DNA from: an uncultured Gammaproteobacteria bacterium
Lineage (GTDB): Bacteria > Pseudomonadota > Gammaproteobacteria > GCA-001735895
Direction: 5' to 3'
Length of the DNA: 56,364 bases
NCBI GenBank assembly: GCA_964480635.1
Contig: CAYZQE010000003.1
Location: forward strand, 1 to 56,364
Part shown: piece after piece, positions 1 to 56,364 of the stretch
How positions within the stretch are numbered: position 1 is the first letter of the stretch
How the letters are laid out: each line of letters begins with the position of its first letter
Made by a program: the position numbers and the translations under genes
Notes under the pieces: model-generated
Databases searched by the model: none
What the model was told of the DNA's origin: nothing
Seen by the model: only the letters and a program-made list of their open reading frames with translations

Positions 1-34
1 ACGACTAAAAAAGAAGTAATGGAGTGCTAACGGT

Positions 35-196
35 CTAGAATGAACGCTTACGTTGATACTTTGGAGGGCCGTCTTCTTTTACTTCCCAGTTTCTAACGGT
101 TTTAGTCGTGACATCTAATTTAGCTGCAATGTCGGCGTAAGAATACCGCTGTAAAGAAAGAGTGAGTAAATTACTGGTAGAAACACTTGATTTCAT
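35..196 (-). CDS. Short XRE-type helix-turn-helix protein (53 aa); controller-like, or a truncated N-terminus of an HTH-fused methyltransferase
   Basis: Hand-translated, not in the ORF track: MKSSVSTSNLLTLSLQRYSYADIAAKLDVTTKTVRNWEVKEDGPPKYQRKRSF*. YSYADIAAKLDVTTKTVRNWE is a typical HTH. It lies directly downstream of the nuclease gene; no clear SD. Confidence 0.5.
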   Translation of the reverse strand: MKSSVSTSNLLTLSLQRYSYADIAAKLDVTTKTVRNWEVKEDGPPKYQRKRSF

Positions 197-267
197 GGAG
201 GTGATCTAGGTCATAAAAGAGTAATTATTCCCCATATTTGCCCTGGATGTAAAGAAGTAAATTTACT

Positions 268-1665
268 TTATGTTGAATTAATGTCTATATCAATCTGGTT
301 TGTATAGAGCCAATTTAATAGTTTTGATTTAATTCTGAATTGGCTACGGCGTTTATTGGTTGGAGTGGTATTTATATGTTCTAGCTTGATACCGGGATCA
401 TAGTAAACGTGAGAAGAGATAAATGCATTAAGTAAATGTGTAAAAGTGGTGCCTTCAAACAGACGTATATTTGAGCAATACTGGTATTGTTTAATAGTTG
501 ATGTATTGTTTGAAATAGAGGGGATATAAACAGCTTTCGAATGTTTTTTATTCCAATGTTTCATTAGCTTTGGAAAGCTCCAGCAAGATGCTACATTCCC
601 ATTTTTATCAATTAGTGCAACATAACCATCGGCATTTGTTATTTGTTTCGTATGAATATCAAAACCATATATTTCCAAAGAGAGACCTGTTTTTTTGGAG
701 ATTCCAGAAAAGATATGGCGCCCTGTAAAGTCCATACGGTTAGGTTTTATTAGGTTTAAATAGCCATATTTTCTAACGAAAGCTTCTACGCCTTGTTCAA
801 AATAAAAACCTCCATTTGGTTCGGGAGTCATAAGCGTTAACGCTTTACTATTAATTAAGTCGCAACGTGTAACACCAAACTGCTTTATTTCCCAACCTAG
901 GAAATCCGGATCAGAATAGCCATTTGGCTTAATGCCTAATTCAGCTTCAAGTGTATAGCCACCACCATTTTGTGCTTTATATGGAAGTATATCTCCATTT
1001 TTATTTAGACGTTTGCTTTCTATCCACCCTAATTTATGGATTCTTTTCAGTTCTTGTAATAATATGTTTTTAGAAGATTCATTTTTCGAATATGGCGCAA
1101 TTTTACTAATGACCGAGGTTATTTTAATGCTATTAATGCTATTAATGCTATTAATGGTAGTGATTTCATTCGCAATAGCCGAGTTTGGAGTCGCTAAATA
1201 AGCAAATATTTTTTTATCAGGCGATATAGCAAAAATTAAAACACGCCCCTCATTTCGATCTTTTTTACTCGGATCCATCCAGCCGCCCATGTCAAATTTA
1301 GAGCCACTGATAAAGCCCGATAGGCGTACTTCAGGATATTGGGGGTAATAAATAAATTTAGTATTTGGTGCTCGATATGATTTACCTGAGTGAGAAAGCC
1401 ATGAAAAATCTAACTCAATACTGTATTTTATTTTTCGTTTCGGGTTGCTGGTTTTTTGTGAATTAGACGACGATTCATTTATTTCACCTGTTGGTATAAA
1501 GCTTAAATCAGTTAAGTGATTTGCCATATACGGTTGGTTTTTACTGTTATCGTTCGGCGATAATAATTTAAAATAAACATTGGTGGCATTCTTAGTTTTG
1601 TATAAAGCTAGTAATGACTCTAAGGTAAAATCATTTGATCCCTTCGTGTCGTAAATCGCATCCAT
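268..1665 (-). CDS. MvaI/BcnI-family restriction endonuclease with an EcoRII-N-like N-terminal domain
   Basis: GGGYTLEAELGI..N...PDFLGWEIKQ...TLMTPEP is a PD-(D/E)xK MvaI/BcnI-type core. N-terminal FKLLSPNDNSKNQ resembles the EcoRII effector-domain motif. Confidence 0.8.
   Translation of the reverse strand: MDAIYDTKGSNDFTLESLLALYKTKNATNVYFKLLSPNDNSKNQPYMANHLTDLSFIPTGEINESSSNSQKTSNPKRKIKYSIELDFSWLSHSGKSYRAPNTKFIYYPQYPEVRLSGFISGSKFDMGGWMDPSKKDRNEGRVLIFAISPDKKIFAYLATPNSAIANEITTINSINSINSIKITSVISKIAPYSKNESSKNILLQELKRIHKLGWIESKRLNKNGDILPYKAQNGGGYTLEAELGIKPNGYSDPDFLGWEIKQFGVTRCDLINSKALTLMTPEPNGGFYFEQGVEAFVRKYGYLNLIKPNRMDFTGRHIFSGISKKTGLSLEIYGFDIHTKQITNADGYVALIDKNGNVASCWSFPKLMKHWNKKHSKAVYIPSISNNTSTIKQYQYCSNIRLFEGTTFTHLLNAFISSHVYYDPGIKLEHINTTPTNKRRSQFRIKSKLLNWLYTNQIDIDINST
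1124..1156. repeat. In-frame 9-bp tandem repeat (TTAATGCTA x3 + TTAATG) inside the nuclease gene
   Basis: Read directly; encodes INSINSINS on the minus strand. Confidence 0.9.
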
Positions 1666-1756
1666 TTAAAGCTTCCTAATTGTTGATATTTACGCTCTAA
1701 AACTTTTAAAGTACTCAGCTAATATAAGCAATTTTTTTATGCTTTGATACACTTAT

Positions 1757-2983
1757 CTATGGCACGGCTAACACAGCGCAATTACATAAGTCATTACTTT
1801 CAAATTGAGTGATGTCGCCAGCTTTAAGGTTAGGCACAGGAAACACTCTGACCGTGAGTGGTTTATTTAAGCGAAAAGCCATGGTGCCTGCGTCGCGCAT
1901 TAAGGCATCAATTTTATGGGTGGGCGTATCGCCTGGAATGGGCACGGTATCTAAGCCGATGCCGCAGACTGAGCTATAGGTTAATAATGCTCTTATATCA
2001 AACTCATGCTTGATGGTGGCTTGCGCTAAACCTTGGTCTTCAGTTACTGCAAGCATTAAGCCTGAAAAGCCAACCAAAGGAATGCCTGTGATTGATTTGA
2101 ATACACGCGTTAATAGGGCAGAGGCTTCAACGGTGCCAGAGGCACCAAAGTATTCAACGCCAAGTTGCTGGTATATATCAACCATGCTTGAGCAGTCTTT
2201 AGATGGTGCGGCAGAGCTGTCTATGCCGGAAAATGAAAAGTCATTATTGTTAAATGTACGAATTATCTTTGAAATTTGATCAATTTGCTGCTGTAGTGCC
2301 ATTTGCATGGCCTTAAAATAGGCCGCCATCTTTTCGTTGTGGCTTAAATGATGATTATTTTGATTGAGGCCTTTTAATACTTCGACGAGTAAGTCTGGCG
2401 TTTCTAAACCAACTACAAATTGATTGCCTAATGAACTTTTATGATAGCTGGCAGGAAAATAAGGAATTAATGGTTGGCAGTTAAAATTAACCGTAAAGTT
2501 AAAATTACCTTCACCCCTTGGAGTGATCTTGCTAATGCTTTGTACGGCTTGGCTGCAACAGCTGATTAATTCGTTATCCAATATGCCTTTGTCATCAAGT
2601 GGGATATTTACGCATGCATTGCATAGGTCGCCGTAGTCCTTTATTAATTCGGGTAGAAGAGAAATTTCATGTTGATTAACCGCTTCCCCAATGGCAAAGC
2701 GAATGCGTAAACCGCCTAAATTGAGGTTGTTTAACAATTCACTGATTAAAGCTAACCCCGCTTTGGCGCTGTTTAATGACGTTGTATTTAGATATTCACC
2801 AAAAGCATTAGTCACAATGCGAATAGATTGGACGGTATAACCTTGTTGTTCAAACTGTTGGCTTAAGTCAGCACAAAACTGTGCTGCATGGGTAATTAAA
2901 TTGCTCCATGTTTTTGAGTCTTTATTGAGCGCTAAAAAGGTCGTTATTGTGCGTACGCGGCAAAGGTTGGTTTTTGAATTCAT
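1757..2983 (-). CDS. DUF711 (UPF0210) family protein
   Basis: GFSGLMLAVTED, SVCGIGLDTVPIPGD and KPLTVRVFPVP motifs. Confidence 0.85.
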   Translation of the reverse strand: MNSKTNLCRVRTITTFLALNKDSKTWSNLITHAAQFCADLSQQFEQQGYTVQSIRIVTNAFGEYLNTTSLNSAKAGLALISELLNNLNLGGLRIRFAIGEAVNQHEISLLPELIKDYGDLCNACVNIPLDDKGILDNELISCCSQAVQSISKITPRGEGNFNFTVNFNCQPLIPYFPASYHKSSLGNQFVVGLETPDLLVEVLKGLNQNNHHLSHNEKMAAYFKAMQMALQQQIDQISKIIRTFNNNDFSFSGIDSSAAPSKDCSSMVDIYQQLGVEYFGASGTVEASALLTRVFKSITGIPLVGFSGLMLAVTEDQGLAQATIKHEFDIRALLTYSSVCGIGLDTVPIPGDTPTHKIDALMRDAGTMAFRLNKPLTVRVFPVPNLKAGDITQFESNDLCNCAVLAVP

Positions 2984-3042
2984 AGTTTTATTTTATCGCC
3001 TTCGCCATAGATGTAAATGCCAATATTCATAGCGACCTAAGT

Positions 3043-4053
3043 TTAGTTTTTTAAATAATGGCTAATGCGCTGTTCTAGCCAAAACTTAGGTTTAAAAGGG
3101 TTTGTTCCGCTGACAAAGCCAACATGGCCGCCGCCATTTGTTTTTTCTAAGATAACATTATTGGGTAATTCATCTGGTGTGGGTAACACTTGTTGAGTCA
3201 TAAACGGGTCGTCAATAGAGTGAATGATGAGCGTTGGCACGGTAATGCTCTTAATAAATTGACGGGAACTTGATTGTCGGTAGTAATCATCAGCATTTTT
3301 AAATCCATGCAGCGTCGCGACCACTTGGTCATCATATTGCCAAAAAGATTTTACGTTGTTTAAGTTGCCTAAACGGTTTATTTTTTCAGCTTCTTCGCTT
3401 TCATTAATGCTTTTAAGGAAAGCTGATTTTTGTAATACAAATTGTTTTAAAGGGGTCATTAAATAGCGGCGATAGATTTTTGAAAAACCTTTGTCGAGCT
3501 TGCTAGCACAAACGTTAAGCAGCATAGGGACAGAAACAGCAATAGCTCCTTTAACGGTGCTTTTTAGGCCTTGTTCCCCCAGCCATTTAAGCAAGACATT
3601 GCCGCCTAATGAAAAGCCAATGACATAAATGTCAGTGTTAGGTTCTTGTGCTTTTAGCGTTTGATAGACCTGTTCAATATCGCCAGTATCGCCAGAATGA
3701 TAAGCACGTGCTTTTAAATTTTGTTCGCCACTACAGCCACGAAAGTTAAGTGCAACACTACGCCAACCAATGGATGCAATACTTTGTTGCATGCCTAAAA
3801 CATAGGCGGAGCTAGAGCTGCCAGCAAGGCCGTGCATGATAATCACTAAGGGTTGAGTGTCATCGCTGTTTTCAGTGTGCCAGTCACAATCTAAAAAGTC
3901 ACCGTCAGGTGTCGTAATGCGTTTGCGTGTCCTGTTTAAGTTAATTTTTGATCGAAATAAGGTGGGATAAAGCGTTTGGATATGGCAGTTGTTTAACCAC
4001 CAAGCAGGTTTAAAAGGGGGTGATTGCAAGCTTATGTTTTTGTCATTGAGCAT
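3043..4053 (-). CDS. YheT-like alpha/beta hydrolase
   Basis: HIQTL, TPDGDF, HGLAGS, GFSLGG nucleophile elbow, DDPF, GGHVGF. Confidence 0.88.
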   Translation of the reverse strand: MLNDKNISLQSPPFKPAWWLNNCHIQTLYPTLFRSKINLNRTRKRITTPDGDFLDCDWHTENSDDTQPLVIIMHGLAGSSSSAYVLGMQQSIASIGWRSVALNFRGCSGEQNLKARAYHSGDTGDIEQVYQTLKAQEPNTDIYVIGFSLGGNVLLKWLGEQGLKSTVKGAIAVSVPMLLNVCASKLDKGFSKIYRRYLMTPLKQFVLQKSAFLKSINESEEAEKINRLGNLNNVKSFWQYDDQVVATLHGFKNADDYYRQSSSRQFIKSITVPTLIIHSIDDPFMTQQVLPTPDELPNNVILEKTNGGGHVGFVSGTNPFKPKFWLEQRISHYLKN

Positions 4054-4090
4054 GAGTTAATTGTTTTAAAGAAAGACTGCAATCTTAAAC

Positions 4091-4130
4091 AAAAAAGCGG
4101 TTTAACCAAAGCTTCCCAGAGTTAAACCGC
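4091..4130 (-). terminator. Rho-independent terminator after DUF1127 copy 2
   Basis: GCGGTTTAAC...GTTAAACCGC stem with A6 on the plus strand (U6 on minus). Confidence 0.75.
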
Positions 4131-4142
4131 AACAAGGAATTT

Positions 4143-4343
4143 TTATTGCCAAAAAGGGTTTTTAGCCGATTTTAGAGCTTGCTGTTGAGATATACCGATG
4201 TCATTTAAGAGATAAGGCTTAAGGCTTCTTAAATATTGACGTTGTTCATTCATTTTTTTCCAACAGCTCAAGATAGCCATCATATGACTTTGCTTTTTAC
4301 TAGTTTGAGTTAATGTGTGTTTTGCGGATGATATGATTGTCAT
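4143..4343 (-). CDS. DUF1127 (YjiS-like) small protein, 66 aa
   Basis: W......R..L..L....L.DIGIS...A...A..PFW pattern. Start moved to ATG 4343, which follows an AGGAGG SD. Confidence 0.85.
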   Translation of the reverse strand: MTIISSAKHTLTQTSKKQSHMMAILSCWKKMNEQRQYLRSLKPYLLNDIGISQQQALKSAKNPFWQ

Positions 4344-4400
4344 GATGCGACCTCCTAATTGGTTTGGATTTAATGTGATGAAAAACAAGTTTAAGGGATT

Positions 4401-4469
4401 AACTGTCATGAAAGAATATTCAGTTTATTATAAAATACTAATATACAGTTTGACTTGACGCTGACAGTT
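4401..4469. promoter_or_regulatory. AACTGT/ACAGTT operator array upstream of DUF1127 copy 2
   Basis: AACTGT 4401, TCAGTT 4420, ACAGTT 4445, ACAGTT 4464. Confidence 0.6.
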
Positions 4470-4520
4470 TTATCTGGCGATTAAAAAACCAGAGACCGCT
4501 TATAACCCATAGTTGTTTTC

Positions 4521-4552
4521 AAAAAAGCAGCTTAAGGATATCCTTAAGCTGC
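4521..4552 (-). terminator. Rho-independent terminator after DUF1127 copy 1
   Basis: Perfect palindrome GCAGCTTAAGGATATCCTTAAGCTGC with A6 on the plus strand. Confidence 0.8.
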
Positions 4553-4562
4553 AACAATAAAT

Positions 4563-4763
4563 TTATTTCCAAAAAGGAAGTTTGGCTTCTGTCAGGGCTT
4601 CTTGCCTTGTAATACCAAGATCGTTTAATTGATGTTGATCTAATTGGGCAAGTGCTTGACGTTGAGCGCGGCGATCCATCCATGTTTGAATGGTCGCCAT
4701 CACGTTAATTTTTGTGTTAAGAGAATGGGATAAAGTGTTTTGTGCGATTGATAATGTTGTCAT
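4563..4763 (-). CDS. DUF1127 (YjiS-like) small protein, 66 aa
   Basis: WMDRRAQRQALAQLDQHQLNDLGITRQEA...KLPFWK; AGGAGG SD. Confidence 0.9.
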   Translation of the reverse strand: MTTLSIAQNTLSHSLNTKINVMATIQTWMDRRAQRQALAQLDQHQLNDLGITRQEALTEAKLPFWK

Positions 4764-4850
4764 GATGCTACCTCCTGGATAGATCTGAAGTTAATTGCTA
4801 AGTTAACTAATAACCCTCTGCTATTAGTATGGTAGAGAGTTTAGGGGGCA

Positions 4851-4919
4851 AACTGTTATAAGAACAGTTACAGTTTTTAATTAATGTTTGAGTTACAGTT
4901 TTAAAATAAAATAACAGTT
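4851..4919. promoter_or_regulatory. AACTGT/ACAGTT operator array upstream of DUF1127 copy 1
   Basis: AACTGT 4851; ACAGTT 4864, 4870, 4895, 4914. Confidence 0.65.
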
Positions 4920-4943
4920 GTCATGGCTTTAATCAAAACGGCT

Positions 4944-7349
4944 TTAAATGAGGAGCTCAACTACTGATGTTGATTCTTTATCTAAATTTTCGGCACTGAG
5001 ACAATTTAATATTTTGGCAGGCTGTATGTGTTTTATCTTTGTTAAATAGGTTTTAACGCTAGCAGATCGGTTATCGGCCAAGATTTTCATTGCTTGATGT
5101 AATTCATCGTTACTAACCACTAATTGTTTTAAAGCAGCCTCTTTTTGTTTTGGCTTGAGCGCCTTACCCTTTTGTTGTTTTAGTAGCGCTTGTTTTTTTA
5201 CATCTAATAATTGTTGTTTAATATCTGATTGATCGTTTAAAGAAGCAATGCCGCAAGCTTTAATTTTAATGCCGGGGCGTTCAACTAATATGCTTGCTAC
5301 TTTATCAAGCAATTCTTTTTGTTTAGGGGCCAACTTAAATGCATTAGTACTAAAGCTAATGGGCGCTAAAGAAATGCTACTGGCTGCATCGCTAGCAAGA
5401 CTGAACAGTGTGACTAAAGAGCTAAAGGGCTGTAAAGCATGCTTTAAATAACTCATTGATGCCGCTTTCATAGCAAGTCCCATGGCTTTATTAATAATTA
5501 GGCTCAAGTCGAAGTCAGGCTTTTTAATGTTACCACCAACCGGCATTTCTAGATCGATGATATTGTGTTTATCTTTTAACGTTGATAAGGCTAAATCAAT
5601 CGACATGCCAGACGCGCCTGAAATTTCAGCCGCAGTTTCTTTGTTGGTTTCAATCACTTCAATAGAATCTATTTTTAATACAATGTGGGTGTCTATTTCT
5701 TGCTGTTTTATTGAGCCTTTAATCAATGTATCCACGACGCCACTTTTTACACCATAACCCATGCTTCTACTGGTATAAGATGACACGGGTGGTAAATCTA
5801 ATTGTTTAATGTCAATCGTATAAGATAAGTCTTTGGTCGGATCAAAAAGGAGCCCTTTGCCGCTGATATCAATGCTTGTGTAATCGCCTTGCTTTAGCGC
5901 TAAATTAAAGTTGGCGAGATTTTCACTCGACATATTATCAATATCAATTTTGTTAAAATGCAAGGTTGTATTGTAATTAGGCTGCACACTAAGATCGTTA
6001 AAATGCAATAAACCGGGTTTACTTAAGCGAATCTGAGCAATGTTTATTGTCAAAGGCTTGGTTTCATCATTGTTATTTTCAATTGTTTTATCATCTTGTT
6101 TAAAACGTTTGAGAATAGGGTCAATTAACGCCAAGTGAGTCACTTGTTGTTTCTCAGATAGGGTAACATCAATATTAGGTTGTTGGATGTTAACGAGCAT
6201 CAATTTAATACTGGCATTTTCAGTATCAAATTTAAACAGCTTTAAAGAGACGGCTTCAATGCTTAATAGTTTTTTATTTTTATCATTATTTAATAACTGA
6301 ATGCCCTTAAGTGTTAAATCGCTAAAGCTAATTTTTTGTTGATCAAAATGTAAATCATTAAGGGTGAGGTGATTAATTGATTTAAGTAATGTGGAAGTTG
6401 CTAAATCGCTTAATTGACTATTGGTTAGTTCGAGTTTGGCATCAAGGATAACATCACTGCCATGAATGCTGGCTTTACCCTGTGTACTCATTTTATCCAG
6501 TGAATACTCTAGTTGTTGATAGTGAGCTTTTAAGTGAGTTAATTCGATTTTGTGGTTAATATTGCCTTTAATTTGTTCACCCAGAGCAAGGTCAAATTGC
6601 ACATCAATATCAATGTTTGCATTCAGTTTGTCTAGGTGTTCTTTATAAAATTTTTGGTAAGGTTGGGTGTTTAGGCCAGTTATCGCTAAAGAGCCTTTCA
6701 CGGCTCTGATGTCGGTAAATAAGGTGAGATTCAGTCCAGCGTCTATCGCTGTATTTCCCTCAGCTAATAGCAAGCTGACTTTGGCTACAGAGTCTTTTTC
6801 CCAAGAGATTAAATTTTTAAGGGTTATGGCTTTTACAATAATATTTTGTTTTAAACCCTGTTCAGAATAGCTAATAGCACTGTTTAAAAAAGAAAATGAA
6901 TTGACGGAAAATTCAAGTGGTTTTGATTCGTCAGGCTTATTGTCATCAGGCGCAGCTGTTTTAGATGCAGGCAGTTGGTAGCCATTAATAGAAATTTTAT
7001 CTTCATCGCGTAGAACAACGGCATTAAGTGATTCTATCGAGATATCTTCAATAACGATTCTTGATTGAAATAATGCTGACATATCAATATCAACATACAC
7101 TCGCTCTAACGTTAATGCAGGCTGTTCGTTAAACACAGCTTTGAGCTTTTTTAGTTCAAATCGCCCGGTAAATAAATTAAGGTTTATATCGTCAATAGTG
7201 GCTTCACTAGCGCCTTGTTTTTTAAGTGCATATTGAGCACCCCATTGAATCGTTAAGGGTAATAACGTTAAAATAAGGCCAATAACAATGAGAGTGATTA
7301 ACGTGATTTTAATGCGACGATTTGCGATAAGAGATTGAATAAAAGTCAT
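4944..7349 (-). CDS. DUF748-domain envelope protein with OmpA-like C-terminus
   Basis: N-terminal TM anchor, beta-rich repeats, LSTLKDKHNIIDLEMPVGGNIKKPDF typical of DUF748, C-terminal LADNRSASVKTYL. Confidence 0.75.
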   Translation of the reverse strand: MTFIQSLIANRRIKITLITLIVIGLILTLLPLTIQWGAQYALKKQGASEATIDDINLNLFTGRFELKKLKAVFNEQPALTLERVYVDIDMSALFQSRIVIEDISIESLNAVVLRDEDKISINGYQLPASKTAAPDDNKPDESKPLEFSVNSFSFLNSAISYSEQGLKQNIIVKAITLKNLISWEKDSVAKVSLLLAEGNTAIDAGLNLTLFTDIRAVKGSLAITGLNTQPYQKFYKEHLDKLNANIDIDVQFDLALGEQIKGNINHKIELTHLKAHYQQLEYSLDKMSTQGKASIHGSDVILDAKLELTNSQLSDLATSTLLKSINHLTLNDLHFDQQKISFSDLTLKGIQLLNNDKNKKLLSIEAVSLKLFKFDTENASIKLMLVNIQQPNIDVTLSEKQQVTHLALIDPILKRFKQDDKTIENNNDETKPLTINIAQIRLSKPGLLHFNDLSVQPNYNTTLHFNKIDIDNMSSENLANFNLALKQGDYTSIDISGKGLLFDPTKDLSYTIDIKQLDLPPVSSYTSRSMGYGVKSGVVDTLIKGSIKQQEIDTHIVLKIDSIEVIETNKETAAEISGASGMSIDLALSTLKDKHNIIDLEMPVGGNIKKPDFDLSLIINKAMGLAMKAASMSYLKHALQPFSSLVTLFSLASDAASSISLAPISFSTNAFKLAPKQKELLDKVASILVERPGIKIKACGIASLNDQSDIKQQLLDVKKQALLKQQKGKALKPKQKEAALKQLVVSNDELHQAMKILADNRSASVKTYLTKIKHIQPAKILNCLSAENLDKESTSVVELLI

Positions 7350-7567
7350 GATAATAGTGGTTTTAGAGGTGCAAAAGGCATGTTCATATTAAGTAATGAA
7401 ATGAATGCGGCATAGTAGCTGTGACGCAGAGGCGGTATTTAACAGTAAAAAGGGTTGAATATCTAGTTTACTAAAGCCTTTGTGGGATAAAAGATCAATG
7501 TTTCTGCCTCAAATTGCACCATAGGTTATGATTAGGGTCATAAAATTCAGCCATAATTTAAAATACA

Positions 7568-8308
7568 ATGACTCACCCCTTATTAAAACCATCAGGCGTA
7601 CACCCAAGCTGGCTTCCGGTGCTTGAAAAAGCTTTATCGGTGGTGGATTCAGACTATTTAAAGGGCTTATTAGGCGATGATGAATGGTTGCCCGGCATGG
7701 GTTATGTTTTTGCAGCTTTCAGTCAAAATATAAATAATCTGCGTTATGTTTTATTTGGTGAATCGCCATACCCCCGAAAAAAATCAAGTGTTGGCGTCGC
7801 GTTTCTTGATGGCATGGTGACGGACTTATGGTCGAGCACCGGATTGTCAAAAGAGGTCAATAAGGCTACTTCTTTAAGAAATATGATAAAAACAATGCTG
7901 GTTGCTGATGGTTATCTCGAGCCAAAAGGGGTTTCTCAAGACGCGATTAGCCAGATAAATAAAACTGAATTAGTGACGACTATTCAAGAGCTGTTTAATA
8001 ACTTAGAGAGCGAAGGTTTTTTACTTTTAAATGCCACACCGGTGCTACACCCAAAAAGAAAACCGAATAAAGAGTCTAAGTTTTGGTATGACTTTAATAA
8101 TGTGTTGCTTCAGGAGATTCTTAAAATTAAAGTTGATAACTCTCCCCAATTAATTTTATGGGGGAGTATTGCAAAAACGATCACTTCTTATGAGGTGTCT
8201 CAATCGTACCGTATTATAAAAACAGAGCATCCGTACAATATTAGCTTTATTAATAACGCATCATCTTTGAAGCTATTTGCTCAAGTTTCGCCGCTAAAAA
8301 AACGTTAG
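7568..8308 (+). CDS. Uracil-DNA glycosylase superfamily protein (family-1-like, GESPY variant)
   Basis: W-PVL start, VLFGESPYP motif A, G.LLLNAT, LILWG..A, EHPYN motif B. Confidence 0.75.
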   Translation: MTHPLLKPSGVHPSWLPVLEKALSVVDSDYLKGLLGDDEWLPGMGYVFAAFSQNINNLRYVLFGESPYPRKKSSVGVAFLDGMVTDLWSSTGLSKEVNKATSLRNMIKTMLVADGYLEPKGVSQDAISQINKTELVTTIQELFNNLESEGFLLLNATPVLHPKRKPNKESKFWYDFNNVLLQEILKIKVDNSPQLILWGSIAKTITSYEVSQSYRIIKTEHPYNISFINNASSLKLFAQVSPLKKR

Positions 8309-8328
8309 GATTGATTTTTAAATAAGGC

Positions 8329-9012
8329 TTAAGGTATAAAGATTTGAAAGCTACCGCCACTCAGTTTTTGCTCATTTTTTAAAGCAATAGAGCCTTTTTT
8401 GTCTTGTTTTTTATGGTTGGCGGCTATTTCTGATGCGAAATACAAACCTAAGCCCGTGCTGCCGCTTGACGTATCAATGTTCTGTTTAATGTATTTGCTC
8501 GCGGCGATCATGGCGTCAGGATAGCCAACACCATCATCATCAATTTGTAGGCAAAGCTGTTCATCTATAAGCGTTGCAGAAATTAATATTTTACTTTTGC
8601 TATATCGAATGCTGTTGCTGATAATGTTATTAAGGACAATGCGTAATAAATTGGCATCTAAAAACCAAACTAACTCATCATCGCAATCATAGTTCAGTTC
8701 AATCCTTTTAGATTTAGCTAAAAACGTATGCGCAGCCATGCCATCTTCAATTAAATCAATGAGGTAAGTTTCTTCTATGTTTAGGCCAAGCTGTTGTTTT
8801 TCCAACTTATAAATGACCAATAATTCCATTAACGAGGTGTTAATGCGGCTGGCCTCATAACGCAGGCTAGAAATTGAATCAGTTTTTTCTTGGTCACCTT
8901 CTAATTGTGCGCCGATGGTTTCTAATTCGTGCATGACGAGACCAAGAGAGTTTTTCATATCATGGATGCTCGAAGCTAAAAGTGTTTCAAAGATAGATTG
9001 ATTAGTTTGCAT
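8329..9012 (-). CDS. Soluble histidine kinase (HisKA + HATPase only)
   Basis: H-box SSIHDMKNSL, N-box NIISNSIRY, DDDGVGY, GSTGLGLYF; no TM segment. Confidence 0.88.
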   Translation of the reverse strand: MQTNQSIFETLLASSIHDMKNSLGLVMHELETIGAQLEGDQEKTDSISSLRYEASRINTSLMELLVIYKLEKQQLGLNIEETYLIDLIEDGMAAHTFLAKSKRIELNYDCDDELVWFLDANLLRIVLNNIISNSIRYSKSKILISATLIDEQLCLQIDDDGVGYPDAMIAASKYIKQNIDTSSGSTGLGLYFASEIAANHKKQDKKGSIALKNEQKLSGGSFQIFIP

Positions 9013-10579
9013 TAAGTAAGGACATGGTTAGTTTTTTAAATAGACGCCAGTGTTTACCACTGTCTTCTAGTGATATGTTTGTTAGCAACGTTCGAGCCTC
9101 TTTCAGCATGTCTGGGTTGTCTCTAAAGTTTTCATTAGAGAGGATAATCTGCGCTGCATTAAGCACATAGCTGGAATTATTGGGTGCAAGGGTTATTGCT
9201 TCGCGAATTTTTTTGAGAGCTTCGGTCAAATGTCTGGTTTTGGCAAATTCAATGCCTTGTTTGTTTAAAGCAACGGCAGTCAGTTCATTTTCTTTTTGAA
9301 TAATAATGTCTTCTTTTAACGACGCCATTCGTGTTGATAGTTTAGCCAAAACTCTTGGGTTAGCATTTTGTTGTTCCAACTTTTTTAGGTTATCTTTAAT
9401 GTCGTCATATTGTTTATCCGAAATATGACAATTCGGTTTACCTAATGTTGTAGACAGTTTGCTTAAAAATGTTTCAGACTGCTCATTTCTGCCTAAGTCA
9501 GAAAACAGTTGAGCTAATGAGCCTAAGTTAATAGCTAATGCCGATGGAATTGATTGGTATTTATCTTCCATACGTTTTGCTAAAGCTTCTGTTGTAGCAA
9601 GTAAGCGCGCTTGCACCATTTTATTTTCCTTGCTAACAACCGCTAGGGTCGCATCATAATAGTATTGATAATGCTCAGGTTTTAATAGGCAAGAGTGGTG
9701 GCCTTGTGAAATGGTTTTTTCAAAGGCTTGGTGGGCAATGTCATAATGCTGTAAGCCTTGTGCGATTTCACCAAGTTCTACTTGTCGTCTGACAGACTTT
9801 GGAGAAATATTGATGGCTGCTAATAATGATTGTTCTGCTTGATCATTGTTGCCCATCGTTTTTTGGCATTTAGCCATCCAATCCAATACATTAACCTGTT
9901 GCGGATATTCTTTATGCATCTGCTGGAAATGCTCAAGGGCTTTGTCTATATTGCCTAAAGCAAAGTGCATTTTGCCAATGCCTAAAATGGCCCACAATAA
10001 TGCCTGTTGCCCCGATACGTCTTGATAGATCGCCATGGCATGAGCGTATTTCTTTAGAATTTCAAATATTTCAGATTTTATTCTTAAGCAAGAAAATTTA
10101 GTGCGTGGTTCTGCTTCAATGATTGAATCGCATAATGCTAAAGCACTACGGTAATCTTTTTGATTAAAGGCATCATATAATGGCCTTAATTGATTGTTTT
10201 TCTTAATGAGTCTATTTAAACGTTGTCCCAGCTCTTCGTTGGTAAACGGCTTTGTTAAATAAGAATCAGGACGATACTCAATGGCTGCCATTACTTGAAT
10301 GCTGGTTGTTTCAGCCGTCGCCATCAAAAATAACACACCTTTTAATAAGATATCTCTTTCATGCAGCTCCTCTAAAAATTGTTGCCCATCTTGACCTTCA
10401 CCAAGATTGTAGTCGCATAAAATAATGTCATAGTTATTTTCCATGCACAGCTTTAACGCCTTAGCGCCATTATTGGCTTGGTCTATATCCAGTGTGCCTA
10501 AGCGCATTAACATGGCTTTTAGCGTTTGACGAAATTGGGCAAAGTCATCAATGATAAGAATTTTTAAGTTTTTTAACAA
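9002..10579 (-). CDS. Response regulator: REC domain plus TPR repeats
   Basis: ILIIDD, IILCDYNLG, YLTKPF, then helical TPR repeats. TTG start; overlaps the kinase gene. Confidence 0.85.
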   Translation of the reverse strand: MLKNLKILIIDDFAQFRQTLKAMLMRLGTLDIDQANNGAKALKLCMENNYDIILCDYNLGEGQDGQQFLEELHERDILLKGVLFLMATAETTSIQVMAAIEYRPDSYLTKPFTNEELGQRLNRLIKKNNQLRPLYDAFNQKDYRSALALCDSIIEAEPRTKFSCLRIKSEIFEILKKYAHAMAIYQDVSGQQALLWAILGIGKMHFALGNIDKALEHFQQMHKEYPQQVNVLDWMAKCQKTMGNNDQAEQSLLAAINISPKSVRRQVELGEIAQGLQHYDIAHQAFEKTISQGHHSCLLKPEHYQYYYDATLAVVSKENKMVQARLLATTEALAKRMEDKYQSIPSALAINLGSLAQLFSDLGRNEQSETFLSKLSTTLGKPNCHISDKQYDDIKDNLKKLEQQNANPRVLAKLSTRMASLKEDIIIQKENELTAVALNKQGIEFAKTRHLTEALKKIREAITLAPNNSSYVLNAAQIILSNENFRDNPDMLKEARTLLTNISLEDSGKHWRLFKKLTMSLLNAN

Positions 10580-10748
10580 ATCATGCCTGTGATAAATGAA
10601 TGGGCTTTATTGAGTCGAGTTACATTTTATGAGTGCAATTTAGAGTATAGATTGATATTGGTAGAAGTATAGGGAGTAGAAAAACCATGCGATTCAAGCG
10701 ATATTTTAAAGACGAGAGAAGCGCATGAAAGTGACTCAACAATGATTG

Positions 10749-11711
10749 TTAAATAACAAAATTAGGGTTTTTAGGTAAGTTTTTTGGTTTGTATTTTGGA
10801 TTGTTATCCATGCGGTTTTTCACGCTAATGTGAACCAAAGAGGCATCACTTATTTTTCTAATGTGTGAGCCTCTAAAGCGCCAAAACCCTTTGTATTCTT
10901 CATGCTGTTTGTCGAGCGGGTCTTCGATAAAATCGCCCAGTTTGTTAGAATCTATTTGCATGCCACATGCTAATGCTTTTTTAAGCATCCACTGTAGTGA
11001 TATATTAGCTAGGCCGCGCTCTTTATACCATCCACCCACATCGGCATGCACGCCTGCAAACCAAACTTGCTCGATTGTTTGTCCATCAGCCAGTGCGCTT
11101 TCATCCCATAAACATTCTGGAAAGTCTTTTCTTTTTTCGTCAATTGACATGGCGTGGTAACCAAATGAAACTTCAGCGTTTAGAGTGGCATCATGAAATT
11201 TTTTATTAGCGTTTAATACCAAAGATTTAACCGTGTCCCAAACACCGATGAAATGAACAGGGCATGGTCGACTGAAGGTGGCTTTAAAGCCTTCGGCAGT
11301 TTTTGCATTGTTTTTTGAATTATACATTTTAGAGGCATATTCAACCATGTTGTCATTATCACTTCTCAGTAAGCCACATTTATGTAACATGCCTGCTAAT
11401 GAGCGCGCGGTAAAGGCACCTCGACTAAAACCAAACAGGTACACTTTGTCGCCTGTTTCATAGCATTCCATTAAAAATTGATACGCATCTAAAACATTTT
11501 TTTGTAAGCCATGGCCTGTCGCGCTGTCTGATTTGGCAGCCAAGCCTCCCGTGCTGTCATCATATTCCCATCCTCCCGTGCCAACCCCAGGGTCATAATA
11601 CACCGTTTGAGTGTTGTTTTTTAAAGCGAGAGCGTAGGTTTCAACGACATTAGTATTATTTTTTCCATATTCATTGCCAGTACCATCACAGCATATAATA
11701 ATATTTTTCAT
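10749..11711 (-). CDS. DUF2235 (Tle1-like catalytic domain) alpha/beta hydrolase
   Basis: IIICCDGTGN, YYDPGVGT, GFSRGAFTARSLAG, FIGVWDTV, QVWFAGVHADVGG. Confidence 0.9.
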   Translation of the reverse strand: MKNIIICCDGTGNEYGKNNTNVVETYALALKNNTQTVYYDPGVGTGGWEYDDSTGGLAAKSDSATGHGLQKNVLDAYQFLMECYETGDKVYLFGFSRGAFTARSLAGMLHKCGLLRSDNDNMVEYASKMYNSKNNAKTAEGFKATFSRPCPVHFIGVWDTVKSLVLNANKKFHDATLNAEVSFGYHAMSIDEKRKDFPECLWDESALADGQTIEQVWFAGVHADVGGWYKERGLANISLQWMLKKALACGMQIDSNKLGDFIEDPLDKQHEEYKGFWRFRGSHIRKISDASLVHISVKNRMDNNPKYKPKNLPKNPNFVI

Positions 11712-11732
11712 AAAAGTCTCCTTGAGATGTTT

Positions 11733-13241
11733 TTATTGATCAATGAATCTTGCGGCAGTGCGTAGCACCGTTGCCTCGGCTATGTGTTGCTGAGTAATGT
11801 TGTTGATGTTAGCTAAGTCAGCAATGGTTCTAGCCAATTTTAATAAGCGGTGGTAACTACGTGCTGACAGTTTAAGCTTAGTCATAGTTAGGGCTAATAG
11901 TTTTTTTGAACCATCATCTAAGTCGCAATGTAGCTCTATTTGCTTGGTGTTAAGCAAATGATTGAGACAGCCTTGACGCGTGAGTTGTACTTTTTGAGCC
12001 TGAATAACACGGTGTTTAATAATGGCACTGCTTTCTTCTTTTAGGTGCTTGTGGTTTAGTAACAGTGCTTGATCAAGTTTGGGTAATTCTATTTGAATAT
12101 CAATGCGGTCTAAAAAAGGGGCAGACAGTTTGTTTTTATAACGATTCAGTTGTTCATTGCTGCAACGACAGCTTTGTAAGCTGTCACAACCAGCAGGACA
12201 GGGGTTCATCGCGGCAATGAGCTGAAACCGCGCTGGGTATTCGGCTTGGCGTGCTGCCCTTGAAATGTGAATTTTTCCTGTTTCTAAAGGCTCTCTGAGT
12301 ACATCTAATGTTTTGCGATCAAACTCAGTCAGCTCATCTAAAAATAAAACACCGTTGTGCGCTAAAGAAATTTCACCCGGTTTAGCCTGCGCGCCGCCGC
12401 CGACTAATGCGATGCCAGACACCGTATGGTGAGGTGTTCTGAAAATACGCTGCCGCCACTGTTTAGGGTTGAACCCTTGTTGGCTAATAGAATGCACACT
12501 CGCTGTTTCGATGGCTTCTTTTTCACTCATCTCGGGCAACAGAGTATTTAATCTTTGAGCTAACATGCTTTTACCCGTACCCGGCGGCCCCATCATTAAC
12601 ATGTGATGACCGCCTGCGGCAGCAATCTCTAACGCTCTTTTGGCTTGGGGCTGCCCAATCACATCATCCATATCAAGAAGATGCATAGGCTGAGTGACGT
12701 GACTTTTGGCCTCGATGTGCTTTAGCGGAGCATTGGCATTAAAGAAGGCGCATAACTGAATAAGGTTGTCGGCACTATAGATATCGCTGTTGCTAAGTAG
12801 TTCGGCTTCTTGTTGGTTGGCGCTGGGCAAAATAATTTTTTTGGCGTGTTGGGTGCTTTCTAACAGCGCAGGGATAATGCCATTGACTGCGCGTAAGTCA
12901 CCACCTAGCGACAGCTCACCGTAAAAATCGTAATGTTCTAAATTTTGTGAATTAAGTTGTTTCGATGTGGCTAAAATACCTAAAGCAATAGCCAGATCAT
13001 AGCGCCCGCCTTCTTTAGGTAATTCGGCGGGTGCTAGGTTAATGGTGATGCGTCGAGCAGGGAATTCAAACCCTGAATTGATAATGGCAGAGCGCACTCT
13101 ATCACGGCTTTCACGCACTGCCGCTTCGGGTAACCCAACAATGGTAAAGGCAGGTAAGCCATTAGAGAGGTGAACTTCAACGCTTACCTGAGGTGCGTTA
13201 ATGCCATTTTCGGCTCTAGTGTTTAAAACAACCAGTGACAT
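11733..13241 (-). CDS. comM: ComM/YifB Mg-chelatase-like AAA+ ATPase
   Basis: VEVHLSNGLPAFTIVGLPE, GPPGTGKS, PGEISLAHNGVLFLDE, LSARSYHR. Confidence 0.93.
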   Translation of the reverse strand: MSLVVLNTRAENGINAPQVSVEVHLSNGLPAFTIVGLPEAAVRESRDRVRSAIINSGFEFPARRITINLAPAELPKEGGRYDLAIALGILATSKQLNSQNLEHYDFYGELSLGGDLRAVNGIIPALLESTQHAKKIILPSANQQEAELLSNSDIYSADNLIQLCAFFNANAPLKHIEAKSHVTQPMHLLDMDDVIGQPQAKRALEIAAAGGHHMLMMGPPGTGKSMLAQRLNTLLPEMSEKEAIETASVHSISQQGFNPKQWRQRIFRTPHHTVSGIALVGGGAQAKPGEISLAHNGVLFLDELTEFDRKTLDVLREPLETGKIHISRAARQAEYPARFQLIAAMNPCPAGCDSLQSCRCSNEQLNRYKNKLSAPFLDRIDIQIELPKLDQALLLNHKHLKEESSAIIKHRVIQAQKVQLTRQGCLNHLLNTKQIELHCDLDDGSKKLLALTMTKLKLSARSYHRLLKLARTIADLANINNITQQHIAEATVLRTAARFIDQ

Positions 13242-13281
13242 GATGCATCCATTGCGGTGTTTCCATAAAGGTTAAAAAAGT

Positions 13282-13518
13282 TTATTTGGCGAGTTCTTCA
13301 ATGCGTTTTTCGAGTGCATCTAATTTGGCTCTAGTTCGCGCTAGTACTTTGGTTTGAATATCAAATTCTTCGCGAGTGACCAGTTCGAGTTTACTGAGTT
13401 GTTGCATCAAAACTGCTTTTACTTTTTCTTCAATATCATCTTTTATTTTATCAAAGCCCGGTGGTAATAGGGATGAAATCTTGTCTGCCATACTATTTAT
13501 CTGTTGTGAATCAATCAT
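13282..13518 (-). CDS. ubiK: Ubiquinone biosynthesis accessory factor UbiK (YqiC)
   Basis: LSKLELVTREEFDIQTKVLARTRAKLDALEKRI. Start moved to MIDSQ at 13518 (SD AAGGGG). Confidence 0.88.
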   Translation of the reverse strand: MIDSQQINSMADKISSLLPPGFDKIKDDIEEKVKAVLMQQLSKLELVTREEFDIQTKVLARTRAKLDALEKRIEELAK

Positions 13519-13536
13519 TTTTTGCCCCTTATTAAT

Positions 13537-13624
13537 GCACCAAAGAAGGGATTTCTCGCTATTTTGGTGCGAATACATGTGGTTATAGACAGCATAAGCG
13601 CTCTTTATGTTCATTTTTGGTGCT
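13537..13624. promoter_or_regulatory. Putative NtrC-type binding sites upstream of glnK
   Basis: TGCACCA at 13537, CGCTATTTTGGTGC at 13557-13570 and TTTTGGTGCT near 13615; half-sites resemble TGCACCA-N3-TGGTGCA. Confidence 0.6.
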
Positions 13625-13684
13625 AACCTTATTATTTCGTTAAGGTGCGTCTACAAATATTGATTGATAGAGTATACGTCATAA

Positions 13685-14068
<384 letters not shown>

Positions 14069-14086
14069 CCCTTAGAGGTATTTATA

Positions 14087-15370
14087 ATGGAAGATCAAAT
14101 TTTTCAATTGCAATATGCAATGGATACATTTTACTTTTTAGTTTCTGGCGCATTAGTTATGTGGATGGCGGCTGGCTTTTCAATGTTAGAAGCAGGTCTT
14201 GTTCGCTCTAAAAATACGACTGAAATTTTAACAAAAAACGTCGCTCTATACGCAATTTCATGCACCATGTATTTAATCGTTGGTTATGAAATCATGTATG
14301 GCGGCGGTTTCTTTTTAGAAGGCATTGCATTGGATGGTGCCGATAATGCTGAGGCTCTTACAGCAGCAGTGTTAGCTGAATCAGCTGAAGCGGGTTTTGA
14401 CGGCGGAGCTGTTTATTCAAATGCGTCTGACTTTTTCTTCCAAGTTGTGTTTGTTGCAACCGCGATGTCAATCGTATCGGGTGCTGTTGCAGAACGCATG
14501 AAGCTTATGTCTTTCTTAGTATTTGCCGTTGTTATGACGGGTTTCATTTACCCAATGGAAGGTTCTTGGACTTGGGGCGGTGATTCTGTTTTCGGCCTAT
14601 TTAACTTAGGTGATGATTACGGGTTCTCTGACTTTGCAGGTTCTGGTATCGTACATATGGCTGGTGCAACAGCAGCGCTTGCTGGTGTTATCTTACTGGG
14701 TGCTCGTAAAGGCAAGTATGGCCCTGACGGTCAAATTAAAGCAATTCCTGGTGCTAACTTACCTTTGGCAACATTAGGTACATTCATCTTATGGATGGGT
14801 TGGTTTGGCTTTAACGGTGGTTCTGTATTAAAGCTAGGTGATGTTGCGAGTGCAAACTCAGTTGCAATGGTCTTTTTAAATACCAATGCTGCCGCTGCTG
14901 GCGGTGTTATTGCTGCTTTACTTGTTGCTAAATTGTTGTTTGGCAAAGCTGACTTAACCATGTGCTTAAACGGTGCATTAGCTGGTTTAGTTGCCATTAC
15001 TGCTGAGCCTTCAACGCCTTCACCATTAGAAGCGACTTTAATCGGTGCTTTCGGTGGTATGATTGTTGTATTTTCAATTATAGCATTAGATAAAATTAAA
15101 ATTGACGATCCAGTTGGCGCGATTTCTGTCCACGGAGTGGTTGGTTTCTGGGGTGTAATGGCTGTGCCATTAACTAACTCTGGAACTAACTTCTTAGGTC
15201 AGTTTATAGGTGCTGCAACTATCTTTATCTGGGTATTCGGTGCTTCATTCATCACTTGGTTTATTATCAAGATGGTTATGGGTATTAGAGTGACAGCAGA
15301 AGAAGAATACGAAGGTGTGGATATATCAGAATGTGGTATGGAAGCTTATCCTGAGTTTGGTACTAAATAA
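14087..15370 (+). CDS. amtB: Ammonium transporter
   Basis: GFSMLEAG, SGAVAER, DFAGSGIVH, WFGFNGGS, DDPVGAISVHG. Confidence 0.96.
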   Translation: MEDQIFQLQYAMDTFYFLVSGALVMWMAAGFSMLEAGLVRSKNTTEILTKNVALYAISCTMYLIVGYEIMYGGGFFLEGIALDGADNAEALTAAVLAESAEAGFDGGAVYSNASDFFFQVVFVATAMSIVSGAVAERMKLMSFLVFAVVMTGFIYPMEGSWTWGGDSVFGLFNLGDDYGFSDFAGSGIVHMAGATAALAGVILLGARKGKYGPDGQIKAIPGANLPLATLGTFILWMGWFGFNGGSVLKLGDVASANSVAMVFLNTNAAAAGGVIAALLVAKLLFGKADLTMCLNGALAGLVAITAEPSTPSPLEATLIGAFGGMIVVFSIIALDKIKIDDPVGAISVHGVVGFWGVMAVPLTNSGTNFLGQFIGAATIFIWVFGASFITWFIIKMVMGIRVTAEEEYEGVDISECGMEAYPEFGTK

Positions 15371-15390
15371 GTCTTACTTTTAAAGGCTTT

Positions 15391-15420
15391 AAAAAAGGGT
15401 GCTTAGGCACCCTTTTTTTT
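15391..15420. terminator. Bidirectional Rho-independent terminator
   Basis: A6-GGGTGC-TTAG-GCACCC-T8 between convergent genes. Confidence 0.9.
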
Positions 15421-15453
15421 GCCTGTATGTTTTAATGATTTCAGAGTAATTTA

Positions 15454-16107
15454 TTACTGTTTAGAGAAATATAACTCACCAAAATAAGACACCGTTTCAT
15501 CGTGGCTATTGTCAGTATCAGCCATGATTGCTATGCCATCTATTTCATTAATGTCCTCTCCAAAAGCTAATTTAAAGTCTTTAGCGAGATCTCGCTTTTC
15601 TTTAAACCATACGTTTTGAGGGTCATTTTTTGATCTAATCGCAATCATCATAGCGTTATCAGGTGCAAAAGCATTGGGCCAAACTGATTCAATGGCTTCG
15701 TGCTTAGCCCATACATAATTGAGTGCTTTGGTATTCCAAAAAAAGAATCCCCCGTCTTTAATAATATAAATACGCGCACTGTAATCATCACCCTGTTTTG
15801 TCTTTTCATCACCAACATTTAATTGTGTTGTTGTCTTCCAGCTCCAATTTAAATAAGGGTATTCAACAAGGTCTATTGTTTGTTCTTTAAATAACCCAGA
15901 CGCGCTGTTCTTGGTGTGTGCTTGTAAAACCGTCGTATCACCTTCTTTAACAAAGCTATAAACAGTCAGGTTTTTAAATTCTTTTTCATTCCAGCCATCT
16001 AGGTTTTGTTTTGAGAATTGGCTCATGGGCAGTTGCTCATTCGCTAAAGCAGATGATAGAAAAACGCACAATGCGGAAGTTGTTAGTATTGTTTGTAGTG
16101 GTGTCAT
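15454..16107 (-). CDS. DUF3047-domain exported protein
   Basis: Signal peptide; PYLNWSW, GDDYSARIY, LNYVW, WF.EKRDLAKDF, IAIMADTDNS. Confidence 0.85.
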   Translation of the reverse strand: MTPLQTILTTSALCVFLSSALANEQLPMSQFSKQNLDGWNEKEFKNLTVYSFVKEGDTTVLQAHTKNSASGLFKEQTIDLVEYPYLNWSWKTTTQLNVGDEKTKQGDDYSARIYIIKDGGFFFWNTKALNYVWAKHEAIESVWPNAFAPDNAMMIAIRSKNDPQNVWFKEKRDLAKDFKLAFGEDINEIDGIAIMADTDNSHDETVSYFGELYFSKQ

Positions 16108-16178
16108 ATGAAAACTCTTTTTTGGTAAGTTATGTAGACCATAGGTGTTTTAAAATAATTCAATAAATTAAAATTTCA

Positions 16179-16206
16179 TTGACATACATACCGGTCGGTA
16201 TATATT
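16179..16206 (+). promoter_or_regulatory. Sigma70 promoter with a TetR-type operator in the spacer
   Basis: TTGACA 16179, 16-nt spacer, TATATT. Imperfect palindrome ATACCGGTCGGTAT at 16188-16201. Confidence 0.7.
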
Positions 16207-16239
16207 GCATACTTGTTGGTATGTTTTGGTGGAAGTCAG

Positions 16240-16878
16240 ATGAACTCGAATGACACAAATTATTGGTGGCGTGATTTAAAAACAGATGTCAGTGACATGG
16301 ATACGCGGGAGCGATTGTTACTAGCAGCTTATCAAGAGATGCATTTGCATGGTTTTCAGGCATCTGGGTTAGCGCAAATTTTAGACCGTGCTGGCGTTAC
16401 TAAAGGAGCGTTATATCATCACTTTAAAAATAAATCTGAGCTAGGGCATGCAGTGATTGATGAGATTATTGCAGGTCAAGTTTTGCAAGGTTTTATAAGG
16501 CCTTTAGATGAGGTTGAAAACCCCATTGATGGCTTAATTGCCCTGATAAACGGTGCGGGTGAATCATTTACGCTGGAGGATATTGGCTTAGGTTGCCCAT
16601 TAAATTCTTTAGCGCAAGAGATGGCTCCCATTGATGATGTTTTTCGATTAAAACTGAATGCTATTTATGAATTGTGGATTGATTATATGCGGGAATTATT
16701 AGCCAAAGGGCAAGATGATGGTTTCGTCAATAAAGAGCTTGATTGCAAGCAGATGGCGGTATTGATTGTCGCCACATTGGAGGGTTGCTTGAGTGCAGCC
16801 AAAGTATCACAAAATTTAGACAGCTTGCAGCAATGTGGTGCAGGCTTGATTCAGCATTTAAACTTTATAAGAGCATAA
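16240..16878 (+). CDS. TetR/AcrR family transcriptional regulator
   Basis: TRERLLLAA...GFQASGLAQILDRAGVTKGALYHHFKNKSEL; GCPLNSL. Start uncertain (16240 or 16297). Confidence 0.92.
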   Translation: MNSNDTNYWWRDLKTDVSDMDTRERLLLAAYQEMHLHGFQASGLAQILDRAGVTKGALYHHFKNKSELGHAVIDEIIAGQVLQGFIRPLDEVENPIDGLIALINGAGESFTLEDIGLGCPLNSLAQEMAPIDDVFRLKLNAIYELWIDYMRELLAKGQDDGFVNKELDCKQMAVLIVATLEGCLSAAKVSQNLDSLQQCGAGLIQHLNFIRA

Positions 16879-16895
16879 CGCAGAGAGATTTTACT

Positions 16896-19205
16896 ATGGC
16901 GACGTCATTTGCAGAATTTATAACTAAATATCGTTGGTGGGCAATTTTATTTTCATTAGCAGTCGTTTTTAGCCTTGGTGCAGGGATTAAAAATTTAACC
17001 TTTACTAATGATTATCGCGTCTTTTTTGGGCCAGAAAACCCCCAGCTGTTGGCTTTTGAAGAGTTACAAGATACCTATTCAAAAAACGATAATGTGATGA
17101 TGATTTTAGTGCCTAAAGATGGCGATGCTTTTAGTGCAGAAAGCATTCAAGCCACTCATTGGTTAACCGCAGAAGCATGGAAAACACCCTATTCAGCCCG
17201 TGTCGATTCGATCACAAATTTTCAACATACCAAGGCAGAAGGTGATGATTTAATTGTTGAGGATTTAATTTATGACGATGTTGAGCTAACTAAGGATGTT
17301 TTAGCAACCGCTAAAAGTATCGCATTGAAAGAACCCTTGTTGATTAACCGTTTAATTTCGCCAAGTGCTCATGTTTCTGGTATTAACATTACGATTAATC
17401 TTAAAGGAGAGAATGTCACTAAAGAAAACCCAGAAGTCGTCAACTATATTCGTGATCTTAGAATGCAGTTTACTCAAAAGTTCCCACGTATTGAAATGAA
17501 GTTAACGGGCATTATCTTTATGAATGCCGCCTTTTCCGAAGCAAGTCTATATGACATGAAGAATTTGGTGCCCTTTATGTTTCTTATGTTTTTGTTTGTT
17601 TTATACCTATGGATAAGGGGTTTAAGTGGCACCATAGCAACATTTTTGGTTGTTCTCTTTTCCATCATTGGTGCTTTAGGAACAGCAGGTTGGGTAGGTA
17701 TATCGCTCACACCGCCTTCATTCTCGGCGATCATGATTATTCCGACCATGGCAATAGCTGACAGCGTGCATATTTTAATGAATTTTTTGCAGTCGATGAA
17801 ACGCGGTGAAGATAAGCAAGCGGCGATGATTGAAAGTATTCGCGTTAATTTACAGCCCGTTTTCCTCACTAGCTTAACCACTGGTATTGGTTTTTTAAGT
17901 ATGAATTTTAGTGATTCACCGCCATTTCATGACTTAGGTAATATTGTTGCTTTTGGTGTTGTTATGGCTTTCTTTTTAAGTGTTGTATTTTTACCTGCGC
18001 TCATGATGGTGCTCCCTGTTCGTGTCAAGGTGGATGAATCTAAAGCCAGTGATATGATGGTGTCTTTAGGTGAATGGGTAATAAAAAAGCGAGGCATGCT
18101 GTTAGTGGTCATGGCGGTATTTACCGTTATTATGCTGTCTTTTATTCCTAAAAATGAGCTCAATGATGAGTTTGTAAAATACTTTAGTGAGGAAATAGAA
18201 TTTCGCCGCGATTCTGATTTTGCATCCGAAAACCTAAGTGGTTTGTATTTGGTTGACTACTCATTAGATTCTGGAGAGTCTGGTGCAGTGAGCGACCCGC
18301 AATTTATGCAAACGGTAGAAGACTTTGCCAATTGGTATCGTGCTCAGCCAGAAGTGATTCATGTGAACGTACTAACCGATGTGTTTAAGCGTTTAAACAG
18401 AAGTATGCATGGTGACGATGACGCTTATTATAAATTACCCGAAACCAGAGAGCTAGCAGCGCAGTATTTATTGCTCTATGAAATGTCACTGCCATATGGT
18501 TTAGATTTAAATAATCAGGTCAATATTGATAAAGCATCAACGCGCATGACGGTTATGATGTATAACATATCAACATCAGAAGTGCTTGAATTAGAGCAAA
18601 GAGCATTAGGTTGGTTAACTGAAAACGCTCGTGTCAGTATGCAAAAAACAGGTGCTAGCCCTACTGTTATGTTTAGCCATATTGGTTATAGAAATGTTCG
18701 TAGTATGTTGTTTGGAACCTTTATTGCTTTAATTCTCATCTCATTCATCTTAATTTTTGCACTAAAATCTGTAAAAATTGGCTTGTTAAGCCTAATTCCC
18801 AATTTAATCCCAGCAGGGTTAGCTTTTGGTTTATGGGGTATTAGTAATGGTCAGGTTGGTATGGGGTTATCGGTCGTAACGGGCATGACACTAGGCATTG
18901 TGGTGGATGACACGGTACACTTTTTAAGTAAATATATGCGTGCAAGACGTGAAAAAGGCCTGTCAGCGGAAGATGCGGTACGCTATGCCTTTAGAACCGT
19001 AGGGCTTGCCTTGGTGGTGACCTCATTTGTTTTGGCAGCAGGCTTTATCGTGTTATCAATGTCGGCTTTTAATATGAATGCTGACATGGCAATTTTAACG
19101 GCCTTTACCATTGTGTTTGCCATTTTAGCTGATTTTTTATTATTACCACCATTATTGATGAAACTTGATAAAGACGATTCATCACTGGAGAAAACCAATG
19201 CTTAA
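16896..19205 (+). CDS. MMPL/RND family transporter
   Basis: Two TM bundles separated by periplasmic loops; IAIADSVH-like and GIVVDDTVHF motifs. Start moved to MATSF. Confidence 0.88.
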   Translation: MATSFAEFITKYRWWAILFSLAVVFSLGAGIKNLTFTNDYRVFFGPENPQLLAFEELQDTYSKNDNVMMILVPKDGDAFSAESIQATHWLTAEAWKTPYSARVDSITNFQHTKAEGDDLIVEDLIYDDVELTKDVLATAKSIALKEPLLINRLISPSAHVSGINITINLKGENVTKENPEVVNYIRDLRMQFTQKFPRIEMKLTGIIFMNAAFSEASLYDMKNLVPFMFLMFLFVLYLWIRGLSGTIATFLVVLFSIIGALGTAGWVGISLTPPSFSAIMIIPTMAIADSVHILMNFLQSMKRGEDKQAAMIESIRVNLQPVFLTSLTTGIGFLSMNFSDSPPFHDLGNIVAFGVVMAFFLSVVFLPALMMVLPVRVKVDESKASDMMVSLGEWVIKKRGMLLVVMAVFTVIMLSFIPKNELNDEFVKYFSEEIEFRRDSDFASENLSGLYLVDYSLDSGESGAVSDPQFMQTVEDFANWYRAQPEVIHVNVLTDVFKRLNRSMHGDDDAYYKLPETRELAAQYLLLYEMSLPYGLDLNNQVNIDKASTRMTVMMYNISTSEVLELEQRALGWLTENARVSMQKTGASPTVMFSHIGYRNVRSMLFGTFIALILISFILIFALKSVKIGLLSLIPNLIPAGLAFGLWGISNGQVGMGLSVVTGMTLGIVVDDTVHFLSKYMRARREKGLSAEDAVRYAFRTVGLALVVTSFVLAAGFIVLSMSAFNMNADMAILTAFTIVFAILADFLLLPPLLMKLDKDDSSLEKTNA

Positions 19206-19977
19206 AATTTTATTATTGATGACCGCCTTTAGTATTCCTGTCTTGGCTTATGCAAGCGAGGCAGAAGATAAAGGCCTTAAAATTGCGCAAGAGGCTAAAG
19301 CCTATGATAAAGGTTTTGGTGACTTTACAGCCAATATGAAAATGACCTTAAACAGCAAAAATGGCGATGTCTCGGTTCGTAACATTCGTATAAAAACCTT
19401 AGAAGTTGATGGTGACGGTGATAAAAGCATGTCCATTTTTGATCAACCTGCTGATGTTAAGGGTACTGCGATGTTAACGTGGTCACATGGTTTAAAAGCC
19501 GATGACCAGTGGCTGTATTTACCGGCGTTAAAGCGCGTGAAACGTATTAATTCACGTAATAAATCAGGGCCTTTTATGGGCAGTGAGTTTGCTTTTGAAG
19601 ACTTGGGCTCACAAGAGATTGAGAAATATCACTATAAATATTTAGGGGATGAAGCATGTGGCGATTGGCAGTGCTATAAAGTTGAACGTAAGCCCGCTTA
19701 TAAATATTCGGGTTATACCAAGCAAATTTCGTGGATAGATAAAGATGCTTATCGTTTAGTGAAAGTCGATTTTTATGATCGAAAAAGTGAAAAATTAAAA
19801 ACCTTAAAAGCCGAGGATTTTAAGCAATATCTTGGGCATTATTATCGTCCCGGTAAAATGACCATGACCAATCATTTAAATGGCAAAGTCACGGTGCTTG
19901 AATGGAGCGATTATGTGTTTAAAACAGGGTTAACTGATCGTGATTTTAAACCTCAAACGTTGAAGCGTTTGCGTTAA
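19198..19977 (+). CDS. Outer-membrane lipoprotein-sorting (LolA-like) protein
   Basis: Signal peptide; PADVKGTAML, DDQWLYLPALKRVKRI, FMGSEFAFEDL. Confidence 0.85.
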   Translation: MLKILLLMTAFSIPVLAYASEAEDKGLKIAQEAKAYDKGFGDFTANMKMTLNSKNGDVSVRNIRIKTLEVDGDGDKSMSIFDQPADVKGTAMLTWSHGLKADDQWLYLPALKRVKRINSRNKSGPFMGSEFAFEDLGSQEIEKYHYKYLGDEACGDWQCYKVERKPAYKYSGYTKQISWIDKDAYRLVKVDFYDRKSEKLKTLKAEDFKQYLGHYYRPGKMTMTNHLNGKVTVLEWSDYVFKTGLTDRDFKPQTLKRLR

Positions 19978-19994
19978 TTGACATTATTCGCAAG

Positions 19995-21167
19995 ATGAAA
20001 AAAACACTTATTATTTTTTTCTTTTTAAGTTTTTCAGTAAAGGCAGAACTTAGCGGCTTTATAACCTTGCAAACACTAAATTTTACTGAGAATGCATTAG
20101 CTGATAATCAGCTTAATAACGATGCGTCAATATCAATTCAAACACGCTATACCAAGGACTGGAATAAAGGCAACGATATTTTTACAGCTGACGTTTTTGG
20201 TCGTATGGGAAGCCAAGATGATGAGAAAAATCATACCGATATACGCGAGTTAACTTGGTTGCACGTAGCGAATGATTATGAGTGGCGCTTAGGCATTAAT
20301 ACTATTTTTTGGGGAGTGACCGAATCTCAAAATTTAGTCGATATTATTAACCAAAAAGATGCGGTAGAAGGCATTGATAATGAAAAAAAATTAGGCCAGC
20401 CCATGTTACATCTCACCGCTGTAAAGGACTGGGGAGTCATTGAAGGCTTTGTATTATTGGGCTTTAGAGAGCGTACTTTTGCGGGCGAGGAAGGCAGGCC
20501 AAGAACGCCTTTAGTTGTTGCCACAGATGATGCTTTGTTTGAGTCAAATGACGGCGATGGGCATATTGATTTTGCTATTCGTTATAGTCATTATTATGAA
20601 GAGTTAGAGTATGCCCTTTCATGGTTTAAAGGGACGCAGCGTGAGCCTGCTTTAAAAGCAGCTATGATAGATGGCGATTTGGTTTTACAGCCATATTACG
20701 CGCAAATTAGCCAAATAGGTATAGAGGCTCAAACCATTATAGAGGCATGGCTATGGAAGTTTGAAGGCATCGCTGTCGATAGTGACGAGGATGATTATTC
20801 AGCCATTACAACTGGGTTCGAATATAGTTTTTACGGTGTGTTAGATAGCTCAACAGATATCGGTACTATTGTAGAGTACTTATATGATAGCCGCGGTGGC
20901 GATGCTCCCACACCGTTTAATCGAGATTTATTTTTAGGCGCACGCGTTACTTTTAATGACATTCAAAGTAGCAGTATTTTAGCGGGTATGATTATCGATA
21001 CGGTTAATCATACGCGTTTAGTAAGGGTTGAAGTTGAGCGTCGATTAGGCGATCAATTTAAATTTAATGCAGAAGTTTTGCTCTATGGTAATATTGATAA
21101 TAATGATATTTTAAATGCTTTTAGACAGGATAATGCATTAAAAATGGAATTAACGGTGTATTTTTAA
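19995..21167 (+). CDS. Putative outer-membrane beta-barrel protein
   Basis: Signal peptide, amphipathic strands, IFWGVTES..LVDIINQ, C-terminal aromatic VYF. Confidence 0.65.
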   Translation: MKKTLIIFFFLSFSVKAELSGFITLQTLNFTENALADNQLNNDASISIQTRYTKDWNKGNDIFTADVFGRMGSQDDEKNHTDIRELTWLHVANDYEWRLGINTIFWGVTESQNLVDIINQKDAVEGIDNEKKLGQPMLHLTAVKDWGVIEGFVLLGFRERTFAGEEGRPRTPLVVATDDALFESNDGDGHIDFAIRYSHYYEELEYALSWFKGTQREPALKAAMIDGDLVLQPYYAQISQIGIEAQTIIEAWLWKFEGIAVDSDEDDYSAITTGFEYSFYGVLDSSTDIGTIVEYLYDSRGGDAPTPFNRDLFLGARVTFNDIQSSSILAGMIIDTVNHTRLVRVEVERRLGDQFKFNAEVLLYGNIDNNDILNAFRQDNALKMELTVYF

Positions 21168-21184
21168 AGTGCATATTTAACGCG

Positions 21185-24019
21185 CTATTGATATTGCTCT
21201 AGTGCGTATTTAATTCGCTCAGCTTCAATTTTTAATGCCTCTAAAAAGGCGATAGTGGAGGGGATTTCACCATTTTTGGCATTCTCTTCTAACTTTTGAG
21301 CGGAAGCGGATAAGTTTAAGGCGCCCATGTTGGCGCAGCTTGATTTTAAGCTATGTGCATTACGCTGAAGTGTTTCAATATCTTGGTTTTTAAAGGCCTT
21401 TTCTAAGTCAATCATAATTGTATCGCAACTATCAGTAAAGGCAGGGATAAGCTCTGCAAAGTCTTCGCCCATGGCATCTTTTAAAACATCTAATACGGTT
21501 TTGTCAATGGGTTCGCCCATGCCAATTTCCTCTGTTGGGGTATGATAAATGCCTTCATTTTTCAATGTTTGGGGCTCTAAATAGAGCCACTTATGAAGCG
21601 CAGTAAATAGAATATCTTTGTTAAATGGCTTGGGCACAAAATCGCTCATGCCTGCGTTTAAACAACGATGACGGTCTGATTCCATTGCATTGGCAGTAAG
21701 CGCAATGATGGGGGTTTTGTTATCAGATGATTCGTCTAATGCAAGTATTTCGGCAGTGGCTTCAAAGCCATCTTTAACGGGCATTTGACAATCCATTAAA
21801 ATAACACCATATTTCCCAGGTTCAAAAAGATCAATGGCCTCTTGGCCGTTGTTGGCAACATCAATGCTAAATCCTTGCTTCTTTAGTAATGACAGAGCCA
21901 CTTTTTGATTAATGAGATTGTCTTCGGCTAATAAAACTAAATTACCGCTGAAATCAAAGCTGGAGATGGCGGCTTTATTAGCTTCATCTGCAACCGTGTG
22001 GCGGGTGACAATAGAGCTATCGCTACCATGGTCAAATTCGCCTAAGACAACTTCAAGGGTTTCATGTAAAACATTGCTTAATGCTGGCTTAGTCAGGTAG
22101 CCTTTAAAGCCAATCTTTTCAAAACGCTTTGCGGCGCCTTTATCGGCCGCAGAGGAGTACAAAATCAAAGGCATTTCAGAAATTGTTTTATCTTCGTAAA
22201 TTTGTAAGCCTAATTGATAACCGTCTACATCGGGCATCAGATAATCTAAAATACAAAGCTCAATGGGCTTATCTATATTCATTTGCTTGTTCAAAATAAC
22301 CATTGCTTGTTCGTGGTCTGATGCGATATGAACTTGCATGCCAAAATGTTGGAGTTGTTTTCTTAATACGTGAAGGTTAAGGGCATGGTCATCAACTAAT
22401 AACACGCGCCTATTTTCTAAAGTTGAGTGGTGTCTGAGATCAATCTCAGTAATCTGGGGCAGCTTTAAATTAAAATAAAATTTTGAGCCTTTGCCTTCAA
22501 TGCTATCAACTTTAATGGTGCTATCCATTAAACCCAGTAATTGCTTACTTATGGTTAAGCCTAAACCCGTACCGCCATATTTTCGAGTGGTCGATGCATC
22601 GGCTTGGGTGAATGATTCGAATAAAGTTTTTTTGTATTTTTCATTAATACCAATACCGGTATCGGTGATTGAAATATCCAGTGAGGCGATATCATGGCTT
22701 ACTGTTTTAAGGTTAACTTGCAGTATAATATAACCCTTTTCAGTGAACTTAATGGCATTACCCAGTAAGTTCATAATGACTTGTCTTATGCGGCCAGCAT
22801 CACCAGAGAATTTTTTAGGGCAATCAACGGAATAATTTAAAATAAGCTCTAAACGTTTTTCAGATACTTTTGGCATGAGTAAATTACAAACATCATGGCA
22901 GGCGCGTTCTAAATCGAACTCTATGGGTTCGAGTTCCATTTTCCCCGCTTCAATTTTAGAAAAATCTAAAATGTCATTAATAATGGTTAATAACGAATTA
23001 CCTGAACGTAAAATAGTTTGCACATATTCAATTTGGTCTGCATCTAAGTTGGTATCAATGAGTATTTGTGACATCCCGAGCACGCCGTTCATGGGGGTTC
23101 TAATTTCGTGACTCATGGTGGCTAAAAATTCACTTTTAGCTTTGGCGGCGGCTTCGGCGTCATCTTTAGCTGAGGTAAGCTCTTTTTTAGCTTTGTTGCT
23201 TTCAGTGATGTCAGTCATAATGGCCGAAAAATACTGGTCAGTATCTGCTGTGGCCTCATGTTTCATAATGATTTGACTGACTTCGATAATGGTTTGTTCG
23301 TGAGTAATTAATTTAGACTCACCTGACCAAATGCTTTGCATAAAAGCGGTTGGAACCGCTTCATTGAGAACTTTGTCTAATTCATTTGCAGGTAAAAAAT
23401 CGCGTAAATTAGCGGTATATAAAGTTATGTCGTCATACCCTAAAAGGTTTTGTCCAGCATGGTTTAGGGATAATAAGGAGCCATCTAGGGTGAAGGTTGT
23501 GATGTATTCTGGGCTAGATTCAAAAATTTGATGCAGTCGATTATGTTCGTGTCTACGTTCGGCAATTTCAGAGATGTCATTAATGGAAACCAAGCAACCA
23601 GTAAAAGTTTTATCTTTATCAAATAAAGGAGATACATTAATTTCTACGCAAATAATAATGCGTTCATCAGCACCATCATGACTGAGTTTGTTTTTTACAT
23701 TAAGAGAGAATTCAGCAACATGAATGATAGTTTTTGATTCGATGCATTGAGCCACTAAATTAACTTGTTCTTTTAAGATATCAAACTCTTCTTCGAAAGA
23801 ATTTTCTGCAAAAGGATCTTCTTCATTTTCGTCGGTAAAAAAACCTTGGGATTCTGAAGCGGTCTGGCATAAGTCGATAAATTTTAAAGTGGTAATATTT
23901 AGTATTGAATCGTTTAAAATTTCAGTGGCAGCAATGTTTGCAAATGTGATTTTTTCATCCAAATCGGCGATTAATATGCCGTAGTGGAGCGAATTGAATA
24001 GGGAGTAATCGACAGTCAT
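21185..24019 (-). CDS. Unorthodox hybrid histidine kinase (PAS-PAS-HisKA-HATPase-REC-REC-Hpt)
   Basis: FLATMSHEIRTPMNG, NLLGNAIKFT, DTGIGI, GGTGLGL, two REC domains (CILDYLMP; VILMDCQMP), Hpt AHSLKSSCANMGA. Start moved to MTVDY. Confidence 0.92.
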   Translation of the reverse strand: MTVDYSLFNSLHYGILIADLDEKITFANIAATEILNDSILNITTLKFIDLCQTASESQGFFTDENEEDPFAENSFEEEFDILKEQVNLVAQCIESKTIIHVAEFSLNVKNKLSHDGADERIIICVEINVSPLFDKDKTFTGCLVSINDISEIAERRHEHNRLHQIFESSPEYITTFTLDGSLLSLNHAGQNLLGYDDITLYTANLRDFLPANELDKVLNEAVPTAFMQSIWSGESKLITHEQTIIEVSQIIMKHEATADTDQYFSAIMTDITESNKAKKELTSAKDDAEAAAKAKSEFLATMSHEIRTPMNGVLGMSQILIDTNLDADQIEYVQTILRSGNSLLTIINDILDFSKIEAGKMELEPIEFDLERACHDVCNLLMPKVSEKRLELILNYSVDCPKKFSGDAGRIRQVIMNLLGNAIKFTEKGYIILQVNLKTVSHDIASLDISITDTGIGINEKYKKTLFESFTQADASTTRKYGGTGLGLTISKQLLGLMDSTIKVDSIEGKGSKFYFNLKLPQITEIDLRHHSTLENRRVLLVDDHALNLHVLRKQLQHFGMQVHIASDHEQAMVILNKQMNIDKPIELCILDYLMPDVDGYQLGLQIYEDKTISEMPLILYSSAADKGAAKRFEKIGFKGYLTKPALSNVLHETLEVVLGEFDHGSDSSIVTRHTVADEANKAAISSFDFSGNLVLLAEDNLINQKVALSLLKKQGFSIDVANNGQEAIDLFEPGKYGVILMDCQMPVKDGFEATAEILALDESSDNKTPIIALTANAMESDRHRCLNAGMSDFVPKPFNKDILFTALHKWLYLEPQTLKNEGIYHTPTEEIGMGEPIDKTVLDVLKDAMGEDFAELIPAFTDSCDTIMIDLEKAFKNQDIETLQRNAHSLKSSCANMGALNLSASAQKLEENAKNGEIPSTIAFLEALKIEAERIKYALEQYQ

Positions 24020-24027
24020 TTTACAAG

Positions 24028-25743
24028 CTATCCATCCCAAGTGAAAACAGCTTCGGCAATGTTTCCATTGCCATAATAAGTTAGTGAATGACATAAATCT
24101 TTAATTAATACTAAGCCTCGGCCACAAAGAGCAATGGCATCAGGTTTAGCTGGTTTGTGGTTTTCAAAGTCAAAGCCGTTGCCCGAATCTTCTACACGAA
24201 TGGTCAATTCGTGTTTGTTATTATTATTATTATGCTTTAGGGAAATAGTGAAGCTAACGGAACCTGAATTTAGTGCATTTAAACATTCTTCGCGTTCTTT
24301 AAAATATTGAGCGAATCCAGAAGGGTCTGTCTTTAATGAAGAGTTTAAACCTAAAACACCGTGATCTAAGGCATTGACGTAGAGTTCAGTAATAACGGTA
24401 TATAAATTTTGCTTGTCTGATTCAATATTTTCAAGCTCTAAGAGGTTGTTGATAATAATAGGAACGGGATTAGTTGCTTTTAAGCGAGAGCCTTGGAATG
24501 AAATGGAATATTCCCATTCGCCAGAGCTATTAAATTTTTGAGGTTTGGGGTTTTCTTGTTCGTTTTTATCGACTGGAATTAAGTCCTGTGTGCAACAAAT
24601 TTCGACTAAGGTGATGTCATCTGCCTGAACGGCGCGACCACAAAATTCGTTAAGTTCAGACATGACATGATCGAATATATTTTCATTATTCGCCGTTTCT
24701 TCTATGGTTTTATAAAAGCGGTCATCACCAAAGTCTTCGCCCTCTAAGTTCCACGCTTCGGTAACACCATCCGAATTGACAATAAGTTTGTCGCCGTGAG
24801 TAATGGGTAGCACCTGAACCATTTCGTCGACATCAATATTGTCTATAATGCCGAGAGCTAAGCCTTGAGATTTAATATGAGTACGGATTAAATTGGTGCG
24901 GCCATCTATTAATAACGCATCAGGCATACCTGCGTTAATCACCTTTATATGCTTTAGGCCATGGCTGACGCTAATCAGTTGTACGCCTAAAAACATGCCC
25001 GTCGGTAAAAAGGTGCGTAGTTTTTTGTTGATGCCAACTAAAATCTCTTCTAACGAAAAGCCTTTAGACGTCATGGCTCTAAACACTTCTGATACGGGTA
25101 AGGCGCCCAGTGCAGCGGATAAGCCGTGACCAGTGAAATCGCCGAGTAGAAAATGTAAGTCTTTAGAGGGGGCGTAAGCCGATAAAATCATATCCCCACT
25201 AAAGGTACTAGCGGGCTTAATGACAGATTTTAAGCAATCATTTTTGATGTTGGCTTTTTGTACTGCATTATTAAAAACTTGCTCACCAATTTCTTGTTCG
25301 CGGTGAATCATGCTGTACATGCCTTGAACTTCTTTGTTAAGCAAAGTGATACGGCGCATAGATTCGATTTTTGAGCGTAATAAAAATTTATCGTAGGGCT
25401 TAATTAAAAAATCATCGCCACCGACATCAATGCACTTACCCAGAGCATCTTCATCGGTCATGGCGGTTAAAAAGATAATCGGTACAAACTTTTTTTGAGA
25501 TAAACCTTTAATAATTCGAGTGGCATCGTAGCCATCCATGACGGGCATCATGACATCCATAAAAATAATATCAGGGTCGTGTTCTTTAAACAGGTCTACA
25601 GCTTGCTGGCCATCGGCAGCTTCAATACTTTGGTAGCCTTGTTTTTTTAATAGTGCTCGTAATATAAGCCGATTGGTAATTTCATCGTCAACAATTAAGG
25701 CGAGTTCATTATGGTCTTTTGATAGCGGTTCTAGTACAGACAT
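24028..25743 (-). CDS. REC-SpoIIE/PP2C phosphatase-HATPase (anti-sigma kinase) fusion, HsbR-like
   Basis: IIFMDVMMP REC; FSGD, LGDFTGHG, NSDGVTEA, ADDIT phosphatase; TELYVNALDHG, EDSGNGF, CGRGL kinase. Confidence 0.88.
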   Translation of the reverse strand: MSVLEPLSKDHNELALIVDDEITNRLILRALLKKQGYQSIEAADGQQAVDLFKEHDPDIIFMDVMMPVMDGYDATRIIKGLSQKKFVPIIFLTAMTDEDALGKCIDVGGDDFLIKPYDKFLLRSKIESMRRITLLNKEVQGMYSMIHREQEIGEQVFNNAVQKANIKNDCLKSVIKPASTFSGDMILSAYAPSKDLHFLLGDFTGHGLSAALGALPVSEVFRAMTSKGFSLEEILVGINKKLRTFLPTGMFLGVQLISVSHGLKHIKVINAGMPDALLIDGRTNLIRTHIKSQGLALGIIDNIDVDEMVQVLPITHGDKLIVNSDGVTEAWNLEGEDFGDDRFYKTIEETANNENIFDHVMSELNEFCGRAVQADDITLVEICCTQDLIPVDKNEQENPKPQKFNSSGEWEYSISFQGSRLKATNPVPIIINNLLELENIESDKQNLYTVITELYVNALDHGVLGLNSSLKTDPSGFAQYFKEREECLNALNSGSVSFTISLKHNNNNNKHELTIRVEDSGNGFDFENHKPAKPDAIALCGRGLVLIKDLCHSLTYYGNGNIAEAVFTWDG

Positions 25744-25816
25744 TTGATTATTTATTTATTATCGTCTGATGATAATAGTTCAAATTTGAAAAAATGCGTG
25801 AGGGGCTGGCTAATCT

Positions 25817-26611
25817 CTAATCACTGAGCTTTACTTTTAAATACCGTTCAATGGCTCGAGCAATGGCAGCAAAACCAAAGCTGCCCGTGACAGCAATAAA
25901 CGAGCCCAAGCCGGTGGCGCAATCTAACGTTTTAGATGCTCCCATCGCTGGTTTTTCGAAACTAACACCGCCATCACTTGTTGGGTACAAAGCCTGTTGA
26001 ATGGAATAGACGCAGTCAATGCCATAACTGCGTTTAGGGTTGCGTGAATAATTAAATTGGCAGCGCAAATTTGAACGAACTTTGGCCAATAATGGATCAT
26101 TGTAGGTTTTTGTTAAATCAGAAAATTTCAACATGCTAGGGTCTGTTAAGCCCCCAGCACCACCGGTGACGATTAAAGGTATTTTATGGCCTTTACAATA
26201 GTGAATAAGACTCGTTTTATGGATGACGTGATCAATAGCATCAATGACATAGTCATATTGCTTGAAATCAAACTTATCTAAGTTAGCGTGTGAGACCAAA
26301 TCATCTATAGCTATGCATTGACAATTAGGGTTTATAAGTAAAATTCGTTGTTTCATTACCTCGACTTTACTGTGACCGCAAGTCTCTATGGTTGTATGCA
26401 CTTGGCGGTTAATGTTGCTTAGCTCAATATCATCATGGTCAATTAAGGTGATGTGGCCAATGCCTGATCGTGCAGCGGCTTCTGCGCACCATGAGCCAAC
26501 GCCGCCAATACCAACGATACAAAAATGAGCATTGTTTAAATATGGCATGGCATCTTGCCCAAAGAGGCGGCCGAGTCCGCCAAAACTGTCGTTGTATTGA
26601 TTTATTGTCAT
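25817..26611 (-). CDS. tcdA: tRNA threonylcarbamoyladenosine dehydratase
   Basis: GIGGVGSW, SNINRQ, VIDAID, GGAGG..DP, DPLLAKVR, CVYS. Confidence 0.88.
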   Translation of the reverse strand: MTINQYNDSFGGLGRLFGQDAMPYLNNAHFCIVGIGGVGSWCAEAAARSGIGHITLIDHDDIELSNINRQVHTTIETCGHSKVEVMKQRILLINPNCQCIAIDDLVSHANLDKFDFKQYDYVIDAIDHVIHKTSLIHYCKGHKIPLIVTGGAGGLTDPSMLKFSDLTKTYNDPLLAKVRSNLRCQFNYSRNPKRSYGIDCVYSIQQALYPTSDGGVSFEKPAMGASKTLDCATGLGSFIAVTGSFGFAAIARAIERYLKVKLSD

Positions 26612-26694
26612 AAAATTACTGAATTGAGGTGGACTATTTTAAAAAATAGATAATAATCGCATTATTAAAACTTCTAAAGTGACATTTTAACATC

Positions 26695-27312
26695 ATGAAC
26701 GCATCTTGCTTATTTACTGTATCTGCTCCATCAGGAGCTGGAAAAACAAGCCTTTTAAAGGCTGTTCTAAATAAATTTCCAAATAAAATAACATTATCAA
26801 TATCTCATGCCACGCGTGAAAAACGACCAGGTGAAATTGATGGGCAAGATTATCATTTTATAGAAGTCTCTGCTTTTGAGAAAAAAGTGAGCGCTGGTGA
26901 TTTTTTAGAGCATGCTCAAGTGTTCGACAATTATTATGGGACATCAAAACAAGCTGTCGAAGCATTATTAGAAAAGGACATGAATGTTATTTTGGAGATA
27001 GATTGGCAAGGCGCAGAACAAATTAAACAGGCTATGCCAGACACGATATCGGTTTTTATTTTACCGCCTAGCCGCGAAACACTCAGACAGCGCCTTAGTG
27101 ACCGAGGGCAAGATAACACGGATATTATTTTACGCCGCATGGCCGAAGCAGACAGTGAAATGTCGCATTTTGATAAAGCAGATTTCCTTATTATTAACGA
27201 TAATTTTGAACAGGCAGTAGAGGAACTGAGTTATATTCTATTAAGCCAATCCTTAACCATGCAGCGCCAAAAACTCAGGCATCATTCGTTATTATGTGAA
27301 ATTATCCGTTAA
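26695..27312 (+). CDS. gmk: Guanylate kinase
   Basis: SAPSGAGKTSL, ISHATR..RPGE.DG.DYHF, ILEIDWQGA, FILPPS. Confidence 0.96.
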   Translation: MNASCLFTVSAPSGAGKTSLLKAVLNKFPNKITLSISHATREKRPGEIDGQDYHFIEVSAFEKKVSAGDFLEHAQVFDNYYGTSKQAVEALLEKDMNVILEIDWQGAEQIKQAMPDTISVFILPPSRETLRQRLSDRGQDNTDIILRRMAEADSEMSHFDKADFLIINDNFEQAVEELSYILLSQSLTMQRQKLRHHSLLCEIIR

Positions 27313-27426
27313 TTTCCCTACCTTAATCAGTTGGCAGCAATTAGTTGAATGAGTTCATTACTAAACCATTTTTCTAGTGGGTAAATCCCTGCGGGATTGC
27401 CATCTTTAAATTGTTTAGTGAAAGCG

Positions 27427-28197
27427 TTATTTTGTAAAATAGTTTTTGAAGCCACCTTCCATGAAGTAATACTCTTTAATGCCTTTAGCTTCAATGTAAT
27501 ATTGTAACCAACGAACTTGTTTTCCTGCGGCATCATAAATAAAGAGAGGTAGATTATCTTTAAGCGCTTTATCAAATAATGCGGAGAGTTTGCTGCTTTG
27601 TTGCAACGAAATATTTTTTTGGCGGTAAGGGAATAAAGATAAAAGCCCTCTTTGAGCGGTGTCTCTAATGTCTAAAACAATACTGTCTGGCGTTATTTTT
27701 TCCTCAAACTCTTTAGGGCTCAGTAAGTGCTTTTTTAATGTTTTTTTAGAGATGATATTTAAAGGGTTCATTGGTGTTACATTGAGCATGGTTGTTTTTT
27801 CGGGGTACGCATTTGCCCAGTCAAAGACACCCGCATCATAAGCAAATATATTGCCCAAGCCTGCCTTTTTAGCCTGTAATACGGCTTTATATGATTTGAA
27901 GCACGTATGTCCATTGCAGTAAAATATAATGGGCTTACTGCCTGTTTGGAGGGCGAGGAGTTCGCCAGTAAAATTTTTGCCATTTAGTGGGATATTAATG
28001 GCTGTGTTGATATGCAGTACGTTATATTCATATTGAGAGCGCGTATCAATAATAACAACGTCATCAAATGAGTTAAATAATTGTTTGATTTCGTAAATAT
28101 TAACATTTGGGTAGATGGCTCGACCTGGGAAGTCGCTAGACTGGGCGTAAGCATGGCTAAAAAAAGTGAAAAGAATACACAGGATTATATGTTTCAT
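27427..28197 (-). CDS. Exported tandem-domain rhodanese-like protein
   Basis: Signal peptide (AYA/Q); IIDTRSQYEY and FYCNGHTC in domain 1; VLDIRD and IYDAAGKQ in domain 2; MEGGF. Confidence 0.8.
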   Translation of the reverse strand: MKHIILCILFTFFSHAYAQSSDFPGRAIYPNVNIYEIKQLFNSFDDVVIIDTRSQYEYNVLHINTAINIPLNGKNFTGELLALQTGSKPIIFYCNGHTCFKSYKAVLQAKKAGLGNIFAYDAGVFDWANAYPEKTTMLNVTPMNPLNIISKKTLKKHLLSPKEFEEKITPDSIVLDIRDTAQRGLLSLFPYRQKNISLQQSSKLSALFDKALKDNLPLFIYDAAGKQVRWLQYYIEAKGIKEYYFMEGGFKNYFTK

Positions 28198-28457
28198 AGG
28201 GTGCTCCATATTAGTTTTTTTAAGAACTGCAAGTCATTAGGGGTTTGCTATTGCGAAATACTTTGGGCGCAGCTTTAGCTTCCGTACGTCTTATTTAGAC
28301 TTAAGCCTTACTTTAGGTCAAGTGAATTTTAGAAAAGTTAATCAAATTAAATGTTTTGGGATAAGTAAAATACACAAGAAAATAAGAAAGTTGGTCAAGG
28401 TTATTAAAAAATACTAAAATACGCGGACTTACTGTTTTTACGATATGTGCAACTGTT

Positions 28458-30323
28458 ATGAATTATTTAAAACGCTATGATGTCATTGTTATTGGCGGCG
28501 GCCACGCAGGCACCGAAGCTGCTTTAGCTGCGGCACGAATGGGTGCGCAAACATTATTGTTGACACACAATATTGATACCTTGGGGCAAATGAGCTGTAA
28601 TCCTTCAATTGGTGGTATTGGTAAAGGCCATTTAGTGAAAGAAGTGGATGCTCTGGGCGGTGCAATGGCATTGGCAGCAGATCATTCAGGCATTCAATTT
28701 AGAACATTAAACCAGCGTAAAGGCCCAGCAGTTAGGGCGACACGTACGCAAGCAGATCGTCAGTTATATCGTAAGGCTATTCGTCATACCATTGAAAACT
28801 GCCCCAATTTAGAGCTGTTTCAGCAGCCAGTGATTGATTTGATCGAAAACAAGGATCAAATAGAAGGCGTTGTGACTGAGATGGGCCTTAAGTTTTATGC
28901 CACCACGGTGGTTCTTACCGTAGGTACTTTTTTAGATGGTAAAATTCATATAGGTGAGGCTAATTTTGGCGGAGGTCGAGCAGGAGACCCCCCAGCAACG
29001 ACACTGGCTAAGCGGTTACGCGAACGACCTTTTAGAATGGGGCGTTTAAAAACGGGTACGCCTGCTCGTTTAGATAAGCGCACTCTGGATTATAGTAAGA
29101 TGGAAGCGCAAAAAGGTGATGATCCTCAACCGGTTTTTTCATACCGAGGTGATGTGTCAATGCACCCAAGGCAAGTAGAGTGCCACATTACTTACACCAC
29201 AGAAAAAACGCATGACATTATTCGTAAAAACTTAGACCGTTCCCCTTTATTTACGGGTGAAATTGATGGTGTAGGGCCAAGGTACTGCCCTTCTATAGAA
29301 GATAAAGTGGTGCGCTTTGCCGACAAAACGTCGCATCAAATTTTTGTTGAGCCTGAAGGTTTAGATTTGGTTGAAGTCTACCCTAATGGTATTTCTACCA
29401 GTTTGCCCTTTGACACACAAATTGAGCTGGTTCATAGTATTGCTGGTTTTGAAAATGCGCATATTATTCGCCCTGGTTATGCTATTGAATATGATTTTTT
29501 TGACCCAAGAGATTTGCGCGCAACGTTAGAAACGCGGTTTATTGGTGGTTTATATTTTGCAGGGCAAATTAATGGCACCACAGGCTATGAAGAGGCAGCA
29601 GCACAAGGTTTGATGGCAGGTGCTAATGCGGCAGCAAGAGCCTTAGCTAAAGATGAGATTAGCTTTGAGCGTTCTGAAGCTTATATAGGGGTGTTGGTCG
29701 ATGATTTGACCACGCGAGGCACGTTAGAGCCTTATCGAATGTTCACAAGCCGAGCAGAATATCGATTATTATTGCGTGAAGATAATGCCGATTTAAGATT
29801 GACCGAAAAAGGATGGAATGCGGGTTTAGTGAGTGAAGAGCAATGGACAAGCTTTAATCATTATCGAGAAGAATTAGTGCAATTAGAGCAGTCCTTAAAA
29901 GACACATGGGTGCGTCCAGAGACAAAAGGTGTTGATGGGCTCATCGAGCAATTAGGTAAGCCACTTGCGCATGAATATAATTTACGCGATTTATTGAAGC
30001 GTCCCGAGCTTAAAATTGGCCATCTTACTGGTTTTTTAGAAAAACAGTTTGCTCAGAAAGTGTTAGAGCAAGCAGAAGTAAAAACCAAGTATGAAGGCTA
30101 TTTAAATCGCCAGCAAGAAGAAATAGATAAGGCAAAAAACAATGAAGGGACCGCCTTACCCGATACGCTTAATTTTAAAAATGTTCGAGGGTTATCGAAT
30201 GAGGCTTGTCAAAAGCTCCAAGAGTTTAAGCCGTCAACGATTGGTCAAGCAGGGCGGATCTCAGGCATAACGCCAGCGACTATTTCGTTGTTATTAGTGC
30301 ATTTGAAAAAGACAGGCAGTTAA
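28458..30323 (+). CDS. mnmG: tRNA uridine-5-carboxymethylaminomethyl(34) synthesis enzyme MnmG
   Basis: [46 protein letters not shown]. Confidence 0.98.
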
Positions 30324-30361
30324 AATTATGGACTTAATCAGGGCTTCCTTAACGAGGTTTC

Positions 30362-30465
30362 AGGGTCGGAGTCGGTAGTTGGTTTAACAGTCGGTTTATC
30401 AAGAAGTGCGCTCTTAGGGTTGGGTATTAGGTATTGGGTTAAAAATCACCGCCGACTCAGGCCCT
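30362..30465 (+). other. Long imperfect hairpin; candidate structured RNA
   Basis: AGGGTCGGAGTCGGTAGT pairs with ACCGCCGACTCAGGCCCT (16 of 18 positions including two G-U), extended inward by GGTTTAAC/GTTAAAAATC. Confidence 0.45.
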
Positions 30466-30514
30466 TCTAGTAAAAACACAGAATAAATAAATTTTAATGA
30501 ATAAAGGGCAATAA

Positions 30515-30757
30515 ATGAAAACAATGACGTGTGATCAATTGGGTGGGGCGTGTAGCAAGGCTTTTAGTGCCAATACATTTGATGAAATGGTTGAGCTGAG
30601 CAAAGCGCATGGTATGGAGATGTTTGCCTCGCAAGATGCGCAGCACATGCAAGCTATGATGAAAATTCAGGGGCTTATGCAAAACCCAGAAGCGATGAAA
30701 CAGTGGTTCGATAGTAAAAAAGCAGAATTTGAAGCTTTAGCAGAAGATAAGGTTTAG
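30515..30757 (+). CDS. DUF1059-family small protein
   Basis: MKTMTCDQLGGAC...F.A.TFDEM...SK.H pattern; SD AAGGG. Confidence 0.7.
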   Translation: MKTMTCDQLGGACSKAFSANTFDEMVELSKAHGMEMFASQDAQHMQAMMKIQGLMQNPEAMKQWFDSKKAEFEALAEDKV

Positions 30758-30767
30758 TGAATTAATA

Positions 30768-31388
30768 ATGAGAGAGCAATTGTGTGAAGGCTTGGATAAG
30801 CTCAATATTGAATATGAAACGCGTCAGATAGATTTGTGCTTGGCTTATACGCAGTTACTTTTAAAGTGGAACAAAGCGTTTAATTTAACGGCAGTTAAAC
30901 AGCCTAAAAAAATGGTGTCGCACTTATTGTTAGATAGTCTGTCGGCGTTGCCTTTTATTGAAAAGCAGCAGCAAATAATGGATGTAGGGACGGGAGCTGG
31001 CTTGCCCGGCATACCGTTGGCAATCTTTATGCCGGATACGCAGTGGCTGTTATGCGATAGCAACGGAAAAAAAACCCGTTTTATTCGCCAAGCTTGTGCA
31101 GAACTGGGCTTAAAAAATATAACGGTTGAGAATAACAGGGTTGAAGATTATCATCATGCCGTAACATTCGATGTGATTCTCAGTAAGGCTTATGCTTCAC
31201 TGTCTGATTTTGTCAATACAACACAGCATTTATGCACTGAATCGACGCTTTTAATAACGTGGAAATCAGGGTTGCAAGCGCAAGAAAAGCAAGATGTTTG
31301 TTTAGACGGTAAGCATTTGGAAGAGACATTTTTGACAGTGCCTGGCATTAATGAGCCGCGTTCTATCGTAACCATCAAAAATTTATAA
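30768..31388 (+). CDS. rsmG: 16S rRNA m7G527 methyltransferase RsmG
   Basis: LLLKWNKAFNLTA, HLLLDSL, DVGTGAGLPGIPLAI, DSNGKK. Confidence 0.95.
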   Translation: MREQLCEGLDKLNIEYETRQIDLCLAYTQLLLKWNKAFNLTAVKQPKKMVSHLLLDSLSALPFIEKQQQIMDVGTGAGLPGIPLAIFMPDTQWLLCDSNGKKTRFIRQACAELGLKNITVENNRVEDYHHAVTFDVILSKAYASLSDFVNTTQHLCTESTLLITWKSGLQAQEKQDVCLDGKHLEETFLTVPGINEPRSIVTIKNL

Positions 31389-31398
31389 GCGAAATAAT

Positions 31399-32187
31399 AT
31401 GACAAAAATTATAGCCATAGCAAACCAAAAGGGCGGCGTAGGGAAAACAACGACTTGTGTTAATTTAGCAGCGTCATTGGCAGCAACAAAACGTAAGGTG
31501 CTGTTGATTGATATGGATCCTCAGGGTAATGCCACTATGGGTAGTGGTGTTGATAAGGCAGGGGTTGAATATACTTCTTGTGATGTTCTTTTGGGTGATG
31601 CTTCTGTTCGGCAGGCGCGTGTTCATGCGCCTGAGACGGGCTTTGATATTTTACCTGCCAATGCTGATCTTACGGCCGCAGAAGTTCAATTGATGAATAA
31701 AATTGGCCGTGAACGTCAGTTAGAGCTCGCTTTGAAAAAAGTCAAAGATGAATATGATTATATTTTAATAGATTGTCCGCCCACCCTAAATATGTTGACA
31801 GTTAATGCTTTAGTGGCAGCAGATGGTGTGTTGATTCCTATGCAATGCGAATATTACGCATTGGAAGGTTTGACTGATTTGTTGGAAACCATTGAGCAAA
31901 TTCGTGAAAGCGTTAATCCTGATATTAAGTTAGAAGGCTTGTTGCGAACCATGTATGACCCGCGTAATAATTTATCAAATGACGTGTCGTCAGAGTTAGT
32001 AGAGCATTTTGGTGATCAAGTTTATCGTACCGTTATTCCAAGAAATGTACGTTTAGCTGAGGCGCCAAGTTACGGTCAGCCAATTTTACAATATGATAAA
32101 AACTCGCGTGGATCTATGGCTTATTTGGCATTAGCGGGTGAAGTATTACGGCGCGATGAAAAGTTAAAACAAAATAGCTTAAATTAA
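31399..32187 (+). CDS. parA: Chromosome partitioning ATPase ParA (Soj)
   Basis: ANQKGGVGKTTT, IDCPP, PMQCEYYALEGL, IPRNVRLAEAPSYG. Confidence 0.96.
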   Translation: MTKIIAIANQKGGVGKTTTCVNLAASLAATKRKVLLIDMDPQGNATMGSGVDKAGVEYTSCDVLLGDASVRQARVHAPETGFDILPANADLTAAEVQLMNKIGRERQLELALKKVKDEYDYILIDCPPTLNMLTVNALVAADGVLIPMQCEYYALEGLTDLLETIEQIRESVNPDIKLEGLLRTMYDPRNNLSNDVSSELVEHFGDQVYRTVIPRNVRLAEAPSYGQPILQYDKNSRGSMAYLALAGEVLRRDEKLKQNSLN

Positions 32188-32209
32188 GAAAATCTAAGGT
32201 TTTATAATT

Positions 32210-33064
32210 TTGAAAAAGAAAAGATTAGGGCGCGGCTTAGGTTCGCTTATTGGAAGTGTTGACCGGCTGGTTAATGTAACCGCAGAAGAAAAATCAAATT
32301 CGATGTTAGAGGTCGATGTGGATCAAATTGTGCGCGGAGAATATCAGCCGCGCAAGCATTTTGATGAAGATGCTTTAAACGAACTGGCCGATTCAATAAG
32401 GGCGCAGGGTATTATTCAGCCTATCGTGGTGCGAATGCAAGGCGATCAATATGAGCTAATTGCTGGTGAGCGTCGTTGGCGCGCGGCACAAATTGCAGGG
32501 TTGCAGCAAGTGCCTGTGGTCGTTCGAGACATAGATAGTCAAGCCGCAGCAGCGATTGCTTTAATCGAAAATATTCAGCGAGAAGACTTAAACCCACTAG
32601 AAGAAGCGGCGGCATTAAAACGCTTGATTGATGAGTTTGATTTGACCCACCAACAAGTTGCTGACTCAGTGGGGCGTTCTCGAACTGCGGTGACTAACTT
32701 GTTGCGTTTGTTAGAGTTGGCAGAGCCAGTCAAAGCATGGGTTAATCAAGGCGCCTTAAGCATGGGGCATGCACGAGCCTTATTGGCGCTTGATGTTGAT
32801 GATCAAATAGATGCAGCTAAGATAGTGGTTAATCGTTCGTTATCCGTGCGTGAAACAGAAGCGCTAGTGAAGCAATATCAAATGCCTACAGAGCTTAAAG
32901 TAACGCCTGAAGTGGATCCAGACATTAAGCGTTTAGAGGAATCATTGTCTGAAAAGCTATGTGCAAAGATTGCAATTCAGCAAGGCAAGGCTGGTTCTGG
33001 GAAATTAGTTATTCATTACCATAATGCCGATGAGCTAGAAGGGATATTAGGGCATATTACTTAA
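32210..33064 (+). CDS. parB: Chromosome partitioning protein ParB
   Basis: LGRGLGSL, QPRKHF, IAGERRWRAA, ENIQREDLNPLEEA. Confidence 0.96.
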   Translation: MKKKRLGRGLGSLIGSVDRLVNVTAEEKSNSMLEVDVDQIVRGEYQPRKHFDEDALNELADSIRAQGIIQPIVVRMQGDQYELIAGERRWRAAQIAGLQQVPVVVRDIDSQAAAAIALIENIQREDLNPLEEAAALKRLIDEFDLTHQQVADSVGRSRTAVTNLLRLLELAEPVKAWVNQGALSMGHARALLALDVDDQIDAAKIVVNRSLSVRETEALVKQYQMPTELKVTPEVDPDIKRLEESLSEKLCAKIAIQQGKAGSGKLVIHYHNADELEGILGHIT

Positions 33065-33531
33065 TGCGCTTATTGTTATCCTTATGGATGATGTATTTTA
33101 GTCAAATGGCTTTTGCCCAGTGTGATGACTTATTTGCAGAGCCTGAGTTTGGTTTGGAGAACACTTGGTTGCCTCAAAGTAAAAGCTATGTCCAAGAGGT
33201 TAGTTTTAAAAAGGTTTGCGCTAAGCGGTCAACATGTTACTTAAAAAACGGGAGTGTTCGCGACCAATGTGACGAAGAGTATCATGATAATTTAGAGGCA
33301 GTTTGTAAGGCCGAGTACCCGTATAAAAATAAGTTATATGGGCGCTGTATGAAAAAAATAAATAAAGCGGCTAAATTGGTAAAGTTAGAAGGGGCGCAGT
33401 ATTTTAGATCTCAGAAAAGAAAAGCAGACCAAGAAAAAAGAGAGTCTAATAGAAAGCTAAGGGCTGAAAAAAGAAGGGATGGTTTCTTGCGGCGAGCCGA
33501 GGAAAGAAGGGATAAACGCTTGGGCAGGTAA
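33064..33531 (+). CDS. Secreted Cys-rich protein with a phospholipase A2-like Cys pattern but no His-Asp dyad
   Basis: Signal peptide (AFA/Q), six Cys, F...C-AKRST-CY....R..CD..Y...L...C...C......V...G..YF, basic tail. Confidence 0.6.
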   Translation: MRLLLSLWMMYFSQMAFAQCDDLFAEPEFGLENTWLPQSKSYVQEVSFKKVCAKRSTCYLKNGSVRDQCDEEYHDNLEAVCKAEYPYKNKLYGRCMKKINKAAKLVKLEGAQYFRSQKRKADQEKRESNRKLRAEKRRDGFLRRAEERRDKRLGR

Positions 33532-33603
33532 GGTATAATATTAGTATTGAAGCTGGTAAGAGCGGCGGATACGCCAAGATTAAAAAATAAAATAAAAAGC
33601 ACG

Positions 33604-33632
33604 TTGCATAAAGGCTCCTAACTTAATATAAT
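33604..33632 (+). promoter_or_regulatory. Sigma70 promoter of the atp operon
   Basis: TTGCAT - 17 nt - TATAAT, 24 nt upstream of atpI. Confidence 0.8.
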
Positions 33633-33656
33633 CTGCGCCGATTTATATGGGCTGTA

Positions 33657-34870
<1,214 letters not shown>

Positions 34871-34940
34871 ATTTTAAGCATAATGCTTAAAATCAGTTTT
34901 TAGTTTTATTTAATTTTTACATTTATTTAATTATCTTTAG

Positions 34941-35192
<252 letters not shown>

Positions 35193-35226
35193 GCACGAAT
35201 TTAAGTTTTAAGTTCGGGAGAACAAG

Positions 35227-35697
35227 ATGAATTTCAACGCAACCCTAATTGGACAATCAATCACTTTTTTAGTGTTTGTCTGGTTCTGCATGAAATATGT
35301 ATGGCCTCCGCTCATGCAGGCTCTTGAAGAGCGTCAAGCAAAAATAGCTGATGGCTTAGCGGCTGCTGAAAGAGGTCAAAAAGACCTTGAAAAAGCAAAA
35401 GCACAAGTCGGTGATGACATGAAGATTGCTAAAGAGCAAGCTCAAGAAATCATTAATCAAGCACAAAAAAGAGCATCAGAGATTGTTGATGAAGCAAAAG
35501 GTACAGCACGTACTGAAGCAGATAAGATTAAAGCATCTGCTGAAGCTGAAATGGAACAGTCACTTAATAGTGCTAAAGAGCAATTACGTAAAGATGTATC
35601 AGTGATTGCCTTATCTGGAGCTGAGCGGATTTTGAATAAAGAAATCGACGCGAAGGCTCACAGTGCAGTGCTTGATGACTTAATGGCGCAGATTTAA
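35227..35697 (+). CDS. atpF: ATP synthase subunit b
   Basis: [32 protein letters not shown]. Confidence 0.97.
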
Positions 35698-35701
35698 AGC
35701 T

Positions 35702-36253
35702 ATGTCAGATTTCGAGACAATCGCACGTCCCTATGCTAAGGCTGCATTTGCTAGCGCAAATGAAGCGAAGCAATTGGATCAGTGGTCTGAGTTTTTGGCA
35801 TTTGCTGCAATAGCGACAAATGATGACGTTATGGTTGGTTATTTAACTAACCCCGGTGTTTTATCTTCGGATAAAGCCAGGTTCATTATTGATGTGCTTG
35901 AGGCAGGTTTAACCGCAGCTAAGGTAAGCGACGAGCAGCGTAACTTTATTAAGTTATTGGCTGAAAATATTCGTCTCAATGCTTTTGATGCTATTTGCGA
36001 CCAATACGAAGCGCTTAAGCGTGAAGTAGATGGTGTAGTAGAAGTCAGAGTGGTTTCTGCGCGCAAATTAACAGCGGCTCAAACTAAAGCAATGACGGCT
36101 AAGTTAAAAACACGTTTAGGCAAAGATATTTTAATTACAGCAGAGGTTGACGCAACATTGTTAGCAGGCGCCGTAATTTATGCAGATGATGTGGTTATTG
36201 ACGGCACAGCACGCGGCAAATTAAACAAGTTAGCGAGTGCTTTAAATAAATAA
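35702..36253 (+). CDS. atpH: ATP synthase subunit delta
   Basis: TIARPYAKAAF, LLAEN.RL, VIDGTARGKL. Confidence 0.96.
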   Translation: MSDFETIARPYAKAAFASANEAKQLDQWSEFLAFAAIATNDDVMVGYLTNPGVLSSDKARFIIDVLEAGLTAAKVSDEQRNFIKLLAENIRLNAFDAICDQYEALKREVDGVVEVRVVSARKLTAAQTKAMTAKLKTRLGKDILITAEVDATLLAGAVIYADDVVIDGTARGKLNKLASALNK

Positions 36254-36325
36254 AGCTCAGCTGCTTAAAGAATTCAGTATTAACATTTAATATTTGTATT
36301 TATACATTTAAAAACAGGAAAAGAT

Positions 36326-37867
36326 ATGCAACTTAATCCTTCGGAAATAAGTGAACTTATTAAAGAGCGAATCAAAAACTTTGATAGCTCAACAGAAGCC
36401 AGAACAGAAGGCACTATCGTTAGTTTAACGGATGGTATTGCACGTGTTCATGGTCTTGCTGATGTTATGGCTGGTGAAATGATTGAATTTCCTGGTGATA
36501 CCTTCGGTATGGCACTTAACTTAGAGCGTGACTCAGTGGGTGCGGTTATCTTAGGTTCATATGGACACCTTTCTGAAGGCGATAAGGTTAAGTGTACGGG
36601 TCGTATTCTTGAAGTGCCGGTTGGCGAAGAGCTTCTAGGTCGAGTTGTCAACTCTCTAGGTGAACCACTTGACGGCAAAGGCGCTATTGACGCTAAACTT
36701 TTCTCACCTATCGAACGTGTTGCACCGGGTGTTATCGAGCGTCAATCAGTTAATCAACCTGTGCAAACAGGTATTAAAGCGATTGATGCGATGGTTCCAG
36801 TAGGGCGCGGTCAACGTGAACTCATCATCGGCGATCGTCAAACAGGTAAAACAGCGGTTGCGGTTGATGCCATCATCAACCAAAAAGGAACAGGCGTTAA
36901 ATGTATCTATGTGGCGATTGGTCAAAAAGCATCAACAATAGCGAATGTTGTTCGTAAGCTTGAAGAAAACGATGCTTTAGCACACACCATCATTGTTGCA
37001 GCAGCCGCTTCTGAATCAGCGGCTATGCAATACATTGCACCATATTCTGGTTGTTCAATGGGTGAATATTTCATGGATCGAGGTCAAGATGCCTTAATCG
37101 TCTATGATGATTTAACCAAACAAGCATGGGCTTACCGTCAGGTATCCTTATTGCTTCGTCGCCCTCCAGGTCGTGAAGCCTATCCAGGTGACGTATTCTA
37201 TTTACATTCCCGCTTATTAGAGCGTGCGGCTCGAGTCAATATTGCCTATGTAGAGAAATTTACAGAAGGCAAAGTAAAAGGTAAAACAGGTTCATTAACT
37301 GCTTTACCGATTATTGAAACTCAAGCGGGTGACGTATCAGCCTTCGTACCAACTAATGTCATCTCGATTACTGACGGTCAGATCTTCTTAGAAACAGATT
37401 TATTTAACGCCGGTATTCGTCCAGCAATAAACGCTGGTTTGTCCGTATCACGAGTGGGTGGTGCAGCACAGACTAAAATCATCAAGAAGTTAGGTGGTGG
37501 TGTGCGTTTAGTATTAGCTCAGTATCGTGAACTAGCCGCTTTCGCACAGTTTGCATCTGACCTAGACGAAGTCACTCGTAACCAACTAGCACGTGGGCAG
37601 CGAGTGACAGAATTGATGAAGCAGTTGCAATATGCACCTTTATCAGTGGCTGATATGGCCATGTCATTGTTCGCTGCTAACGAAGGTTTGTTAGACGATG
37701 TTGATGTTAAGAAGATCGTAGATTTTGAATTAGCCATGCATGCTTATTTGCAGTCAAACAGTGCTGACTTAATGGCGAGTATTAATGAGACTGGCGATTT
37801 TAACGATGATATTGCAGCGCAAATGACGACAGCAATTGAAGCGTTTAAGGCTAACGGCGTTTACTAG
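36326..37867 (+). CDS. atpA: ATP synthase subunit alpha
   Basis: [31 protein letters not shown]. Confidence 0.99.
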
Positions 37868-37904
37868 GCTTCCTAGTAATTTATTTGATATAAAGAGATA
37901 GCAA

Positions 37905-38768
37905 ATGGCAGTCGGTAAAGAGATACGCACCAAAATTAAGAGTATTCAAAACACTCAGAAAATTACTAAAGCTATGGAAATGGTAGCGGCTAGTAAAATG
38001 CGTAAAGCACAAGAGCGAATGACCGCAACACGTCCTTATGCAGATAAGATTAAGACCGTTGTGAGTCATATTGCATCATCACATCCTGAGTATAAGCATC
38101 CATATCTTGCATCACGTCCTGTGAAGCGCATAGGGTTGATAGCTGTATCCACTGATCGTGGTTTATGTGGCGGTTTAAACACTAACATGTTTAAAAAATC
38201 ATTGAATCAAATTGCAGAATGGGAAGATGCTGGGCATCAAGTTGATGTGGTTACTTTTGGTGGTAAGGCATTGAGCTTTTTCAGCAGAATTAAAAGCACA
38301 AATGTGGTTGCAGAAGCCAGCAAATTAGGTGATAAGCCTGATGTAATGGAAGTGATTGGTCCCGTTCAAGCTTTATTAAAAAGCTATGCAGATGGCAATG
38401 TTGATGAAATTTATCTCATCAGTAATGTGTATGAAAACACCATGACACAAACGCCAACTGTTCAGCAGTTAGTGCCTGTGGTACCGAGTAAAGAAGAAGA
38501 GTTGGGTCATCATTGGGATTACATTTATGAGCCAGGCTCTAAAGAAGTTTTAAACTCTGTATTAGACCGCTATATTGAATCTATTGTATATCAAGCTGTG
38601 GTTGAAAATGTGGCGTGTGAAATGTCATCACGTATGATTGCAATGAAATCAGCCACTGATAATGCAGGCGACTTAATTAAAGAGCTGCAACAAATTTATA
38701 ACCGCACCAGACAAGCAGCGATCACCCAAGAAATTAGTGAGATTGTAGCTGGCGCAGCGGCTGTTTAG
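37905..38768 (+). CDS. atpG: ATP synthase subunit gamma
   Basis: [34 protein letters not shown]. Confidence 0.99.
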
Positions 38769-38790
38769 TTAGCCTAAGTAAAGAATTTAA

Positions 38791-40218
<1,428 letters not shown>

Positions 40219-40265
40219 ATTTTTCATTCAGAGCATCCTTAAGTAACTAACCTTAGGTAATTATT

Positions 40266-40682
40266 GTGGCTTCAACAATTAATGTCGAAATAGTCAGTGC
40301 AGAAGAGTCTATCTTTTCTGGCGAGGCAGAAATGGTTTATGCACCCTGTATTATGGGTGAGATTGGTATTGCACCAAAGCATACACCCTTAATTTCACCA
40401 CTTAAGCCGGGTGAAATTCGCTTAGATACGGGTGATGGAAACGAAGTGTTTTTCTTTATTTCTGGTGGTATCATCGAAGTACAGCCGCACATGGTTACAG
40501 TGCTTGCTGATACAGCAATTCGTGCTAATGATTTAGATGAAGCGTCTGCCTTAGAAGCAAAAAAACGTGCTGAAACAGCCATTACAGATCAAAAATCAGG
40601 TGTTGATTTGGCGACTGCTAGAGGCGAATTAGCCGCTGCCGCCGCTCAAATTGCAGCGATTCATAAGCTTCGTAAAAAATAA
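40266..40682 (+). CDS. atpC: ATP synthase subunit epsilon
   Basis: EIVSAE, GEIGIAPKHTPL, SGGIIEVQP, VLADTAIR. Confidence 0.97.
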   Translation: MASTINVEIVSAEESIFSGEAEMVYAPCIMGEIGIAPKHTPLISPLKPGEIRLDTGDGNEVFFFISGGIIEVQPHMVTVLADTAIRANDLDEASALEAKKRAETAITDQKSGVDLATARGELAAAAAQIAAIHKLRKK

Positions 40683-40688
40683 TATAAT

Positions 40689-40724
40689 ACTTTTATTCTT
40701 ATCTTAAATGATGAGAATAAAAGT
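40689..40724 (+). terminator. Hairpin after atpC (terminator or stability stem)
   Basis: ACTTTTATTCTTATC-TTAAAT-GATGAGAATAAAAGT; AT-rich with no U-tract. Confidence 0.4.
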
Positions 40725-41141
40725 GAACTCTACATTCTCCTGTATCCCCTTATTGATACAAACTACTGCTTATTTGTATAGACTTGCAATAGACGCCAGT
40801 GTCATAAATCGTTATTCTCATTTATTAATCATAATCTCAAATTCTCAGATAGAAATATATCAATGGCGCAAATTAATGCACCTAGTAAAAATAAAAATCA
40901 TCTCATCACGCTCTTAAACTCCTGCATTCAATATATAAGTTCATCCATGAACAAAACCAATAAGGCGACAACGAAGTTTTTCGTTTCACTTTGCACATCA
41001 AGCGATTACACTCTTTTCATATTCTTATCTGAAGATTAGGATAATGACAAAATAATCAGTTGTACTGTTTTAAATAAAGGCACTATAGAGAGCCTAAACA
41101 AAAGCTATAAGTGATTATTTATAATATAAATAACAACTTAG

Positions 41142-42422
<1,281 letters not shown>

Positions 42423-42441
42423 CATGACGTTAAATTTTAAG

Positions 42442-42480
42442 AAAAGCCTGATTAGTGACTATTATTAATCAGGCTTTTTT
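42442..42480. terminator. Bidirectional terminator between sqr and the DsrC-like gene
   Basis: AAAAGCCTGATTA...TAATCAGGCTTTTTT. Confidence 0.85.
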
Positions 42481-42502
42481 TATACCCAGTTTTTTTGTGA
42501 AA

Positions 42503-42844
42503 TCAGCCAGAACTCCATGCCCTTGGCTTTTTCATACCGGCAATTTTACAGGCTTGTTTGACATAACCAAAAGGGAAAAGTCTAAACAAACGGTTATGTG
42601 CTACTTTTTTGGTGGTTTCGAAATTATCACGCATAAACATAATGGTGTGACGAGTGTCAGGTGCCACTTTATGCTCATCATAATATTTTCGCATAAAAAA
42701 TATTATCTCCCAATACTCATCGTCTAAAATTAATTGTTCATCTTCGGCCATTTGTTTACAGGCTTGAATACTCCAAGCATCAGGGTCAAATAAATACCCT
42801 TCAAAATCAGTTTCTATCGTTTCGTTATCAACTGTTAGCATCAT
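42503..42844 (-). CDS. TusE/DsrC-family protein lacking the terminal Cys
   Basis: ETDFEGYL.DP..WS, L.DEYWEIIFFMR.YY, LFP.GYVKQACKIAGMKKPRAWSSG. Confidence 0.85.
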   Translation of the reverse strand: MMLTVDNETIETDFEGYLFDPDAWSIQACKQMAEDEQLILDDEYWEIIFFMRKYYDEHKVAPDTRHTIMFMRDNFETTKKVAHNRLFRLFPFGYVKQACKIAGMKKPRAWSSG

Positions 42845-42845
42845 C

Positions 42846-44720
42846 CTATCCAGTGAAAATTCTAATGGTTTGGCTGATTTTTTCTTTTAAAGAGGTCTTT
42901 AAAATAGTATCTATTAGCTCATTAAATTTAAATTTATGGTGACGTTCATAAGCTACGCCCATTTGCGGCATATCAGCTAAGCCACTTTCACGAGCATGTT
43001 CTTCGAAGCCTTTATTTTTCCAAAAGAAAGCACCCGGCATGGTCGTTGGGATAACGACCACATAAAACAGTGCCCGACTAATCGCAATAGAGAACATTGC
43101 ACCAGCCATCATGATAATCCATATTAATGTATTGAACTCTATAAACATATGACTTGAAATAGCTAATATGAAAAGAGTTGGTAATAAAGCATTACGCAAA
43201 ATAAAAGCGTAACCATAGGTGGTTTGTTGTTCATAATATGAAGCCGATGCTTCAGATGCTGAGTTAAAGCTGTGTTTTCTGTGTGCTATTAACGCAATGG
43301 CCTCTAAGCTAAGTCCGGCCATAAAGACAAAAGACAAGACTTTTAAGTTGCCATTAAAATCAGAGAGTAAAGAGGCAATGGCAATAATAGAGCTACCTAA
43401 AGTCAATGCTGTAGCAACAAACGAGGCGTCGGTATGCCAGTGATGCCAAAAGGGGCGAGCGGGGATACGATATAATTGAATCATATAGTAAGCTCCTAAC
43501 AATCCGCCAAGGGCACTGATGACAGCAAAACCGTTTTGCAACCAAGCAAATAAGGTGATGTCATTAAAAAAGTGAAAGACAGTACAGCCGATTAATCCCA
43601 TAAAAAACAAGGATACACCGGCAATTTCACGGCTAACGGGTGACCACTTTAAATTATAAAAACCTCGATAAAACCGATGCGGTTTACCGAGGTGCATATT
43701 TAATTTGAATAAACCAGTACCTGAAATTAAGACTAAAACAGGAAGCAAAAAATTTAATACGTCATCAGATAAAGCAAAAGCTGCTACAAAAGGCATGGAT
43801 AATAGTAATAAAAATGCACCTATAACGGCTTGGGTGGTTAGTGTAAATGCAATGTGTGCATTTTCATGAGAGCTGAAAAGCGCCTTAATGTTAAAGGAAC
43901 GTTTATATCCATGTTTAGCATCTAGTGTCGGTTTAAATTCACCGTCATTACCTTCTTTATGATATTTAAGCGCGGTGCTATCAACACGATTCATATCGCG
44001 GTGTGCTGTTCGTTTTTGCTCAAAACGGATATTAGGCTTAGTGATTGAGGTGTCAGGAAAGCCCGGTATTTCTGTTTTGGCTTGAGTACGATTCTCAGGG
44101 ATGTCTTCAATTACACCAAAGTCTAAGGCGTTGCCTAAGCAAGCGGCGACGCAAGCAGGCTTTAAGCCGACTTCTAAGCGGTCAACACACATATTACATT
44201 TACTCACTTCACCTTTAACAGGGTCAAGCTGAGGTGCATTGTAAGGACACACCCATGTGCAGTAGCCACAGCCAAAACAGATGTCTGGGTCTTGTAATAC
44301 CGCGCCATATTCTGCAAATTTTGTATAGGCACGAGTCGGACAGCCTTTTAAGCACACTGGATCATCACAATGGTTACACGCCATTGAAATATTTAGGCGT
44401 TGATAAGCAGGATAAGTGCCGCCTTCAACAAAACCAACGGAGCGAAAGGCTAAATGTGACGGCACATCATTTTTTTCACTACAGGCAGATTCACAGGCAT
44501 GACAGCCAATGCAGTTATCGGCATTAAAATAAAAACCATGTTGCTTATAACGGTCAGGGTTTTCGTAGGGCTGTTCTTGCTGATTAATAACAAATGATTG
44601 GTTTTCTAATTTCGAATTATTAATCGTAGTGTTGATGGCACCACCGTATTGATTCGTTGTTTTGCTGTCTGAATGTTTCAGAATTGCATAGCTTGGTTCA
44701 TTGTCGCGTCTAGGAAACAT
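42846..44720 (-). CDS. Fused DmsB-like 4x[4Fe-4S] protein and DmsC-like membrane anchor
   Basis: CIGCHACESAC, CNHCDDPVCLKGCP, CFGCGYCTWVCP, CNMC..PACVAAC, then multiple TM helices with HLGKPHRFYR and WSPVSREI. Confidence 0.88.
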   Translation of the reverse strand: MFPRRDNEPSYAILKHSDSKTTNQYGGAINTTINNSKLENQSFVINQQEQPYENPDRYKQHGFYFNADNCIGCHACESACSEKNDVPSHLAFRSVGFVEGGTYPAYQRLNISMACNHCDDPVCLKGCPTRAYTKFAEYGAVLQDPDICFGCGYCTWVCPYNAPQLDPVKGEVSKCNMCVDRLEVGLKPACVAACLGNALDFGVIEDIPENRTQAKTEIPGFPDTSITKPNIRFEQKRTAHRDMNRVDSTALKYHKEGNDGEFKPTLDAKHGYKRSFNIKALFSSHENAHIAFTLTTQAVIGAFLLLLSMPFVAAFALSDDVLNFLLPVLVLISGTGLFKLNMHLGKPHRFYRGFYNLKWSPVSREIAGVSLFFMGLIGCTVFHFFNDITLFAWLQNGFAVISALGGLLGAYYMIQLYRIPARPFWHHWHTDASFVATALTLGSSIIAIASLLSDFNGNLKVLSFVFMAGLSLEAIALIAHRKHSFNSASEASASYYEQQTTYGYAFILRNALLPTLFILAISSHMFIEFNTLIWIIMMAGAMFSIAISRALFYVVVIPTTMPGAFFWKNKGFEEHARESGLADMPQMGVAYERHHKFKFNELIDTILKTSLKEKISQTIRIFTG

Positions 44721-46924
44721 TAAAAACTCCTCATTTCTTTACTCATAAGAGCCGCTGATTTTTGATCTTCTAAAATTTCAATGCGCACGGCAGATTGCTT
44801 ATATGCAGGTTGTCGTGAATGAGGGTCAAGTAAACCAAGGGTTAAGCGATTAGCGCAGTCATGAAAATGAAAAGGTAAGAAAATCATATTTTTGGGGACA
44901 CGTTGCGTGGGCGTTGCCATCACAATGGCATCAGAACGGCGTGAGACTAAACGTACATATTCACCACGTAAAATACCTAATTCAGCAGCTAAATCAGGAT
45001 TGATTTCAATAAATGGAATCGGACTAAATTTATTGTTGTTAGCTACTTTGCCCGTTTTTGTACGGCCATGCCAGTGTTCAACAAGGCGACCTGTGTTTAA
45101 CCAAACTGGGAATTTTTCATCGGGTACTTCATTGTTATCTATGAAGGGTAAGGGGATCAGTTTAGCCTTGCCATCAGCATAACGAAATTCACCATCTTTG
45201 GTATATAAACGCACACCACCCTTGGCTGGCACTTCATTGGCATCACGTTGTTGCTCTGTATAAGGCCACTGGATGCCACGGTGTTTTTCGATCAGCTCAT
45301 GGTCTAAGCCAGAGATATCAGCGAGACGACCTTTTGATATTTCTCGCATTTCTAAAAACACATCGGCGGCTTTGTCTGGAAATTTTACTTTATTATCAGT
45401 ATTAAAGCGTTTTGCTAATTCATTAAAAATCCACAAATCGGGCTGTGCCTCACCGGGGGCTTTAATCACGGGTTTAACCACATTAACTCGGCGTTCGGTG
45501 TTGGTCATGACACCGTCTTTTTCTGCCCATGTGCCTGCTGGTAAATAGACGTGAGCATATTGTGCGCTTTCAACGTCTTCATAACAGTCTTGCACCACGC
45601 AAAAATCGAGCTTTTCCATCGCCTTGCGCACACGCGCCGAATTGGGTAATGACGATAATGGGTTGGTGGCGATGAGCCAGATGCCTTTTATTTCACCTGT
45701 TTCAATCGCATGATAAATGTCGGTTTGGAACATACCTCGTTTTTTAGGTAAGAACTCTTCGTCAATGTTCCAATATTCGGCTATTTCTTTACGATCATCA
45801 GCATTTTCTAGGGTGCGATAATTAGGCAAACCAGAGCAAGAAGACCATTCGCGCGTGCCCATGGCATTACATTGGCCGGTGATGGATAAGCTGGTGCCGC
45901 CAGGTATGCCAATGTTGCCCGTAATGAGCGATAAATTGTTGATGCCCACCACGCCATCAGAGCCATGTGTTGATTGGTTAATGCCCATAGTCCAAAAAGA
46001 CATGGCTGCTTTTGCCTTGCCATAAAGGCGAGCGACCACACGAATGGTATCTTCATCAATGCCGCAGATTTTAGCGGCTGTGGTGGGATCGTATTTGGCG
46101 ACTTCAGCTTTTAATTCTTCTAGGCCATTGGTATTGGCTTCGATATAGGCATCGTCTTGTAAGTTCTCAGCGAAGATGACATGCATTAACGCATTTTGCA
46201 GTACAACGTCTGTTCCTGGAGTAATGGGCAGATGGATATCAGCACATTGGGCTAACATGGTCACACGCGGGTCGATGACAATTAAAGGAAACCCTGTGCG
46301 TTCTTGTGCTTCTTTCATACGCCAGTAAATAATGGGGTGTTGCTCGGGTAAGTTAGAGCCCCAAGCCATTAAACAGTCGGTGTGTTCAAAGTCTTCATAA
46401 CAGCCTGGTGGGCCGTCGGAACCAAACGAGCGTTTATAGCCTGATACGGCTGATGCCATACACAAAGTGGTGTTGCCATCGTAATTATTGGTGCCGATTA
46501 AGCCACGAGTCAGCTTGCCCAGAGTATAAAACTCTTCGGTGAGCATTTGACCAGTTGAGATAACCGCAAATGAATCTCGACCATGTTCTTGTTGTACTTT
46601 TTTAATGCCTTGGTAGGTGGCATCTAATGCGCTATCCCAATCCGTTGATTGCCAATCTTGATGCCATTGGTCACGGACTTTTGGTACTAAACCACGCCCT
46701 GCAGATTCAAATAATTCGTGTTCAAAAATACCTTTTAAGCACAGCTTGCCTCGGTTTACATCGGCATCAGCCACACCGCGAGAAGAAACCGCTCGGCCTT
46801 CTTTGGTTAAACCAACTTCTATAGCACAACCTGTTGAGCAATAACCACAAGTGGCATATTTCCATTCAACGATGCCTTTATCGTTGATTTTTATGGGGTT
46901 CTTTTGGGTTCTGCCGAATAACAT
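44720..46924 (-). CDS. nasA: Assimilatory-type nitrate reductase catalytic subunit (Mo-bisPGD), NasA/NarB-like
   Basis: CGYCSTGC...KLCLKG [4Fe-4S], NYDGNTTLCMASA, GQCNAMG, LNTGR..EHWH, PAYKQSAV; no Tat motif and no C-terminal BFD domain. Confidence 0.85.
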   Translation of the reverse strand: MLFGRTQKNPIKINDKGIVEWKYATCGYCSTGCAIEVGLTKEGRAVSSRGVADADVNRGKLCLKGIFEHELFESAGRGLVPKVRDQWHQDWQSTDWDSALDATYQGIKKVQQEHGRDSFAVISTGQMLTEEFYTLGKLTRGLIGTNNYDGNTTLCMASAVSGYKRSFGSDGPPGCYEDFEHTDCLMAWGSNLPEQHPIIYWRMKEAQERTGFPLIVIDPRVTMLAQCADIHLPITPGTDVVLQNALMHVIFAENLQDDAYIEANTNGLEELKAEVAKYDPTTAAKICGIDEDTIRVVARLYGKAKAAMSFWTMGINQSTHGSDGVVGINNLSLITGNIGIPGGTSLSITGQCNAMGTREWSSCSGLPNYRTLENADDRKEIAEYWNIDEEFLPKKRGMFQTDIYHAIETGEIKGIWLIATNPLSSLPNSARVRKAMEKLDFCVVQDCYEDVESAQYAHVYLPAGTWAEKDGVMTNTERRVNVVKPVIKAPGEAQPDLWIFNELAKRFNTDNKVKFPDKAADVFLEMREISKGRLADISGLDHELIEKHRGIQWPYTEQQRDANEVPAKGGVRLYTKDGEFRYADGKAKLIPLPFIDNNEVPDEKFPVWLNTGRLVEHWHGRTKTGKVANNNKFSPIPFIEINPDLAAELGILRGEYVRLVSRRSDAIVMATPTQRVPKNMIFLPFHFHDCANRLTLGLLDPHSRQPAYKQSAVRIEILEDQKSAALMSKEMRSF

Positions 46925-46976
46925 AATTGAATCTCGTAAATTTAAAGAGTTTCTTTACTTCCCCCTCTCCCGTTAA

Positions 46977-47133
46977 GGAGACACTGAATAACCGCGATTA
47001 GAATTTCACTGAGAAAAAATGTGCGTCAAGTTTCGTTAAATGCGTCGTAATAGCTGGCTATTGCGTCGAATTTAACGGAAGTTGTCGTGCATTTTAGCCG
47101 GTAAAAAATAATTGGCGGTTGTTCAGTGTCTCC
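46977..47133. mobile_element. MITE-like inverted-repeat element, copy 1 (157 bp)
   Basis: 19-bp TIR GGAGACACTGAA(T/C)AACCGC, TTAA on both flanks, no ORF. Confidence 0.65.
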
Positions 47134-47164
47134 TTAAGAGAGGGGCTAAAAACATAGCTTATTT

Positions 47165-47479
47165 TTAAGACAATGCCTGTATAAACACCATACCATTTTC
47201 AACTTTGGTATTAAACGTATTCACACAGCCTTCGTCTGCGCCCATGGCTTCGCCACTGGTTAAATCAATTTTCCAGTTATGTAATGGGCATGTTACTGAA
47301 CTGCCGTGAACAATGCCTTGTGATAACGGGCCTTTTTTATGAGGGCATTCGTCTTTAACCGCAAATACGTCGTTATTACTGTTCTTAAAAATAGCGATGT
47401 TCATGGTCGCTGTTTTCACAACACGTGAGCCTAATGCCGGAATGTCGTCTAATGCTACTACTTCTGTCCAGTTACTCAT
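47165..47479 (-). CDS. nirD: Nitrite reductase small subunit, Rieske ferredoxin
   Basis: CPHKKGPLSQG...VTCPLHNW, with intact Rieske ligands. Confidence 0.92.
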   Translation of the reverse strand: MSNWTEVVALDDIPALGSRVVKTATMNIAIFKNSNNDVFAVKDECPHKKGPLSQGIVHGSSVTCPLHNWKIDLTSGEAMGADEGCVNTFNTKVENGMVFIQALS

Positions 47480-47481
47480 GA

Positions 47482-49929
47482 TTAACCTGCCGCGTTCATA
47501 TTTGTGATCTCAATTTGAGTAAACTCATGCTTTTGTGCGCCTTCGGCACGTTCTTTCCATGGGTCAGATTGCGAGAATGATTGGCTGAATCTAAAGCGTT
47601 CTGCTAAAGCCGTGCGTTCTGCCTCATCATTCATAATACAATCTTGCACATAGGTGAAACCAACGCGTTCTACCCAAGGGGCTGTGCGTTCAAGATAATG
47701 TGCTTCTTCACGGTATTTTTGGGTAAAGGCAGCACAATATTCTAATACGTCTTCTTCTGTTTCTACCTTGCCGAGTAAATCGGTCACACGAACTTTGATG
47801 CCGCCGTTGCCGCCAATATGAAGCTCATAACCAGAGTCAACACACACCACACCAAAGTCTTTAATCGTCGCTTCTGCACAGTTACGTGGACAACCTGATA
47901 CCGCAAGTTTGTATTTATGCTGCATCCAAGAGCCCCAAGTAAGCTGTTCTAGCTTAACACCTAAGCCGGTTGAGTCTTGAGTACCGAAGCGGCACCAGTT
48001 TGAACCAGCACAGGTTTTAACCGTACGCATCGCCTTGCCATAAGCATGACCAGAAACAAACCCAGCGGCTGATAAATCTTTCCACACGCCGGGTAAGTCT
48101 TCTTTTTTGATGCCAAACATATCAATGCGTTGACCACCTGTGACTTTCATTTCTGGGATTTCAAATTTATCACACACATCGGCTATAGCGCGTAGCTCGT
48201 TAGGCTTAACTAAGCCACCAAACATACGTGGCACAACAGAATAAGTACCGTCTTTTTGAATATTGCCATGAGCGCGTTCATTAATAAAACGAGACTGCGC
48301 ATCATCTTTATATTCGGCAGGCCAACGTGCTAATAAGTAATAGTTAAGTGCTGGGCGACAGGTGGCGCAACCGTCTGGTGTTTTCCAGTTCAGGTATGAA
48401 CGTAACGTGCCCATGTCTTTTAATTCTTCTGTTTTAATCGCATTAATCACATCGTCATGGCTGTGATCGGTACAAGCACATAAAGGTTTTTTGCTTGGCT
48501 TGTCATCGTAACCTTCGCCAACAGTCGACGCTAAAATACATTCCACTAAACCGGTGCAAGAACCACAAGATGATGAAGCTTTGGTATGGGCTTGAACCTC
48601 AGCTAAGGTGAATAAACCTTTTTTAACAATGGTGTCGATGATGTCGCCTTTATTAACACCATTACAGCCGCAAATTTCGGCATCATTAGATAATGACATA
48701 ACCGCCGCATCACCGTGTCCTGCATCACCTAAGTCGTGCTGACCAAACATGATGGTGCGACGGAAATCTTTAATGTTGGTGCCTTCACGTAATAGTTGGA
48801 AGTACCAAGTGCCGTCTAGTGTATCGCCATATAAAACAGCGCCCACTAGCTTGTCATCTTTAATCACTAATTTTTTATAAATGCCGCTGCTGGTGTCTTC
48901 CATCATTAAGACTTCATCACCGTCTTTTTCGTTAAACTCGCCAGCTGAAAATAAATCAATGCCTGTGACTTTAAGTTTGGTAGAAGTCACAGAACCTTCA
49001 TAACGGGCAATGCCATATTGCGCTAAATGATTGGCAGCAACCTTAGCTTGTTCAAATAGTGGTGCTACTAGGCCGTAACACATGCCTCTATGTTGAACGC
49101 ACTCGCCAACCGCATAAATTTTTGGGTCATAAGTTTGCATGGTGTCGTTAACCACAATGCCACGTTCACAATAAATGCCGGCTTCTTGCGCTAGTGCCAT
49201 ATTGGGTCGAATACCAACAGCCATAACAACCAAATCAGCATCTTGCTCTTTGCCATTAGCAAAGCGAACACCGCTGACTTTATCATTACCCAAAATTTCG
49301 GCCGTTTGTGCTTCCATTAAAAAGGTAAGTCCACGTTCTTCTAATGATATTTTTAACATGGCTGATGCCGTTGCATCTAATTGGCGCTCCATTAATGAAT
49401 CGAGAAGGTGAACGACGGTCACGTTCATGCCTTGTTTCATTAAGCCATTAGCAGCCTCAAGCCCTAATAAACCACCCCCAATAACAACTGCATTTTTACC
49501 CGTTTTAGCCGCTGCAACCATTTGCTCTACGTCGGCAATATCTCTGAAACCAATGCAACCTATTTTGTCAGCACCAGGAATGGGAATGATAAAAGGATTA
49601 GAGCCTGTTGCTATGAGCAATTTATCGTAAGGGAATTTTTTACCACTTTCAGTGATCACTGCGCGTTGGACGCGATCAATTTTTGTGGCTGTATCACCCG
49701 TGACCAGTTTAATGTTATTTTCTTCGTACCACTGGGATGAATTAAGAATGATGTCATCAATTGTTTTTTCGCCAGCTAAAACAGGCGACAGCATGATGCG
49801 GTTGTAATTGTTATGGGGCTCAGAACCGATTACCGTGATGTCATATTCTACATCAGTAATTTTAAACAGCTCTTCTAGTGTGCGTACACCCGCCATACCA
49901 TTACCAATTAAAACTATTTTTTCGCTCAT
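47482..49929 (-). CDS. nirB: NAD(P)H-dependent nitrite reductase large subunit
   Basis: GNGMAG, YNRIMLS, GGGLLGLEAA, ICGCNGV, SCGSC, RTVKTC.G...C, SGCPRNCAE. Start moved to MSEK. Confidence 0.95.
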   Translation of the reverse strand: MSEKIVLIGNGMAGVRTLEELFKITDVEYDITVIGSEPHNNYNRIMLSPVLAGEKTIDDIILNSSQWYEENNIKLVTGDTATKIDRVQRAVITESGKKFPYDKLLIATGSNPFIIPIPGADKIGCIGFRDIADVEQMVAAAKTGKNAVVIGGGLLGLEAANGLMKQGMNVTVVHLLDSLMERQLDATASAMLKISLEERGLTFLMEAQTAEILGNDKVSGVRFANGKEQDADLVVMAVGIRPNMALAQEAGIYCERGIVVNDTMQTYDPKIYAVGECVQHRGMCYGLVAPLFEQAKVAANHLAQYGIARYEGSVTSTKLKVTGIDLFSAGEFNEKDGDEVLMMEDTSSGIYKKLVIKDDKLVGAVLYGDTLDGTWYFQLLREGTNIKDFRRTIMFGQHDLGDAGHGDAAVMSLSNDAEICGCNGVNKGDIIDTIVKKGLFTLAEVQAHTKASSSCGSCTGLVECILASTVGEGYDDKPSKKPLCACTDHSHDDVINAIKTEELKDMGTLRSYLNWKTPDGCATCRPALNYYLLARWPAEYKDDAQSRFINERAHGNIQKDGTYSVVPRMFGGLVKPNELRAIADVCDKFEIPEMKVTGGQRIDMFGIKKEDLPGVWKDLSAAGFVSGHAYGKAMRTVKTCAGSNWCRFGTQDSTGLGVKLEQLTWGSWMQHKYKLAVSGCPRNCAEATIKDFGVVCVDSGYELHIGGNGGIKVRVTDLLGKVETEEDVLEYCAAFTQKYREEAHYLERTAPWVERVGFTYVQDCIMNDEAERTALAERFRFSQSFSQSDPWKERAEGAQKHEFTQIEITNMNAAG

Positions 49930-50032
49930 GTGTTCCTCAGCATTGAATTTGATTGGGCGCATTTTACATAGCTATTAGTGATTTTCTAATAATATGCTTT
50001 TATATCAATTAAAATATTAGTATTTGCTTACA

Positions 50033-50080
50033 TTGGTGCATACAATGCACCTAAAGCTTTCTTTGCACCAAAATAGCGCA
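50033..50080. promoter_or_regulatory. Putative NtrC-type sites in the nirB/transporter divergent region
   Basis: TGGTGCA, TGCACC and TGCACCA-AAA-TAGCGCA (50064-50080). Confidence 0.65.
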
Positions 50081-50158
50081 AAACAAGAATATTCTCGATG
50101 AGTAAATGATGTACTTTGAAAAAATGCTAAAAGCTCTGTTTAATGCGGCCTTTCTCAA

Positions 50159-50274
50159 GGAGACACTGAATAACCGCGATTAGAATTTTACTGAGAAAAA
50201 TGTGCGTCGAATTTAACGGAAGTTGTCGTGCATTTTAGCGAGTAAAAAATAATTGGCGGTTGTTTAATGTCTCC
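50159..50274. mobile_element. MITE-like inverted-repeat element, copy 2 (116 bp)
   Basis: Near-identical to 46977-47133 except for a 40-bp internal deletion, one fewer A and a few substitutions. Confidence 0.65.
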
Positions 50275-50301
50275 TTGACTAGCGATCACTTGGATTCATA
50301 C

Positions 50302-51771
50302 ATGAATACAACCAAACTCAACCTGTTTTCTTTTAGCGGTAACATTCGCACACTGCATATTACTTGGGTGGCATTTTTTATCTCGTTCATGGTTTGGTTT
50401 AATCATGCGCCTTTAATGGTGATCTTACGTGATTCTTTTGGCCTATCAGACCAAGAAGTGGGTGTGATTTTAATTATGAATTTGGCCTTAACAATACCAG
50501 CAAGAATTATTGTTGGTATGTTGGTAGACAGGTTTGGGCCGCGCCTATTATTTTCTTTTATTCTTGTTTTAGCAGGTGTTTTAACCATCCCTTTTGCCTT
50601 GGCTAATTCATTTGAGCAGTTGGCTGTCTCACGTTTACTGTTAGGCTTTGTTGGTGCTGGATTCGTTGTTGGTATTCGTTTAATCGGTGAATGGTTTCCA
50701 GCAAAACAAACGGGGTTAGCTCAAGGTATTTATGGTGGCTGGGGTAATTTTGGTTCAGCTGGCTCAGCGATGATACTGCCTATATTAGCTTTTTGGTATG
50801 GTGGTGATAATGGTTGGCGTTACGCTATTTTGTCCACAGGTGCCGTGGCTATTTTATACGGCGTGTATTTTTATTTTTCAGTGTCTAATACACCAAAAGG
50901 AGCCACTTATTTTAAAACAAATAAAATCGGTGCTTTAGAAGTCACCAGCAAAGTCGATTTGTTTCTCTATTTATTCATGACCATACCCTTATATGCGGCA
51001 CTGGCCTTAGTGGTATGGAAATTATCAGATGGCAATTTAGGTTGGCTCAGTAATAGTGTGTCGTATAGTATTTATGCCATTATTTTGACTGTTTATTTGT
51101 GGCAAGCTTGGAGCATAATATCAATCAATAAAGGTGTTTTCATCAAAAAAACACCAAAAATGTTTCGTTACTCATTTAAGCAAGTCGCGGTGCTAGATTT
51201 AGCATATATGGTGACTTTTGGTTCGGAGTTAGCGTTAGTGTCTATGTTGCCGCTATTTTATACCGATATGTTTGGTCTTTCTTTGGTGTTGGCGGGAGTT
51301 TTAGCGGGTATTTATCCTGTCATTAACTTAATTGCTCGCCCAAGTGGAGGCATTATGAGTGATCGCATCGGTCGAAAAAAGTCGTTAGTTATTTTGTTTT
51401 CAGGCATTACGGTTACCTTTTTTCTATTAGGGCAAGTGTCAAGTGAGTGGGCTGTCGCTCTGGTGGTCATTAATACCATAGCGTGTGGCTTGTTTGCTCA
51501 AGGTGGTTCGGGTGCAGTCTATGCCATGGCACCTCTTATTCAGCGCCGCCAAACGGGACAAATTGCAGGCATGGTCGGGGCTTATGGTAATGTGGGGGGG
51601 TTAGTTTTTTTAACGGTGCTGTCATTTACGCTACCACAAACTTTCTTCATGGTGATTGCTTTTACCGCATTGGTTGTTCTAATTGTTATGATAATCTTTT
51701 TGAAAGAACCTTCAGGGCAAACTGCAGAAGTAATGCCAGATGGGACGGTACAAATGATTGATGTGTCTTAA
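50302..51771 (+). CDS. NarK/NasA-family nitrate/nitrite MFS transporter
   Basis: WVAFFISFMVWF, TIPARIIVGMLVDRFGPR, GFVGAGFVVGIR, GGWGNFG, ARPSGGIMSD. Start moved to MNTTK. Confidence 0.92.
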   Translation: MNTTKLNLFSFSGNIRTLHITWVAFFISFMVWFNHAPLMVILRDSFGLSDQEVGVILIMNLALTIPARIIVGMLVDRFGPRLLFSFILVLAGVLTIPFALANSFEQLAVSRLLLGFVGAGFVVGIRLIGEWFPAKQTGLAQGIYGGWGNFGSAGSAMILPILAFWYGGDNGWRYAILSTGAVAILYGVYFYFSVSNTPKGATYFKTNKIGALEVTSKVDLFLYLFMTIPLYAALALVVWKLSDGNLGWLSNSVSYSIYAIILTVYLWQAWSIISINKGVFIKKTPKMFRYSFKQVAVLDLAYMVTFGSELALVSMLPLFYTDMFGLSLVLAGVLAGIYPVINLIARPSGGIMSDRIGRKKSLVILFSGITVTFFLLGQVSSEWAVALVVINTIACGLFAQGGSGAVYAMAPLIQRRQTGQIAGMVGAYGNVGGLVFLTVLSFTLPQTFFMVIAFTALVVLIVMIIFLKEPSGQTAEVMPDGTVQMIDVS

Positions 51772-51798
51772 TCATATTTTATTTTTTTAGAGTTATTT

Positions 51799-53517
51799 AT
51801 GACAACAAAATTATCGGTCACTATTGGGCAATCATCAGACAAAGGCATTAAACAGCGAAATGAAGATTTTTATGGCACCTTAATTCCTAATGATGACAGT
51901 TTAGAAACTAAAGGCATTGTCTGTGCTATTGCCGATGGTATGGGCAGTTGTGAATTCGCGGCTGAAGCGAGTGAGCAGTGCGTAAAGTCATTTCTCAATG
52001 ATTATTACAGTACTCCAGAAGCATGGTCAGTAAAAAAATCGGCAGGTAAGGTGCTGACAGCGACTAATAATTGGTTGTTAAGCCAAAATAAAAATGATGC
52101 TGTGCATGGCATGGTGACGACCTTTAGTGCGCTAATTCTAAAATCGACGACAGCACATATATTTCATGTGGGTGACTCACGTATTTATCGTTTACGCGGT
52201 GATGATTTAGAACAGTTGACTAATGACCATCGTATTAATGTATCGGATAGCAAAAGCTATCTAAGCCGCGCTATGGGCATAGATCATTTGTTGGATATTG
52301 ATCTTAAAACAGTGTCGATGCAGGTGGGTGATCTGTATTTAATGACGACTGATGGTATTCATGATTATATGTCGGCTATTCAATTAAAGGTATTTTTACA
52401 GCAGCCTTTTGACTCTTTAGATGAACAGGCAAAATATATTGCAGATGCGGCATTAAAAGCCAAAAGCCACGATAACGTGACAGTGCAATTGGTGCGCATT
52501 GATGCAATACCTAATCAAGATGAAAGCGAAGTTTTTTCACGCCTCAGTAAATTGCCCTTTCCCCCACATTTAGGCCCAGGCATGACCGTTGATGGTTATG
52601 AAATTTTAGAAGAGATTTATGCCAGTACCACATCACAGCTGTATAAGGTAAGAGATAAAGAAAGTGGTGAATATTTCGCCATGAAAACACCATCGGTTAA
52701 TTTTGAAGATGACGTGGCTTATATTGATCGCTTTTATATGGAAGAGTGGGCAGGAAAGCGCTTAAATAGTCATTTGGTGCTTAAAATTCACGAACTCCCT
52801 CGAACACGTAATTTTTTATACATGATTATGGAGCTGGTAGAAGGCATTACTTTGCGCGATTGGATGAAGGGTAACCCAGACCCAGATATTGATGACGTGA
52901 TTGAAATGACTGAAAAAATCAGTGCAGGCATACGCGTATTGCATCGCATGGATATGCTACACCGTGATTTAAAGCCAGAAAACATTATGATAACTGAGAG
53001 TCAGGCCATTAAAATTATCGACTTTGGTTCAATAAAAATTGCAGGTATTTCAGAAATTGCTACGCCTTTAGAAAAAACAGAATTATTAGGCACAAAAAAT
53101 TATACCGCTCCCGAGTGCTTACAAGGTATGGGCTCCGATCAACGCGGCGATATTTTTGCTTTAGGGGTGATGGTGTATGAAATGTTTACAGGGGCTTTGC
53201 CTTATGGCGACAAAATGGGACGAAATCTAAATGCTCGCTCTATCAATAAATTAAAATATCAATCAGCATCGGCTATAAACCCCATGATTCCCTTATGGAT
53301 AGATGGCGCTATAGAAAAAGCAGTGCGCGTTGACCATAACTACCGCTATGAAGTATTTTCAGAGTTTTTATTCGATTTAAAAAAGCCAAACGCTAATTTT
53401 AGTGACCGTTCAATACCGTGGGTAGAAAAAGACCCTGCTTTGGTTTGGAAATCAATTTCGGCGGGACTATTAATCATTAATTTAGTCATGCTTTATTGGT
53501 TGGTAATTGCACCATAA
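51799..53517 (+). CDS. Bifunctional PP2C phosphatase / Ser-Thr kinase with C-terminal TM
   Basis: NEDF, IADGMG, HVGDSRIY, TTDG, SHDN (PP2C); FAMK, HRDLKPENI, DFG, YTAPE (kinase). Confidence 0.9.
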   Translation: MTTKLSVTIGQSSDKGIKQRNEDFYGTLIPNDDSLETKGIVCAIADGMGSCEFAAEASEQCVKSFLNDYYSTPEAWSVKKSAGKVLTATNNWLLSQNKNDAVHGMVTTFSALILKSTTAHIFHVGDSRIYRLRGDDLEQLTNDHRINVSDSKSYLSRAMGIDHLLDIDLKTVSMQVGDLYLMTTDGIHDYMSAIQLKVFLQQPFDSLDEQAKYIADAALKAKSHDNVTVQLVRIDAIPNQDESEVFSRLSKLPFPPHLGPGMTVDGYEILEEIYASTTSQLYKVRDKESGEYFAMKTPSVNFEDDVAYIDRFYMEEWAGKRLNSHLVLKIHELPRTRNFLYMIMELVEGITLRDWMKGNPDPDIDDVIEMTEKISAGIRVLHRMDMLHRDLKPENIMITESQAIKIIDFGSIKIAGISEIATPLEKTELLGTKNYTAPECLQGMGSDQRGDIFALGVMVYEMFTGALPYGDKMGRNLNARSINKLKYQSASAINPMIPLWIDGAIEKAVRVDHNYRYEVFSEFLFDLKKPNANFSDRSIPWVEKDPALVWKSISAGLLIINLVMLYWLVIAP

Positions 53518-53552
53518 ATGTGAAAAAAATTACATTTTTATCACACCATTTT

Positions 53553-55361
53553 TTATTCCAATTTTTGATCAACAGACGTTAACAATCGAGTTATTGCAAT
53601 TCGTAGTTGTACAGGTTTAACAGGCTTATGTAACAGTGGTATTTTGTAGCTTTTAATTTCTTTTAGTATTTTAGGGTCGGTATCACCACTCACTAATAAT
53701 GCGGGTGTTTCTGTTAACAAAGCCTCTCGCAGTAACGCAATACAATTAATACCCGTTTGGTTCGGTAACCGATAATCAGAAACTATAAAGTCGGGCTTAA
53801 TGCCCGATTTAACTACTTGTAAAGCCTCCTCAACACTGTAAACACCAGTAAACTGGCAAGACCAGCTTTCGATAAGAGATTGCATGGCTTTAACAACATC
53901 AATGTCATCATCTATAACCAAAATATGTTTGCCAGCAATGGGTTGGGTTATATCATGTATTAATAATTGCTTTTCTTTGGGCAGTTTATGGGCAAGGCCA
54001 ATAGGCAGTTTAAGTTCAAAATTAGACCCAAAGCCATTTGTAGATGGCAACTGTATTTCAATGTTCAGTAGGGTACATAACCTTTTTACAATCGCCAAAC
54101 CTAAACCTAAGCCTTTATTTCTATCGCGTGCATCATTATTTAATTGATAAAATTCAGAAAAGATATGTTCTTTTTCAGCATCTGGAATACCCGGCCCAGT
54201 GTCTACAATATTAACCAGTAAATATTGAGCATTTTGCGAAGTGCGTATATCAACAGAGCCAGAGTCGGTATGACGTATGGCATTTGAAATAAGGTTGCGT
54301 AAAATGTTTTTTAACAAAAAAGGGTCAGTTAAAACAACGGCATCGCAGCTTTCTATATTAAAAGCCAATTGTTTTCGTTGGGCCTCTAATTTAAATTCAT
54401 CTTCTAAATTGGTTAATAACTCACTAAATTTAAAATGAGAGTTTATGGCCACAACCGTACCCGAATCAATACGAGAAATATCAAGCAGTGAATTTAATAT
54501 TTCACTTTGCGCATCAATAGATTTTTGCAGGTTTTCTATAATTAAAGGGTGCTTTTGGGGGTTAGTTTCAGTTTGTAATATCGAAAGAAATAACCCCATA
54601 GTATGCAAAGGTTGCCTAATGTCATGGCTAGCTGCCGCAAGAAACCGAGACTTGTCTTTAGTCATTTTGTTGACTCGTTCAACTTGTAACTCTAGGTCTT
54701 TTATTAACGTTTTATTAATGTATTGCAACCTAAACGTTTCATTTGCCGTTTTATAGGCAGTCCAAGCAAAATAAAAGGCAAGTGACCAACAAATCGTTCC
54801 ACCAGTAGCTGCGTAAAGGTACTGGTCGTTGGAATGCGTAAAAAGAACAATCAGTAATGGCAAAATAAAAGGGATAGTGATACTTAAGTAAACAAATGGT
54901 AAAAGACCAACAGTACTGGCGATGCCCAAAACGGTGACATAGATAGTAATAACAATGCCAGTTTGAAGAAACTGTTTAGTAACATTAAGGCAATCTAGGC
55001 AGTTAGAATCTACAAATAAAATGGCACTGCTACCCCAAGGGATAGCAATAAAAAAAAAGGCAACAATATAGCCAATATAAGTACGCCGAATGTATTTTTT
55101 ATCGGTAAGTGCTCTGCCAGTTTTAATAGCTTTAAGCACCACTGTCTGGTCGAAAGCCATAACCACAATAACTATCGCAACATGATAGGCAATCCATAAA
55201 TTAAGCCAATTAGCAGGTACAATTTCATCAGCTAATATTGTTAACACCAGCATCATAGCCGCGCTACCAAGCCCTAAAGCAGGTAATAATTTACGAAATT
55301 GTATTAGGCGTTCGGGTAAAAAATTATTTGTTGAACAATATTGTTGTGAAAACTTATTCAT
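53553..55361 (-). CDS. Membrane-bound hybrid histidine kinase with C-terminal REC
   Basis: About five TM helices, AAASHDIRQPL, NLISNAIRHT, DTGPGI, GLGLGLAIV, IVSDYRLP. Confidence 0.9.
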   Translation of the reverse strand: MNKFSQQYCSTNNFLPERLIQFRKLLPALGLGSAAMMLVLTILADEIVPANWLNLWIAYHVAIVIVVMAFDQTVVLKAIKTGRALTDKKYIRRTYIGYIVAFFFIAIPWGSSAILFVDSNCLDCLNVTKQFLQTGIVITIYVTVLGIASTVGLLPFVYLSITIPFILPLLIVLFTHSNDQYLYAATGGTICWSLAFYFAWTAYKTANETFRLQYINKTLIKDLELQVERVNKMTKDKSRFLAAASHDIRQPLHTMGLFLSILQTETNPQKHPLIIENLQKSIDAQSEILNSLLDISRIDSGTVVAINSHFKFSELLTNLEDEFKLEAQRKQLAFNIESCDAVVLTDPFLLKNILRNLISNAIRHTDSGSVDIRTSQNAQYLLVNIVDTGPGIPDAEKEHIFSEFYQLNNDARDRNKGLGLGLAIVKRLCTLLNIEIQLPSTNGFGSNFELKLPIGLAHKLPKEKQLLIHDITQPIAGKHILVIDDDIDVVKAMQSLIESWSCQFTGVYSVEEALQVVKSGIKPDFIVSDYRLPNQTGINCIALLREALLTETPALLVSGDTDPKILKEIKSYKIPLLHKPVKPVQLRIAITRLLTSVDQKLE

Positions 55362-55377
55362 AAAAGTATAAAACGGC

Positions 55378-56022
55378 TTAATCTAGCCCAAGCTGATTCG
55401 CTTTTTGCACCAGCTCTGTCCTACTTTTAACATGCATGTTTTTAAATAATACTTCTAAGTGCGCTTTTATAGTGCGTTGAGTAACAAAAATTTTTTCGCT
55501 AATCTCATTATTAGAATAACCACGTTTAACCAGCCTTAATACCTCTAATTGACGAGGCGTAATATTATGTTGCGAAGCCCAAGTGTTTTTAGCATCTGTA
55601 GCGACAGCGCCGTGTGTACCATAATTAGGCACATAAATATTGCCCGAAAATATAGTGTCAAGAGCAATTTTCATTTCATCAGGTTTAAAAGATTTTGAAA
55701 CAAAGCCACTAGCACCCAACGTTAAAGCCAAATCTATATCCTCAGGGTCGTCAGAAGACGACAATATTAAAATAGGCGTCAAAAAATTACGTTCTAACAA
55801 ACTTTTTAATAAATCAAAGCCATCTCTATTGGGCAGTTTTAAATCCAAAATAACAAGGTCATATTCAATATCTGCATTTAACGCATCAAAAGCATCGTTG
55901 CCATTAATGACACCCGTAATATCAACCTCAGGATAAAGGCCATGAAGCATATACTTCAAACCTTCAAGAAATAAACAGTGGTCATCAGCGACAAGAATTT
56001 TCATCATTCTGTTATCTCCCAT
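55378..56022 (-). CDS. NarL/FixJ-family response regulator (REC + LuxR HTH)
   Basis: ILVADDH, VILDLKLP, ITPRQLEVL..GYSNNEIS...TIKAHL. Confidence 0.93.
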   Translation of the reverse strand: MGDNRMMKILVADDHCLFLEGLKYMLHGLYPEVDITGVINGNDAFDALNADIEYDLVILDLKLPNRDGFDLLKSLLERNFLTPILILSSSDDPEDIDLALTLGASGFVSKSFKPDEMKIALDTIFSGNIYVPNYGTHGAVATDAKNTWASQHNITPRQLEVLRLVKRGYSNNEISEKIFVTQRTIKAHLEVLFKNMHVKSRTELVQKANQLGLD

Positions 56023-56117
56023 TGATAGTTACAGTCGTTAAATACAATTTTTTACTCAAGAGAGCGCATATTAAATCGAACATTCACATAATAGTTTAAT
56101 TAAAGAAGGGGAGCAAT

Positions 56118-56131
56118 TGGACTAAAGTCCA
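56118..56131. promoter_or_regulatory. Palindromic operator candidate TGGACTAAAGTCCA
   Basis: Differs by one base from the core at 56239-56252; upstream of the regulator gene. Confidence 0.55.
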
Positions 56132-56230
56132 TCTTGGCTGCCGTTTTAATAGCAACAGCTTAAAACAAAGCTAAACCAAATCAGCAAAAAACTATTTAAG
56201 TGACGCAATAACAATCTCGCCTGCATCACT

Positions 56231-56260
56231 AAAAAAACTGGACTTAAGTCCAGTTTTTTT
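56231..56260. promoter_or_regulatory. Perfect 30-bp palindrome (operator and/or terminator)
   Basis: AAAAAAACTGGACTT|AAGTCCAGTTTTTTT. Confidence 0.6.
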
Positions 56261-56364
56261 AAACCCACGGCAAACTAAAATTGTAAACATCTGAGTACCA
56301 AAAGTTATCTTAATCAGGATCTCCTTAAGGATAATGATGGTGTGTTTTAAAAATATTTGTAGGT

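Follow-up and report, generated by a model that had tools for sequence, protein, structure and literature searches.

Textbook assimilatory nitrate reductases, including Klebsiella NasA-NasB, Paracoccus NasC-NasBG, cyanobacterial NarB, Bacillus NasBC and actinobacterial NasN, are soluble cytoplasmic enzymes that take electrons from NAD(P)H diaphorases, ferredoxin or flavodoxin, often through a fused C-terminal domain. Complex iron-sulfur molybdoenzymes such as E. coli DmsABC and Thermus thermophilus PsrABC instead contain a four-cluster B subunit and an NrfD/DmsC-type membrane anchor, with a Tat-exported catalytic subunit on the periplasmic side. According to a review (PMC8076601), the only described complex with an NrfD/DmsC-type anchor whose A and B subunits face the cytoplasm is SoeABC, the sulfite:quinone oxidoreductase of Allochromatium vinosum and Aquifex aeolicus, which has no Tat signal, a four-cluster B subunit, and an 8-TM haem-free C subunit with His65 and Glu87. 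The respiratory nitrate reductase NarGHI is also cytoplasm-facing and quinol-oxidising with a four-cluster Fe-S subunit, and in some bacteria is used for assimilation as well (Mycobacterium work cited in PMC11636981), but its di-haem b subunit NarI oxidises quinol on the periplasmic side and builds a redox loop. The periplasmic Nap enzymes are Tat-exported and fed by NapB/NapC or NapGH.

We examined a 56,364-nucleotide stretch of a contig (CAYZQE010000003.1, positions 1 to 56,364, assembly GCA_964480635.1; hereafter the window) from an uncultured gammaproteobacterium, in which a sequence-only reading had noted a minus-strand run of nirB, nirD, a nitrate reductase gene, a DmsB-DmsC fusion and a dsrC-like gene, and had inferred a cytoplasm-facing nitrate reductase that takes electrons from quinol to make nitrite for NirBD. 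The gene arrangement was confirmed, with domain assignments from Pfam and NCBIfam. The features are as follows:

42503-42844, minus strand: DsrC/TusE-family protein of 113 aa (DsrC, 98 bits).
42846-44720, minus strand: 624-aa fused electron-transfer and membrane subunit (the fusion), with Fer4_11 (78 bits) and DmsC (64 bits, cut-off 22.3) domains.
43020-43871, minus strand: DmsC-like membrane domain of the fusion, with the putative quinol-site residues H343 (43692-43694) and E365 (43626-43628).
44019-44546, minus strand: DmsB-like ferredoxin domain of the fusion, with 16 invariant Cys in four groups.
44718-44722, minus strand: TAATG, the overlap of the MoA stop and the fusion start.
44720-46924, minus strand: 734-aa Nas/Nap-type Mo-bisPGD catalytic subunit (MoA), with the Mo-ligand Cys155 (codon 46460-46462) and the motif TGQCNAMGTRE (45848-45880).
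47165-47479, minus strand: NirD, the small subunit of nitrite reductase (TIGR02378, 101 bits).
47482-49962, minus strand: NirB, the NAD(P)H sirohaem nitrite reductase large subunit (TIGR02374, 949 bits).
50260-51771, plus strand: NarK-family nitrate/nitrite MFS transporter, transcribed divergently from nirB (TIGR00886, 307 bits, just under the cut-off of 311.7).
51799-53517, plus strand: PP2C phosphatase fused to a Ser/Thr kinase, probably a regulator of nitrate uptake or assimilation.

The sequence-only reading ended nirB at 49929, which is the internal Met12 and an equally plausible start. A GAGGAG Shine-Dalgarno sequence lies upstream of the TAATG overlap, an arrangement that indicates translational coupling of MoA and the fusion.

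MoA contains Molybdop_Fe4S4 (43 bits), Molybdopterin and Molydop_binding domains, with the FS0 cysteines C26, C29, C33 and C62, and the Mo-ligand Cys155 in the motif LCMAS. Its N-terminus, MLFGRTQKNPIK..., has no twin-arginine motif and no hydrophobic region, unlike E. coli NapA and DmsA in the same alignment. It has no Fer2_BFD, flavodoxin or FAD domain, and 0 residues beyond the Mo-binding domain, whereas six canonical Nas references have 161-563 more. The best solved-structure match is monomeric NapA from D. desulfuricans (PDB 2NAP; 414 bits over residues 20-715), with which it shares the Mo-Cys motif NN.DGN..LCMASAV.GY. The closest annotated plasmid genes are assimilatory nitrate reductases at 35-40% identity, canonical Nas enzymes are 34-40% identical to MoA, and identity to DmsA is only 24%. 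NarG belongs to a distant Asp-ligated family (36 bits for MoA against the narG model).

We next asked whether MoA might act on a substrate other than nitrate, for example formate, chlorate or a sulfur oxyanion, with the clustering with nirBD being incidental. The top-scoring NCBIfam model was the broad Fdh-alpha model (530 bits), and MoA fell below the cut-offs of the nitrate reductase models (NasC, 484 against 1100; NasA_Halo, 466 against 1000; NapA, 421 against 904), and is therefore a separate subfamily with no model of its own. Some members are named 'anaerobic selenocysteine-containing dehydrogenase' by JGI, and a DsrC-like and an SQR-like gene are nearby in the window. However, MoA lacks the active-site His and Arg of formate dehydrogenase, and has instead DGNTTLCMASAV (with Cys155) and TGQCNAMGTRE, as in Nas and Nap, where E. 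coli FdhF shows CH and RGQNNVQG at the same alignment positions. In a neighbour-joining tree, the MoA family formed its own clade (200/200 bootstraps), and FdhF and DmsA split from the family plus Nas plus Nap in 191/200. Grouping of the family with FdhF, or of MoA with NapA, was observed in 0/200. This tree contains few references, and lacks NarB, Bacillus NasC and SoeA. Clustering with non-nitrate Mo enzymes, which would have contradicted the sequence-only reading, was thus not seen, and a substrate other than nitrate appears very unlikely.

To investigate the occurrence of the MoA-fusion pair, the gene neighborhoods of homologs in genomes and metagenomes were examined. In 75 of 75 metagenome loci found through MoA with room downstream, the fusion follows directly, and in every genome locus found through the fusion with room upstream, MoA precedes it. 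Larger gaps in two loci (L016 and L022) are an IS transposase and a VapBC-like insertion. The same pair recurs in 150 or more independent loci, far beyond chance, and the fusion is the only partner present in 100% of loci. Fusions at 40-42% identity are preceded by MoA-clade genes at 57-64% identity, and a soil locus with a 32%-identical fusion and a 46%-identical MoA, in inverted order, sits with a NirA-like gene, a CysJ-like gene and an MFS transporter. nirB lies upstream of MoA in 47 of 53 metagenome loci with room, and the link to nirB(D)/narK holds across 100 or more loci. NarK is present in about one third of the genome loci, and the PP2C-kinase gene is always next to it. By contrast, the DsrC-like gene, which the sequence-only reading had listed in the run, is not a conserved part of the module. 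It is present in about 15% of loci (downstream of the fusion in only 7 of 80 and 9 of 57 loci in the two surveys), and the SQR-like gene is in none of the other 160. The DsrC-like protein in the window keeps Cys99 at the CysB position, but ends in ...KQACKIAGMKKPRAWSSG, with Ser in place of the penultimate CysA, and falls below the TusE equivalog cut-off (78 against 191) while passing the broad subfamily model.

The fusion consists of a conserved N-terminal extension (aa 1-58), a DmsB-like domain with four [4Fe-4S] clusters (aa 59-234), a linker (aa 235-283), a DmsC/NrfD-like 8-TM domain (aa 284-567) and a conserved basic C-terminal tail (aa 568-624). It is colinear with E. coli DmsB (residues 3-184 match fusion residues 59-234, E = 1.6e-43) followed by DmsC (residues 5-284 match fusion residues 284-567), although the ferredoxin domain falls below the DmsB equivalog cut-off (163 against 214). 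DmsB and DmsC are separate polypeptides, as are the B and C subunits of SoeABC, whereas here a single ORF covers both modules, and all homologs are 620-660 aa long. The four Cys groups (C70/73/76/80, C115/118/123/127, C148/151/154/158 and C175/178/190/194) are complete, and all 16 Cys are invariant in 52 homologs. Eight TM helices are present, and the top fold matches of the membrane domain are ActC and PsrC. The DmsC quinol-site residues H65 and E87, mutation of which blocks quinol oxidation (PMC8076601), align with the invariant H343 and E365 in the TM2-TM3 loop.

Neither protein has a Tat or Sec signal. The K+R content of the Fe-S-side loops is 4, 2 and 1.3, with 11 in the linker and 9.3 in the tail, while the opposite loops have 0-0.2 each. 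This predicts that the Fe-S domain and the putative quinol site are on the cytoplasmic side, the reverse of the bias shown by E. coli DmsC, and an orientation like that of SoeABC.

The presence of nirBD directly upstream in most loci raises the possibility that MoA is an ordinary soluble enzyme fed by NADH through NirB and NirD, the latter acting as a NasG-like ferredoxin as in Paracoccus NasBGC, with the fusion being only an anchor, a regulator or a secondary donor. Consistent with this, NirB keeps its FAD/NAD and BFD domains, and NirD in the window is of the NasG-like type with intact Rieske ligands (CPH...CPLH, from aa 45), as are 42 other NirD-like ORFs in the genome loci. However, 16 loci from methanotrophs and Cycloclasticus have a NirD without Rieske ligands and still keep MoA and the fusion, and a remote locus pairs the module with a NirA-like reductase and has no NirBD. 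The invariance of the Fe-S cysteines and of both quinol-site residues is also hard to explain for a mere anchor. We therefore consider this explanation unlikely, although a NADH-linked route may exist in addition.

The sequence-level tests supported the interpretation of the sequence-only reading. We suggest, with moderate confidence, that MoA and the fusion form a two-polypeptide, cytoplasm-facing enzyme built like DmsABC, PsrABC and SoeABC, but with a Nas-type nitrate-reducing subunit. In the proposed pathway, nitrate is imported by NarK, and quinol is oxidised at the DmsC-like site (H343, E365) on the cytoplasmic face of the 8-TM domain. Electrons pass along the four [4Fe-4S] clusters to FS0 of MoA and then to Mo-bisPGD, nitrate is reduced to nitrite in the cytoplasm, and NirBD reduces nitrite to ammonium for assimilation. 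In SoeABC, electrons instead pass from sulfite to quinone, and SoeA is a different catalytic family. The binding of the two proteins to each other, quinol as the donor, the direction of electron flow and the assimilatory role are inferences. AlphaFold2 failed on the Fe-S domain (pLDDT about 25), and we found no description of the pairing and no activity, localisation or co-purification data for any member in our literature searches. DmsC in E. coli uses menaquinol, and the use of ubiquinol in these Gamma- and Betaproteobacteria is assumed from host taxonomy.

An alternative is that the complex is mainly a dissimilatory or redox-balancing quinol:nitrate reductase, a functional analogue of Nar, with NirBD serving to detoxify nitrite or reduce it to ammonium, and assimilation being secondary. 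The architecture is that of respiratory molybdoenzymes, NarK and NirBD also accompany respiratory nitrate reduction in enterobacteria, and many hosts live at oxic-anoxic interfaces, as symbionts or as Sedimenticola and Sulfuricella. However, the quinol site is predicted on the same side as nitrate reduction and there are no haems, so no redox loop is expected. The module is also present in the obligately aerobic lineages Methylomicrobium, Methylobacter and Cycloclasticus, its closest relatives are assimilatory enzymes, and some loci (L077, L010 and L029) carry it beside a canonical NasA in the same assimilation cluster. We regard a mainly dissimilatory role as improbable. With both reactions on the N-side, the default expectation is an electroneutral enzyme. 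More speculatively, and doubtful on present evidence, the NrfD/DmsC-like domain may couple the quinol-to-nitrate potential drop (about 0.3 V) to proton translocation, or release the quinol protons to the periplasm, in which case nitrate assimilation would conserve energy. The same enzyme could also act as a respiratory nitrate reductase in microaerobic methanotrophs and in chemosynthetic symbionts, where nitrate use has so far been assigned to Nar and Nap only. The invariant R549 and Y553 align with DmsC R271 and Y275, listed as ion-pathway residues in PMC8076601.

The arrangement is not peculiar to this genome, but is widespread in sulfur-oxidising and methane-oxidising bacteria. The family appears in at least 80 species-representative genomes, in thousands of metagenome proteins, and in soil lineages at lower identity, and occurs in well-studied systems including tubeworm, Solemya and lucinid symbionts, Methylobacter, Methylomicrobium, Cycloclasticus and Sulfuricella. 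Because the partner protein is annotated as a 'DMSO reductase anchor', a '4Fe-4S protein' or even an 'aspartate carbamoyltransferase', metabolic reconstructions miss it. A 2024 Riftia symbiont study assigns assimilatory nitrate reduction to Nar, and its main text does not mention nasA. The enzyme would be the second example, after SoeABC, of an inverted, cytoplasm-facing NrfD-type molybdoenzyme, and the first with fused B and C modules, which is useful for understanding how such complexes are wired and evolve. A quinol-fed, membrane-anchored nitrate reductase would be a third way of powering nitrate assimilation. It would spare NAD(P)H or ferredoxin, which fits hosts that reduce their quinone pool directly (sulfide, thiosulfate or methane oxidisers), and for which quinol is the first product of substrate oxidation while NADH is costly to make.

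We listed and translated the ORFs of the window and scanned them against Pfam and NCBIfam. The scans confirmed the minus-strand run proposed in the sequence-only reading, in which nirB and nirD are followed by an assimilatory-type nitrate reductase gene, a DmsB/DmsC fusion and a dsrC-like gene. The genes of the region are as follows.

47482-49962, minus strand: NirB, scoring 949 bits against TIGR02374. The end coordinate in the sequence-only reading, 49929, is the internal Met12 and is an equally plausible start.
47165-47479, minus strand: NirD.
44720-46924, minus strand: a 734-aa Mo-bisPGD protein, here called MoA.
42846-44720, minus strand: a 624-aa protein with Fer4_11 and DmsC domains, here called the fusion.
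42503-42844, minus strand: a 113-aa DsrC-family protein.
41151-42422, plus strand: a 423-aa sulfide:quinone reductase (SQR)-like flavoprotein, whose gene converges on the DsrC-like gene.
50260-51771, plus strand: a NarK-type transporter, transcribed divergently.
51799-53517, plus strand: a PP2C-Ser/Thr kinase fusion, transcribed divergently.
28458-40682, plus strand: mnmG, rsmG, parA, parB and the atp operon (atpB ... atpC).

The last of these, which lies upstream, has the gene order typical of the region next to the chromosomal origin in Gammaproteobacteria, indicating that this is ordinary chromosomal DNA. The MoA stop and the fusion start overlap as TAATG, preceded by GAGGAG, an arrangement that indicates translational coupling. 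An Rfam scan of the window found nothing, and a promoter and terminator scan gave nothing above chance.

MoA contains the FS0 cysteines C26, C29, C33 and C62, and the Mo-ligand Cys155 in DGNTTLCMASAV. Its best solved-structure match is the monomeric NapA of D. desulfuricans, at 414 bits over residues 20-715, with the same Mo-Cys motif. MoA was aligned with E. coli NapA, FdhF and DmsA, and with six annotated assimilatory nitrate reductases; a nasA hit on a Klebsiella plasmid was split and unannotated, and was not used as a reference. In this alignment, MoA shares the Nas/Nap signatures LCMAS and TGQxNAMG-xRE, and lacks the formate dehydrogenase Sec/Cys-His and Arg. No Tat signal is present in MoA, whereas NapA and DmsA in the same alignment show theirs. 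MoA ends exactly where the Mo-binding domain ends, whereas the canonical Nas references continue for 161-563 residues of electron-donor domains. An odd mosaic feature of the family is the C-terminal 30 residues, where the MoA tail (...AVRIEILEDQKSAALMSKEMRSF) aligns with the tail of E. coli FdhF (...AVRVEPIADQRAAEQYVIDEY) and not with Nas or Nap.

A neighbour-joining tree with Kimura distances was constructed from 704 trimmed columns, with a limited set of references. The MoA family was monophyletic in 200 of 200 bootstrap replicates, and FdhF and DmsA separated from the family plus Nas plus Nap in 191 of 200. The family never paired with FdhF or with NapA (0 of 200 each). Identity to canonical Nas is 34-40%, and the closest annotated genes on plasmids are all assimilatory nitrate reductases. 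MoA falls below the NCBIfam cut-offs of NasC, NasA and NapA, and is therefore a distinct subfamily of nitrate-reductase-like enzymes without a model of its own. In databases, it is named 'nitrate reductase', 'molybdopterin-dependent oxidoreductase', 'ferredoxin-nitrate reductase' or 'anaerobic selenocysteine-containing dehydrogenase'.

We next examined the partner protein. A profile of the fusion family aligns colinearly with E. coli DmsB (residues 3-184 to fusion 59-234, E = 1.6e-43) and then with DmsC (residues 5-284 to fusion 284-567, E = 1.2e-18). The additional segments are a conserved 58-residue N-terminal extension, a linker of about 50 residues and a conserved basic tail of about 57 residues. 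All 16 cysteines of the four ferredoxin groups are invariant in 52 homologs. Hydropathy analysis and the membrane part of an AlphaFold2 model built with a 52-sequence alignment, which was well predicted (pLDDT above 90), both give eight TM helices. The Fe-S domain and the tails of this model were unusable (pLDDT about 25), and no structural claims are made about the cytoplasmic part. A Foldseek search returned the NrfD-family subunits ActC and PsrC first, although the E-values were weak for the same reason. The two DmsC residues whose mutation blocks quinol oxidation or binding, His65 and Glu87 (PMC8076601), align with H343 and E365 of the fusion, both of which are invariant.

To investigate the orientation of the fusion, we looked for export signals and examined the distribution of charged residues. 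Neither protein has an export signal. The N-terminal 'RR' of the fusion was considered as a possible Tat signal, but only R5 is invariant, other members have VR or AR, and no hydrophobic region follows. Counts of lysine plus arginine, averaged over 14 homologs, are 4.0, 2.0 and 1.3 in the loops on the Fe-S side, plus 11 in the linker (window protein) and 9.3 in the tail, whereas the four loops on the other side have 0-0.2 each. E. coli DmsC, whose DmsB side is periplasmic, shows the opposite bias, with 6 on the far side and 2 on the DmsB side. By the positive-inside rule, the Fe-S domain, the quinol site and therefore MoA are predicted to face the cytoplasm. Among NrfD-type complexes, the 2021 review lists only SoeABC with this orientation (PMC8076601). 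A search for SoeBC-type relatives among plasmids gave as its best candidate a system in Rhodobacter xanthinilyticus, which turned out to be a TorD/cytochrome c-linked periplasmic system.

To investigate the occurrence of the MoA-fusion pair, homologs of the fusion were collected and their neighborhoods examined. The fusion has thousands of homologs (3676 with E of 1e-3 or better among the candidates scored), from Thiotrichaceae, Cocleimonas, Sedimenticola, tubeworm, Solemya and lucinid symbionts, Methylobacter, Methylomicrobium, Methyloglobulus, Cycloclasticus, Sulfuricella and others. In every locus with room upstream, MoA (68-84% identical) precedes the fusion, and nirB(D) is upstream in most. 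NarK with the kinase appears in about a third. In about 25 of the 80 genome loci, NarK is always followed by, or paired with, the 572-aa PP2C phosphatase and Ser/Thr kinase fusion, in either orientation relative to nirB, which suggests phospho-regulation of nitrate uptake.

The reverse test was carried out with 80 metagenome loci found through MoA. Of these, 75 have the fusion directly downstream, 5 run off the contig, and none has room without a fusion; nirB is upstream in 47 of 53. Larger gaps between MoA and the fusion were examined for accessory genes, but contain insertions placed exactly between the two genes: an IS1595/ISXO2-like transposase in the locus of the Lamellibrachia symbiont (L016, 8956-9930, minus strand), and a PIN-toxin/antitoxin pair in a Methyloglobulus locus (L022, 8708-9348, plus strand). 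These insertions break the translational coupling seen elsewhere.

The pairing persists in distant relatives found in a library clustered at 50%, where fusions at 40-42% identity are preceded by MoA-clade genes at 57-64%. A remote version of the module on a soil metagenome contig (L177, 2363-11192) has the order NirA-like sirohaem reductase, CysJ-like flavodoxin/FAD/NAD protein, fusion (32% identity), Mo subunit and MFS transporter. Its Mo subunit is 46% identical to MoA, and carries the same DGNTTLCM and GQCNAMG motifs. This is a different gene order in the same nitrate-assimilation setting. Given the motifs of MoA and the genomic context of the module, a substrate other than nitrate is unlikely. 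Some genomes carry a canonical NasA (about 885 aa, with the C-terminal extension, 34-36% identical to MoA) in the same cluster as the MoA-fusion pair, as in loci L077 (4463-7120 and 7143-9344), L010 (13226-) and L029 (12780-), and the two nitrate reductase types can therefore coexist.

The DsrC-like and SQR-like genes were considered as functional parts of the module, and both were rejected. A DsrC-family gene follows the fusion in only 7 of 80 and 9 of 57 loci (about 15%), with three different C-termini: ...AWCVG (both Cys), ...ACKIAGMRKPLKLLLDL (CysB only) and Cys-less forms. The copy in the window ends AWSSG, and keeps CysB but has Ser where the essential penultimate CysA should be. The protein could be regulatory, but it is not a conserved part of the module. 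The best NCBIfam match of the SQR-like protein is type III SQR, at 110 bits and far below the cut-off, and the gene has no counterpart in the other 160 loci.

NirD occurs in two forms next to this module. One is a NasG-like form with full Rieske ligands (CPH...CPLH), found in the window and in 42 other ORFs in the genome loci. The other is an E. coli-like form without ligands, found in methanotroph and Cycloclasticus loci, where NirB is only 36-39% identical to that of the window. NasG of Paracoccus probably carries the same full set of Rieske ligands, and a route from NADH through NirB and NirD to MoA cannot be excluded in the window. However, 16 loci from methanotrophs and Cycloclasticus have a ligand-less NirD and still keep the MoA-fusion pair.

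We found no description of a Nas-type enzyme with a DmsBC or NrfD partner in the papers searched, although a prior description cannot be excluded because most subscription journals fell outside the search. The 2021 review of NrfD-containing complexes does not list a nitrate reductase (PMC8076601), and genome papers simply say 'nasA'. A 2024 Riftia symbiont study assigns assimilatory nitrate reduction to Nar, and its main text does not mention nasA. Yet Endoriftia and related symbionts carry the module. In tubeworm symbionts, including Candidatus Endoriftia persephone, NCBI and UniRef label the fusion homologs (our sequences P0040, P0055 and P0101) 'aspartate carbamoyltransferase', which is clearly a wrong annotation, and the Endoriftia contig (L179) shows a Molydop_binding gene end directly upstream. 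The module has the known architecture of a complex iron-sulfur molybdoenzyme, predicted to be inverted like SoeABC, but with fused B and C modules and a Nas-type catalytic subunit.

The simplest model that fits these observations is a cytoplasm-facing quinol:nitrate oxidoreductase, in which quinol is oxidised at the H343/E365 site, electrons run through four [4Fe-4S] clusters to FS0 and then to Mo, and nitrite is handed to NirBD. The interpretation in the sequence-only reading, of a cytoplasm-facing enzyme that takes quinol electrons to make nitrite for NirBD, is supported as far as sequence analysis can go. We hold with good confidence that MoA is a nitrate reductase used with NirBD, and with only moderate confidence that it is part of a quinol-fed membrane complex. 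From established redox potentials, the reaction is strongly downhill, with ubiquinone near +0.1 V and nitrate/nitrite near +0.42 V. Both half-reactions would be on the N-side and the anchor has no haems, so no redox loop is expected. A mainly respiratory role is possible, but fits poorly with the N-side quinol site, the obligately aerobic hosts and the closest relatives. The hosts are organisms that reduce quinone directly and pay for NADH, which gives an inferred rationale for such an enzyme.

What the first reader, a model, noticed from the sequence alone, without database searches (positions are those of the whole stretch)
42503..42844. DsrC/TusE-like protein lacking the persulfide-carrying terminal Cys, embedded in a nitrate operon
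Seen: the C-terminus is QACKIAGMKKPRAWSSG. The upstream Cys of the DsrC Cys-x10-Cys motif is kept and the terminal Cys position holds Trp. The gene starts 1 nt after the fusion's stop codon, and no dsr or tus genes are in the window. Established: DsrC and TusE carry sulfur on the terminal Cys. Inference: a non-canonical role such as a maturation factor, redox/sulfur sensor or subunit of the reductase.
Basis: partly seen in the sequence, partly recalled or inferred. Interest (0 to 1): 0.6.

Follow-up and report, generated by a model that had tools for sequence, protein, structure and literature searches.

The report
DsrC-like protein with tryptophan-tipped arm
This small gene encodes a relative of the sulfur-carrier protein DsrC that has lost its sulfur-carrying cysteine; it belongs to a widespread, sharply conserved but unstudied branch found in sulfur-oxidizing bacteria, often beside nitrate and nitrite genes, and is probably a modulator, not a part of the nitrate reductase.

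Summary
A 113-aa gene on the minus strand (42503-42844) is a DsrC/TusE-family protein. It starts 1 nt after the stop of the DmsB-DmsC fusion and is the last gene of nirB-nirD-nasA-dmsBC. Cys99 sits in the CysB column and Trp110 in the CysA column.

It is not a one-off. It belongs to a clade with a nearly invariant tail, FPYGYVKQACKIAGM[KR][KR]PRAWSTG. That tail is in 119 of 120 closest database clusters and in at least 561 species genomes.

In an even sample of its class, 40 of 401 genomes carry the clade. DsrB was found in 39 of the 40, and the 40th has dsrH-C-M-K at a contig end.

Neighbourhoods vary but recur: a divergent LysR regulator, the putative nitrite transporter HPP, narGHJI, nirBD, dsrN/dsrR, and dsrAB-dsrC with NnrS.

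No other member sits in an intact nasA-dmsBC cluster. Most fusion-bearing relatives lack it, and one relative keeps it beside a decayed nasA.

It is therefore a CysA-less ("RspA-type") DsrC paralogue of rDsr sulfur oxidizers, not a dedicated reductase subunit. Its likeliest role is a sulfur-free DsrC mimic or modulator that links sulfur oxidation to nitrate/nitrite reduction; this mechanism is inferred.

The parts
42503..42844 (-). The gene itself: a 113-aa CysA-less DsrC paralogue of the 'PRAWSTG' clade (P0001)
   Evidence: ORF and translation; Pfam DsrC E 4.2e-28; TIGR03342 at 92.3 bits; AF2 model pLDDT 90.1; Foldseek TM 0.85 to A. vinosum DsrC 1yx3
42506..42550 (-). Codons of the C-terminal arm, Cys99 to Gly113 (CKIAGMKKPRAWSSG): Cys99 in the CysB position, Trp110 in the CysA position
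   Evidence: Alignment with own DsrC, TusE-like and variants; tail invariant in alignment A1 and present in 119 of 120 closest clusters
42438..42482 (-). Terminator-like hairpin after the stop; it lies between this gene and the convergent sqr-like gene
   Evidence: RNA fold -15.9 kcal/mol, z -3.45, 0 of 200 shuffles fold as well, followed by UUUUCUU. The simple terminator scan missed it
42846..44720 (-). DmsB-like 4Fe-4S domain fused to a DmsC-like membrane anchor (624 aa); its stop is 1 nt before this gene's ATG
   Evidence: Pfam Fer4_11 and DmsC; orthologues in 10 of 60 relatives, with NasA upstream wherever the flank is seen
44720..46924 (-). NasA/NasC-like molybdopterin nitrate reductase catalytic subunit (734 aa). 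I saw no twin-arginine signal in the N-terminus
   Evidence: Pfam Molybdopterin, Molydop_binding and Molybdop_Fe4S4; NCBIfam NasC and NasA models, below their cut-offs; sequence
47165..47479 (-). nirD, nitrite reductase small subunit
   Evidence: TIGR02378 at 101.4 bits against a cut-off of 74.65
47482..49962 (-). nirB, siroheme NAD(P)H nitrite reductase large subunit; first gene of the operon
   Evidence: TIGR02374 at 949.5 bits against a cut-off of 578.35
50260..51771 (+). Divergent narK-type nitrate/nitrite transporter, followed by a PP2C-Ser/Thr kinase fusion (51799-53517)
   Evidence: TIGR00886 at 306.6 bits; Pfam Pkinase and PP2C_2

Best explanation
The gene encodes a member of a distinct, strongly conserved clade of DsrC paralogues. 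Members keep the DsrC fold and the CysB cysteine. The sulfur-carrying CysA is replaced by an invariant Trp inside an invariant basic tail, M-[KR]-[KR]-P-R-A-W-S-T-G. In the published classification this is an 'RspA-type' (CysA-less) DsrC-like protein.

Shown: the clade is confined to bacteria that have the reverse dissimilatory sulfite reductase (rDsr) system. Its genes recur next to nitrate, nitrite and NO genes and next to dsr genes. It is not tied to NasA-DmsBC.

Inferred: the protein cannot act as a persulfide or trisulfide carrier. Its arm is as conserved as DsrC's own arm, so it most likely docks into a protein partner that normally receives the DsrC arm (DsrAB, DsrK or DsrEFH). There it would act as a sulfur-free mimic or modulator that adjusts cytoplasmic sulfur oxidation when nitrate or nitrite is being reduced. 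In this genome it has come under control of the nirBD-nasA-dmsBC operon, in place of the LysR regulator that usually sits beside it.
For: Family and fold:
- Pfam and NCBIfam matches.
- AF2 model pLDDT 90.1 and TM 0.85 to A. vinosum DsrC.
- phmmer E 6.8e-18 to 1yx3.

Clade:
- 119 of the 120 closest clusters end ...PR[AGV]WS[TS]G and all 120 keep the Cys.
- There are 27 invariant columns, 14 of them in the last 24 residues.
- At least 561 GTDB species genomes carry it.
- 28 of the best 150 50%-identity representatives carry the tail.
- The quick tree puts the 71 PRAW rows, with two 'WC' variants nested among them, on one branch (SH-aLRT 89); with the L099 variant added the support is 90. This branch is apart from DsrC, TusE and a third paralogue group.

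rDsr restriction:
- The tail pattern is in 40 of 401 class genomes, with 0 hits to the reversed control pattern.
- DsrB is in 125 of 400 genomes, including 39 of the 40 positives.
- The 40th positive (G436) has dsrH-dsrC-dsrM-dsrK starting at a contig end.

N-oxide link:
- In the 80 closest loci: narGHJI in 14, HPP in 21, a divergent LysR in 26, dsrMK..N-X-dsrR in 12.
- In 42 evenly sampled loci: narG within 8 kb in 6, nirBD directly upstream in 2, HPP in 4, and dsrAB-CBS-dsrC-X-DUF2249-NnrS in 3.
- 6 of the 15 narG-bearing positive genomes have the gene within 8 kb of narG.
- NarG is in 15 of 40 positives against 10 of 80 DsrB+ negatives.
- NirB is in 32 of 40 against 43 of 80.
- Either one is in 36 of 40 against 47 of 80 (my tally of those four calls).

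Independence from NasA.

Published context: CysB occurs only in DsrAB organisms (PMC3397948, introduction passage). CysA-less DsrC-likes are read as RspA (PMC9371685 passage).
Against: - No binding, expression or phenotype data exist. The complex predictor was unavailable and no RNA run was listed.
- About half of the loci (about 25 of 80; 21 of 42) show no recurrent neighbour.
- HPP is no commoner in positive genomes: 26 of 40 against 53 of 80.
- The enrichment for NarG and NirB is moderate and kin are not independent.
- In the negative set only 7-10 first-look candidates per genome were scored, so those counts are floors. Six of the 86 negatives were dropped because of the 80-handle limit.
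- 25 of 40 positive genomes have no NarG.
- One second paralogue (G038:C41) keeps PRAWSTG but has Val for the Cys, so a thiol role is not universal.
- Docking to a Dsr partner is inference from arm conservation and co-occurrence only.
Confidence: 0.45

Rival explanations
1. Transcriptional regulator or co-regulator (the published RspA idea). The DsrC fold carries a helix-turn-helix-like motif, and the protein would bind DNA or a regulator to control sulfur and nitrogen genes. Cys99 would act as a redox or persulfide sensor.
For: CysA-less DsrC-likes are read as 'regulatory sulfur-related proteins' (PMC9371685 passage; family name in PMC8477390). The commonest neighbour is a divergently transcribed, well conserved LysR regulator: 26 of 80 loci and 11 of 42. 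The gene sits at the ends of quite different operons (nar, nas, dsr). HK/RR pairs, a BTAD regulator and Crp occur nearby in some loci.
Against: A divergent LysR usually regulates its neighbour, which makes this gene a target and not necessarily a regulator. The most conserved part is the flexible C-terminal arm, not the helical core, and that fits a protein pocket better than DNA. Foldseek finds only DsrC structures at E <= 0.001; DNA-binding folds appear only at E > 0.9. One paralogue lacks the Cys. This genome has no orthologue of the associated LysR; the best match is 26-29% identical.
Confidence: 0.25
2. Partner of a siroheme enzyme that handles nitrite. The arm would enter the substrate channel of NirB (or of DsrAB acting on nitrite), or the protein would protect siroheme enzymes from nitrite or NO.
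For: Siroheme and nitrite themes recur in the neighbourhoods. These include nirBD directly upstream (own locus, L147, L149), NirB within 9 kb in 5 SUP05-type loci, and dsrN (siroheme amidase-like) and cysG in 8-12 beta-proteobacterial loci. HPP, a putative nitrite transporter, also recurs (Maeda 2014, as cited in a PMC7438415 passage). NnrS and DUF2249 lie downstream in L162-164, and a nitrobindin-like gene lies upstream in L069. NirB is in 32 of 40 positives against 43 of 80 negatives.
Against: 8 of 40 positive genomes have no NirB hit. NirB in model bacteria works without such a partner (established knowledge, recalled). No structural or binding test could be run.
Confidence: 0.12
3. Dedicated accessory subunit, electron or thiol partner, or maturation (e.g. 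Moco sulfuration) factor of the NasA-DmsBC nitrate reductase.
For: The gene is translationally coupled: 1 nt separates the dmsBC stop from its ATG. It is the last gene of the operon. Clade relatives with other tails follow the fusion in 2 more of 10 orthologous loci (L096, L099). In SUP05-type loci the gene follows narI and is followed by moaA, moaC, moeA and mobA.
Against: Counting the window's own locus, 8 of 11 fusion loci lack any DsrC-like gene downstream, including the same-genus genome. Among the fusion-bearing genomes, G001, G005, G006 and G024 and G045, G051 and G055 have no clade gene. G002 has only a 'WC' variant, on another contig. None of 122 other clade loci holds an intact nasA-dmsBC. 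The gene survives intact where nasA has decayed. The clade tracks DsrAB (39 of 40), not Mo enzymes.
Confidence: 0.08
4. Decaying or functionless DsrC duplicate that merely lost its active cysteine.
For: It is present or absent within one genus at this site.
Against: The frame is intact. The tail is nearly invariant at only about 50% overall identity across at least 26 families. A confident DsrC fold is predicted.
Confidence: 0.02

Closest known systems
DsrC of sulfur oxidizers (Allochromatium vinosum DsrC, PDB 1yx3)
   Same: Same family and fold: phmmer E 6.8e-18, TM 0.85 and 35% identity. It has the same CysB-containing 'QACK.AG' stretch and a flexible C-terminal arm, and it occurs in DsrAB-containing genomes.
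   Different: CysA, the sulfur-binding penultimate Cys, is Trp. The tail is KKPRAWSSG instead of LPKPTGCV and is 2 residues longer. The gene is not in the dsr cluster here. The genome has a separate canonical DsrC.
TusE (tRNA 2-thiouridine sulfur relay, E. coli)
   Same: Same Pfam and TIGR family.
   Different: It lacks the Cys that accepts sulfur. It scores 78.2 bits against the equivalog cut-off of 191. A separate TusE-like paralogue ending RPKGCS exists on contig C26.
RspA, 'regulatory sulfur-related proteins': CysA-less DsrC-like proteins (Venceslau et al. 2014, seen only as cited in PMC9371685 and PMC8477390)
   Same: It lacks CysA, keeps the DsrC fold, and occurs as an extra paralogue in DsrAB organisms.
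   Different: The original paper could not be read here. I therefore cannot say whether it singles out the PRAWSTG tail or the nitrate/nitrite neighbourhoods. No paper in the searched library holds the string RAWSTG. The regulatory role of RspA is a proposal, not a tested function.
Viral dsrC_1 genes of SUP05 phages (Roux et al. 2014, eLife, section 11 read)
   Same: [quoted passage not shown]
   Different: No PRAWSTG-type gene was found on viral contigs: 4 weak partial loci only.

Membership tests
DsrC/TusE/DsvC superfamily (PF04358, TIGR03342) | Sequence match above the curated cut-offs | tested here: met
   PF04358 at 98.3 bits against 24.9; TIGR03342 at 92.3 bits against 53.5
DsrC/TusE/DsvC superfamily (PF04358, TIGR03342) | DsrC fold (beta-hairpin plus helical bundle with a flexible C-terminal arm) | tested here: met
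   AF2 pLDDT 90.1, last 3 residues below 50. The top 8 Foldseek hits are all DsrC/TusE structures, TM 0.70-0.85
Bona fide DsrC (sulfur-carrying partner of DsrAB) | Strictly conserved penultimate cysteine (CysA) | tested here: not met
   Trp110 occupies that column. The requirement is stated in a PMC3397948 passage
Bona fide DsrC (sulfur-carrying partner of DsrAB) | Second cysteine (CysB) 11 residues upstream | tested here: met
   Cys99 aligns with the Cys of own DsrC 'QACKYAG'
Bona fide DsrC (sulfur-carrying partner of DsrAB) | Motif AGLPKPTG(not N)CA with at most one difference (DiSCo criterion, PMC8477390 passage) | tested here: not met
   The tail is AGMKKPRAWS, with more than one difference
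Bona fide DsrC (sulfur-carrying partner of DsrAB) | Genome encodes DsrAB | tested here: met
   dsrAB lie on contig C10
TusE | Sulfur-accepting C-terminal Cys and equivalog-level similarity | tested here: not met
   There is no Cys in the last 14 residues. NF008562 scores 78.2 bits against a cut-off of 191
RspA-type (CysA-less) DsrC-like proteins | Lacks CysA; extra paralogue in a DsrAB organism | tested here: met
   definition as cited in a PMC9371685 passage
RspA-type (CysA-less) DsrC-like proteins | Regulatory or DNA-binding function | not testable with these tools
   Only context (a divergent LysR in 26 of 80 loci) bears on it
'PRAWSTG' clade (defined here) | Tail ...GYVKQACKIAGM[KR][KR]PR[AGV]WS[TS]G and placement in the clade | tested here: met
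   The tail has Ser for Thr at 112, as in its 76%-identical relative P0003. In the quick tree the 71 PRAW rows and two nested 'WC' variants share a branch with SH-aLRT 89 (90 with the L099 variant)
Nitrate reductase accessory subunit or chaperone (NarJ/NapD-like or a NasA partner) | Homology to a known accessory family, or consistent co-occurrence with the reductase | tested here: not met
   There is no such Pfam or NCBIfam match. Co-occurrence with NasA-DmsBC fails

The most novel reading that the evidence does not exclude
The PRAWSTG clade is a natural 'decoy DsrC'. Its Trp-tipped basic arm would enter the channel of a siroheme enzyme (rDsrAB, perhaps also NirB) or the DsrK site in place of DsrC's cysteine arm. 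This would gate or re-purpose the enzyme when nitrate respiration or assimilation fills the cytoplasm with nitrite. That would be a protein-level switch coupling the sulfur and nitrogen cycles in sulfur-oxidizing denitrifiers, including SUP05 and chemosynthetic symbionts.
Probability: 0.15. Interest if true: 0.75.

Novelty: new variant of a known kind. Interest (0 to 1): 0.5.

Why it matters
DsrC is the central sulfur-handling protein of dissimilatory sulfur metabolism. Its many paralogues in sulfur oxidizers are counted in genome papers but left unexplained.

This work gives one of them a sharp definition: an invariant Trp-tipped tail, restriction to rDsr organisms, presence in about a third of the DsrB-positive genomes sampled, and recurrent placement beside narGHJI, nirBD, HPP, NnrS and dsr genes.

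That turns a vague 'DsrC-like' label into a testable candidate for the link between sulfur oxidation and nitrate/nitrite reduction. The organisms concerned drive sulfide-dependent denitrification: the SUP05 clade, Thiobacillus-like betaproteobacteria and mussel and clam symbionts.

It also has a practical use. Annotation pipelines name these proteins TusE or 'sulfur relay protein' (names seen), which they cannot be. Counting them as DsrC inflates inferences about sulfur metabolism.

Tried and rejected
It was then declared unavailable. Nothing was folded, so there is no verdict.
2. The look-up of sequencing runs for RNA: no RNA holder was listed.
4. Viral contigs: no PRAWSTG-type gene, only 4 weak partial loci. 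A phage-borne origin was not pursued.
5. HPP as a genome-wide correlate was rejected: 26 of 40 against 53 of 80.
6. An orthologue of the clade-associated LysR in this genome: none, best match 26-29% identical.
7. The simple terminator scan missed the hairpin after the gene; folding found it.
8. My first greedy ORF caller failed in GC-rich loci. It was replaced by all-ORF clustering.
9. The careful tree did not finish in the time allowed, so the quick tree is reported.
10. Neighbours in loci without a recurrent theme were scanned. They are a mixed bag: HdrB/C-like, GCV_H, CysZ, Crp, nitrobindin-like and housekeeping genes.
11. Literature: searches for 'DsrC-like' with 'nitrate reductase', for T. 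denitrificans with dsrC and 'denitrifying conditions', and for the motif strings gave nothing on this clade. The Venceslau 2014 review that defines RspA is not in the library and was seen only through citations.

Full report
WHAT IS THERE

The ORF at 42503-42844 lies on the minus strand and encodes 113 residues ending QACKIAGMKKPRAWSSG. It matches Pfam DsrC at E 4.2e-28 and TIGR03342 (TusE/DsrC/DsvC) above its cut-off. It scores far below the TusE equivalog cut-off, 78.2 bits against 191.

It is the last gene of a minus-strand operon:
- nirB (47482-49962)
- nirD (47165-47479)
- a NasA/NasC-like molybdoenzyme (44720-46924)
- a DmsB-DmsC fusion (42846-44720)

The fusion's TAG lies at 42848-42846, one base follows, and the ATG lies at 42844. 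A hairpin (-15.9 kcal/mol, z -3.45) with a U-rich tail follows the stop and faces the convergent sqr-like gene. No dsr or tus gene is in the window.

Aligned with the genome's own DsrC (…QACKYAGLPKPTGCV), Cys99 is CysB and Trp110 stands where CysA should be. The only addition is the strand.

THE GENOME HAS FOUR DsrC-FAMILY GENES
- A canonical dsrC inside a complete dsrABEFHCMKLJOPN-dsrR cluster, followed by a histidine kinase and response regulator pair.
- A TusE-like gene ending RPKGCS.
- A Cys-poor paralogue ending RKGGY.
- This gene.

The organism is therefore an rDsr sulfur oxidizer, and this is an extra paralogue. It is neither its DsrC nor its TusE.

IT BELONGS TO A SHARPLY DEFINED CLADE

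Of the 120 closest 90%-identity clusters (374 hits in all), 119 end …PR[AGV]WS[TS]G. The exception has Gly for Trp. All 120 keep the Cys.

At only about 50% overall identity, 27 columns are invariant, and 14 of them lie in the last 24 residues (F90 … G113). At least 561 GTDB species genomes encode it. Of the best 150 representatives at 50% identity, 28 carry the tail.

A quick ML tree of 97 rows puts the 71 such sequences, with two 'RRPT[AS]WCVG' variants nested among them, on one branch (SH-aLRT 89). Adding the 'MRKPLKVLLDL' variant (L099) gives a branch with SH-aLRT 90. This branch is apart from DsrC, TusE and the RKGGY group. The tree has few columns, and the careful search did not finish.

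The AF2 model is confident (pLDDT 90.1) except for the last three residues. It superposes on A. vinosum DsrC at TM 0.85.

WHERE THE CLADE OCCURS

A back-translated tail pattern (up to 2 mismatches) hit 40 of 401 evenly drawn genomes of the class. The reversed control pattern gave no hits.

DsrB (TIGR02066, E <= 1e-30) is in 125 of 400 of the same genomes. It is in 39 of the 40 pattern-positive genomes. The 40th (G436) has dsrH-dsrC-dsrM-dsrK starting 3 bases from a contig end, so its dsrAB is probably unassembled.

The clade was thus found in 39 of 125 DsrB-positive genomes and in 1 of 275 others, across 26 families. This agrees with the published remark that CysB is found only in DsrAB organisms (PMC3397948, introduction passage).

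NEIGHBOURHOODS

In the 80 loci most like the query (a biased set, the best 80 of 561), I clustered all ORFs and named one representative per cluster with Pfam. The results were:
- A divergent LysR regulator in 26 loci.
- HPP (PF04982) in 21 loci. One member of that family transports nitrite (Maeda 2014, as cited in PMC7438415).
- narK-narGHJI upstream in 13 loci, plus narGH downstream in 1. These are SUP05, Thioglobus, Ruthturnera and Bathymodiolus-symbiont records, usually followed by HPP and moaA/moaC/moeA/mobA.
- dsrMK..JOPN - X - IscA-like dsrR - HK/RR - cysG in 12 beta-proteobacterial loci.
- No recurrent neighbour in about 25 loci.
- A nasA-dmsBC cluster in none.

In the unbiased set (42 loci, ±8 kb, from the 39 other positive genomes):
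- A divergent LysR in 11 loci.
- HPP in 4 loci, with a CBS protein between HPP and X in 2 of them.
- narG within 8 kb in 6 loci, from five families.
- nirB-nirD directly upstream in 2 loci.
- dsrA-dsrB-CBS-dsrC-X-DUF2249-NnrS in 3 loci of one genus.
- No recurrent theme in 21 loci.

Six of the 15 narG-bearing positive genomes have X within 8 kb of narG, which chance does not explain.

Genome-wide comparisons, positives against DsrB-positive negatives:

| Gene | Positives | Negatives | Calls |
|---|---|---|---|
| NarG | 15 of 40 | 10 of 80 | 67, 68 |
| NirB | 32 of 40 | 43 of 80 | 71, 72 |
| NarG or NirB | 36 of 40 | 47 of 80 | my tally of the four calls |
| HPP | 26 of 40 | 53 of 80 | 40, 41 |

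Caveats:
- Kin are not independent.
- 6 of the 86 negatives were dropped because of a handle limit.
- In the negative runs only 7-10 candidates per genome were scored.
- The pattern may miss divergent members.

IS IT A PART OF THE NasA-DmsBC REDUCTASE?

The distribution says no.
- Full-length orthologues of the fusion occur in 10 of 60 relatives, with NasA upstream wherever the flank is visible.
- Only two of these are followed by a DsrC-like gene, and both carry other tails (L096 RRPTSWCVG, L099 MRKPLKVLLDL).
- The same-genus genome has 179 unrelated bases at this spot. That genome is 69% complete.
- Five family relatives with the fusion have no PRAWSTG gene by a whole-genome DsrC scan.
- Three further fusion carriers are pattern-negative.
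- In G107 the arrangement is nirB-nirD-[nasA remnants covering only residues 1-44 and 127-194, with no adjacent dmsBC fusion]-X, and X is intact. Its congener G277 has nirD-X with nothing between.

The gene therefore outlives nasA-dmsBC, and nasA-dmsBC works without it. This genome has no narG, no HPP and no orthologue of the associated LysR (the genome is 91.7% complete). Here the gene appears to have been placed under the control of the nitrate-assimilation operon.

HOW IT MOST LIKELY WORKS

Shown:
- DsrC fold.
- No CysA.
- An invariant Trp-tipped basic arm.
- Restriction to rDsr organisms.
- Non-random proximity to nar, nir, HPP, NnrS and dsr genes.

Inferred: the arm is the part of DsrC that enters its partners (DsrAB, DsrEFH, DsrK; PMC3397948 and PMC8477390 passages). 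It is also the most conserved part of this clade. The protein therefore probably docks into such a partner without carrying sulfur. It would act as a mimic or modulator expressed when nitrate or nitrite is being reduced.

The published alternative, an RspA-type regulator (PMC9371685 passage), is the main rival. It is favoured by the LysR neighbour. It is disfavoured because conservation is concentrated in the flexible arm, and because one paralogue (G038:C41) keeps PRAWSTG while replacing the Cys with Val.

A role with siroheme nitrite chemistry (NirB, or DsrAB acting on nitrite) is a bolder variant of the main reading.

WHAT IS KNOWN

CysA-less DsrC-like proteins are recognised as a class (RspA), and multiple DsrC paralogues in sulfur oxidizers are often noted (PMC1951784 passage). 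SUP05 phage dsrC_1 genes also lack the second Cys (PMC4164917 section 11), but no PRAWSTG-type gene was found on viral contigs.

I found no paper in the library with the string RAWSTG, and none linking a DsrC-like protein to nitrate reductase genes in this sense. The defining review (Venceslau 2014) could not be read. Figures and supplements that I could not see may show this tail.

VERDICT

The gene is a member of a well-defined but functionally untested variant of the DsrC family. The clade-level pattern (Trp arm, rDsr restriction, N-oxide neighbourhoods) is the interesting part.

Noticed in passing
window 42846-46924 (minus strand): The NasA-like catalytic subunit shows no visible twin-arginine signal. 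It is followed by a DmsB-like FeS domain fused to a DmsC-like membrane anchor. This pairing is conserved in 10 of 60 relatives, with NasA upstream wherever the flank is seen. It looks like a cytoplasm-facing, quinol-linked assimilatory nitrate reductase, with an architecture reminiscent of SoeABC.
   Followed up: partly
L096 (G016) 1721-2065 and L197 (G002): A sister variant of the clade ends RRPT[AS]WCVG. It keeps the Trp and has a Cys directly after it. In G016 it follows the DmsBC fusion; in G002 it lies on another contig.
   Followed up: partly
L147 (G107:C15), about 8830-9193: Decayed nasA remnants (residues 1-44 and 127-194 only, 84-96% identical to the window's NasA) lie between nirD and an intact PRAWSTG gene. 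A BTAD/PAS regulator, a cytochrome c gene and a second-type narGH lie downstream.
   Followed up: partly
L162-L164 (genus g125): An unusual dsr arrangement: dsrA-dsrB-CBS protein-dsrC-PRAWSTG gene-DUF2249-NnrS. A CBS-pair protein stands where dsrEFH stands in this genome.
   Followed up: no
G038:C41:17017-17069: A second paralogue in one genome keeps the PRAWSTG tail but reads Val in place of the conserved Cys (KQAVKIAGMKKPRAWSTG).
   Followed up: no
window 50260-53517 (plus strand): narK is followed directly by a PP2C phosphatase-Ser/Thr kinase fusion. The same narK-kinase pair stands next to nirB in L045 and L147, which suggests a conserved nitrate-linked signalling module.
   Followed up: no
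window 15454-16107 and 10749-11711; L148/L150 and L171: DUF3047 and a T6SS Tle1-like phospholipase-domain gene occur in the window 27-31 kb from the finding. The same two families are immediate upstream neighbours of PRAWSTG genes in other genomes (L148/L150 and L171). This may be coincidence.
   Followed up: no
G000 contig C10 6224-6508 and relatives L191, L193-L196: A third conserved DsrC-like paralogue group ends ...KIGG[CM]P[QM]STRKGGY, with neither canonical Cys. It is present in all five family relatives checked.
   Followed up: no
window 28458-40682: mnmG-rsmG-parA-parB followed by the atp operon, the usual origin-proximal gene set. The nas/nir operon therefore lies near the likely replication origin.
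   Followed up: no
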